Part shown: piece by piece, positions 1 to 42,464 of the stretch
How the letters are laid out: each line of letters opens with the position of its first letter
How positions within the stretch are numbered: position 1 is the stretch's first letter
Sequence record: SRR20825010_1048
Length of the DNA: 42,464 nt
Direction: 5' to 3' (one strand)
Position numbers and translations under genes: made by a program
Notes under the pieces: model-generated
Told to the model about the DNA's origin: nothing
The model's input: the letters and a program-made list of their open reading frames with translations, nothing else
Database searches by the model: none

Positions 1-171
1 GACTGGGCCACCAACTGCCCGGAATACAAGGTGACTGCCGTGCAGGTAGAGAAGGTTTCGCAGCCGTCAGAATGGCAACGCCACTTCGAGCGGTTTGACC
101 AGCGCCAACAAGGCCTACTGGAACCGTCGGCCAGCCATGTGGAGCAACCCGATGCCACGGTACTCAAATAA
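1..171 (+). CDS. fdsA: 3' end (partial) of formate dehydrogenase alpha subunit
   Basis: Frame 1 reads DWATNCPEYKVTAVQV...LK* with TAA at 169-171. This is the typical C-terminal motif of FdsA/FdhF, and fdhD and fdsD follow. Confidence 0.85.
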   Translation, partial: DWATNCPEYKVTAVQVEKVSQPSEWQRHFERFDQRQQGLLEPSASHVEQPDATVLK

Positions 172-187
172 CCCGGAGCTGGCAGTC

Positions 188-1042
188 ATGCCAGTGATGG
201 GGCCGGACTCTGAGAAGGGTACGTCAGCGTCCTGTGACCTGCCGGTGGAGGTTCATGGCGGTATTGAGGGCGCCCCCGGCCAGGATAGTGTTGCCGAAGA
301 GGTGCCGGTGGCGATGGTTTATAACGGCATATCCCATGCGGTAATGATGGCATCGCCTTGTGATCTGGAGGATTTTGCACTGGGTTTCAGTCTGACCGAA
401 GGCATTATCGACAGCCCCGGGCAGTTGTTTAACCTGAACGTACATGCCGTCGACGAGGGCATCGCTATCGAGATGCACATCGCCGGCGACTGTTTTGCCC
501 GTTTGCGCCAACAGCGACGGAATATGACCGGACGAACCGGCTGCGGGCTATGCGGCACCGAATCCCTGGCCCATGCGGTCCGGGCGATCCCACGCGTGCC
601 GCTTCGCCCGATACCGGATGATGAAGACGTTCAGCGCGCTCTGAGCAGCCTTCGGCACTACCAGCCCCTGCAGGAACAGACCGGCGCCACCCACGGTGCA
701 GCCTGGTGCGATAGCCAGGGCCGCATCGAACTGGTTCGGGAAGATGTCGGCCGTCATAACGCACTCGATAAACTGATCGGCGCACGGATACACAAGAAGG
801 GCGAGTCGGCCTTCGACGATGGCTTTGCACTGGTTTCCAGTCGCGCCAGCTTCGAGATGGTGCAGAAAAGTGCCAGTGTCGGTATTGGTTGCCTGGTGGC
901 TGTCTCTGCGGCCACGGCACTGGCGGTCCGGGAAGCGCGAACGGCCGGCATGACCCTGATCGGGTTCGCCCGCCCTGGGCGGCATGTCATCTACAATCGG
1001 GGCGACAGTGGCCAACCTTCCGAGGAACGCGAGCATGAGTGA
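188..1042 (+). CDS. fdhD: Formate dehydrogenase accessory sulfurtransferase FdhD/FdsC
   Basis: Motifs AEEVPVA, TGCGLCG, EDVGRHNALDKLIG, SSRASFEMVQK. ATG 188 has GGAG upstream, so it is preferred over the ORF-track start at 95. Confidence 0.93.
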   Translation: MPVMGPDSEKGTSASCDLPVEVHGGIEGAPGQDSVAEEVPVAMVYNGISHAVMMASPCDLEDFALGFSLTEGIIDSPGQLFNLNVHAVDEGIAIEMHIAGDCFARLRQQRRNMTGRTGCGLCGTESLAHAVRAIPRVPLRPIPDDEDVQRALSSLRHYQPLQEQTGATHGAAWCDSQGRIELVREDVGRHNALDKLIGARIHKKGESAFDDGFALVSSRASFEMVQKSASVGIGCLVAVSAATALAVREARTAGMTLIGFARPGRHVIYNRGDSGQPSEEREHE

Positions 1043-1256
1043 CCAGCAGTTGCGGAACCTGATCAAGATGATCAACCAGATCAGTGATAACAACCTCCAT
1101 CATGGCGATGAGGTCGAGGCGGCGGAGGTGGTCGCCACCCACATCAGGAAGTTCTGGGCCCGGAGTATGAAACAGCAGATCAGCGATTATGCAACGTCGG
1201 ACGGGGCAGAGTTGAATGCCGTTTCCCGGCTGGCCGTCGAGCGCCTCTCGTTGTAA
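1035..1256 (+). CDS. fdsD: Formate dehydrogenase delta subunit FdsD
   Basis: 73 aa, LIKMINQI...VATHIRKFWARSMKQQI. Overlaps the fdhD stop. Confidence 0.88.
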   Translation: MSDQQLRNLIKMINQISDNNLHHGDEVEAAEVVATHIRKFWARSMKQQISDYATSDGAELNAVSRLAVERLSL

Positions 1257-1279
1257 GAACTGATGGTTTTGATTTAGAC

Positions 1280-1298
1280 AATGAGAATTGTTAGCATT
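1280..1298. promoter_or_regulatory. Fur box
   Basis: AATGAGAATTGTTAGCATT resembles the 9-1-9 Fur palindrome AATGATAATnATTATCATT and lies upstream of a TonB receptor. Confidence 0.8.
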
Positions 1299-1376
1299 TG
1301 CACCTCGTTAACATGAGGTAATGTCTGTCATCCTGAAGGGTGCGGGCAAAATGCATTAACCATTCGAGATTTGTCT

Positions 1377-3506
1377 ATGAAAACTCCGGAGTCACGTCCC
1401 CTGCTGCTGGCGCTGGCCATAGCGGCTGTTCACGGTTCTGCACTGGCGCAATCTTCGTCCAATACCCAATCCGGCGACAACGCCAAAGCGTTACCGGACC
1501 TGGTTATCACGGCCACCCGCAACAAAAGCACAGCGGGAGAGACTCCGCAGAAGACAACCATCATTACCCGCGAGCAGATCGAACAACAGCAGGCGATTTC
1601 CAATGACCCCGGCCAGGTGCTGAGCAACCTGATTCCTTCCTACTCTCCGGGCCGTCAGAAACTGTCCAACGCCGGTGAAACCTTCCGGGGCCGGTCACCC
1701 CTGTTCCTGGTGGACGGTGTGCCGCAGAGCAATCCACTGCGGGACAGCGCGCGGGACAGCTACACCATCGATCTGGATATGGTCGAGCGTATCGAAGTAA
1801 TCCACGGTGCCAGTGCGGAGCACGGCCTGGGTGCGACGGGTGGCATCATCAATTTTGTAACTCGCAGGCCCGACAGCGGTGAGGTTTCCCAGTCTGTGTC
1901 GGCCAGCGTGACCAGTGACGACAACGTGGACTCCGATGGCCAGGGTTACAAAGTGGGCTACCGGATCAGCGGTCAGCAGGGCCGCTGGGACTATCTTCTG
2001 GGCGGGAACATTCAGGAGCGCGGCGTGTTCTACGATGGCGAGGACCGCCTGATCGGGGTGGCCTATCCCGGTGAACTCCAGAACACCGAAAGCTATGACG
2101 TATTGGCCAAGCTGGGTTACTGGCTGGATGACGACCAGAACGTGGAGTTTTTCATCAACCGCTTCCAACTGGAAGGCAAAGGCGGTTACGTACCGGTACC
2201 CGGCGACCGCGACAACGGAGTACCCACAACAGCACGTCCAGGCATCATTGATGGTGAACCGGGAGAGAACGAAGTCACCACCGCTCGCCTTTCTTACTCG
2301 CACGGCGATTGGCTGGGCAACCAGGTGGATACCCAGCTATACAGCCAGACCTTCCGGGCCCGGTTTGCCACCACGCCGTTCTTCCCCTATGTGGACGCCA
2401 ACGGCAACGATCAGCTCGACCAGACCCGTAATGAATCCGACAAGGTGGGCGCCAAGTTCACCCTCACCCGCGACGGCCTGCTGAACGATTACCTGACCCT
2501 GACAACGGGGCTGGATGTTCTTCAGGATGAAACCCGCCAGACGCTGGTGGAAACCGGGCGTACCTACGTACCCAAATCGCAGTTCCGCAACTACGCAGCC
2601 TTCCTGCAGGGCGATGTTGCGGTCACCAACCGTTTGACCCTGCACACCGGTGTCCGCTATGAACATGCGGAGCTTAAGGTCGACACCTACAACACCATCG
2701 ACCGTAGCAATGTCACCCAGGATAACGTCACCGTCCAGGGTGGCAATCCGGACTTCAATGAAACCCTGTTCAATGCGGGTGTTGTCTATCAGGCGACGGA
2801 CCAGTTGCAGCTGTTTGCGAACTATTCCGAGGGCTTCGGCATGCCAGATGTTGGCCGTGTACTGAGGGGAATCAGCGACGCGGGGCAGGACGTTGATAAT
2901 CTGTTGGTACTGGAGCCGATCATCACTGATAACCGTGAGATTGGTGGCCGTTTCGACTGGGACCGCTATCACTTTGAGGTGAGTTACTACGAGTCGGATT
3001 CCGACTTTGGTGAGCGCCTGACGGAAGTGAACGGCACCTGGGTCGGCAACCGGGAAAAAACCGAGATCCAGGGTGTGGAAGTCACCGCCGATGCGGACCT
3101 GAACGACGCGCATAACCTGGCGTTCTCCTACACCTATGCGGATGGTGAGTCCGACACCGACGGTGATGGCGATGTAGACACTGAGCTGAGTGGCATCAAT
3201 ATTGCGCCGGAAACCCTGAAACTGAGCTGGTCAGCTGCCTGGACGAAGAGGCTGTCGAGCCACCTTCAGTTCACCCAGTTCCTGGACCGGGACATCGAAG
3301 GGGATGACCTGGACTTCGACGGATACGGGTTGGTGGATGGCTCTATGGCCTACCGGACCCGTGCCGGGAAGTTCTCCCTGGGCATCGAGAACCTGCTGGA
3401 TAAGGACTACTTCACGTACTACTCCCAGTCTGCCCGGGTGAGTGACGAGTACTATTTCCAGGGCCGTGGCCGCACCGTCACCCTTGGTTATCAGCTCGAC
3501 TTCTGA
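1377..3506 (+). CDS. TonB-dependent ferric-siderophore receptor (IutA/RhtA-like)
   Basis: Signal peptide, TonB-box-like DLVITATR, plug motif LVDGVPQ...ERIEVIHG...GGIINFVT, C-terminal NLLDKDY...GRTVTLGYQLDF. Confidence 0.93.
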   Translation: MKTPESRPLLLALAIAAVHGSALAQSSSNTQSGDNAKALPDLVITATRNKSTAGETPQKTTIITREQIEQQQAISNDPGQVLSNLIPSYSPGRQKLSNAGETFRGRSPLFLVDGVPQSNPLRDSARDSYTIDLDMVERIEVIHGASAEHGLGATGGIINFVTRRPDSGEVSQSVSASVTSDDNVDSDGQGYKVGYRISGQQGRWDYLLGGNIQERGVFYDGEDRLIGVAYPGELQNTESYDVLAKLGYWLDDDQNVEFFINRFQLEGKGGYVPVPGDRDNGVPTTARPGIIDGEPGENEVTTARLSYSHGDWLGNQVDTQLYSQTFRARFATTPFFPYVDANGNDQLDQTRNESDKVGAKFTLTRDGLLNDYLTLTTGLDVLQDETRQTLVETGRTYVPKSQFRNYAAFLQGDVAVTNRLTLHTGVRYEHAELKVDTYNTIDRSNVTQDNVTVQGGNPDFNETLFNAGVVYQATDQLQLFANYSEGFGMPDVGRVLRGISDAGQDVDNLLVLEPIITDNREIGGRFDWDRYHFEVSYYESDSDFGERLTEVNGTWVGNREKTEIQGVEVTADADLNDAHNLAFSYTYADGESDTDGDGDVDTELSGINIAPETLKLSWSAAWTKRLSSHLQFTQFLDRDIEGDDLDFDGYGLVDGSMAYRTRAGKFSLGIENLLDKDYFTYYSQSARVSDEYYFQGRGRTVTLGYQLDF

Positions 3507-3520
3507 GCAGTCGGCATCCC

Positions 3521-3551
3521 AAAGCCCGGGGCCTCAGTGCTCCGGGCTTTT
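3521..3551. terminator. Bidirectional intrinsic terminator
   Basis: AAAGCCCGG...CCGGGCTTTT hairpin between convergent genes. Confidence 0.8.
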
Positions 3552-3555
3552 ACTG

Positions 3556-4602
3556 TCACCCCAGTTCCCGCCTGAGTCGGTACAGCAGGTACACGAAGAA
3601 GGGCGCGCCGATGCCTGCAACAAAAATACCTGCCGGTAGATCCCTGGGTATGAACGCTACCCGACCCACCCAGTCCGCATAAAGAAGAATCAATGCGCCG
3701 ATCAGTGCCGCGATGGGCAACAGCCCCGTGTGGCCACTGTTGACCAGTCGTCGCGCCATGTGTGGCGCAATCAGGCCGATGAACCCGACCGCCCCGGCAT
3801 AGGCCACGGCAGAGCCGGCGAGGGCCACTGCCAGCACCAGGAACAGCAAACGATGGCCCTGTAGGGCGCTACCCAGGCCCAGCGCCATATCTTCCCCCAT
3901 GGATTGTGCATCGAGGTGTCTGAGCTTGATCAGCGCCAGGGGCCAGCACGCCATCAGCCAGGGAGCCAGGGCGGTGACGTCGTGCCACTGCGAGGCGTAG
4001 AGGCTGCCAGTGAGCCAGATATAGGCGTTCATTGCGGTGGCATCGGGGCTCAGGACCAACAGCAGGGTGGTCACTGCGGTCAGCCCGGCTGCCAGCCCGA
4101 CGCCCACCAGCACCAGCCTGGCGGGGCTGATCCCCCTCTGCCAGGCCAGGGCCGTAATGCCCAGGGCCACGACAAAGGCGCCCCCCATGGCGACGGGCGC
4201 CAGTAGCAGCGAGGTTCCGGTGACACCCCCGAGCCAGAGGAACAGCACCGCGGCGGCCGACGCCCCACTGGTGATGCCAATGACATCCGGTGACGCCAGC
4301 GGGTTTCTCACCAGACCTTGCAGGATCAGTCCAGCTGAGCCCAGAGCAGCGCCCACCAGTATGGCCATGAGTATTCTGGGCAGGCGAATTTCCAGAATAA
4401 TCAGTGCCAGCTCTGACTGATCCGGGGCGGCCAGGGTGCCGAGTACCTCCATAACCGAGGTGGGATGGCTGCCAGACGTCAGCGCGAGAACACTGCTGAC
4501 AGCCAGTACCACTGCGAGCACACCGGTGACCACCAGAACTCTGGTATTGAGTTTGATCGACCAGTGGTCATTGCGGGAGCGAAGTATCAGGGTTCGGCTC
4601 AT
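3556..4602 (-). CDS. Fe-siderophore ABC permease (FecD-like)
   Basis: IRLPRILMA, RNPLASPDVIGI, GFIGLIAPHMARRL, DLPAGIFVAGIGAPFF. Confidence 0.92.
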   Translation of the reverse strand: MSRTLILRSRNDHWSIKLNTRVLVVTGVLAVVLAVSSVLALTSGSHPTSVMEVLGTLAAPDQSELALIILEIRLPRILMAILVGAALGSAGLILQGLVRNPLASPDVIGITSGASAAAVLFLWLGGVTGTSLLLAPVAMGGAFVVALGITALAWQRGISPARLVLVGVGLAAGLTAVTTLLLVLSPDATAMNAYIWLTGSLYASQWHDVTALAPWLMACWPLALIKLRHLDAQSMGEDMALGLGSALQGHRLLFLVLAVALAGSAVAYAGAVGFIGLIAPHMARRLVNSGHTGLLPIAALIGALILLYADWVGRVAFIPRDLPAGIFVAGIGAPFFVYLLYRLRRELG

Positions 4603-5603
4603 GATACTTTCCTCACGTGTCGGGCGAGATGGAGGAACAGCGGTGTGCCCAGCAGCGCTGTCATGACTCCCACGGGAATCTCCTGGGGTGGTATCACCAG
4701 CCTGGCGGTGGTGTCGGCAGCCAGCAGCAGCGTGGCGCCAATAATGGCCGACAGGGGTAGCAGCCAGCGATGATCCGTGCCAAAGAGGCCGCGAGCCATG
4801 TGTGGCACGATCAGGCCGACAAAGCCGATCAGCCCCGCCATGGCCACCGAAGTGCCTGCCAGGACAATCACCACCAGACCGATCAACAATCGCACCTGCC
4901 CTACTCTGAGCCCCAGGCCGCGGATGACCTCATCGTCCAGCCCGAGCAGGTTCAATTGCCGGGACAATAGCAACGCGAGGATCAGGGCGCCGCCGAACAG
5001 CGGCAACAATGGCGCTATCGCATCCAGGTCGCGCCCTGAAACGGAACCCGCCAGCCAGAACAGGATGCTTTCGAAACGGTCCTGGTTGAGGATCAGCAAC
5101 CCCTGGGCAAAGGAGACGAACAGCGCTGTCACCGCGACGCCGGCGAGCACCGTGCGCACGGGCGAAACCCCGCGCCCGGCTTCCTGCCCCAGAAAATACA
5201 CCAGCACGGCGGCCGTGGCGGCGCCGGTAAAGGCGGCCCATACCAGTTGCGATGGCGAGGTCAGCGAAAACAGCGTGGCGCCGACAACCACGAAAAACAT
5301 GGCGCCGGCATTGATGCCGAGAATGCCGGGTGACGCCAGAGGGTTGCGGGTCAGCGTCTGCATCAGCGCCCCGGCAATGGCCAGGCCGGCACCTACGACC
5401 ACGGAGGTCACGGTTCGCGAAAAGCGTTCCGAGTGAATGACCAGATGTTCGAGGGATCCGGGATCGTAGTCCGTCAGGCTGTTGATCAGCATCTCCAGTG
5501 ACACAGGAATGTGACCGAATATCAGGCTTGATACCGTAGCGGCCAGCAGCAGGCCCAGGCAGAGTAGGGTTCCCAGCGTTTTTGCCGGTGGGGTGGTCAG
5601 CAT
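4599..5603 (-). CDS. Fe-siderophore ABC permease (FecC-like)
   Basis: QTLTRNPLASPGILGIN, GFVGLIVPHMAR, EIPVGVMTALLGTP. Start is ATG 5603 (alternative GTG 5612). Confidence 0.92.
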   Translation of the reverse strand: MLTTPPAKTLGTLLCLGLLLAATVSSLIFGHIPVSLEMLINSLTDYDPGSLEHLVIHSERFSRTVTSVVVGAGLAIAGALMQTLTRNPLASPGILGINAGAMFFVVVGATLFSLTSPSQLVWAAFTGAATAAVLVYFLGQEAGRGVSPVRTVLAGVAVTALFVSFAQGLLILNQDRFESILFWLAGSVSGRDLDAIAPLLPLFGGALILALLLSRQLNLLGLDDEVIRGLGLRVGQVRLLIGLVVIVLAGTSVAMAGLIGFVGLIVPHMARGLFGTDHRWLLPLSAIIGATLLLAADTTARLVIPPQEIPVGVMTALLGTPLFLHLARHVRKVS

Positions 5604-6553
5604 CGTGGGCACCCCTGACGCTCAGGTTGATGAAGGTCGTAGTGCTGGTAGAGCTCGTCCAGCATCTGATTGGCGGCAATAATGCCAGCGCCCATGTTCC
5701 AGGTGACCGGGTCCACCTGATAGACGTCGTTTTGCCGCACGGCTTTCAGGTTTTTCCAAAGGGGGTGGCTGGACCAGGTGTTGAACGTGCGCTGAACGGC
5801 GGGATCGTCCTCCATGAAGATGAAGACGGCCTCGGCGTCCATGGCCGGGATGCTTTCCTGGCTGGTAAGCTTTATGCCCCAGCTTTCCTGGCGATGGGAG
5901 GCTGGGGCAGTGAAGCCAAGCTCGTCCAGCACGGAGCGGGCGAAGCCGCCGTAGTAGATGCGGGCATGGTCGGCCCGAAAACTCAGGATTGCTACCTCCT
6001 GGGGCCACTGTTCACCCAGCTTTTGGCGGATTCGGGTTCTGAAATCCTCAACCCGTTCCTGCCAGCGCGTCAGCAATTCCTCACCGCGAGCCGTGCGGCC
6101 GGTGGCCTTTGCCATCATCGTAAGCAGTGCCTTGAAGTCGTAGACATTGCCCGGTATGACCGTGGGCGCGATGCGTTCCAGCAAGGGGTAGATGGTGCGA
6201 TGCCGGTTCCTGGCGCCAACAATCAGGTCCGGCGACAGCCAGGCGATGCGCTCCAGGTCAGGCTGGGTTTCCAACCCCAGATAGGTCACGCCCTGAAGGT
6301 CTTCACGCAGATACTGATACATCGGCTTTTCGGTCCAGGACTCCACCACGCCTATGGGGTTGATCCCCAGCGCCACAGCGGTATCGGTGGCGCCCTGATA
6401 CAGGGATACCACACGATCAGGCCGGCCCGCGGTGGTAGCTTCACCAAGGGCATGCTCCACGGTGGTTACCGGGGTAGTTGTGATGGCAGCGATGGCTGCG
6501 GGGGATTGAAGGAGACAGGTAACGATCAGCAGGAAGCTGGCGTAGCGGTGCAT
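5597..6553 (-). CDS. Fe-siderophore ABC periplasmic binding protein (FecB/YfiY-like)
   Basis: Signal peptide; TVEHALG...PDRVVSL, QPDLERIAWLSPDLIVG, LWKNLKAVRQNDVYQVD. Confidence 0.9.
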   Translation of the reverse strand: MHRYASFLLIVTCLLQSPAAIAAITTTPVTTVEHALGEATTAGRPDRVVSLYQGATDTAVALGINPIGVVESWTEKPMYQYLREDLQGVTYLGLETQPDLERIAWLSPDLIVGARNRHRTIYPLLERIAPTVIPGNVYDFKALLTMMAKATGRTARGEELLTRWQERVEDFRTRIRQKLGEQWPQEVAILSFRADHARIYYGGFARSVLDELGFTAPASHRQESWGIKLTSQESIPAMDAEAVFIFMEDDPAVQRTFNTWSSHPLWKNLKAVRQNDVYQVDPVTWNMGAGIIAANQMLDELYQHYDLHQPERQGCPRC

Positions 6554-6609
6554 GATAAATCCGGTTGTTTAGCGGACAGCAACTATGGGCTGATTTGATG
6601 GGGTCAATT

Positions 6610-6638
6610 TGATAATGAGAATGGGAGATAATATCATC
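6610..6638. promoter_or_regulatory. Probable Fur box in divergent promoter
   Basis: TGATAATGAGAATGGGAGATAATATCATC contains GATAAT hexamer repeats and sits between the divergent binding-protein and ATPase genes. Confidence 0.65.
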
Positions 6639-6664
6639 TGACTTCACTCGAAAGCGACGCCAAT

Positions 6665-7531
6665 ATGCCCCTGAATCGACATTCCCCATCTCCGGACTAC
6701 GATCGCCAGCCACGACTGCGGGGTGACTCATTGTGCGCGGGATACGACGGCCGACCGGTGCTGACGGACGTGGATTTCACGGTGCGCGAGGGCAGTGTCA
6801 CCGTTCTGTTGGGACCGAATGGCTCGGGCAAATCCACCCTGCTCAAAACCCTGGCCCGAACGCTGACCCCCAGCGCTGGCAAGGTGCTTCTTGACGGCAA
6901 CGACATCCATCGTCAGCCCACCCGCACCGTCGCGCAACAGCTCGGAATACTGCCACAGAGCCCCACCGCCCCGGATGGGCTGACGGTCAGGGAGTTGGTA
7001 GGGCTTGGGCGTTTCCCCTATCAGAGCCTGATGCGCCAGTGGTCCCGGCACGACGAAGCCGCCGTTGAGGAGGCCATGGCCGTGGCGGACGTTGCGACGT
7101 TTGCTGACCGGCCGGTGGATGCGCTCAGTGGCGGGCAGCGTCAGCGCTGCTGGATTGCCATGGTGCTGGCCCAGGAAACCGATCTGCTTCTGCTTGATGA
7201 ACCCACCACGTTTCTGGACCTGAAGGTACAGGTGGACCTGCTGGAACTGCTGGTATCCCTGGCGCACACACAAGGGCGGACGCTGTTGGTAGTGCTCCAC
7301 GACCTCAACCTTGCGGCGGCCTACGCCGACCGGCTGGTAATGATGAAGGCGGGCCGGATTCTGCACGACGGCCCACCGGAGACCGTGTTTACCGCCGACA
7401 ACCTCAAGCAGGTGTTTGATCTTGATGCCCAGGTTATCCGTGAACCTTTGGCGGGCCGGCCGGTTTGTGTGCCGGTAAAACGAACCGTGGCAGAGACCGC
7501 CTCCTTTACCTCGCCGGTGGTAACGGCATGA
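6665..7531 (+). CDS. Fe-siderophore ABC ATPase (FecE/FhuC-like)
   Basis: Walker A GPNGSGKST, signature LSGGQRQR, LLLDEPTTFLD, VLHDLNLA. Confidence 0.93.
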   Translation: MPLNRHSPSPDYDRQPRLRGDSLCAGYDGRPVLTDVDFTVREGSVTVLLGPNGSGKSTLLKTLARTLTPSAGKVLLDGNDIHRQPTRTVAQQLGILPQSPTAPDGLTVRELVGLGRFPYQSLMRQWSRHDEAAVEEAMAVADVATFADRPVDALSGGQRQRCWIAMVLAQETDLLLLDEPTTFLDLKVQVDLLELLVSLAHTQGRTLLVVLHDLNLAAAYADRLVMMKAGRILHDGPPETVFTADNLKQVFDLDAQVIREPLAGRPVCVPVKRTVAETASFTSPVVTA

Positions 7532-8445
7532 GTGCCTCCGCCCATCGGTTCTGTGCTGTCGACAGTATTGAGGCCGGCGACCCTCTTGCCGGCACAGCAA
7601 CCCATGCCGAGAGTAATCTGCTGATCAGTTGGCCGCGGCCGAAGTGGTCACGAAGCCTGCGAATCGCCCGTGATATGGATGACGACCTGGCATCACGGGT
7701 CAACCGTCTTGCGGCGAGTGGACGGCGGGTGAACCTGATTCACCAGCGTGGTCGGCCGGCGCTCAGTCACCGACTTTACCTGTTGCCGGAAGGCCGCAGC
7801 TTTGACGTTGAGCGGCGTGACCTGCCGGCGTTTCTGGAGGCCCTGGAGTCCGGCAACGACCTGAGTGGGTGGGCCGGCACAGCGATGACGGACTCCCTGG
7901 TGTTGTGTTGCACCCATGGCCGCAAGGACAAGTGCTGTGCCAAGTTTGGATATGCGACCTATCAGGAGCTCGCCCGTACAGTCGCAGACCGGGACCTGCC
8001 GTTTGAGGTCTGGGAAAGTTCCCATCTGGGCGGATGCCGGCTTGCGGCGAGCATCATGGTGTTCCCGTCCATGCGCAAATATGGCCGCGTTGCGCCGGAA
8101 CAGGTGCTGCCTTTTCTGCAGCATGAGGCCGATGGCCTTCCTTACCTGCCCTGTTATCGTGGCCAGTCGCTGCTGACGCCTGCCCAACAGTGCGCTGAAA
8201 TCTCCGCCCTGGAGTGGCTTTCTGACAGAAACATTTGTGCGGCACTGTCAGTTGGTCCGGAAGCTTCCTGTGATGACAGCAAGGAGGTTGTGGTGCAAGT
8301 GGACTGGGCGTCGAATGATGATTCCGGGGCACTGACAGCCCGATGCGGCACCATGGAGGTCATGCGCGTCGATACCTGTGCGGACCTGGACGACGGCCCA
8401 ACGGCGTCGCTTTGCTGGGTGGTAAAAGACATAAGGCCGCTGTGA
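7528..8445 (+). CDS. Sucrase/ferredoxin-like (thioredoxin-fold 2Fe-2S) protein
   Basis: LCCTHGRKDKCCAKFG and WESSHLGGCRLA motifs; ATGA overlap with the ATPase stop. Confidence 0.85.
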   Translation: MSASAHRFCAVDSIEAGDPLAGTATHAESNLLISWPRPKWSRSLRIARDMDDDLASRVNRLAASGRRVNLIHQRGRPALSHRLYLLPEGRSFDVERRDLPAFLEALESGNDLSGWAGTAMTDSLVLCCTHGRKDKCCAKFGYATYQELARTVADRDLPFEVWESSHLGGCRLAASIMVFPSMRKYGRVAPEQVLPFLQHEADGLPYLPCYRGQSLLTPAQQCAEISALEWLSDRNICAALSVGPEASCDDSKEVVVQVDWASNDDSGALTARCGTMEVMRVDTCADLDDGPTASLCWVVKDIRPL

Positions 8446-8457
8446 GCGGCCTTATGT
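8429..8457. terminator. Perfect 13-bp hairpin between convergent genes (probable terminator)
   Basis: ACATAAGGCCGCT-GTG-AGCGGCCTTATGT. Confidence 0.65.
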
Positions 8458-8479
8458 GTGGTGTTTACCTGTCCAACGT

Positions 8480-10600
8480 TTACCAGTCGACCCCATAAGT
8501 CACCATGACCGAGCGGCCCGGTGCAGCGGTGTACTGGGTGTCGAAATTATAGATCTGCGAGATCACCGGGAAGTAGTCTTCATTCAGCAGATTGTTGATG
8601 GCCAGGGTGATATCCCCGTTGCCGGTCCGCCAGGTGCTGGTCAGATCCAGAACCGTGAAGGACTCCACCTCGCCCTGGCCAAAACCGCTACCGCTAAAGC
8701 GGTCGCGATCACCCACGACCATGGCCTGCAGGCGATTGCTCCAGCGCGCAGTAGTATCGTGTTCCACATAGCCAGTGAGCTTGAGTGGTGAAATCCGGTT
8801 GCCGGCAAGATAGGTGTCGTAGCTGCCGTCATCGTCAGAATCGACTTTGCCTTCCATCCAGGTAAAGGTGCCGCCGGCACTCAGGTCGCGGGTGGGATAG
8901 GTGTTGAGCTCTGCCTCGAAACCGTAGATACGTTCAGGGCTGCGCAGCACGGGAATGGGCTCGTTGGCGTTGGCTGCCGCGAGGCTGGTTCCCAGTTCCG
9001 ACTCACTGTAGAACAGCGTCAGTGCAAGATCGGCGCGGTCCCAGACGGCCTCGGTGCCAACTTCGTAGTTGTCGACCACCTGTGGTTCAGGGCGGATCTG
9101 ATCCAGCGATGTGCCCTGTTGGGGCTGGCGCAGGGTGCGGCCAATCTCCGGCACCGTAAAGCCCTGGGAGAAGCTGGCGGTTGCTGCCCAGACATCGTTC
9201 ACCTGGTATCGGGCACCGGTATTGAAGACCGTTTCGCTGTACTCCAGCTCACCGCCTTCGACGTCTGCACCAAACACCGTGGTGTAGTCGTCCACCTCGA
9301 ACCAGAATTTCTCGTAGCGGACGCCGGCATTAACGGTCCACTTGGGATTCAGCCGAAGTTCCGCCTGCAGGAACGGCGCCACACTGTTCTGGTCCATTTC
9401 AGGTACGAACGTCCGCCCGTCTTCCAGGGGCTGGGCCGTGGTTTCCATCAGGGTGTCCAGGCCCCAGAGCAACTTGGCGCCAGACATGACGTCAAACGGC
9501 GTTTCAAAGTCCAGACGGGAGCCAATGCGCTCCGATTCGGTCAGCGACTGTCCACCGCCGGGATAGAAGGTGGCGAAGTACCCGAATCGGGTCATGTAGT
9601 CGCGATAATACAGCTGCGCACCCAGTGAGGTATTGCCGAACAGTTGCTGGTCGCTGTAGGTCAGGTTCACGTTCAGGTTTTCAGTGCCCTGATCCTCGCC
9701 GCCCGGGTCGCCTTTGACGGCGCGGGTTTTCTGCTCGCCGTACACGCCCGCTTCAAGGACGTAATTGGTGTCCTGCTTGATGTCGTAGTAGCTGGTGGTC
9801 AGTTCCAGGCGCTTGTCGGCGTCCAGGTCGAAGCCGAGCTTTGCCAGCACGTCGAACTCGCGTGAGTCGGCAATGCCACCCTGGCCGTTCGGGTCCGGCG
9901 GGATGCGGTCGCCATCGGCATCGAAGACATTAGCGCGTTTTTCGTAGGAGCCTCGGAGCTGGTAGTCAAAGGCTCCTGAGCCACCGGTCACGCTCTGGGA
10001 TAGCCCGAATTGTTCGCTGTCCTTGATGTGCTCGGTCGAGAAACCACCATTCAGTTCGGTGCGGTATAAGGGGGCGCCTTTCTCGTTCTTGCGGGTGATG
10101 ATGTTGATGATGCCGCCGGTACCGCCAAAGCCGTACACACCATTGGAGCCCCGGATTACTTCGATGCGCTCGATCGATGACGGGTCAATGGAGTTCAGGG
10201 AGTGAAGCCCGTCGCGCAGGCTGATGGTCTGGGGGATGCCGTCAATCAGTACGAACAGGTTTCGGCCACGCAGCGTCTGCGCCACACTGGTTAAACCGTG
10301 GGTAGAGGGCGACAGGCCTGGAACGGTTTTGGCCAGAATATCGCCCACGTTGCCACCCAATGAGGACTGTTTGTCGATGGCGTCGCGGTCAACCACGGTG
10401 ACCGCACCGGGGTTAACGTTGAGGGAGTCGAGACCGCGAGTGGCGGTTACTTCAAGTGTATCAAGAGATTTTGGTGCCTGATCGGTGCCTTCCTGAGCAG
10501 TTGCGGTTGTGGCGCATCCAAGCGCGAAGATCAGGGAATAGCGAAGAGGGTTGGGTTGTTTGAACATGGTTCTCGGCACCTGATGGTTGTTTTTCGTCAC
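8480..10600 (-). CDS. Second TonB-dependent ferric-siderophore receptor (IutA/RhtA-like)
   Basis: DTLEVTATR, LIDGIPQ...ERIEVIRG...GGIINIIT, NLLNEDY...GRSVMVTYGVDW. Alternative start ATG 10567. Confidence 0.92.
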   Translation of the reverse strand: MTKNNHQVPRTMFKQPNPLRYSLIFALGCATTATAQEGTDQAPKSLDTLEVTATRGLDSLNVNPGAVTVVDRDAIDKQSSLGGNVGDILAKTVPGLSPSTHGLTSVAQTLRGRNLFVLIDGIPQTISLRDGLHSLNSIDPSSIERIEVIRGSNGVYGFGGTGGIINIITRKNEKGAPLYRTELNGGFSTEHIKDSEQFGLSQSVTGGSGAFDYQLRGSYEKRANVFDADGDRIPPDPNGQGGIADSREFDVLAKLGFDLDADKRLELTTSYYDIKQDTNYVLEAGVYGEQKTRAVKGDPGGEDQGTENLNVNLTYSDQQLFGNTSLGAQLYYRDYMTRFGYFATFYPGGGQSLTESERIGSRLDFETPFDVMSGAKLLWGLDTLMETTAQPLEDGRTFVPEMDQNSVAPFLQAELRLNPKWTVNAGVRYEKFWFEVDDYTTVFGADVEGGELEYSETVFNTGARYQVNDVWAATASFSQGFTVPEIGRTLRQPQQGTSLDQIRPEPQVVDNYEVGTEAVWDRADLALTLFYSESELGTSLAAANANEPIPVLRSPERIYGFEAELNTYPTRDLSAGGTFTWMEGKVDSDDDGSYDTYLAGNRISPLKLTGYVEHDTTARWSNRLQAMVVGDRDRFSGSGFGQGEVESFTVLDLTSTWRTGNGDITLAINNLLNEDYFPVISQIYNFDTQYTAAPGRSVMVTYGVDW

Positions 10601-10618
10601 GATGCGGAAACTAAACTA

Positions 10619-10637
10619 AATGTAATCGATTATCAAT
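10619..10637. promoter_or_regulatory. Fur box upstream of second receptor
   Basis: AATGTAATCGATTATCAAT (reverse ATTGATAATCGATTACATT). Confidence 0.7.
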
Positions 10638-10648
10638 ACTAATTGCAT

Positions 10649-10674
10649 TGTAACAATGGCCGGCTTTTCGTGTC
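10649..10674 (+). promoter_or_regulatory. Putative ECF sigma promoter for DUF547 gene
   Basis: TGTAAC-N16-TGTC, the same geometry as five other copies in the cluster. Confidence 0.65.
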
Positions 10675-10737
10675 GGTGAAAGAGCAAAGTCGATGAACCT
10701 GTAGACCTGTGGAACCTGTAGATCTTTGGAGAGTGAT

Positions 10738-11580
10738 GTGAACAAACCTGGACGATTGATAGGCCTGATGATGTTCGCCGTCATTATGCCGGTGACCGCT
10801 GCCGCCGCTGAAGCAACGTTTGACCCGTTTCAGCGTCTGCTAACACAACACCTAGCAGAGTCGACAACGACCGACGGTGGCCTGGTTTCTGCATTTGACT
10901 ATGAGGCGGCCCTGGCCTCATCGCAGACCGACGGCCTGCTGGCGGATCAGCGTGACCGTCTTGCAGATTTCGATCCCGGCACCCTCGATGGCGAGGCTGA
11001 ATCCGTCGCCTTCTGGCTCAACGCCTATAATTTCTTCATGATCGACCAGATCCTGACTGAGCGACCGGACGGAGAACTCGTCGACTCGGTCTGGGACTAC
11101 GGCGGTCGCGTTAATCCCTTTGTGGACAGTGTTTTTGATCGGGAAAAATTTGAGATAGGCGGACAGGAATACAGCCTGAACCAGATGGAGAAAGATATCC
11201 TTCTTGGGGAGGAATACGCAGATAAAGGGTGGAAAGACGCGCGGGTACACTTCGCGGTGAATTGTGCGTCCGTTGGCTGCCCGCCATTGCGGGAGACTGT
11301 CTACACGGCTGACAATCTGGAAAACCTGCTGGCAGAGAATACCCGGCGTGCGTTCAATACGGATCGGCATCTGAGGATAGATACTGATACAGCGTATGTC
11401 ACCGAACTGTTCAAGTGGTACGCGACGGATTTCGAAGAGGCATCGGGAACACCAAAGGCGTTTATCAGGGCCTGGGCGGATGCGTCAGTGGCGAGTCGCG
11501 TCGCGCAAACGTCTGCGATGGAGTACATCGATTACGACTGGGCGCTTAACAAGCCCGACAATTTTTCTGAATTCCGATAA
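10738..11580 (+). CDS. Exported DUF547 domain protein
   Basis: Signal peptide; AFWLNAYN, YSLNQME, DARVHFAVNCASVGCPPL, YDWALN. GTG start follows GGAGAG. Confidence 0.88.
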   Translation: MNKPGRLIGLMMFAVIMPVTAAAAEATFDPFQRLLTQHLAESTTTDGGLVSAFDYEAALASSQTDGLLADQRDRLADFDPGTLDGEAESVAFWLNAYNFFMIDQILTERPDGELVDSVWDYGGRVNPFVDSVFDREKFEIGGQEYSLNQMEKDILLGEEYADKGWKDARVHFAVNCASVGCPPLRETVYTADNLENLLAENTRRAFNTDRHLRIDTDTAYVTELFKWYATDFEEASGTPKAFIRAWADASVASRVAQTSAMEYIDYDWALNKPDNFSEFR

Positions 11581-11609
11581 TCGGTGTTGGTCGGCCCGAC
11601 GACCGCCGT

Positions 11610-12356
11610 TCATACCGGATTGGTGGCCAGGATTTTCTTCAGAAAGTCCTTGGTTCGTGGGTCCTTGGGATTATGGAAAATCTCACTGGGAGGCCCCTGC
11701 TCCACGATTCGACCTCCGTCGATAAAGATCACACGGTCGGCCACGTCCCGCGCGAAGGACATTTCGTGGGTAACCACCATCATGGTCTGGCGTTCCGAGG
11801 CCAACTGTTTCATCAGCCCCAGCACTTCTTCCACCCACTCGGGGTCGAGTGACGAGGTGGGCTCGTCAAACAGGATGACTTCCGCGCCCGTCGCCATGGC
11901 ACGGCCGATACCGACCCGCTGTTGCTGTCCGCCGGACATGGACGCCGGATAGGCATCTGCCTTGTCGGCGAGGCCGATCCGATCAAGTATCTCCCGTGCG
12001 CGCTGGTAGGCTTTTTCTTTCGGCCAGCGATCCACCACGAGCAACCGTTCCGCGATGTTCTGCAACGCGGTCTTGTTGGAGAACAGGGCATAGTTCTGGA
12101 AAACGAACGCGGTTCGCCGGCGCATGGAGAGAATGTCCGCGCGGCTGGCGCGGTTCACGTCCACGGTCAGATCACCCACGGTCATGGTGCCTTTGGTGGG
12201 TTGTTCCAGAAAGTTGACGCAGCGCAACAGGGTGGATTTTCCGGTCCCTGAGGGACCGATGATCACCACGATCTCACCTTCTTCGATGGCGAGATCGATG
12301 CCGTCGAGAACCACGGCCTTGCCAAAATGTTTGCTCAGTGATTCCAGTTTGATCAT
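11610..12356 (-). CDS. Polar amino acid ABC transporter ATPase
   Basis: [43 protein letters not shown]. Confidence 0.93.
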
Positions 12357-13027
12357 CGGCTGTAGGCCTTGTTCAGACGGATTTCCAGGTAGTGCTGAAG
12401 CTTGGAGAGCATCTCAACGACGATCCAGTACATGATGGCGGCAACAATGAAGGCCTCGAAGTACAGGAAACTGCCGGCGGCCTCTTTCTGGGTGGCACCC
12501 ATCAGCTCGGTAACCCCCAGGGTAAATGCCAGGGAGGTGGCCTTGATCATGTCGATGAAGTAGTTCATCAGCGTGGGCAGTGCCACACGTGTGGCCTGGG
12601 GCAACACTATCCGTCGCATCAGCTGGCCGTTGGTCATGCCGATCGACAGGGCGGCTTCGGTCTGGCTGCGGTCCACACCCACGATGGCGGCACGTATCGA
12701 TTCCGCCATGTACGCCGAAAAATGCATGGTCAGGCCCATGATGGTCGCCGTAACGCCGTCTATGACCGTCAATGCACTGACCAGTTGCGGCAGCCCGTAA
12801 TAGAACAGGAACAACTGCACCAGCAGCGGAGTGCCCCGGAAAAAGGAAATGAACACGATGGTCAGCTGATTGAGCACCGGGATGCGCAGCACCCGGACGA
12901 CGGCGAACAGGCAGGCAAGGATCAGCGCCAGCACCATCCCGACGCCGGCCAGTTGCAGGGTGAGGGGCAGGTACCCGAGCAACACAGGTACCAGCCCAAG
13001 CATGTATTCGACGTTCAACACGTCCAT
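12353..13027 (-). CDS. Polar amino acid ABC permease
   Basis: [12 protein letters not shown] and EAA loop [11 protein letters not shown]. Confidence 0.93.
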
Positions 13028-13053
13028 AGCGAGTCAGGCCTTGGTGGCGCCCC

Positions 13054-13809
13054 TCAGGGCTGGGTGATGTCGGTGCCGAACCACTTCTCTGAAATGGAGG
13101 CCAGGGTTCCGTTGTCACGCAGGGCTGCCAGGGCCGCGTTTACTTCATCACGCAACGCTCGTCCGGCGTCCGTGTCGCGAAACGGGTAGGCGTTGGTGAT
13201 CTGGGAGAACGTTGGGCCGGCGAGCTCCAGCGGCAGTGGCTTCTCCTTGATGATCTGGCTGGCACTGACCCGGTCCATAACGAAGGCGTCCACGCGACCC
13301 AGAGCGGTATCACGCTCCAGATTGCTCTCATAGGTTTTGATGTTGATTTGGTCTGCATAGGGCAGTTCCCGCAACAGGGCCTCGAAGTTGGAGCCCAGAT
13401 TCACCGCGACGGTTTTACCCTTCAGATCTTCCACACCCTCGACCTCGGTGTTGCCTTCCTTGGTCACTACCTGAGCACCGTCATAGACATACGGTTCGCT
13501 GAAAATGTAGGCCTTCTGGCGTTCCTCGGTGATGGTGATCTGGTTGGCAACGGTGTCGATGCGCCCGGATTCCAACATGCCAAACAGGCCTGAGAAGTTG
13601 GCGGTCTGGTACTGGATTTCACGCCCCATTTCCTTGCCAATTGCGTTCATGACATCAACTTCAAACCCTTTGAGGGTATCCTGCTCCACAAAGGTAAACG
13701 GGAAATACTGGCCGGACATTCCGACTCTCAAGGGGTCTCCCTGGGCAAGAGCCGGAGCACTTACCATCATGGATACGATGATCAACGAATGAATCAATAG
13801 TGTTTTCAT
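13054..13809 (-). CDS. Amino acid ABC substrate-binding protein (YxeM/TcyA-like, probably a sulfur amino acid)
   Basis: Signal peptide; YFPF...GFEVDV, FSGLFGMLESGRIDTVANQITITEER, ISEKWFGTDIT. The substrate is an inference. Confidence 0.88.
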   Translation of the reverse strand: MKTLLIHSLIIVSMMVSAPALAQGDPLRVGMSGQYFPFTFVEQDTLKGFEVDVMNAIGKEMGREIQYQTANFSGLFGMLESGRIDTVANQITITEERQKAYIFSEPYVYDGAQVVTKEGNTEVEGVEDLKGKTVAVNLGSNFEALLRELPYADQINIKTYESNLERDTALGRVDAFVMDRVSASQIIKEKPLPLELAGPTFSQITNAYPFRDTDAGRALRDEVNAALAALRDNGTLASISEKWFGTDITQP

Positions 13810-13868
13810 AGAACCTCCTTCCAGAGTTTGTCGCCTTCACGGCCCACGTTGGGACGAGCATGGAGTTA

Positions 13869-15206
13869 TCATACGCGCCCTTGGCGTTTATTGAGAGTCG
13901 CGGTAGCCGCGACGATGCTCTTTTCGATCACCCACAACCGATCCTGCCCCCAACAGCTGACCTCCCCGTAACGGAAGCTGGGAACGCCCCATAGCCCGCA
14001 GTCATACATGGCTTTGCGGTTGTCCTCCGCCCACTCACGCCAGCTTTGATCGTTCAATAAAGCCTTGGCTTTCTGCCAGTTCAGGCCGGCTCGTTCAACG
14101 ATTACCTTCAGACCGGCATCGGTTTCGGAGCGGATGCCTTCGGCATTGACGGCCCTGGCGTAGGCCAGCATGTAGTCGGTCTCGCGACCGAGTGAGCGGG
14201 CGTATTCGAACAAGGCATAGCATCGTTCCACGCCCGGCCCCAAAGGATCGGCGACGAAACCATACGGAATGCCCAGCTTGTTGGCCTCCCTTTTGGTGTC
14301 GTGGAAGATGTACCACTTTTTGGCATCCGGTACCGACTGCCCGCGCATCAACATGGGCAGAACCGGTCTCAGTTGAAGAGGAATATTCCACGCATCGGCC
14401 AACTGGATTGCTCGCTCCAGGCCCAGATAGGAGTATGGGCTGCGGATGGAGAAGAAGACCTCAAGGGTGGTGTCGGTCGCTCGGTGGCTTTCAGTCGGGC
14501 TGGGGCCGCTACTCATCAATTCGGACCATGTGCGCGTGAAAAGGACCGCATCGGGGGCGTCCCGGTTCAGTCCTTGTTCGTTCAGACACCGCTCAAGATG
14601 ATCCAGGCGGTCCACGCCCCAGAACCATTCACCGAGGTACCAGGTCATGCTGCCTTGATAGTGTCCGAGTCGCCGGAGCAATCGTTCATTCGCGGATAGC
14701 CTTGCCTGGTCATACCTTGCGGGCGCAGCGTCTGGTTGTTGGCCGGTATCTGAATGCCACAGCTCTTTTAGCACATGCACGGCAGTTATCAGTCCTTCCT
14801 CAGTCTCTTCGGCATCAAGCAGACGGGCCGTGGCAGACATCAGTTCGGTCTCGGAGGGCGCCGTCGGCCGGTCTGGAGGCGTGAAGCCGTATAGTTGTGC
14901 GAGCCTTGTGGCGTCCTGTTGCGCCCAGGTGCGCCAGAGAGCCGGCTCGGGGTACATGTTGTCGTCCAGTTGCCAGACCGTATGGAGCCGGAAACGCACG
15001 CGAAAGCGTTCCTGCAATTGGGTAAGGGCTTGCAGCAGGGGGAGTCCAAATGGATCACGGGGATTCACGAACACCAGGACAAGATCGCTCTCCCCCCGTG
15101 CCTTTGCCCGAATGCTGTGAAGGGATCGTTGCAGGGAGACTCGGGGCGCACTGGAAAGGGCACGGGCGAGCCAGGGCATAACATCGGCTTTGACCGGACG
15201 GCGCAT
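13869..15206 (-). CDS. Tandem DsbA-like / 2-hydroxychromene-2-carboxylate isomerase (GST-kappa) family protein
   Basis: The C-terminal domain has FSIRSPYSY...GLWGVPSF...WGQDRL. The N-terminal degenerate copy has NPRDPFG...WFWGVDRL. Confidence 0.8.
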   Translation of the reverse strand: MRRPVKADVMPWLARALSSAPRVSLQRSLHSIRAKARGESDLVLVFVNPRDPFGLPLLQALTQLQERFRVRFRLHTVWQLDDNMYPEPALWRTWAQQDATRLAQLYGFTPPDRPTAPSETELMSATARLLDAEETEEGLITAVHVLKELWHSDTGQQPDAAPARYDQARLSANERLLRRLGHYQGSMTWYLGEWFWGVDRLDHLERCLNEQGLNRDAPDAVLFTRTWSELMSSGPSPTESHRATDTTLEVFFSIRSPYSYLGLERAIQLADAWNIPLQLRPVLPMLMRGQSVPDAKKWYIFHDTKREANKLGIPYGFVADPLGPGVERCYALFEYARSLGRETDYMLAYARAVNAEGIRSETDAGLKVIVERAGLNWQKAKALLNDQSWREWAEDNRKAMYDCGLWGVPSFRYGEVSCWGQDRLWVIEKSIVAATATLNKRQGRV

Positions 15207-15224
15207 AAGGTCGTCTCTATGTTG

Positions 15225-15896
15225 TTATTGGTTGAGTTGAAGCCAGCGCGCCAGCTGCGAGCCGGGGTGTCGGCTGATGGACCACGGCAACCATACCATC
15301 ACCGCCAGGATAACCGCGCCTGCGGCGACGGTAAGTACCGGATTCAACGTGAACGTGTTCCCCAGGCCTGCAAACACCACCGTCATTGGCAGCATGCCAA
15401 CGAAGGTGGCAATGGCGAAGCGCCAGGCGCGTATGGCAGTGACGCCGGCGGCGTAACTGATCAGGGCGAACGAGAAAACGGGTATCAGCCGGGTCAGCAG
15501 GATGGCAATGGTGAGAAAGCGTTGCGAGCCATCCCGTGCAAGCACAGGGTTGTCCGGAAAACGTTTGCAGATCACCTCGCGTCCGAGGCAACGGGCAACC
15601 CAGAACGCCGCCATGGCGCCCAGCAGGGCACCGGTTGCTGCAATGGCGGTTCCCTCAAGCACACCAAACGCCAGACCTGCGGTTGCACTGACCGGAAGCG
15701 TGGGAATCGGGCCTATCACAACCGCCATCGTCATCAGCAGCATCAGCAACAGTGGGCCGGCAGCCCCCTGGCTTTTCAGCCATTGTGCAAGGGTCTCCGG
15801 AGACAGGTCCGCGGGTATTCCCAATATCTGCAGCAGCCACCAGGCACCTGCCAGGGCAGCCATTACCACAACAACGATGGCGATTCTCAGTGTCAT
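15225..15896 (-). CDS. TVP38/TMEM64 (DedA superfamily) membrane protein
   Basis: GPIPTLPVSATAGLAFG, RLIPVFSFALISYAAG, ATFVGMLP. ATGA overlap with the upstream gene. Confidence 0.88.
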   Translation of the reverse strand: MTLRIAIVVVVMAALAGAWWLLQILGIPADLSPETLAQWLKSQGAAGPLLLMLLMTMAVVIGPIPTLPVSATAGLAFGVLEGTAIAATGALLGAMAAFWVARCLGREVICKRFPDNPVLARDGSQRFLTIAILLTRLIPVFSFALISYAAGVTAIRAWRFAIATFVGMLPMTVVFAGLGNTFTLNPVLTVAAGAVILAVMVWLPWSISRHPGSQLARWLQLNQ

Positions 15897-16645
15897 TCCG
15901 CCCACCGGAACCCCCGGTAATCAAACCCTTGTTCCAGTGTGGGTTTAACGACGTCGAAATAGGGGGAGGCGTCGAAATCCCGGGGCGCAAATAGAGAATG
16001 GTGGCGAATCCGGAAGTACTCGCGTTTTTGCGCGGCGCAAGCCGGATCACCTTCTGATTCGGACAGGCTTACGGGCAGTATCGGGTAACGGAGGGCCTGG
16101 AATCCCTCGGCGATGAATGTGGAGCAGATCGCCCGCGTGGGATCACCGCTGCCAAGGGCCAGAAGCGAACGTCGGTAACGAGACGGTACCGGTGGCGTCG
16201 GGCACAGGTAGCGTGCCAGATCCCAGACGTTTTTCAGGTCGTACTGGTGGCCGAGCCGGCTTTTCGAGTAATCCACAAGCTTGTCGATATCATTGTCAGT
16301 GAGTCCGACCGGGCGACAGATGCGGGTATGGGTGTTGCGGTATGCCGACAACGAAAGCGGGCGAATACCTTCCTCAAGATCCGCCTCGATCAGTACATGT
16401 GGCTCGCCATTGCCGGCGGCGCCAAGGCCCGCGTTCGGTCCCAGGTAAAGGGCGGCGTGCGACCAGGTTGACTGAGTCAGGTACTTGATGGCCACACTGA
16501 TTCGCGTATTTCCCTCCACCAGTAAGACGTCGCCGGGCTGAAGAGTTTTTTCCAGGGCCTCCCAGGCGGAGGTGCGCACCGAGTGTTGGGTGACCTGCTT
16601 TGAAAGGTAGGTGCTCAGGCGCCGTGACAGCCAGTTCAGTAGCAT
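15893..16645 (-). CDS. YiiX/YebB-like permuted NlpC/P60 cysteine hydrolase
   Basis: LQPGDVLL, WSHAALY (His), GHQYD, AICSTFIA (Cys). ATG 16645 has a GGAG RBS. Confidence 0.85.
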   Translation of the reverse strand: MLLNWLSRRLSTYLSKQVTQHSVRTSAWEALEKTLQPGDVLLVEGNTRISVAIKYLTQSTWSHAALYLGPNAGLGAAGNGEPHVLIEADLEEGIRPLSLSAYRNTHTRICRPVGLTDNDIDKLVDYSKSRLGHQYDLKNVWDLARYLCPTPPVPSRYRRSLLALGSGDPTRAICSTFIAEGFQALRYPILPVSLSESEGDPACAAQKREYFRIRHHSLFAPRDFDASPYFDVVKPTLEQGFDYRGFRWAE

Positions 16646-16684
16646 CGGTACTCCGGTTGTTGGCGGTAGGTTGATAGCAACAAG

Positions 16685-16710
16685 GACAAACAACCGGACT
16701 GACTGTTACA
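16685..16710 (-). promoter_or_regulatory. Putative ECF promoter for the YiiX-TVP38-DsbA(-ABC) unit
   Basis: Minus strand TGTAAC-N16-TGTC. Confidence 0.65.
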
Positions 16711-16726
16711 ACGCCCTGGCGCCGTT

Positions 16727-17137
16727 TTACGCAGCAGTGGGAGCCGGTTGCCTCGAAAGCGTAAGCGTATCGTAATCACGAAGCAGATACAGCGCCGCGC
16801 ATGCGGCGAGCATGGGCCAGGCCGCAAAGAACAGGAGGTTATCGAAAGGCTGCAGGTATTTCGCGAATGAGGACAGGGTGGAAGCACCGTGGAAGATCAG
16901 GAGTGCGCCGTAAGTCCAGGTTTTCAGAAGGCCAGCAACAAACATCAGTATCAGCACAAGTTGTGCGATGCCAATGAGGTAGACGGCTGTCTCGCCAAGG
17001 CCATCGAGCCCGTAGAATGAATCGAAAACCTTGATGGCGTGCTCGGGCTGAACCAGTTTATCCAGGGTCCAGACCAGAAAAACCACGAAAACACCAAGTC
17101 GAAGTAACAGCAGGGCAAGGGGTAACTGCTTGGGCAT
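16727..17137 (-). CDS. DoxX-like small membrane protein
   Basis: LLLLRLGVFVVFLVWTLDKLVQPEH; four hydrophobic segments; AAGGAG RBS. Confidence 0.75.
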   Translation of the reverse strand: MPKQLPLALLLLRLGVFVVFLVWTLDKLVQPEHAIKVFDSFYGLDGLGETAVYLIGIAQLVLILMFVAGLLKTWTYGALLIFHGASTLSSFAKYLQPFDNLLFFAAWPMLAACAALYLLRDYDTLTLSRQPAPTAA

Positions 17138-17175
17138 TCCATATCTCCTTTCGAATTTTGAATGATCGTTCCAGA

Positions 17176-17201
17176 GACAGAGCGGTGGTGTGGGAGTTCC
17201 A
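17176..17201 (-). promoter_or_regulatory. Putative ECF promoter for DoxX gene
   Basis: Minus strand TGGAAC-N16-TGTC(TC). Confidence 0.55.
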
Positions 17202-17237
17202 TTGGCAAGCGAAAAGAGTGGTTCTGTCAGAGCCTGG

Positions 17238-17263
17238 TGTAACGTCCGGAAGGGGCGGGTGTC
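17238..17263 (+). promoter_or_regulatory. Putative ECF promoter oriented antisense to the anti-sigma gene
   Basis: TGTAAC-N16-TGTC on the + strand, about 20 bp before the anti-sigma 3' end. Confidence 0.45.
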
Positions 17264-17284
17264 GTTAAACGAAAGCGAAGAGCA

Positions 17285-17548
17285 TCACGGGTCCGACGTG
17301 TCGTTTCCGGAGCGCCGAGCGTTGAGCGACTCACTGACACGTTCGTCAATCCGGCGTACCAGATCTTCGTCCAGCTGCTGGCTCGAGTGGGCGTTCATAA
17401 GCTCTATGCTGGCCCGCAGGCTGCCAATGAAGCTACGACATCGACCGCACATCAGCAGGTGCATTTTCACAGACATTACTTTCCCGGTACCCAATTCACC
17501 GTCAATGTAATCACTGGCGATGCGAGCCAAGTCTCGGCACATTAACAT
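17285..17548 (-). CDS. Soluble zf-HC2 (ZAS) anti-sigma factor
   Basis: 87 aa, C...SDYIDGEL...HLLMCGRC (HxxxCxxC), no transmembrane segment. Overlaps the ECF sigma stop. Confidence 0.9.
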   Translation of the reverse strand: MLMCRDLARIASDYIDGELGTGKVMSVKMHLLMCGRCRSFIGSLRASIELMNAHSSQQLDEDLVRRIDERVSESLNARRSGNDTSDP

Positions 17549-18162
17549 TCGCCTGTCTCCTGAAATGTCTCAACCATCAGAAAGATTTTCTGCCGTGCCC
17601 GATGCAGGAGCACGCGCAGGTTAGAGGCGCTGACATCCAGAATGTTACACACGTCGTCAGATTTGTGCTGATGCGCTTCGTACAACATCAATGCTGATCG
17701 CTGTGTTTCCGGCAGTGCGGACAGGTGTTGATCAAGGCAGTCGCTCAGTGCACCGTTCTCCATCAGTGCCTGGGCGGACTCATTGGTTTTCAGGCTCGGC
17801 GGTGTGGCCCAGCGACCATTGGGCGCAAAGCGGGCGGCGAGGTCCGGGTCCAGCGCTTCCGAAAAATCCGCGTTCACTTCCCGCTTCGTCTTTCGGAGAT
17901 GATTCTTGGCCCGGTTTGCCACGATACGGTGCAGCCATGTCTTCAGGCCGGAACGGCCCTCAAATGTCTGAACGGCGTCGATAACCGTCACCCAACAATC
18001 CTGGACAATTTCCTCTGCCGAGGCGTGATCAAGGTAAAAGCGGGCGACGGCCATCATGCCAGGGGTGTATAAACGCACAGCCTCGCGAAAGGTGCCCTGG
18101 TTCCCCGACTTCAGGCCGGTGATGAGGATGTCGTCGTCAGATTGATGTGTTGTGGTTTCCAT
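17542..18162 (-). CDS. ECF RNA polymerase sigma factor
   Basis: Region 2 AEEIVQDCW...FEGRSGLKTWLHRIVAN; region 4 LPETQRSAL...NLRVLLHRAR. Confidence 0.93.
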   Translation of the reverse strand: METTTHQSDDDILITGLKSGNQGTFREAVRLYTPGMMAVARFYLDHASAEEIVQDCWVTVIDAVQTFEGRSGLKTWLHRIVANRAKNHLRKTKREVNADFSEALDPDLAARFAPNGRWATPPSLKTNESAQALMENGALSDCLDQHLSALPETQRSALMLYEAHQHKSDDVCNILDVSASNLRVLLHRARQKIFLMVETFQETGEC

Positions 18163-18176
18163 TCCGTATACCCCAG

Positions 18177-18202
18177 GACACCCGCGTTAGAGCGTTGTTA
18201 TA
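18177..18202 (-). promoter_or_regulatory. Putative autoregulatory ECF promoter of the sigma/anti-sigma operon
   Basis: Minus strand TATAAC-N16-TGTC, ending 15 bp upstream of the sigma ATG. Confidence 0.45.
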
Positions 18203-18313
18203 AACATGTTATTGGACATCCAGAGCGGCCTGGACAATGGTATGTCTATAGTCGCAGCCATTAGTTCCAGTAATGATGAGCCACTGCTCAAAAAAATTTT
18301 AGACCCTGGCTGC

Positions 18314-18339
18314 TGTAACATCCAGCGCTTTGCCGTGTC
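18314..18339 (+). promoter_or_regulatory. Putative ECF promoter for the oxidoreductase unit
   Basis: TGTAAC-N16-TGTC(TC). Confidence 0.65.
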
Positions 18340-18369
18340 TCACAGAGCAACCGTTTTCACTTTTAATTT

Positions 18370-20571
18370 ATGGATTTAGCTATGAACTCCAAAAAGCTCG
18401 TTTTGCTGCTGGTTATCGGTGTCGTGGTTGCACTGTTTGTCAGTTTTGGCGGTCACGAGATACTCACGCTGGAAAACCTGCAGAAACACCAGTCTGCCAT
18501 TGAGCAGTGGATCCGTCAGAATTTGTTGGTGGCGGTGCTTGGCTTCGCGGCTGTTTATGTGGTGGTGACGGCCTTGTCGCTGCCCGGTGCGGCGATCATG
18601 ACGCTGGCCGGCGGTGCCTTTTTCGGTAATGTCTATGGACTGGTTGCGGTATCCATTGCGTCGACCATCGGGGCCTCTCTTGCGTTCCTGGTGGCCAGGT
18701 TTCTGATGCGGGATACCTTGCGGGAGAAGTACGCGGAAACTGTCGCAAAGATGGACCGTGGCATCGAGAAAGACGGTGCGTTCTATCTTGCCACCCTGCG
18801 CCTGGTACCGGTATTTCCGTTCTTCCTGATTAACCTGGCGATGGGCCTGACCGCCATGAAGCTGAAGACCTACGCTCTGGTGAGCTGGGCGGCGATGCTG
18901 CCGGGTACCTTTGTGTATGTAAACGCCGGCACCCAGCTGTCGACGATTGAAACCACCAGCGACATTGTGTCGGCCAATATTCTGCTGTCTTTCGCCCTGT
19001 TAGGGGTATTCCCGCTGATCGCCAAGTTTGTTGTCGGTTTCATTCGCAAGCGCCGGGTGTACGCCGGCTGGCAGAAACCCGAGTCGTTTGATTACAACCT
19101 GCTGGTGATTGGCGGTGGCTCGGCGGGCCTGGTGTCGGCGTACATTGCCGCAGCGGTTAAGGCGAAGGTGGCGCTGATCGAGAAAGACAAAATGGGCGGA
19201 GACTGCCTCAACACCGGTTGCGTGCCGTCCAAGGCGCTGATTCGCAGTGCCAAGGCGGCCGACACCCTGCGCCAGGCGAATCGTTATGGCCTGGAGTCGG
19301 TACCGGTAAAAGGCTCCTTTGCCAATATCATGGCGAGGGTTAAAGAAGTCATCGCCAAGGTGGAACCCCACGACTCGCCCGAGCGCTTCCGCAAACTGGG
19401 TGTTGACTGCATCTCCGGTACCGCCAGCTTCGTATCGCCCTGGGAGTTGGAAGTACTCCATAGCGACGGTCACACCGAGCGCCTGACCGCGCGCAGTATT
19501 GTGGTGGCCACTGGGGGCAAGCCGGCAGTGCCGCCCATTCCCGGTTTGGCAGACATGGAGCCGCTGACATCGGACAATCTATGGTCCCTGCAGACCCAGC
19601 CTGAGCGCTTGCTGGTACTTGGTGGCGGCCCCATTGGCTCGGAACTGGCCCATGCCTTTGCGAGGCTTGGCAGCAAGGTGATCCAGGTGGAAATGGGCGA
19701 GCGTTTGCTGGCCAAGGAAGACGCCGATGTCTCCGAGGTCATCCGGAAACAGTTTGAACAGGATGGCATTGATCTGCGGCTTAACCACGCCGCCAAGGAG
19801 TTCGCTGTCGAGGACGGAGAAAAGGTGGCCTACTGCGAGTTCAACGGCGAGCGCGTGAGGATCGTGTTTGACCAGGTTCTGGTTGCTGTTGGTCGTGCCG
19901 CTCGAACTGACGGCCTGGGGCTGGCAAAGATAGGGGTGGAAACCCTGCCCAATGGCACTGTGCCAGTGGCAGAAGACATGAGTATGCGCTTCCCCAACGT
20001 CTTCGCCTGTGGCGATGTGGCCGGGCCCTATCAGTTTACCCACGCGGCGGCTCACCAGGCCTGGTACGCGGCAGTGAACGGTCTGTTTGGCGAGTTCAAG
20101 CGTTTCCAGGTGGATTACCGGGTGATGCCCTGGGTGACCTTTACCTCGCCGGAAGTGGCCAGGGTCGGCCTTAGCGAGGCCGAAGCCAAGGAAAAAGGTG
20201 TGGCTTACGAAGTCACCCGCTATGGCCTGGACGACCTGGATCGTGCCATTGCTGAGAGTGAGGATTACGGTTTTATCAAGGTGCTCACGCCGCCAGGGAA
20301 GGACAAGATTCTGGGTGCCGTCGTGGTCGGTGTGCACGCCGGCGAGATACTGGCCGAGTTCACCCTGGCCATGAAGCACGGCCTGGGGCTGAACAAAATT
20401 CTGGGCACTATCCACCCTTACCCGACCTGGAACGAATCAGCCAAGTATGCCGCTGGAGAGTGGAAGCGCGAACACGCGCCCCAGGGCATTCTCAAACTGC
20501 TTGAGAAACTTCACGGCTGGCGCCGTGGCAAACAGGCCGGCGACAAGGCCGGCCGGGAAGTAACAACGTAA
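18370..20571 (+). CDS. TVP38/DedA membrane domain fused to a FAD-dependent pyridine nucleotide-disulfide oxidoreductase
   Basis: N-terminal ALSLPGA...LRLVPVFPFFLIN. C-terminal GGGSAG, GGDCLNTGCVPSK, GGGPIG, HPYPTWNE. Alternative start 18382. Confidence 0.92.
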   Translation: MDLAMNSKKLVLLLVIGVVVALFVSFGGHEILTLENLQKHQSAIEQWIRQNLLVAVLGFAAVYVVVTALSLPGAAIMTLAGGAFFGNVYGLVAVSIASTIGASLAFLVARFLMRDTLREKYAETVAKMDRGIEKDGAFYLATLRLVPVFPFFLINLAMGLTAMKLKTYALVSWAAMLPGTFVYVNAGTQLSTIETTSDIVSANILLSFALLGVFPLIAKFVVGFIRKRRVYAGWQKPESFDYNLLVIGGGSAGLVSAYIAAAVKAKVALIEKDKMGGDCLNTGCVPSKALIRSAKAADTLRQANRYGLESVPVKGSFANIMARVKEVIAKVEPHDSPERFRKLGVDCISGTASFVSPWELEVLHSDGHTERLTARSIVVATGGKPAVPPIPGLADMEPLTSDNLWSLQTQPERLLVLGGGPIGSELAHAFARLGSKVIQVEMGERLLAKEDADVSEVIRKQFEQDGIDLRLNHAAKEFAVEDGEKVAYCEFNGERVRIVFDQVLVAVGRAARTDGLGLAKIGVETLPNGTVPVAEDMSMRFPNVFACGDVAGPYQFTHAAAHQAWYAAVNGLFGEFKRFQVDYRVMPWVTFTSPEVARVGLSEAEAKEKGVAYEVTRYGLDDLDRAIAESEDYGFIKVLTPPGKDKILGAVVVGVHAGEILAEFTLAMKHGLGLNKILGTIHPYPTWNESAKYAAGEWKREHAPQGILKLLEKLHGWRRGKQAGDKAGREVTT

Positions 20572-20581
20572 AACAGAATAA

Positions 20582-20612
20582 GTGCAGGTGTTACAGGGCC
20601 TGCACCTTTTTT
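20582..20612 (+). terminator. Possible intrinsic terminator/attenuator
   Basis: GTGCAGG-N10-CCTGCAC followed by CTTTTTT. Confidence 0.5.
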
Positions 20613-20647
20613 GGCACTCATAGATTCATCGTCAACACGGAGCAGCT

Positions 20648-21610
20648 ATGCCCCTGACCCAAACCGCCGAAAGACGTATTCCCGCCGTGGAAGTGCTGGA
20701 ACCGAGGGCCCGCGACAGCTGGACCCACACCCGCAACGGCGACCCGCGCGGCTACATTGATTCCGACAAGCTCAAGGAACTGTGGATTCATACCGGCACC
20801 GCCTGCAACCTGGCCTGCCCGTTTTGCCTGGAAGGGTCACACCCCGGCGATGGCCGTATTCCGGGCATGAAGTTGAGCGACGTGAAACCCTTTATTCACG
20901 AAGCCCTGGATATGGGGGTGGAGCAGTTCTCCTTCACCGGCGGTGAGCCTTTCGTGATCAAGGATTTCATCAATATCCTCGATTACGCCAGCCAGCACCG
21001 TCCCTGCTTTGTCCTGACCAATGCCACGGATCCACTGCTCAAACGCCGTCATCAGGTGCTGCCGTTACTGGACAACGCCTACCCGATCCATTTTCGCGTC
21101 AGCCTGGATTTTCCTGACCGGGCCCGGCATGACGTGGACCGGGGTGAAGGCAGTTTCGATAAGGCATTGGAGGGGATTCGCTGGCTGGTCGACCAGGGTT
21201 TTCAGGTATCGATTGCTCGCCAGACCGATCCGGAGGAGATTCCGGCGGATGTGGAAGCGGCTTTCCGCGAGATTCTGCGGGACTGGGGCATTCCTGAAAC
21301 GCTGGCATTCACCGCGTTCCCTGATCTGGGGACGCCCGGCTCAGAAGACGGCAGCCCGGAGATTACCGAAACCTGCATGGAGAAATACCCCACCAAAGAG
21401 GCACGGTCGCACTTCATGTGCACTTATACGCGCATGCTGGTGAAGCGGGATGACCGGGTGCGGGTGTATGCCTGTACGTTGGTGGATGACGATCCGCAGT
21501 ATGACCTTGGCGGGACACTGGCGGAGAGCATGGATGAGCGGATTATGTTGCGGCATCACCGGTGTTTTGCCTGTTATCGGTTTGGGGCTAGTTGTTCGGC
21601 GCCTGGGTGA
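20648..21610 (+). CDS. Radical SAM protein with Cys-rich C-terminus (distantly ArsS-like)
   Basis: CNLACPFC (CxxxCxxC), FTGGEPF, LTNA. Extra Cys in ETCM, FMCT, YACT, RCFAC and GASCS. Confidence 0.88.
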   Translation: MPLTQTAERRIPAVEVLEPRARDSWTHTRNGDPRGYIDSDKLKELWIHTGTACNLACPFCLEGSHPGDGRIPGMKLSDVKPFIHEALDMGVEQFSFTGGEPFVIKDFINILDYASQHRPCFVLTNATDPLLKRRHQVLPLLDNAYPIHFRVSLDFPDRARHDVDRGEGSFDKALEGIRWLVDQGFQVSIARQTDPEEIPADVEAAFREILRDWGIPETLAFTAFPDLGTPGSEDGSPEITETCMEKYPTKEARSHFMCTYTRMLVKRDDRVRVYACTLVDDDPQYDLGGTLAESMDERIMLRHHRCFACYRFGASCSAPG

Positions 21611-21711
21611 CTTTTTTTAAGACTGGTTGCTGGGAGTTGGCGGTCTGGGGGCGGTTGAATGACTGCAATTCGCTGGATTAGAACAAAGAACGGACGAGGA
21701 AAAGACAGACG

Positions 21712-23115
21712 ATGAATTTCACGGAAGCGACCCTGTTTTGGGGGTTTTTGGTGGTTTATGGGGTGGTGATGTATGTGTTGTCGCCCAAGAGCAAGAACGC
21801 CAATTCGTTCTATAAAGGTGCGGATGATCAGGGTAACCCGGTAAGTCAGTGGTCGCTGACGGCGAGTATTTTCATCAGTTGGATCTTTGCCAAGTCGGTG
21901 ACCAACGCGGCCAACCTGGGGGCTGCTTATGGTGTCACCGGCGGTCTGGCGTACGCCAGTTACTGGCTGTCGATTCCCGTGGCCGGCTACATCATCTATT
22001 TGATTCGGACCCAGACCGGTGCCCGCAGCCTGCAGGATTTCCTCACGTCGCGCTTTGGCCGGCTGGCCAGTCTGGCGTTTGCGGCGGCCATCCTGATCCG
22101 TCTGTATAACGAAGTCTGGAGTAACACCGCCGTGGTGGGCGGCTATTTCGGGCTGCCGGGTGAGTGGGAGTACTACTCCGCGGCGATGCTGTTTACCGTC
22201 TTTACCCTCGCCTACAGCCTGAAAGGTGGCCTGCGGTCGTCGATATTCACGGATGTGATTCAGGCGTTCGTGTTTGTGTTCTTTGTCGGCGCGGTGCTGT
22301 TCCTGATTGTGCCGGCCAATGACACCAGTGCCCTGCTCACCGACGGTGAGTTCAAGCTCAATGCCGGCTTTGACCTGTTGCTCGTCGCGCTGTTGCAGAT
22401 GTTCAGCTACCCCTTCCACGATCCGGTGTTAACCGACCGGGGCTTCGTGAACAAGGAAAAGACCATGCTGAAGAGCTTCGTGGTGGCAGGACTGCTGGGC
22501 TTTGTGGCGGTGTTCATCTTCAGCCTCGTCGGTGTTCACGCACGGCTCAATGGGATTGAGGCCATGGGTAATGCGCCCGCGGCTGTCGGACAATCGCTTG
22601 GGTTGGCGGCGCTCTTCTTCATGAGTGTGGTGATGATGACCTCCGCCGGCTCCACGCTGGATTCCACATTCAGTTCACTGGCCAAGTCCCTGGCGGTGGA
22701 TCTGCCACGGCTGGCGAAACGTGCCAAAGACCGGTTGCCGAGCGTTCGCGTGGGCGCAGTCATCATGATTGTGTTCGCGCTGCTGGGTAACCTGCCGATG
22801 TTTGCCGGCACCGACATTCTCAAGGCCACCACCATTTCCGGCACCATGGTGATGGGGCTGGCACCGGTGTTCCTGTTCTACGGGTTTACCCGCTGGTCGC
22901 CCTGGAGCTTCCATCTCAGTTTCTGGACCGGCCTGGGCCTGGGTGTGCTGCTGGCAACGGGGCTGATTCCCGCCAGCTGGGCCATCGGTGACGGCAAATA
23001 CGCCATGCTGCTGGGTGTAAACGCCTACGGCTTCCTGATCTGCACCGCCGGCTTCTTTGTGCCGCTGGTCGTCCGCCGACTTGCCGGGCGCTCTCTGGCG
23101 GCCGGGGAGGTTTAG
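21712..23115 (+). CDS. Sodium:solute symporter (SSS) family protein
   Basis: Multi-TM protein with YSLKGGLRSSIFTDVIQ and SAGSTLDSTFSS motifs. Confidence 0.88.
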   Translation: MNFTEATLFWGFLVVYGVVMYVLSPKSKNANSFYKGADDQGNPVSQWSLTASIFISWIFAKSVTNAANLGAAYGVTGGLAYASYWLSIPVAGYIIYLIRTQTGARSLQDFLTSRFGRLASLAFAAAILIRLYNEVWSNTAVVGGYFGLPGEWEYYSAAMLFTVFTLAYSLKGGLRSSIFTDVIQAFVFVFFVGAVLFLIVPANDTSALLTDGEFKLNAGFDLLLVALLQMFSYPFHDPVLTDRGFVNKEKTMLKSFVVAGLLGFVAVFIFSLVGVHARLNGIEAMGNAPAAVGQSLGLAALFFMSVVMMTSAGSTLDSTFSSLAKSLAVDLPRLAKRAKDRLPSVRVGAVIMIVFALLGNLPMFAGTDILKATTISGTMVMGLAPVFLFYGFTRWSPWSFHLSFWTGLGLGVLLATGLIPASWAIGDGKYAMLLGVNAYGFLICTAGFFVPLVVRRLAGRSLAAGEV

Positions 23116-23126
23116 GAGGTGGTGTC

Positions 23127-24089
23127 GTGACCGAGGGCCGGAGTTGTCCGCTGGCGTATCGCTACGATCCGGCGTCGCTGTGTGCTGAGCCGCAACAGGT
23201 GGCCGGGGACGTGCTGTATGTTATCGGTGGCCTGTACGGAAATCCCCTTGCCCTGGATGAAATCGAGCGATTGGCACGGGCGGAGGAGCGACAGGGCCGC
23301 CGGGTGACGCTGGTGTTTAACGGGGATTTTAACTGGTTTAACGCCACCGACGGGCTGTTCCGGGAGATCAACAATCGGGTGCTGGAGCATACCGTCAGCC
23401 TGGGCAACGTGGATTATGAACTGGCCAACCCCAATGATGGCGCCGGCTGCGGTTGTGCCTATCCGGATTTCGTGGATGAGGGCGTCGTGGCACGTTCCAA
23501 CGCCATTATGGAGCGGCTGCAGGGGGTGGCCGGGGAGCATTCCGATATTCAGGCGCGGTTATCCCTCTTACCCCGTTACCGTTGCCTGATATTTGGAGGC
23601 CTAAAGGTTTTGGTGATTCACGGCGATCCGGAGTCCCTCGCCGGTTGGGGGTTGGCCCATGAATCCTTTGTGGCTGGTAACGAGGCGAAGCTGACGGAGT
23701 GGTTCCTGGCCAGCGGTGCTGATGTGATTGTCTCCACCCACACCTGCCTGCCAGTACTGTGGTCGGGAATGGTGAACGAGCGACGTTGTGTGGTTGCCAA
23801 CAACGGGGCAGCCGGAATGGGGAATCTGCGGCAGGACCCCCGTGGGTTGATCACCCGGATCGGTCTGGCGAGCCCCGTGGCTGAGCCGGTTGCCGGTCTT
23901 GAGCGGCAGGGCCTGAATGTCTCACTGTTACCCGTGGACTATGACGTCGACGCCTGGTTAGAGCAGTTTGACCGGCTCTGGCCGGCGGGTTCGGCCGCCG
24001 CTGTGTCGTACCGGGACCGGATCGTTGGAGGGACTTCGATAACCGCAGACGATATTACGTTTCCCCCTGGAAGGGGCTCTATAGGGTAA
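23127..24089 (+). CDS. Atypical metallophosphoesterase-fold protein
   Basis: GGLYGN, FNGDF, GNVD, IHGDP and STHT follow the calcineurin-like motif order; also GCGCAYP. GGAGG RBS. Confidence 0.7.
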   Translation: MTEGRSCPLAYRYDPASLCAEPQQVAGDVLYVIGGLYGNPLALDEIERLARAEERQGRRVTLVFNGDFNWFNATDGLFREINNRVLEHTVSLGNVDYELANPNDGAGCGCAYPDFVDEGVVARSNAIMERLQGVAGEHSDIQARLSLLPRYRCLIFGGLKVLVIHGDPESLAGWGLAHESFVAGNEAKLTEWFLASGADVIVSTHTCLPVLWSGMVNERRCVVANNGAAGMGNLRQDPRGLITRIGLASPVAEPVAGLERQGLNVSLLPVDYDVDAWLEQFDRLWPAGSAAAVSYRDRIVGGTSITADDITFPPGRGSIG

Positions 24090-24175
24090 CGAATTTGTCA
24101 CTGGCGGTTGGTGTAATAATGTCTATTCTGAAGGTGAGAGGTAGCCATCGGGGCTGGCGGCCCCAGAGCGCCGAC

Positions 24176-24203
24176 TTGAAATATATTTTGTGGTCTATAT
24201 AAT
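24176..24203 (+). promoter_or_regulatory. sigma70 promoter of ect operon with overlapping EctR-like operator
   Basis: TTGAAA-N16-TATAAT; TATTTTGT-GG-TCTATATA at 24184-24201. Confidence 0.7.
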
Positions 24204-24238
24204 TTAACGCTAACTTTTTGAGGCGAATCGATCACGTT

Positions 24239-24754
24239 ATGACATCAGAAGGCTCGAATACCACCGCCATCACCCTCCGCACGCCGGTCAAGGATGATGG
24301 CTACAGGCTTCACCAGTTGGTGGCACAATGTCCCCCGCTGGACCCTAACTCGATCTACTGCAACCTCCTGCAGTGCAGCCATTTTGCCGAAACCGGCGTG
24401 GCCGCGGAGATAGACGGCGATCTGGTCGGCTTTATTTCCGGATATATTCCCCCCCAACAGCCCGAAACCGTTTTTGTCTGGCAGGTGGCCGTTCACGAGA
24501 AAGGTCGTGGGCAAGGTCTTGCCAAGCGGATGTTGAAGGCGATTGTGGCCAGGGACGCGTGTAAAGACGTGACCCACATGGAAACCACCATCACTGAAGA
24601 CAATGAGGCTTCCTGGGCGCTGTTCCGGTCCTTTGCCCGTGACATGGGTGCTGAACTGACTTACCACGAGCACTTTGAGAAAGACACCCACTTTGGCGGC
24701 AAGCACGACTCCGAGTTCCTGCTCCGCATCGGGCCTTTCACAAAGACGGCGTAG
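24239..24754 (+). CDS. ectA: Diaminobutyrate acetyltransferase
   Basis: CPPLDPNSIYCNLLQCSHF, FVWQVAV...RGQGLA, ETTITEDNEASWALF. Confidence 0.95.
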   Translation: MTSEGSNTTAITLRTPVKDDGYRLHQLVAQCPPLDPNSIYCNLLQCSHFAETGVAAEIDGDLVGFISGYIPPQQPETVFVWQVAVHEKGRGQGLAKRMLKAIVARDACKDVTHMETTITEDNEASWALFRSFARDMGAELTYHEHFEKDTHFGGKHDSEFLLRIGPFTKTA

Positions 24755-24885
24755 CAGCCTTCCCGAACGACCGATCCCCCTGTTTGGACTAGCCGGCAGA
24801 TTGCTGAGGTGAATCTGTCACAACGGCTTCAACCAACGTGCTACCGCACAGTTACCTCGAACCTGACATGCTAAGAGGCAAGACA

Positions 24886-26154
24886 ATGGAACTTTTCAAG
24901 TCGACCGAATCCGAAGTGCGCGTTTATTCCCGTGCCTTTCCGGTGATCTTTAACCGTGCCAAGAACGCGCACCTGTACACCGAAGATGGCAAGGAATACC
25001 TGGACTTCCTGGCCGGCGCCGGGTCACTGAACTATGGCCACAACAACGACATTCTCAAGAAAGCGCTGCTCGAGTACATTGAAAGCGATGGTGTCAGCCA
25101 GGGCCTGGATATGTTTACCACCGCCAAGCACGATTTCATTGAGTCGTACAAAAAGCACATCCTGGACCCCCGTGGCCTGGACTACAAAATGCAGTTTACC
25201 GGTCCTACCGGCACCAACTGCGTGGAAGCGGCCCTGAAACTGGCTCGCAAGGTGAAAGGCCGCAATGGCATCGTGTCCTTCACCAATGGCTTCCACGGCG
25301 TCACCATGGGCGCGGTCGCGGCCACAGGCAACAAGCACCACCGTGGTGGCGTTGGCACCCCGCTGGGGAATGTGGACTTCATGTTCTATGACGGCTACCT
25401 GGGTGAGAACGTAGATACCCTGGAAATCATGGACAAGGTGTTGTCCGACGGCTCCTCCGGTTTTGAACTGCCGGCAGCGGTCATCGTTGAAGCGGTCCAG
25501 GGCGAAGGCGGATTGAACGCCGCCCGCGCTGAATGGCTGCAGGGCCTCGAGAAGCTGTGCAAAAAGTACGACATTCTGTTGATCGTTGACGATATCCAGG
25601 CAGGGAACGGCCGTACCGGCGAGTTCTTCAGTTTCGAATTTGCGGGCATCAAGCCGGATATCGTAACGGTATCCAAGTCGTTGAGCGGTTACGGCCTGCC
25701 GATGGCCCTGGTGCTGTTCAAGCCGGAGCTTGATGTCTGGGGGCCGGGCGAGCACAACGGCACCTTCCGGGGCAACAACATGGCCTTTGTAACCGCCCGC
25801 GCAGCGGTCGAGACCTACTGGAAAGACGATGCCTTTGCCAATGAAGTGAAAGCCAAGACCGAGGTTCTGGCTGAAGGGCTGCAGGCAATCTGTGACAAGT
25901 ACCCGGGCGAGTTCAGGATGAAAGGCCGGGGCATGATGCGTGGCATTGAAGCCACCGACGCTGAAGTGACGGACAAGATCACCGGTCGTGCCTTTGAGAA
26001 GGGCCTGATTATTGAAACCAGCGGCCCCAATGACGAAGTGATCAAATGCCTGATGCCGCTGACCACCAGCGAGGACGATCTGCGCAAAGGTGCTAAACTT
26101 CTAGGTCAAAGCGTGGACGAAATCATGCAGGAGGGAATGAGCAAGGCGTCCTGA
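24886..26154 (+). CDS. ectB: Diaminobutyrate-2-oxoglutarate transaminase
   Basis: [54 protein letters not shown]. Confidence 0.96.
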
Positions 26155-26205
26155 GACGCCTGCCATCTCCCGACACTCATTCTGCAGGATAACGACGGTA
26201 ACATT

Positions 26206-27648
26206 ATGACTAGCGAACAACATACCGTAGAGAAAATCGGCGGCACCTCCATGAGCAATTATGAGGCGGTGCGCGACAACATCATTCTCGGCGGGCGCTC
26301 CAAGGACGACCTGTACCAGCGCATCTTCGTGGTCTCCGCCTATGGCGGTGTCACCGACGAATTGCTGGAGCACAAGAAAACCGGAGAACCGGGTGTCTAT
26401 GCCCTGTTCGCCGATGCCGAGTCGGACTGGGCCTGGGGCGACGACCTCACCAAACTGATCCAGTTCCTGACCGACATCAATGGCGAGCTGTTCCCGGACC
26501 CCATGCTCAAGCAGCAGGCGGACCAGTTCATCACTGACCGCATCGAAGGCGTTCGCGGCTGCCTGATTGATTTGCAACGTCTGTGTTCCTACGGGCAGTT
26601 CCAGCTTGAGGAGCATCTGCTGACGGTTCGTGAAATGCTGGCCGGTATCGGTGAGGCCCACAGTGCCTTCAACACTGCCCTGAAGCTTCAGCAGGAAGGC
26701 ATCAATGCGCGGTTCGTGGACCTGACCGGGTGGCGCGACAATGAACTGCTGCCGCTGGATGAAAAGCTCAAGCAGGCATTCGACGCGGTGGACCTGAGCC
26801 GTGAGCTGCCGATCGTGACGGGGTATGCCCAGTGCAAGGAAGGCCTGATGCGTACCTTCGACCGGGGCTACAGCGAGATGACCTTCAGCCGGGTCGCGGT
26901 GATTACCAACGCCCGCGAAGCGATCATCCACAAGGAATACCACCTCAGTTCCGCGGACCCCAACATTGTCGGTGCGGATAAGGTCGTCCCCCTGGGGCGC
27001 ACCAACTATGACGTTGCTGACCAGTTGGCGAACCTCGGTATGGAAGCGATCCACCCGCGCGCTGGCAAGGGCATGCGTCAGAACGAGATTCCGCTGCGGG
27101 TGATGAACACCTTCGAGCCGGAGCACACCGGTACCCTGATCACCGGCGACTACGTCAGTGAGAAGCCTCAGGTAGAGATCATCGCGGGTAACAAAGGCGT
27201 GTTTGCCATTGAGGTGTTCGATCAGGACATGCAGGGTGAGCCCGGTTCCGACCGTCGCATTCTGGAAGTGCTGGGTCGCTTCAAGGTGCGTTTCGTATCC
27301 AAGGACACCAACGCCAACACCATTACCCACTACGTGGACAGTACGCTCAAACACGTCAAACGGGTGGTCAGGGCGTTGAAAGACGAATTTCCCAACGCCG
27401 AAATCAGCACTCGCAAGGTGGCGATCGTGTCTGCCATTGGCAGCGATATCAAGGTGTCGGGCATCCTGGCTCGGTCAGTCAAGGCCCTGGCGGACGAGGA
27501 TATCAGCGTTCTGGCCCTGCACCAGTGCATGCGGCAGGTGGACATCCAGTTCGTAGTGGACGAAGACGCCTATGAGAAGACCATTGTGGCGCTTCATGGC
27601 GCGCTGATTGAGCCTCACAACCACGAGTACGCGATCGTTGCAGCGTAA
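26206..27648 (+). CDS. ask: Ectoine-pathway aspartate kinase (Ask_Ect)
   Basis: HTVEKIGGTSM, FDRGYSE, IHKEYHLSSADP; follows ectAB. Confidence 0.93.
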   Translation: MTSEQHTVEKIGGTSMSNYEAVRDNIILGGRSKDDLYQRIFVVSAYGGVTDELLEHKKTGEPGVYALFADAESDWAWGDDLTKLIQFLTDINGELFPDPMLKQQADQFITDRIEGVRGCLIDLQRLCSYGQFQLEEHLLTVREMLAGIGEAHSAFNTALKLQQEGINARFVDLTGWRDNELLPLDEKLKQAFDAVDLSRELPIVTGYAQCKEGLMRTFDRGYSEMTFSRVAVITNAREAIIHKEYHLSSADPNIVGADKVVPLGRTNYDVADQLANLGMEAIHPRAGKGMRQNEIPLRVMNTFEPEHTGTLITGDYVSEKPQVEIIAGNKGVFAIEVFDQDMQGEPGSDRRILEVLGRFKVRFVSKDTNANTITHYVDSTLKHVKRVVRALKDEFPNAEISTRKVAIVSAIGSDIKVSGILARSVKALADEDISVLALHQCMRQVDIQFVVDEDAYEKTIVALHGALIEPHNHEYAIVAA

Positions 27649-27695
27649 CCTGCTGGTTTCTCTACGTCGGTAATTGCCACAACGGACAGTCTGTG

Positions 27696-27711
27696 CCCCC
27701 GGCAACGGGGG
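27696..27711. other. GC hairpin with GCAA tetraloop after ask
   Basis: CCCCCG-GCAA-CGGGGG with no U-tract, so a terminator role is uncertain. Confidence 0.4.
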
Positions 27712-27737
27712 ATCCATGACGCTGTTCCGCGCGTATT
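27710..27737 (+). promoter_or_regulatory. Putative RpoE-ChrR (ECF11)-type promoter
   Basis: GGATCC-N16-CGTATT versus the recalled consensus TGATCC-N16-CGTA. Confidence 0.45.
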
Positions 27738-27767
27738 CTCTGGAAATTCGCGATCGGAACCTGTGCC

Positions 27768-28766
27768 ATGACTGACGTTCAGAGCCCGGGGCCGTCTCCG
27801 ACCATAGCCCATTCCGGCGAAACGGAATCCCTGGTAGGGCTGTACTTCAGGGATGCGTCCCGTTACGAATTGCTCACCAATGAGGGCGAGCGCCGACTTT
27901 CACGGCGCCTGACCTTCTGCTATCGGATCATATCTACCGAGCTTGCCTTGCCGGAAGGCACCCCTCAGACATTCCGCGAAGTGGTTGGAAGCCTGGGCGA
28001 CGCCTGTGCTTTTTCGAGGCGGTGTCGTCGTGCCTACCATCTCGCCACCGCAAGTCGTCAGCGGCTGATTCGCAGCAATCTCCGGCTCGCGGTGCACATC
28101 GCAAGGCGCTACGCCAACCGCGGCATTCCCATGTCGGATGTCATTCAGGATGCCAATGTCGGTCTGATCAAGGCCGTGGAGCGGTTTGATCCTACCAAGG
28201 GCTTTCGTTTCTCGACCTATGCCTACTGGTGGATCAGCGAAGAGGTGAAGCGGTGCATGAAGCGTGGAACCCGGCTTGTGCATACCCCTGAAAACGTGGT
28301 CGATGAAATCCGCCTGTTGCAGAAAAAATCCCTGGTACTGCACCAGACATTGGGCCGCACGCCGTCGCAGACCGAACTGGCGCGGGAGATTGAGGTGTCG
28401 CCTTCCCGCATTGGTGAGCTGCGGGCGCTGGCCAGTCTGGAAGTGTCAGTGGATCTGCCGGTGGGCATGGACGGTGGCATTACGCTGGGTGACAGCCTCA
28501 GTGCAGACGATCAGTCCGCGCCGGACCACGACATGGCCCAGCGTGACCGCAAACGGACACTGACCGCTCTCTTGGCGGAACTGAGTTCGCGGGAAAAGGA
28601 TGTCCTGGCCAGGCGTTACGGCCTGGGTCTCCCAGAACCGGAAACCCTGCAGGTGATCTCCGATGACCTGGGAATAAGCCGGGAGCGGGTGCGGCAGATA
28701 GAGAAAAGCGCCCTGAAAAAGTTACGGGGCCGTTTTATCGACCCTAACGACGAGCTCCGGGGCTAG
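27768..28766 (+). CDS. Alternative sigma70-family factor (RpoS/RpoD-like paralog without region 1.1)
   Basis: Region 1.2 LYFRDASRYELLT; region 2 NLRLAVHIARRY...KAVERFDPTKGFRFSTYAYWWI; region 4 ISRERVRQIEKSALKKLR. Confidence 0.92.
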   Translation: MTDVQSPGPSPTIAHSGETESLVGLYFRDASRYELLTNEGERRLSRRLTFCYRIISTELALPEGTPQTFREVVGSLGDACAFSRRCRRAYHLATASRQRLIRSNLRLAVHIARRYANRGIPMSDVIQDANVGLIKAVERFDPTKGFRFSTYAYWWISEEVKRCMKRGTRLVHTPENVVDEIRLLQKKSLVLHQTLGRTPSQTELAREIEVSPSRIGELRALASLEVSVDLPVGMDGGITLGDSLSADDQSAPDHDMAQRDRKRTLTALLAELSSREKDVLARRYGLGLPEPETLQVISDDLGISRERVRQIEKSALKKLRGRFIDPNDELRG

Positions 28767-28790
28767 TATTCAGGGCCGGTATCGACCGGC

Positions 28791-29243
28791 TTAGCCCTGG
28801 GCCAGAATGAACCAGGCGCCCGCCGCTACCTGGCACGCCAGGACAACAGCTGTCAGTCCCAACCGCAACTTCAGATACCAGTCCGGCCAATAACCCCTCA
28901 TCCAGCGAGCGTCGACCACATACAGCGCGATATAGGCCAGCGTGTAAACCAGGATCTGGCCGACAATGGGCAGCAGCAGACCAATGCCGGCGGTGATGAA
29001 GAACACTTGGCTCAACAACATGGTTACCAGGGGGGAAATCGGGTAGCAGCGATTCTCAAGCTGCATGGCCAGTGGCCAGTAGATGCCCGCCATAAAGGCC
29101 AGAATGCCCGCGCTGTACAGGTAGAAATAGCGGGAGATGGCCAGGCTCTGTTCAGGCAACGCAAAGAGTCCGAAAATGGCGGCAAGGAAAGGCAGCAGCC
29201 CGCCAATGCCCACGACGATCGCCAGTCTGGCGACGGCAATCAC
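28791..29243 (-). CDS. DUF3429-like membrane protein
   Basis: GGLLPF, YSAGILAFMAGIYW, D...WPDWYLKLRLGLT. Confidence 0.8.
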   Translation of the reverse strand: MIAVARLAIVVGIGGLLPFLAAIFGLFALPEQSLAISRYFYLYSAGILAFMAGIYWPLAMQLENRCYPISPLVTMLLSQVFFITAGIGLLLPIVGQILVYTLAYIALYVVDARWMRGYWPDWYLKLRLGLTAVVLACQVAAGAWFILAQG

Positions 29244-29356
29244 GAGTGCTTCCCCTGAACCCGAATCCTCATTGGTTCGATAGCGGCGGGCTCCGTACCC
29301 ACCAACTCAATGGCCGGGTTGATCGACTGCCTGAGTTCTTCCAGGGTTATTCTCAC
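29240..29356 (-). CDS. Putative 38-aa small ORF coupled to the DUF3429 gene
   Basis: GTG-RITLEELRQSINPAIELVGTEPAAIEPMRIRVQGKHS-TGA. The stop overlaps the DUF3429 GTG (GTGA). Confidence 0.35.
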   Translation of the reverse strand: MRITLEELRQSINPAIELVGTEPAAIEPMRIRVQGKHS

Positions 29357-29405
29357 CGTATGACTCTCACCGTAAAACGCGGGGATGATGTGCTACCCAC
29401 GGACT

Positions 29406-29431
29406 TACGAGCAACGGATCGTTTGGGATCA
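29406..29431 (-). promoter_or_regulatory. Putative RpoE-ChrR (ECF11)-type promoter
   Basis: Minus strand TGATCC-N16-CGTA. Confidence 0.6.
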
Positions 29432-29462
29432 TTCCAGTCGTGTAACGCCGAGGAAATAATAG

Positions 29463-30050
29463 TCAGACATTGTCCGCGAGCTCACGGCAGGCGGCGTGTT
29501 GGGGGCACTGAACGAGGTGGTCATTGACCATGCCCGTGGCCTGCATGAAGGCATATACAATGGTGGGCCCCACAAAGTTGAAGCCGCGTTTTTTCAGTGC
29601 CTTGGACATGGCTTCGGCCTCGGGCGTGTAAACCGGCACGTCGGCAAAGCGCTGCCAGTGATTCTGGATAGGCTCTCCACCGACAAACGACCACAGGAAG
29701 TCACTGAACGAGTGGCCCTGATCCCGTAGCTCCAGGTAGCCCCGGGCGTTGCGGATGATGGACTCGACTTTCAGGCGGTTACGGACGATGCCAGTGTCCT
29801 GCATCAAGGCGTCGACTTTGGCCTCGTCATAACGGACGATTTTTTCAGGGTCGAAATGGTCGTAGGCGGCGCGGTAGTTGTCCTGTTTCTTGAGTATGGT
29901 GATCCAGCTCAGGCCCGCCTGCTGGCCATCCAGGCACAGCTTCTCAAACAGCGCCAGGTCGTCGTACTCGGGGCGGCCCCATACGGTGTCGTGGTAGTGA
30001 ACGTAGAGCGGGTCATCGCCACACCAGGGGCAGCGTTGTTGATTGTCCAT
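29463..30050 (-). CDS. tag: DNA-3-methyladenine glycosylase I
   Basis: RCPWC...YHDTVWG, QAGLSWITILKK, FVGPTIVYAFMQATGMVNDHLVQC. Confidence 0.95.
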   Translation of the reverse strand: MDNQQRCPWCGDDPLYVHYHDTVWGRPEYDDLALFEKLCLDGQQAGLSWITILKKQDNYRAAYDHFDPEKIVRYDEAKVDALMQDTGIVRNRLKVESIIRNARGYLELRDQGHSFSDFLWSFVGGEPIQNHWQRFADVPVYTPEAEAMSKALKKRGFNFVGPTIVYAFMQATGMVNDHLVQCPQHAACRELADNV

Positions 30051-30090
30051 AGTCCTGCCTTCTCGTCTGAAGTTGGTGGAGCGGTGCGGG

Positions 30091-30726
30091 TTACGGCTGT
30101 AGACGGTCGATGTGCCAGCGATCGCCCTGCCTGACGTATTCAAAGCGGTCATGCAGGCGGCTTGGCCGCCCCTGCCAGAACTCGATTCGTTCCGGCACCA
30201 CGCGGTAACCGCCCCAGAAATCGGGTAGCGGGATCGTCCCGTCCTTGAACCGGCGTTTCATCTCGGCCACTTTCTGTTCCAGCAATCCGCGGGAGTTGAT
30301 CGCCCTGCTCTGTTCCGATACCCAGGCACCGATCTGGCTGCCCCGGGGGCGAGAGGTGAAGTACCTCAGGGATTCGGATTTGCTGACCTTTTCCACATGG
30401 CCCTGAATCCGCACCTGGCGGTTCAGCCCGATCCAGGGGAACAGCAGGGCGGCTTTTGGATTTTCTGCCATTTCGTGGGCCTTGCGGCTGCCGTAGTTGG
30501 TATAGAACACAAAACCGGCGTCGTCGAAGTATTTCAACAGGACGGTCCGTATGTCGGGCATGCCGTCTCCGCCTGAGGTGGCCAGTGACATGGCATTGGG
30601 CTCGAGAATGCCGGCCTCACGGGCATTCTCGAACCAGACCTGGAATTGTCTGACGGGGTTGTCATCAAGGGCATCGCGCTCAAGGCCTTCGCTTTCGAAG
30701 TCTCGGCGCATATCGCTAATATCCAT
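30091..30726 (-). CDS. pdxH: Pyridoxamine 5'-phosphate oxidase
   Basis: EPNAMSLAT, RTVLLK, FYTNYGSRK, EFWQGRPSRLHDR. Confidence 0.96.
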   Translation of the reverse strand: MDISDMRRDFESEGLERDALDDNPVRQFQVWFENAREAGILEPNAMSLATSGGDGMPDIRTVLLKYFDDAGFVFYTNYGSRKAHEMAENPKAALLFPWIGLNRQVRIQGHVEKVSKSESLRYFTSRPRGSQIGAWVSEQSRAINSRGLLEQKVAEMKRRFKDGTIPLPDFWGGYRVVPERIEFWQGRPSRLHDRFEYVRQGDRWHIDRLQP

Positions 30727-30802
30727 CCGGGTTTCCTGAATGAGGGATTTCGTTGCCTGAGTCAGTGAAAACAGAATATCGGGTTCGTTGCCCCATGTCA
30801 GT

Positions 30803-30858
30803 CCATCACCCTCTATAACCCCCCATCACCTTCCTCATCACCCTCCTCATCAACCCAT
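30803..30858. repeat. Imperfect 12-bp repeats (CATCACCCTCCT-like, four copies)
   Basis: Copies at 30803, 30823, 30835 and 30847 in the pdxH/DUF748 divergent region. Confidence 0.55.
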
Positions 30859-30929
30859 CCGGCTGACAAACCGGTCACCGGCGGGCTATCCTTGGTGGAT
30901 AGATTGGCGACAGATCGCGCCTGTCAGCA

Positions 30930-33863
30930 ATGGACAACAAGGAGAGCCCGGTGCCTGCGAACCGCAAACGACGATTGTCTGCCAGAAATATCTCGATAGT
31001 GGTACTGGTTCTGGTGGTGATCTATGCCATCGCCGGGTTTGCGCTATTGCCGTGGTGGCTGGAGCGAACGCTGCCGGAGCGGCTGGAACAACACATGGGG
31101 TGGCAGGCCGAGATTGAAGAGGTCCAGGTGAACCCCTTCGCCATGAGCGTTGAAGCCGTTGGCCTGGAGGCCAGGGACGCTGAAGGCGAACCGGTGGTTG
31201 CCTTTGACAGCCTTTATGCCAACCTCGGGGTCTGGCGATTGCTCACCGGAATTGTCGCGCTGCAGGACATCGAACTGGAAGACCCTTACGTTCGCCTGGA
31301 TTTGCTGGAGGACTACAGTGTCAACTTCGCCCGGGACTGGCAGGCCCATAATCCGGGTGGCGAACAACCGGCGCCCGAGAAGGCGGATTCCGGAGAACCG
31401 CCCAGAATCTATTTTGACCGGATCAGGGTCTCGGGTGGCGAACTGCTGTTCCGGGATTTCAGTCAGCAAGGCCAGGAAGAATTTCGGGTTACGCCCCTGG
31501 ATCTGGCTTTGAACGACCTGGCCACCTGGCCCCGCGAGGACGCCGCCAGCAGCTATTACCTGCTGGCGGCGGTCGGCAGCCAGACCATTGAGTGGGAAGG
31601 CGACCTGAGCATCGCCCCTCTCTATTCAAAAGGGTTCCTCAAACTGGGTGACGTGTCCCATGAAACCCTGCAGCATTTTCTCAAGCCCTATCTTCCCTAT
31701 CAGCTTCGTAACGGCAGTGTGACCCTTAGCTCGCAGTACGAACTGCGTTCTGCCGGTGAACTGTATCTGACCACCTCGGAGGGCCAGCTCACGATCGACG
31801 ATGTCGATCTCGGCGTTGAGGCTGATGCCGATGATGGGCTGCTGAGTGCGGATCGTCTGAGCGTAGGTGATATCCGTTTCGGGCTTAGCGAACAGGAGCT
31901 GTCCACTGGCACCGTGAACATCGATGGTGTCAGCCTGTCACTGCTCCGTGATGCGAACGGCCAGCTCAATCTTCTGGCGCCACTTCAGAATAGTGCGGAC
32001 GAATCAGGTGGTGACGACACTGGCACAGGAGCGCCTTTCCGCTGGACGGTGGCCGGCGTGGAACTGGCCAACAGCGCCGTCAGTTGGCGGGACGAGCAGC
32101 CGCAACTGCCCGCAGAACTGGCCCTTGAGGACCTGTCGATCAGCATCGATGAGATCTCCCATCGCCTGGAGGAACCGGTCAATTACAACGCCAGTGGTGC
32201 GCTGAACGGTGGTGGGAAACTGTCGATCAATGGTCAGGCCACGTTGGCACCTTTCACGCTGGAAGCCGGGCTGTCTGGCAGCGGGATTGCCCTGTCGCAG
32301 TTTGGCGCCTATATCAACCAGGCGGCGAACCTGGATGTCAGGGATGGCCTGTTGTCTGTCGATGGCAATCTGGATCTGGATCAACAGCAAGACCCGCTGA
32401 CGGGTACCTTTAGCGGCACTGGCGAGGTGGCCTCCCTGGATATGCGTCTTGGCGACAGCGATCAGCCCCTGATCCGCTGGCAGAGCGTGCGCCTGGAACC
32501 ATTGGAGTACAACGTCGCGCCGGCACGGCTGCAGATTGGCACCATTACCCTGGTGGGTCCTGCGGTGAACGTGGTCCGTGACAGCAACGGCACTCATAAT
32601 GTTGAACGGATTGTCAGGTCCTCGCCGTCGGACGAATCCGCGCCAGCTGGAGAAACAACCAGTAGCGACGGCGAACCCGGCTTCATCTTCCGCATTGGCC
32701 AACTGATGCTGGAAGAAGGTGCCATCTCCTACACCGATCGGACCCTGGACCCGACATTCGCAACCCGGTTCGACCAGTTGCGCGGCTCAGTAACCGGGCT
32801 TAGCAACGTGGCGCCGCAACAGGGCCAGATCTCGATCCAGGGGCGGGTTGGCGATGTGGCAACCATGACGCTGGATGGTTCCGTGGGCGCCCTGGGCACC
32901 GATGATACCAGCGATCTGAAGCTGACCATGGAGAACGTCTCTCTGCCCATGCTGTCACCGTATTTTGGCCGTTACCTGGGATACAGCGTGGACAGTGGCA
33001 AGCTCAAGCTTGATCTGGATTATGAGTTTTCCGGCAGCCGTCTGGATGCTGCCAACAGCGTCATCCTGGATCGGCTGGAGCTTGGAGGCCCCGTTCCGAG
33101 TGACGAGGCCGTCAGTGCACCGGTCAAGCTTGGTCTGGCGTTGCTGCGTGACCGGCAGGGTGTCATCGATATCAACCTGCCCATCAGCGGAGATCTGGAA
33201 AGCCCGGACTTCAGTATCGGTCAGGTTGTCATGAGGACATTCGTAAACCTCGTTGCCAAAGCCGCCACGTCGCCATTCAGCATGCTGGGTTCGATTGCGG
33301 ATTTTGCGGGCCTGTCGGGAGAAGAACTGGGCAATGTGCGTTTTGAAGCGGGGCGCACCGAGCTTGCCGATGGGGAAGGCGTCAAACTGGAGGCACTGGG
33401 CAAGGCCTTGAATGAACGCCCTGGTCTGGCGCTCAATGTTCGTGGAGCGGTCGCACCAGAGGCAGACGGAGACGCGTTACGGCGGCAGAAACTGCTCGAG
33501 CAACTGGGCATAGCGGATGGAGCTTCCGCGTCTACACGTATCGCTCGGCTTGAGCAGGCGTACGCGGATTCGGATTACGTGGCGTCGGTGGAAGCTTTCC
33601 GAAACGACGTTGCCGGCGGGAACGTAGAACCCGGCAAACAGGAATGGGAGCAGGCGCTGGTGAAGCGACTGATAGCCGATGTGGAACTGCCACCGGAGGC
33701 TTTGGGCAACCTGGCAACATCCCGAGGCGTATGGCTCCGGGAGCAAATGCTGCAGGAGCATGGAGCATCAGAAAATCAGGTATACCTGCTTGACCCTGTG
33801 CGCGACGCGACGGCCGATGAGGCCGGCACTGTCACCGTCAGCTTTGAGCTGGATGTGCGGTGA
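30930..33863 (+). CDS. DUF748 domain (AsmA-like) envelope protein
   Basis: N-terminal TM anchor, VNPFAMSV, repeated beta-rich domains, LSPYFGRYLGY...GKL, ALLRDRQGVIDINLPISGDL, AATSPF. Confidence 0.85.
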   Translation: MDNKESPVPANRKRRLSARNISIVVLVLVVIYAIAGFALLPWWLERTLPERLEQHMGWQAEIEEVQVNPFAMSVEAVGLEARDAEGEPVVAFDSLYANLGVWRLLTGIVALQDIELEDPYVRLDLLEDYSVNFARDWQAHNPGGEQPAPEKADSGEPPRIYFDRIRVSGGELLFRDFSQQGQEEFRVTPLDLALNDLATWPREDAASSYYLLAAVGSQTIEWEGDLSIAPLYSKGFLKLGDVSHETLQHFLKPYLPYQLRNGSVTLSSQYELRSAGELYLTTSEGQLTIDDVDLGVEADADDGLLSADRLSVGDIRFGLSEQELSTGTVNIDGVSLSLLRDANGQLNLLAPLQNSADESGGDDTGTGAPFRWTVAGVELANSAVSWRDEQPQLPAELALEDLSISIDEISHRLEEPVNYNASGALNGGGKLSINGQATLAPFTLEAGLSGSGIALSQFGAYINQAANLDVRDGLLSVDGNLDLDQQQDPLTGTFSGTGEVASLDMRLGDSDQPLIRWQSVRLEPLEYNVAPARLQIGTITLVGPAVNVVRDSNGTHNVERIVRSSPSDESAPAGETTSSDGEPGFIFRIGQLMLEEGAISYTDRTLDPTFATRFDQLRGSVTGLSNVAPQQGQISIQGRVGDVATMTLDGSVGALGTDDTSDLKLTMENVSLPMLSPYFGRYLGYSVDSGKLKLDLDYEFSGSRLDAANSVILDRLELGGPVPSDEAVSAPVKLGLALLRDRQGVIDINLPISGDLESPDFSIGQVVMRTFVNLVAKAATSPFSMLGSIADFAGLSGEELGNVRFEAGRTELADGEGVKLEALGKALNERPGLALNVRGAVAPEADGDALRRQKLLEQLGIADGASASTRIARLEQAYADSDYVASVEAFRNDVAGGNVEPGKQEWEQALVKRLIADVELPPEALGNLATSRGVWLREQMLQEHGASENQVYLLDPVRDATADEAGTVTVSFELDVR

Positions 33864-33875
33864 CAGCGGCTGGGA

Positions 33876-34757
33876 TCAAGGCGCTGCTGGCTCGGAGATG
33901 CCCGGCGGCAACTGGAGGTCGCGTTTATCGACAAATTGCTGGTACCGCCCGTCTTTGAACAGCGGCGACAGCAGTTGCTCCAATGTGGTTGCGTCGATGG
34001 GGCCGTTGTCCCGTGCCATGATATGGAGGAGATAGGTCTGATCGGGGGTATCGGACACCAGGAACCTGTCACTGTCCTCGGGGTTGTCGTTCAGGTGGCT
34101 CTGTAGATAGGAGCGACTGACCACAGCCACTTCGGCCAGTGACGGACGGTCCGCCTTGATCAGGTCAAGATTACGACTGTGGCTATGGGAGAACTCGATA
34201 TTGAATCGTTTCTCAAGCTCGGCGTTATCCGTAGACAGGCCGGCGAAGCCATAGTGATAGCCCGAGATAGCAACGAGCTGTCGCTCGGTGACGTTGTCAA
34301 AGAAGCTTTGGTCACGGCCGGGTTTGTTGAGGGCGACATAGACGTCTTCGTCCATCAGAATTGGTCGGGTAGCGTTAACAGGCAGGTTTTCCCAGCCCCA
34401 ACTCGGGTTCTCAAAGAAAATAACGTCGTACAATCCGGCGTGGAAATCCAGGTGTCTGCGTTTTGGGGAAGTGTAGACAATCCGGAACGTGACCTTGTCG
34501 TTTGTTGAATCCAGCTCTCTTAACAGGTCACCGAGTAAGCCCTCCACCTTGTTTTCACTGTTCACACTGGCCACCGGAGGGAAATTATAGACGCCGACAG
34601 CGATGTTGGTCTGGGCCGAAACAGTGGTTGTAACACCGAGAGTCAGCGTTAAGCCCAGTATCAGAAGGGTGACTTTCAGCGGATGTCTGCGCTTTAATCC
34701 GAGTTGGAGTTTCAAGATAGAGTGCTTCCCGGCATCAAGATTTGAACGTCCATTCAC
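33876..34757 (-). CDS. Orphan periplasmic substrate-binding (family 3-like) protein
   Basis: Signal-like segment then VGVYNFPP, SPKRR, GYHYGF. Start codon uncertain. Confidence 0.7.
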   Translation of the reverse strand: MNGRSNLDAGKHSILKLQLGLKRRHPLKVTLLILGLTLTLGVTTTVSAQTNIAVGVYNFPPVASVNSENKVEGLLGDLLRELDSTNDKVTFRIVYTSPKRRHLDFHAGLYDVIFFENPSWGWENLPVNATRPILMDEDVYVALNKPGRDQSFFDNVTERQLVAISGYHYGFAGLSTDNAELEKRFNIEFSHSHSRNLDLIKADRPSLAEVAVVSRSYLQSHLNDNPEDSDRFLVSDTPDQTYLLHIMARDNGPIDATTLEQLLSPLFKDGRYQQFVDKRDLQLPPGISEPAAP

Positions 34758-34825
34758 ATTACCACTGTTTAATCTTAGTCAAAAGAGGCCAACAATAAAC
34801 TCATGCAAAACGTGAAGCGCCCATT

Positions 34826-35419
34826 ATGAAACGCCCTCTCAGTCATTTCTTTGCCTATGTGTCTCGCCTGCGGTGGATCAAGCGATGGGGGCTGATGCGC
34901 AACGCCATTGAGGAGAATGTCGCCACTCATTCCTGGGAGGTGGCTACCCTGGCTCATGCGCTTGCAATTATCCGTAACCGGCATTTTGGCGGGCAGGTCA
35001 ACGCTGACCGGATCGCTGCCGCAGCGCTCTACCACGATGCCACAGAGGTTATTACAGGCGATATGCCGACACCGGTCAAATATCATTCGCAGGTTATGCG
35101 GGAAGCGTTCGGAGACATCGAGCACAAGGCGGAGGCCGAGCTACTGGCGCTGCTACCGGCGGACCTGCAGGAGGATTTTGCGCCTTATGTTCGCGAATCC
35201 GGGTGGGAGCAGGAGGAAAAGGAATTGATCAAGGCGGCCGACCGGCTCTCGGCGTTGTTGAAATGCCAGGCTGAGATGCAGGCGGGCAACAAGGAGTTTG
35301 AACCAGCGGCGGGTCACATCCTGAAAAAGCTGGAGGATGACGCCCTGCCGGAAGTGATGTATTTCCTGGAAGTGTTTGCGCCGGGTTATCAGCGGCCCCT
35401 CGACAACCTCCTGGAATAG
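34826..35419 (+). CDS. yfbR: HD-domain 5'-deoxynucleotidase
   Basis: IKRWGLMRN...ENVATHSWEV, LYHDATEVITGDMPTPVKY, KAADRLSA. Confidence 0.93.
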   Translation: MKRPLSHFFAYVSRLRWIKRWGLMRNAIEENVATHSWEVATLAHALAIIRNRHFGGQVNADRIAAAALYHDATEVITGDMPTPVKYHSQVMREAFGDIEHKAEAELLALLPADLQEDFAPYVRESGWEQEEKELIKAADRLSALLKCQAEMQAGNKEFEPAAGHILKKLEDDALPEVMYFLEVFAPGYQRPLDNLLE

Positions 35420-35451
35420 AGGTTGCCGAAGCCGCTGAGTGTCCGGATGTT

Positions 35452-36486
35452 CTAGCTGTTGCCGGCTGACGCCACCATGCCGCCGCGCAGGCCATCCTGT
35501 TTCACACTCTGGCGCACGATGTCTTCGGGGCTGCCCGCCAGTTCCCGGAACATGCCCATGGAACCCAGCAGGGCGGATGACTCGTAGGGCACGAAGACCC
35601 GTTCCCCTTCCTTGGCCATGTTCGGCAGTACCTTGATGTAGCTTTGCCCCAGCAAATAGCCGATAACGGTCTGCTTGTTCTCTTCGGTGTCACCCATGGC
35701 ACTCAAGACCAGGCGAATGGATTCCTGCTCACCCTGGGCACGCAGGATGGCAGATTCCTTGTCGCCCTGAGCGTTGAGAATGGCGGATTCCCGCTGGCCC
35801 TGGGCCATGGCAATAGCGGCGGACTTCTCACCTTCGGCCTCGGTCACCGTGGCGCGACGCTTACGCTCGGCGGCCATCTGCAGGCGCATGGCTTCTTCCA
35901 CCTCTTCCGGCATGCTGATGTCCTGAACTTCAACGCGAGTCAGCTTCACACCCCACTTTGACGCCGCTTCTTCCATTTCGGCCTGGATGGCGTTGTTCAC
36001 TTCGCTACGGGATTCAAACAGCTTGTCCAGCTCCATCTTACCCACCACGGAGCGCAGGGTGGTTTTGGCCAAAACCTCGACCGCCTGGCTCATGTTGGCC
36101 ACTTCGTAAACCGCACGGCGTGGGTCGATAATCTGGTAGTAAAGCGCGCCGTTGATGTTTACGGTGACGTTGTCGGTGGTTACCACCGGCTGTCCGGGGA
36201 AGTCCATGACGGTTTCGCGGCGGTCAATGCGGGTTTCGAAACTGCTGCTTGGATGATACTCGTCGCCGATGCGCACGTAGCGGGTCATGGTGATGGCGCG
36301 CGGGCGCTCAATGAAGGGGATGATGATGTTAACACCACTCTCCAGTATGCGATTGAATGACCCTAGCCGCTCGATCACCATCACTTCGGACTGGCGCACA
36401 ATCACCAGGCCCTTGGCGATGATGAAAATGCCAATGACGACGAAAATAAGGCTGATCACCAGCCCCGGGGAAATCACGTTTTCCAT
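35452..36486 (-). CDS. SPFH/stomatin-like protein (QmcA-like)
   Basis: VIERLG, QPVVTTDNV, TTLRSVVGKMELD, QMAAERKRRA. Confidence 0.92.
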   Translation of the reverse strand: MENVISPGLVISLIFVVIGIFIIAKGLVIVRQSEVMVIERLGSFNRILESGVNIIIPFIERPRAITMTRYVRIGDEYHPSSSFETRIDRRETVMDFPGQPVVTTDNVTVNINGALYYQIIDPRRAVYEVANMSQAVEVLAKTTLRSVVGKMELDKLFESRSEVNNAIQAEMEEAASKWGVKLTRVEVQDISMPEEVEEAMRLQMAAERKRRATVTEAEGEKSAAIAMAQGQRESAILNAQGDKESAILRAQGEQESIRLVLSAMGDTEENKQTVIGYLLGQSYIKVLPNMAKEGERVFVPYESSALLGSMGMFRELAGSPEDIVRQSVKQDGLRGGMVASAGNS

Positions 36487-36488
36487 GT

Positions 36489-36947
36489 TTACTGCTCCTT
36501 TTTAGTGATCGTGTGAACAACGGCAGTGGTGCCGTCAAAACGTTCGAAAGTAACCTCGGTGCCTGCGGGCAGTTCGGTCATGCCGGTATCGCTGGTGCGC
36601 AGGCGATAGAAGTCGCCGTTGACCTTGATGCCACTGGCACCGTCAAAATCGCGCTTCAGCGTGCGGTACTGCTTGCCCTGCTCGACGCCGGTGCCGGTTG
36701 TCCCGTAAGCGACACCCTTGGGGGAAAATCTCGGTTTGATCCAGCGAATGGCAATGGGTACCAGAATGCCCGAAAACACGCCCATACCGACCAGTTGCCA
36801 TTCGAAAGGCGCGCCGAGAGCGGTCAACAGCGCCGTTAAAGCAGCCGCAATCCCCAGTGCCAGTAGCACCAGCACACCAGACGTCAGTTCTGCGAGACTC
36901 AATACGAGGGCGAGTATCAGCCAGACATGCGTGAGACTCCATTCCAT
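36489..36947 (-). CDS. NfeD-family (YbbJ-like) membrane protein
   Basis: WLILALVLSLAEL, three TM segments, C-terminal GIKVNGDFY OB-like region; directly upstream of the SPFH gene. Confidence 0.85.
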   Translation of the reverse strand: MEWSLTHVWLILALVLSLAELTSGVLVLLALGIAAALTALLTALGAPFEWQLVGMGVFSGILVPIAIRWIKPRFSPKGVAYGTTGTGVEQGKQYRTLKRDFDGASGIKVNGDFYRLRTSDTGMTELPAGTEVTFERFDGTTAVVHTITKKEQ

Positions 36948-37185
36948 ACAGCAACATCCACTAGTGACAGGAAAAAGGGTTGGCCAGGAGAGTGTAACCA
37001 AACCTGGCCAACGTCGTCCCGGATTGTGCACATTCGTGGGGACGGAGTCACGATATTCGTGGTGTAGCTGAACCCCGGGTATCGGGTGGCCCGAATGCCC
37101 CGGTTATAGGCGCGCTTTTGCCATATCCAGCGGCCCGACACCTGTTAGAGTAAGCAACACATCGCACAACAAGAGGTCATCGACC

Positions 37186-38001
37186 ATGAAAGATCTGAAC
37201 AACAGGGTAGCCGTGGTTACCGGCGCGGGTTCCGGCATAGGCCGGGCGCTGGCCGTGGCACTGGCGGAAAAGGGCTGTCGCCTGGCGCTTTCCGATGTCA
37301 ACGAGACAGGCCTTGCGGAAACCGCAGCTGGCTGTAGCGGGGCGGAAGTTCGCACCTATACCCTGGATGTCTCAGACCGGGATGCCATCTACGCTCATGC
37401 TGAGCAGGTCGCCAGGGATTTCGGCCAGGTGAACCTGGTGATTAACAACGCCGGCGTTGCCCTGTCCGCATCTGTGCGGGAGATGACCGACGATGACTTC
37501 AAGTGGGTCATGGATATCGATTTCTGGGGCGTGGCCCATGGTACCCGGGCCTTCCTGCCGCACCTGATCGCCTCCGGGGATGGTCACGTGGTGAATATTT
37601 CCAGCGTGTTCGGACTTATTGGCGTACCCAAGCAAAGCGCCTATAACGCGGCTAAATTCGCAGTTCGTGGCTTTACTGAGTCACTGCGCCAGGAAATGAA
37701 GCTGGAAAAGCAGTCGGTCGCAGTGAGCTGCGTTCATCCCGGTGGCATCCGCACCAACATTGCGAATGCGGCGCGTATGGGTAAATCGGAGAACGCCGAA
37801 GCCCAGCGCAAGGGCTTCGACAAGATCGCCATGACCACTCCGGAAAAGGCGGCGAATATCATCGTCCGTGGCATTCTGAAAGATGAATCCCGAATTCTGG
37901 TCGGGCCCGATGCCTGGGGTATCGATGCCCTGAACCGGATTCTGGGGTCCGCCTACCAGCCTCTGGTTGAGCGTTTTTCGCGGAAAAATCTTTACGTCTG
38001 A
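37186..38001 (+). CDS. Short-chain dehydrogenase/reductase
   Basis: TGAGSGIG, NNAG, SS...YNAAK. Confidence 0.93.
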   Translation: MKDLNNRVAVVTGAGSGIGRALAVALAEKGCRLALSDVNETGLAETAAGCSGAEVRTYTLDVSDRDAIYAHAEQVARDFGQVNLVINNAGVALSASVREMTDDDFKWVMDIDFWGVAHGTRAFLPHLIASGDGHVVNISSVFGLIGVPKQSAYNAAKFAVRGFTESLRQEMKLEKQSVAVSCVHPGGIRTNIANAARMGKSENAEAQRKGFDKIAMTTPEKAANIIVRGILKDESRILVGPDAWGIDALNRILGSAYQPLVERFSRKNLYV

Positions 38002-38140
38002 AACCCTTTTTCATGCTTGCCGTATTTCGGTGGTTTCGCGGCAGTTCGCCGGGATGATTGAAGCCCAGTGACTGCCGCTGTATATTTTGCATACAGCCAC
38101 CGATATTCCAATCTCGCTGTATTTCAGGGAAAGAGGCAGC

Positions 38141-39238
38141 ATGAACACTCCCCAGCACCCGGACCTTGGTGCGTCGCTTGAACAAAGCCGCTCAGGCCTC
38201 CGGGACACCCACCGTCGTTCGTTGATGCGAGCACTGTTTCTCGTGACCGCCTCTGCACTGGTGGTTTTTGGCTGCCTGCAGATTCTGAACGGCTATATCT
38301 GGCTTGCGACGGGAGAGCTCATTGCGAGCCTTATCCTGTTCTTCGGGGTTACCCGAATCAACCGCACACCTCGTTTGCAGGTCTGGATCTACAGTTATCT
38401 GGTAACGGGATTCTCCTTTGCCTTGCTGATCATGCTGGTACCTGAAGCCTCGGTCTCTGCTTTCGTGTGGGTGCTGATGATGCCGGTTCTGGCGTATTTG
38501 CTGTTGGGGAAGAAAGAGGGTTTCCTGCTCAGTGCGCCGTTCATGGTGGCAGGCTGTATCACCTTCTACTTTCACCTGGAGTTTGTCGCTGATGCCGGCG
38601 GCGTGATCGACCTGCTAAACATGATGCTCTGCGCCATCCTGATGCTGGGTTTTATCCATCTATACGAAACCCGTCGCGAGGAAGCCGAGCAGAAGTTGTT
38701 CACCCTTGCCCAGACCGATACGCTCACGGGGCTGGCCAACCGTGCAAACTTCCAGAGCACCCTGGCCCGCACGCTTGCGGAAAGCGCCCGCAGTGGCGCC
38801 GGTTTTGCGTTGGTGATCATGGATATCGACCACTTCAAGGTGGTGAATGACACCTTGGGACATGATGCGGGAGACAAGGTTTTACAGGCGATCGGGCAGC
38901 GCCTGACCGAGCGCCTGCGCACCACGGATGCCGTAGGCCGGCTAGGGGGAGAAGAATTCGGACTGATCCTGCGGGATGTGAAACCGGAGGATTCTTTTGA
39001 GTTAATGGATGAACTGCGTCAACGGATTGCCGACAGCGAGTTGCCCTATGGTGAGGCCACGATTCGGGTAACGGCGTCATTCGGTATTGCACACTACCCC
39101 GACCATGCCACTGACGTAGAGAGCCTGTTCCGGATTGCCGACCGCTGCCTGTTCAGCAGCAAGCGGGCCGGTCGCAACAGGGTCGCCAGGGCGGGCCTTT
39201 CGCCGGTCAAAGGCCCACTTGCGACAGCACGGACTTAG
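38141..39238 (+). CDS. Membrane-bound diguanylate cyclase
   Basis: About five N-terminal TM segments; DIDHFKVVNDTLGHDAGD; RTTD I-site; GGEEF. Confidence 0.92.
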   Translation: MNTPQHPDLGASLEQSRSGLRDTHRRSLMRALFLVTASALVVFGCLQILNGYIWLATGELIASLILFFGVTRINRTPRLQVWIYSYLVTGFSFALLIMLVPEASVSAFVWVLMMPVLAYLLLGKKEGFLLSAPFMVAGCITFYFHLEFVADAGGVIDLLNMMLCAILMLGFIHLYETRREEAEQKLFTLAQTDTLTGLANRANFQSTLARTLAESARSGAGFALVIMDIDHFKVVNDTLGHDAGDKVLQAIGQRLTERLRTTDAVGRLGGEEFGLILRDVKPEDSFELMDELRQRIADSELPYGEATIRVTASFGIAHYPDHATDVESLFRIADRCLFSSKRAGRNRVARAGLSPVKGPLATART

Positions 39239-39267
39239 TGATTATCCAGGGTTACTGACATACAGGG

Positions 39268-40158
39268 TTACTGAATAGTCCGGCGATTCCCCTTCTGATA
39301 CTGCGGGGCAATGTACTCGTTGATCTGTTCCTTGAAGCGAGCAATCAGTTCGCTGTTGTCGTGGTCCCAGGGGTGGAAGCCCGGCTTGAAGTATTCCAGC
39401 CAGGTGGGGATCAGGCTGGAGAAGGTGCCGTTTTTGCCCCACATCCGCCACAAGCCGCGGGCAGAGTCTTTCAGTGAGAAGTTCTTCGGATCATTCAGCA
39501 TCATCCGGGTGGTGAAGTAACTGGCCATTACGCCCAGCGCGGCTGTACTGAACGCCAGGTAAAACGTGCGTTCGGCATAGGTGCCGCCGACCCGGTTGAA
39601 CACGTCGTAGGTCACCGCTTTGTGCTCGGTTTCCTCAATGGCGTGCCAGACCCACAGTGGGCGCATGGTTTCATGCATGTCTTCGCGAACGTCGCTGCGC
39701 TCCAGCAGCATGTCCGCCATCATTGCGGTCATATGTTCCAGGGCGCAGGTAATGGCCAACTGGTGCCGCTTGGGCAGTTTCTTGGCAATGCCCAGCACCA
39801 CTTCCAGGTGCTCTTCCAGTTTCTCCACTGGCATGCCCTGATCCCGCACGTGCTGGTTCATGGACTTATGTTCCAGCGAGTGCATGGCTTCCTGGCCGAT
39901 AAAACCCCTGACTTCCTTTTTCAGCTTGGGATCGTTGATCCGATCCTGGTAGTAGCGGACTGAGTCCACGAAAAACTGCTCGCCCTGCGGGAACAGCACA
40001 GACAGAGCGTTCATGGTGTGGCTCAGGATATAGCTGTTGTTCAGCCAGTAGTGGGGAACCTTCTCCCCGAATTCAAACCCCATACGCTGTGGCTTGATGG
40101 CAACGTTGTCCGGGGTGCGTGCAACCGGCTTTGACTCAGCGGTTTTCGTTCTCAGCAT
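39268..40158 (-). CDS. Predicted metal-dependent hydrolase (PF10118-like)
   Basis: LFPQGEQFF, FIGQEAMHSLEH, WHAIEETEHKAVTYD, YFKPGFHPW. Confidence 0.88.
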   Translation of the reverse strand: MLRTKTAESKPVARTPDNVAIKPQRMGFEFGEKVPHYWLNNSYILSHTMNALSVLFPQGEQFFVDSVRYYQDRINDPKLKKEVRGFIGQEAMHSLEHKSMNQHVRDQGMPVEKLEEHLEVVLGIAKKLPKRHQLAITCALEHMTAMMADMLLERSDVREDMHETMRPLWVWHAIEETEHKAVTYDVFNRVGGTYAERTFYLAFSTAALGVMASYFTTRMMLNDPKNFSLKDSARGLWRMWGKNGTFSSLIPTWLEYFKPGFHPWDHDNSELIARFKEQINEYIAPQYQKGNRRTIQ

Positions 40159-40402
40159 GTCGATACTCCTGCGCTTGGGCGCTATGGCTGATGGGATGGC
40201 ACCAGTGTGGGTGAGTCAACGTGGGCTTTGAATGCGAAAAGGGGACGGCCATCGTGGATTAGGGGCCAGGGGCGGCCTTAATTGACTATGCTGACGTGGT
40301 TACCGGTGCCTCCAGTCACAGTGTGGCTGCGCCGGGCTTCTGATAGCATCGGTGGCAGTGAGCCTTCCCACAACAAATCTCACACAACGAAAAGGAACCT
40401 GC

Positions 40403-41509
40403 ATGGCGAACCCGGGTCCGGATAAAGAACGGCAGATGCTGGGACTGTTCCTGGTTCCCGGTGTGTACCTCCGGGTGCTGGCGGACGTGGTGCGACAACT
40501 GGGCTACAACGACCGTGCCCTGTACGAAGGTATGGCGTTCACGCCCCAGGATCTTAAATCCAATGACAGTCGGGTGTTTGTCACCGATGCTATCGTGATG
40601 GTGGAACGGGCTTTGAACCTGGCCAGCAGAGATGGCTTGAGCTTCATGCTGGCGCGGGAACTGAGGGTCACCATCCATGGCACCCTCGGCTTCGCGGCTC
40701 TGACCAGCCCTACTCTCGCCGGCGCCCTGGATTCGGTTAGGCGCTATCTGCAGTTGCGTGTGCCCTTTCTCACGATGACCCTGACCGATACTGGCGATCA
40801 TGTGTTGGTCCGATTGCGCTCCGAGTTCGACGTGCCCACCCAGTACCGCTTTCTGGCGGAAACCGTCAGTGCCACGCTGATGATGCTGGCGGAACAACTG
40901 ATCGACCGGGAGGATGCGGAAAAACGCGGATTCCCGCTGGAGGATGGCAAGCTCCCTGGCGTGAAGGTACAACTGACCTCTCCGGAGCCGGCCTATTACC
41001 CCAGGTTCGCTCCCCAGCTCCCGGTACCATTCGAATATGGCCAGCCCGAGGAAACCATGGTGTTTCCCAAGGGGTTGCTGGACACCCGCATGCGTCTGGC
41101 GGATGCCGAAGCATCACGGATGGCACGGGACCAGTGCGAGTTCGAACTGCAAAAAGCCCTGAAAGACCAGGGCGACATCACCTATGCCATCCGCAACATG
41201 CTCCACGTGATGCCTGGGCCGTTGCCGTCCCTGGAGGCCATGGCGGAGCGCTTCTGCGTGTCGTCCCGCACCCTGAAGCGACGACTGGCAGAGAAGGACA
41301 CCACCTACCGGGAAATTGTCGAAGCGGTACTGAAAGATCGCGCCATCCAGTTGCTGCGTTACACCAATCAGTCCGTCAGCGAGATCGCCTATGAGCTGGG
41401 CTACGCGGACCTCTCCAATTTCAGTCGTGCGTTCCGCAAATGGACCGGCAAGTCCGCCAGCGAATTCCGCGAGGGTGGTCCGGATCCGGCGCCTGAGGTG
41501 GGGCCGTGA
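40403..41509 (+). CDS. AraC-family transcriptional regulator
   Basis: HGTLGFAALTS N-domain; SSRTLKRRL and IAYELGYADLSNFSRAFRKWTG HTH motifs. Confidence 0.92.
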   Translation: MANPGPDKERQMLGLFLVPGVYLRVLADVVRQLGYNDRALYEGMAFTPQDLKSNDSRVFVTDAIVMVERALNLASRDGLSFMLARELRVTIHGTLGFAALTSPTLAGALDSVRRYLQLRVPFLTMTLTDTGDHVLVRLRSEFDVPTQYRFLAETVSATLMMLAEQLIDREDAEKRGFPLEDGKLPGVKVQLTSPEPAYYPRFAPQLPVPFEYGQPEETMVFPKGLLDTRMRLADAEASRMARDQCEFELQKALKDQGDITYAIRNMLHVMPGPLPSLEAMAERFCVSSRTLKRRLAEKDTTYREIVEAVLKDRAIQLLRYTNQSVSEIAYELGYADLSNFSRAFRKWTGKSASEFREGGPDPAPEVGP

Positions 41510-41694
41510 CAAAAACCTGCCGGTAACGCGACAGGTCAAAAATGCTGTGCTAGCTTGAAAGTTCGGTTATAGAAAAAACAGGACATTGTTGCGATTGAGT
41601 ATCGCAATTACCTGATTGCGACTAGGGAACAACAGCAGTCCATGGCCGTGCGGCTATCTGACTGGCTCGCTAACGCATTGAGTGGGGTCTGTAG

Positions 41695-42201
41695 ATGCCA
41701 CCTTTCGTCAACGGATACATCCGATTCGTGGACGCTGTAAATTACCGTGTTGGTAGAGCGGTGATGTACGGCATCTTTGTCATGGTTGCTATTCTGCTTT
41801 GGTCATCCATTTCCAAAGCGTTTTTCCTGCCCTCTTTATGGACGCTTGAAGCTGCGCAGTTCGCCATGGTGGCGTATTACATCCTGGGCGGTCCCTATTC
41901 AATCCAGCTGGATGCCAATGTTCGCATGGACCTGTTTTATGGTGGCTGGTCCGTCCGTAAAAAAGCCTGGTTCGATGTCTTTACCATTTTCTTCCTGATT
42001 TTCTTTCTGGGCGTGCTCCTGTATGGCGCCTACGACAGCACCAGCTATGCGATTCAATATGGCGAACGCAGCGCATCCGCGTGGCGCCCCTACATGTGGC
42101 CAATCAAGGTGGTGATGTGCATTGGCTTCTCACTCATGCTGTTGCAGGCGATATCAGAGCTTTTCAAAGACATCGCCCGCATTCGGGGAGAAGACATCTG
42201 A
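41695..42201 (+). CDS. TRAP transporter small permease (DctQ-like)
   Basis: Four TM segments; WTLE, NVRMDLFY, LLQAISEL. Confidence 0.88.
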   Translation: MPPFVNGYIRFVDAVNYRVGRAVMYGIFVMVAILLWSSISKAFFLPSLWTLEAAQFAMVAYYILGGPYSIQLDANVRMDLFYGGWSVRKKAWFDVFTIFFLIFFLGVLLYGAYDSTSYAIQYGERSASAWRPYMWPIKVVMCIGFSLMLLQAISELFKDIARIRGEDI

Positions 42202-42464
42202 TGTCTTACGATCTCATCGCCATTTTCATGTTCGCCTCAATGATGCTGATGCTGATGACCGGACAGCGCGTGTTTGGTGCCATTGGTGCCGTCGCCGCGG
42301 TGTCAGCACTGGCACTGTGGGGGACCGGTGGTTCCGACATTCCTTTCTCATCGGCGATGAAGCTGATGAACTGGTATCCGTTGCTGACGCTGCCCATGTT
42401 TATCTTCATGGGCTACGTGCTCTCGGAATCGAAAATCGCCGACGATCTCTACCGGATGTTCCAT
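42201..42464 (+). CDS. TRAP transporter large permease (DctM-like), 5' partial
   Basis: MSYDLIAIFMF...LLTLPMFIFMGYVLSESKIADDLY; the start overlaps the dctQ stop and the ORF runs off the window. Confidence 0.88.
   Translation, partial: MSYDLIAIFMFASMMLMLMTGQRVFGAIGAVAAVSALALWGTGGSDIPFSSAMKLMNWYPLLTLPMFIFMGYVLSESKIADDLYRMFH

Follow-up and report, generated by a model that had tools for sequence, protein, structure and literature searches.

A candidate organoarsenical locus of Marinobacter encodes an undescribed radical SAM family remotely homologous to ArsS

We describe a four-gene Marinobacter locus that is best explained as the core of a pathway for an arsenosugar-type organoarsenical, or for a compound of a closely related metalloid, in which an undescribed radical SAM (rSAM) family replaces ArsS (probability roughly 0.55). 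Within the window, the 42,464-nucleotide stretch of record SRR20825010_1048 that was analysed, the co-oriented genes follow the order VTT/DedA-fused flavoprotein disulfide reductase (FDR), rSAM enzyme, sodium:solute symporter (SSS) and metallophosphoesterase (MPE)-like protein, with an ECF-type promoter motif ahead of the first (Table 1). This reading draws support from the homology of the rSAM to ArsS, its ArsS-like neighbours and its fusions, the complementary distribution of the two enzymes, TIGR04282 and TIGR04283 genes in the nearest genome (G001), the relation of the MPE-like protein to the rSAM fusion P0187, the common motif and RNA-library contigs. It is weakened by the absence of ArsM, low identity to ArsS, failed ArsS tests, the absence of SSS and MPE-like genes elsewhere, intergenic hairpins and a lack of ars genes.

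Table 1. Coordinates of the operon, its regulatory elements and flanking genes in the window
Feature	Position	Strand	Basis or remark
ECF-type motif TGTAAC-N15-GTGTC	10649..10674	+	upstream of DUF547 gene
DUF547 protein, 284 aa, signal-peptide-like N-terminus	10726..11580	+	PF04784, 89.1 bits
DsbA-like thioredoxin-domain protein, 445 aa	13869..15206	-	PF01323, 81.3 bits; context gene, sigma-factor strand
Stand-alone VTT/DedA membrane protein, 226 aa	15225..15905	-	PF09335, 83.9 bits
Permuted papain-like (C92, YaeF/YiiX-type) protein	15893..16693	-	PF05708, 38.2 bits
DoxX-like membrane protein, weak match	16727..17137	-	PF07681, 23.0 bits, just under cut-off 23.6
Third ECF-type motif copy	17238..17263	+	no gene behind
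zf-HC2, ZAS-type anti-sigma factor, 87 aa	17285..17548	-	PF13490, 32.1 bits
ECF sigma factor, divergent from operon	17542..18162	-	Sigma70_r2 + r4_2; TIGR02937, 71 bits vs cut-off 42.9
ECF-type promoter motif TGTAAC-N14-CGTGTC	18314..18339	+	56 nt before reductase start codon
VTT/DedA membrane domain + group-I flavoprotein disulfide reductase	18370..20571	+	VTT residues 75-188; Pyr_redox_2 + Pyr_redox_dim 242-694
Terminator-like hairpin with T-run	20582..20605		after reductase gene
rSAM enzyme, unnamed ArsS-sister family	20648..21610	+	Pfam: PF04055 only
Terminator-like hairpin with T-run	21590..21612		after rSAM gene
Divergent SSS family transporter, 467 aa	21712..23115	+	PF00474, Atlas clusters
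Metallophosphoesterase-fold protein, degenerate	23127..24089	+	AF2 model + Foldseek
Sigma-70-type promoter-like site TTGAAA-16-TATAAT	24176..24203	+	ahead of ectA; downstream operon boundary

The open reading frames, domains and promoter motif bear out the preliminary description, which had reported four co-oriented genes behind an ECF motif with functions in import, hydrolysis, radical chemistry and thiol re-reduction. All four genes occur together in 51 of the 65 loci with full flanks. Contigs from RNA libraries of three studies cover the operon genes and run across the junctions between reductase and rSAM and between SSS and MPE; those of two studies break between positions 23733 and 24175, where the depth jumps, a weak hint of the downstream boundary. 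Neither ArsM nor a glycosyltransferase was found among the larger open reading frames of the window, as had been noted before, and no ars resistance genes were seen there.

The rSAM enzyme carries a CX3CX2C motif at residues 53-60, conserved cysteines at C258, C276, C306, C309 and C316, and the tail HHRCFACYRFGASCS. Across an alignment of 26 family sequences, C53, C57, C60, C258, C276, C306 and C309 are invariant, and C316 is kept in at least 90%. Comparison of the family profile with that of ArsS by hhalign gave a full-length alignment (probability 99.5%, E 8.6e-23, 275 columns) at 17% profile identity, in which C258, C276, C306, C309 and C316 align with ArsS C250, C265, C305, C308 and C316; a CX3CX2C core, a length of about 320 aa and an H-x-C-x2-C-x6-S-C tail are likewise common to both. 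The window protein is not ArsS itself: it reaches 40.8 bits on TIGR04167, in its N-terminal half only, against a curated cut-off of 300 (39.6 bits for the G001 copy), and neither it nor P0121 has a DUF3641 (PF12345) match at E ≤ 1, a model on which a bona fide ArsS (L164) scores 187.9 bits as a control. Profile-profile comparison nevertheless aligns the C-terminal region with the DUF3641 region of ArsS; the two families form separate HMM clusters. By sequence comparison, the rSAM is thus a separate, undescribed family and a remote full-length homologue of ArsS, so that the earlier link to ArsS stands as distant homology but not as identity by TIGR04167 and DUF3641.

ArsS works with ArsM in cyanobacterial arsenosugar biosynthesis and adenosylates DMAs(III) to 5'-deoxy-5'-dimethylarsinoyl-adenosine, forming a C-As bond (PMC13598754). 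Given the low identity and the failed curated tests, the rSAM family could have a different substrate or product. A further comparison is with ArsL (NF040542) of arsinothricin biosynthesis, likewise an rSAM enzyme with a C-terminal Cys tail and an ArsM-type methyltransferase partner; that tail is reported to bind As(III) (bioRxiv 10.1101/2024.02.01.577332). The tail of the window protein reads HHRCFACYRFGASCSAPG, not RCCLKC, and NF040542 is not among the best 25 of its 43 NCBIfam matches. ArsL transfers an aminocarboxypropyl group, whereas the rSAM locus gives no sign of such chemistry.

The rSAM family has the same neighbours as ArsS: ArsM-type, TIGR04282/04283, VTT-FDR, ECF sigma and MTAP-like genes. 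Of ten non-Marinobacter loci, eight have an ArsM-type gene immediately ahead of the rSAM gene; among the same ten, VTT plus FDR occur in five (fused in three), TIGR04282-like genes in five, TIGR04283-like genes in four and an MTAP-like phosphorylase in two. Along its whole length, the ArsM-like partner aligns with solved arsenite methyltransferases (367.7 bits for 5evj), and the two aligned sequences have four conserved Cys-containing motifs in common; ArsC-type genes are found in L012 (a reductase gene) and L087. Furthermore, members of the family are fused to ArsM-like domains (P0122, P0123 and P0141), TIGR04282 (P0148), HD_3 (P0147), Metallophos_2 (P0169 and P0187) and flavoprotein domains (P0172 and P0217); the fused members score 241-363 bits on the rSAM-family HMM versus 27-54 bits on an ArsS HMM. 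Unlike ArsS, the Marinobacter rSAM occurs without ArsM and together with an SSS and an MPE-like gene.

We surveyed 41 related genomes, 25 from Marinobacter and 16 from non-Marinobacter genera. TIGR04283 and the VTT-FDR fusion are present in the identical 10 of the 16 non-Marinobacter genera and both absent from the other six. Nine of these ten genomes hold either ArsS (seven) or the rSAM family (two), none holding both; the six TIGR04283-negative genomes have neither, and ArsS is absent from all ten further holders of the rSAM family. Of the 25 sampled Marinobacter genomes, 24 have the rSAM, while an ArsM-like query found ArsM in none; in G001, the best ArsM score was 64 bits, well below the cut-off of 263. 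The cell therefore cannot produce DMAs(III), the known ArsS substrate. ArsM does stand beside the operon in the Marinobacter loci L087 and L089, which keep the SSS and MPE-like genes, and ArsM-like genes occur in five of the ten non-Marinobacter genomes having the core. In G001, the search for arsM, arsS, TIGR04282 and TIGR04283 suggested in the preliminary description found neither ArsM nor ArsS but did recover, at another locus, bona fide members of TIGR04283 (276 bits against 182) and of TIGR04282 (167.7 against 134). The 'arsenosugar' names of these two families are NCBIfam labels for which we know of no experimental test.

These distributions bear on the salvage or catabolic route proposed earlier, in which algal arsenosugars or methylarsenicals would enter through the symporter, to be dismantled or rebuilt by the rSAM and the phosphoesterase-like protein, and the reductase would restore thiols. 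Such uptake agrees with the prevalence of the rSAM in Marinobacter genomes devoid of ArsM, with the transporter found in the operon in 56 of the 65 full-flank loci, and with the closest named record, an alga-associated species by name. The sole characterised rSAM homologue, however, forms a C-As bond (PMC13598754), the partners of the family elsewhere (ArsM, TIGR04282/04283 and the MTAP-like phosphorylase) are biosynthetic, and the retention of SSS and MPE-like genes beside ArsM in L087 and L089 means that the symporter is no simple ArsM substitute. Because of the C-As-forming relative and the biosynthetic partners, catabolism is not favoured and is less likely than bond formation; uptake with salvage or breakdown as a whole appears quite improbable. 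An import variant, in which DMA is salvaged to build a new product, agrees with the favoured explanation, leaving catabolism alone as the true rival; since no ArsM was found in the sampled Marinobacter genomes, imported methylarsenicals may be salvaged.

The reductase resembles MerA, dihydrolipoyl dehydrogenase and glutathione reductase in its FAD and NAD(P)H domains, its CxxxxC redox centre (CLNTGC) and its dimerisation domain, with 256 bits against the solved MerA 5x1y and 238 bits against an E3 component. It departs from known group-I reductases in bearing an N-terminal VTT/DedA membrane domain (PF09335, 89.3 bits against a gathering score of 33.9) and no NmerA domain, and scores below every NCBIfam equivalog cut-off. 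Assignment as mercuric reductase was rejected, with 376 bits on TIGR02053 against a curated 454.45 and no C-terminal Cys pair, the last 150 residues being free of cysteine. VTT-FDR fusions 58-60% identical to that of the window adjoin bona fide ArsS in 3 of 14 ArsS loci, in line with the earlier statement that this fusion accompanies ArsS-type loci.

The same statement, extended to the SSS subfamily and Cys-bearing phosphoesterases, is not supported: SSS and MPE-like genes are absent from all 14 ArsS loci and from all ten non-Marinobacter rSAM-family loci. The symporter scores 42 bits on PF00474 (gathering score 22.8), limited to residues 44-199, and 47.1 bits on TIGR00813 against a cut-off of 184. 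The MPE-like protein hits no Pfam or NCBIfam family, with no Pfam match at E ≤ 0.001, PF00149 and PF12850 included. Its AF2 model (pLDDT 89.3, pTM 0.90) finds 344 PDB matches at E ≤ 0.001 with Foldseek, the best eight chains being all of metallophosphoesterase type and the best match SapH (E 1.5e-11; TM-score 0.61 query-normalised, 0.76 target-normalised). Calcineurin-like metallophosphoesterases bind metals through DxH, GD, GNH[DE], H and GH motifs. In the window protein, the DxH of motif I is lost (GGLYGN) and GNV[DE] replaces GNH[DE]; GD, HGD and the His of HTCLP are invariant, as are C7, C108, C110 and C207. On its model, the protein has the fold of a calcineurin-like metallophosphoesterase with an incomplete metal-binding set: it retains the fold and the GD, GN, HGD and H motifs of SapH/Spr1479 and YfcE-type enzymes, and differs from them in the change of D-x-H to G-L-Y, the change of the GNH His to Val, and four added invariant cysteines. 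It is also homologous to the N-terminal domain of P0187 (26% identity over 219 residues, E 5e-8), with GG-x-Y-x-N and CGC motifs common to both.

The SSS and MPE-like genes form a looser, largely Marinobacter-specific module, and a somewhat unlikely alternative, compatible with our explanation of the reductase-rSAM pair, is that two unrelated modules abut in Marinobacter, the second an SSS-MPE uptake and hydrolysis unit. Pointing that way are the two hairpins, the spacing of the genes, which is 101 nt from rSAM to SSS but only 11 nt from SSS to MPE, the loss of both genes in 5 and of MPE alone in 4 of the 65 full-flank loci, and MPE-like genes in unrelated contexts (G068, G094, G121, G218 and G428); MPE-like homologues occur without the rSAM family in 8 of 10 positive genomes. 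On the other hand, most full-flank loci retain all four genes, MPE-like domains with matching degenerate motifs are fused to the rSAM family, and G324, the only genome outside Marinobacter to pair SSS-MPE with VTT-FDR, places them about 3.3 kb apart.

Position 18314 is the exact first base of the promoter motif. The window contains three copies of TGTAAC-N13-18-GTGTC where 0.04 would be expected, a count reached in none of 100 shuffles, and 52 of 70 related loci have a slightly looser version 49-64 nt ahead of the reductase gene; in the nearest genome (4.6 Mb), three of only five strict matches fall at this locus. One copy precedes the DUF547 gene, as it does in L015, L021, L058 and L070, and the DUF547 gene probably belongs to the regulon of the operon. 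Its place among the companions, claimed earlier, is supported by this shared motif. In L071, L072 and L079, DUF547 separates the reductase gene from the rSAM gene; it also stands immediately ahead of rSAM in the truncated locus L077, and a homologue adjoins the TIGR04282-like gene in L109. The third copy is probably the promoter relic of a lost DUF3179 gene; at the equivalent position in L020, such a motif is followed by a 318-aa DUF3179 gene (PF11376, 270.6 bits). A homologue of the papain-like protein (55% identical) directly follows VTT-FDR in the ArsS locus L168, and one of the DoxX-like protein (54%) is found in locus L107.

The ECF sigma gene is adjacent in 37 of the 65 full-flank loci. 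Its product has both sigma-70 regions and is paired with a small zf-HC2 protein carrying HxxxCxxC (C4 and H30-x3-C34-x2-C37), and both the operon and the DUF547 gene are probably under the control of this pair of zinc-finger (ZAS) anti-sigma factor and ECF sigma factor. A small soluble anti-sigma factor (C-x25-H-x3-C-x2-C), which we take to be comparable to RsrA, a divergent sigma gene and AAC...GT-type promoters before the target genes recall SigR-RsrA-type thiol-stress switches, from which the system differs in a regulon that appears small and local. The ZAS/ECF pair and the DsbA-like and DoxX-like neighbours fit a general thiol-stress regulon too.

An anti-sigma regulator of thiol-sensing type is what one would also expect if the core of rSAM, VTT-FDR and TIGR04282/04283 acted on selenium, tellurium, antimony or a thiol-reactive organic compound, with ArsM as an occasional add-on. 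The patchy occurrence of ArsM-like genes in core genomes and their absence from the sampled Marinobacter genomes fit this idea, as do the DsbA-like, DoxX-like and DedA neighbours; DedA proteins have been linked to selenite uptake. We nevertheless consider it unlikely, with ArsM-type genes adjoining most non-Marinobacter rSAM genes and fused in three representative proteins, Cys-containing motifs shared with a solved arsenite methyltransferase, ArsC-type genes in two loci, and ArsS itself an arsenic enzyme (PMC13598754).

Whereas the sequence homology, the linkage, the fusions, the phyletic complementarity and the shared motif are observed, we infer for an arsenosugar-type pathway the substrate, each chemical step and the parts played by SSS and the MPE-like protein as follows. 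Thiol-reactive stress would cause the cytoplasmic anti-sigma factor to release the sigma factor, which would transcribe DUF547 and the operon from the TGTAAC-N-GTGTC promoters. The rSAM would cleave SAM and use the 5'-deoxyadenosyl radical to adenosylate a trivalent arsenical bound by the C-terminal CxxC-x6-C tail, yielding a 5'-deoxy-5'-arsinoyl-adenosine; TIGR04283 and TIGR04282, whose genes are located elsewhere in the genome, may process this product further. The membrane-anchored NAD(P)H disulfide reductase would keep enzyme and substrate thiols reduced, or reduce As(V) species. Because Marinobacter lacks ArsM, the symporter may import a methylated arsenical, and the Cys-rich phosphoesterase-fold protein may handle a nucleoside-like intermediate or the arsenical.

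To our knowledge, only the first two arsenosugar steps (ArsM and ArsS) have been shown experimentally. A bolder and doubtful extension is that ArsM-less marine heterotrophs such as Marinobacter import phytoplankton-made methylarsenicals through the symporter and make arsenosugar-type compounds with a replacement ArsS, the disulfide reductase, the Cys4 phosphoesterase-fold protein and TIGR04282/04283. If true, this would give the marine arsenic cycle a branch that is heterotrophic and fed by salvage, and VTT-FDR, DUF547 and the MPE-like protein would supply missing later steps of arsenosugar formation. VTT-FDR, TIGR04283/04282 and often DUF547 make up a compact, phyletically tight accessory set of candidates for those steps, and a second ArsS-like family missed by curated models implies that surveys counting ArsS underestimate the pathway. 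Marinobacter is a cultivable aerobic genus with a system free of ArsM, in which C-As adenosylation is genetically separable from methylation; if the substrate were not arsenic, the chemistry of the ArsS superfamily would be broader than currently assumed.

The radical SAM protein (rSAM) encoded in the operon belongs, by sequence comparison, to an unnamed sister family of ArsS, the C-As bond-forming radical SAM enzyme of the arsenosugar pathway. Its nearest database proteins bear Marinobacter names, which places the window in a Marinobacter, and the best related locus, at 98% identity, is from Marinobacter algicola DG893. The curated tests reject ArsS membership: the TIGR04167 score, 40.8 bits where 300 is the cut-off, comes from a match confined to the N-terminal half, and Pfam DUF3641, which scores 187.9 bits on genuine ArsS, has no match at E<=1. 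A library search returned 6370 relatives at E<=0.001, about 580 family representatives at E<=1e-10 and just 76 at E<=1e-30. Across 26 diverse members, residues C53, C57, C60, G98, G99, E100, R150, R165, C258, C276, C306 and C309 are invariant and C316 nearly so. When this alignment was compared profile to profile with 11 genome-derived ArsS sequences over the TIGR04167 cut-off, the two matched end to end over 275 columns (probability 99.5%, E 8.6e-23, 17% identity); the five C-terminal cysteines of both families share columns, with tails of HHRCFACYRFGASCS in the window family and DHCYGCTAGQGSSCGG in ArsS. The comparison with ArsS proposed in the preliminary description gives full-length remote homology and rejects family membership. 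HMM cross-scoring parts the two families cleanly (401-410 bits on their own HMM and 26-30 on that of ArsS for three members including the window protein; 507-572 on the ArsS HMM and 55-79 on that of the window family for ArsS proteins), and it is on this basis that we assign the protein to a sister family.

Membership of ArsL was excluded because the tail is not the RCCLKC motif given for ArsL in its description (bioRxiv 10.1101/2024.02.01.577332). A PDB search with the rSAM profile gave nothing beyond generic radical SAM cores, and NCBIfam and Pfam searches yielded no name for the family. In the searchable literature we found no description of the rSAM family, of fusions between a VTT/DedA membrane domain and a flavoprotein disulfide reductase (VTT-FDR) or of the accessory set, and no paper on arsenosugars in Marinobacter.

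As the best 80 loci from a search with a closer rSAM alignment were nearly all Marinobacter, distant loci were drawn from genome samples. In a sample of genomes from the window's taxonomic class, 12 of 401 match the rSAM at E<=1e-25, 10 of them at full length, including the nearest genome, G001, and the unpublished G337, which is counted in this tally only. At the ten non-Marinobacter loci examined (L011, L012, L107-L114), an ArsM-type methyltransferase gene lies immediately upstream of the rSAM in eight. VTT plus FDR occur in five (three fused, 57-58% identical; two split), TIGR04282-like genes in five, TIGR04283-like genes in four, an ECF sigma factor in three and an MTAP-like phosphorylase in two; two loci have none of these partners. 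The gene order in L012 is TIGR04282-like, ArsM-like, rSAM, ArsC (thioredoxin type), MTAP-like and TIGR04283-like. Along its whole length the ArsM-like partner aligns with solved arsenite methyltransferases (5evj, 367.7 bits; 4fr0, 309 bits), and it shares with 5evj, in pairwise alignment, the AC, GCG, SNCVINL and GECL motifs, whose cysteines presumably bind As(III). Representative proteins of the rSAM family are also fused to ArsM-like (3), HD_3 (1), Metallophos_2 (2) and flavoprotein (2) domains, and one to TIGR04282 (163.6 bits, cut-off 134). In three Marinobacter species (L035, L087, L089) the rSAM gene has an ArsM-like gene 4-8 kb upstream.

Similar partners surround ArsS itself. VTT-FDR fusions 58-60% identical to that of the window adjoin ArsS in 3 of the 14 ArsS loci compared, bearing out the proposal that this reductase accompanies ArsS; the symporter (SSS) and the Cys-bearing phosphoesterase (MPE-like protein), assigned the same company, are found in none of the 14, which leaves that proposal unsupported. 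ArsM-like genes of the same type (61-64% identity) occur in two of these loci and TIGR04283-like genes in six, and one, L168, carries both a gene for an ECF sigma factor and a C92 homologue (55% identity).

The same 41 genomes, 25 from Marinobacter and 16 from other genera, were searched five times, and the pattern is given as counts without a statistical test because the genomes are related to one another. TIGR04283 and a full-length VTT-FDR fusion co-occur in the same 10 of the 16 non-Marinobacter genomes (G027, G028, G029, G031, G032, G035, G036, G039, G040, G041) and were found in none of the other six, which have neither ArsS nor the window rSAM family. Among the ten, seven have ArsS, two (G029, G036) have the window family and none has both; G040, 81% complete, has neither. 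Likewise, none of the ten non-Marinobacter holders of the window family, G029 and G036 among them, has ArsS over the cut-off. An ArsM-like gene was found in 5 of the 10 genomes with TIGR04283 and VTT-FDR and in 0 of the 25 sampled Marinobacter genomes, 24 of which encode the rSAM at full length (the remaining one is 84% complete). The search of G001 for the other arsenosugar genes succeeded in part: TIGR04283 (276 bits) and TIGR04282 (167.7 bits) are neighbours at a distance of about 1.9 Mb from the operon (L124, G001:C1:2948000-2966000), adjoining a MerR-family gene and a gene for a stand-alone flavoprotein disulfide reductase of 469 aa, and neither ArsM (best 64 bits) nor ArsS was found. In a phylum sample, ArsS exceeds the cut-off in 157 of 401 genomes, mostly in a single small-genome family (f281). 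It seems common for ArsS to occur without ArsM, since four ArsS holders of the related order (G031, G035, G039, G041) have no ArsM-like gene.

Features of the window and their coordinates
Feature	Position	Strand	Remarks
Iron-siderophore-type uptake cluster	1-10600		two TonB-dependent receptor, FecCD permease, periplasmic binding protein and ABC ATPase genes
FdhD gene	95-1042		
Second motif copy	10649	+	ahead of DUF547 gene
DUF547 gene	10726-11580		PF04784
Amino-acid-type ABC transporter	11610-13809		after the DsbA-like and VTT/DedA genes
445-aa DsbA-like protein and second, stand-alone VTT/DedA protein	13869-15905	sigma-factor strand	
Third motif copy	17238-17263	+	orphan; points into 3' end of anti-sigma gene
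Anti-sigma gene			87-aa zf-HC2, C4 + H30-x3-C34-x2-C37; divergent, upstream of operon
ECF sigma factor gene	17542-18162		divergent, upstream of operon
TGTAAC-N14-CGTGTC	18314		begins exactly at the reported start of the feature
Four operon ORFs	18370-24089	+	ORF calls
Gene 1		+	733 aa; VTT/DedA + group-I flavoprotein disulfide reductase (Pfam)
Gene 2		+	320-aa radical SAM protein; PF04055 the sole Pfam match
Gene 3		+	467-aa transporter; SSF family match limited to first third
Gene 4		+	320 aa; no Pfam or NCBIfam match
Sigma-70-like site	24176-24203		ahead of ectA; 11/12 matches
ectA, ectB, ectoine-type aspartokinase	24218-27648		adjacent; ectC neither between nor directly after
Sigma-70 family protein	27768-28766		next gene; regions 1.2, 2, 3, 4

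Most related loci keep the four genes together, as their description as one set had implied. After 15 of the 80 related loci with too short flanks were dropped, all four genes are kept in 51 of 65, 34 of these with an adjacent sigma factor gene. Five loci retain only reductase and rSAM, four lack the MPE alone, one lacks the SSS alone, one lacks the reductase alone, and three, all Pseudohongiella, have the rSAM by itself. This split in gene content defines the reductase and rSAM as a tight pair, and the SSS and MPE as a looser module.

The N-terminal domain of the reductase matches VTT/DedA (PF09335, 89.3 bits) and its reductase part is complete (Pyr_redox_2, 201.8 bits; Pyr_redox_dim, 100.8 bits), with CLNTGC as redox motif. 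No NCBIfam equivalog cut-off is reached (376 bits against 454 for MerA; 386.6 against 408.8 for lipoamide dehydrogenase), and the protein is about equidistant from the solved MerA and E3 proteins in the PDB. A MerA function was ruled out by the score below cut-off and the missing Cys pair.

The Atlas neighbours of the fourth protein are clusters named calcineurin-like or metallophosphoesterase. An alignment of 14 sequences, omitting L083, whose reading frame contains a stop, is invariant at C7, GGLYGN (34-39), GD (66-67), GN (93-94), C-G-C (108-110), RSN, HGD (165-167), HTCLP (205-209) and NNG. The classical metallophosphoesterase motifs include D-x-H (motif I) and GNH; in comparison, the MPE-like protein has lost the motif I D-x-H and the His of GNH and has gained four invariant cysteines. 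A PDB sequence search with it gave no meaningful match. Its confident AF2 model (pLDDT 89.3, pTM 0.90) is structurally most like SapH, an Ap4A hydrolase/phosphodiesterase (E 1.5e-11; TM-score 0.61 and 0.76), and the fold is of the metallophosphoesterase type. The protein is also homologous to the N-terminal domain of an rSAM fusion, P0187 (E 5e-8), with GG-x-Y-x-N and CGC in common, and weakly matches P0169 (E 0.13). In the class sample the MPE-like gene occurs in 10 of 401 genomes, and the rSAM family is co-present in G001 and G324 only. In G324, about 3.3 kb separate the SSS (63% identity) and MPE (48%) genes from a VTT-FDR gene (53%); two genomes have a weaker SSS homologue nearby, and in five the MPE context is unrelated.

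The ECF motif first noticed ahead of the four genes is present, and a slightly relaxed form lies 49-64 nt ahead of the reductase gene in 52 of the 70 related loci with sufficient upstream sequence, both boxes being conserved and the spacer variable in length. The window contains three copies of TGTAAC-N13-18-GTGTC, all on the + strand (0.04 expected; at least three in 0 of 100 shuffles). In the 4.6-Mb G001 there are five matches, three of them the copies in the window, against 10 for a reversed-pattern control, so that clustering is enriched and genome-wide number is not. The DUF547 gene is preceded by the motif in L015, L021, L058 and L070 as well. In some Marinobacter and Tamilnaduibacter genomes DUF547 is inserted in the operon, between reductase and rSAM in L071 (9429-9995), L072 and L079, and immediately upstream of the rSAM in the truncated L077. 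The third copy looks like a relic, a promoter remaining after gene loss, because no gene stands behind it and its counterpart in L020 drives a DUF3179 gene (5584-6602). Thirteen related loci have an extra TGTAAC-N-GTGTC some 60 nt ahead of the rSAM gene, around position 9940 (L029, L032, L043, L044, L058, L064, L067-L070, L080, L084, L091); the window has no such copy.

RNA-seq libraries from three studies contain 65-74% of the sampled words of the window as contigs, which cover all four operon genes and from which strand, ends and level are not readable. Contigs bridge the reductase/rSAM junction (library X6, 20164-21644) and the SSS/MPE junction (X6, 22254-23733; X9, 22607-24144), a result compatible with separate transcripts and with DNA carry-over. 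Terminator-like hairpins lie 3' of the reductase and rSAM genes. At 21612, contigs of related strains show a 1-base indel in the T-run after the rSAM stop codon. The downstream ectA, ectB and ectoine-type aspartokinase are genuine, each over its NCBIfam cut-off. We judge their association with the operon to be synteny only, since a strong sigma-70-like promoter of its own precedes ectA, the X6 and X9 contigs break within 23733-24175 with depth rising over ectA, and the ect genes remain where SSS and MPE are lost.

ArsS adenosylates DMAs(III) (PMC13598754) and, with ArsM as its partner, acts in the opening steps of arsenosugar formation (PMC8552651, citing Xue et al. 2019). That ArsM is absent from Marinobacter is the chief unexplained point, and it leaves room either for a methylarsenical taken up from outside, which would account for the symporter, or for a different substrate. 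The window rSAM shares the architecture, partners and phyletic niche of ArsS and differs in family; the most economical reading is that it is an analogous replacement for ArsS inside the same pathway. The core accessories of such a pathway would be the VTT-FDR fusion, TIGR04283/04282 and often DUF547, and the ZAS/ECF switch would be the local regulator. The reductase may reduce thiols or As(V); for the MPE-like protein and the symporter, too, the proposed roles are putative.
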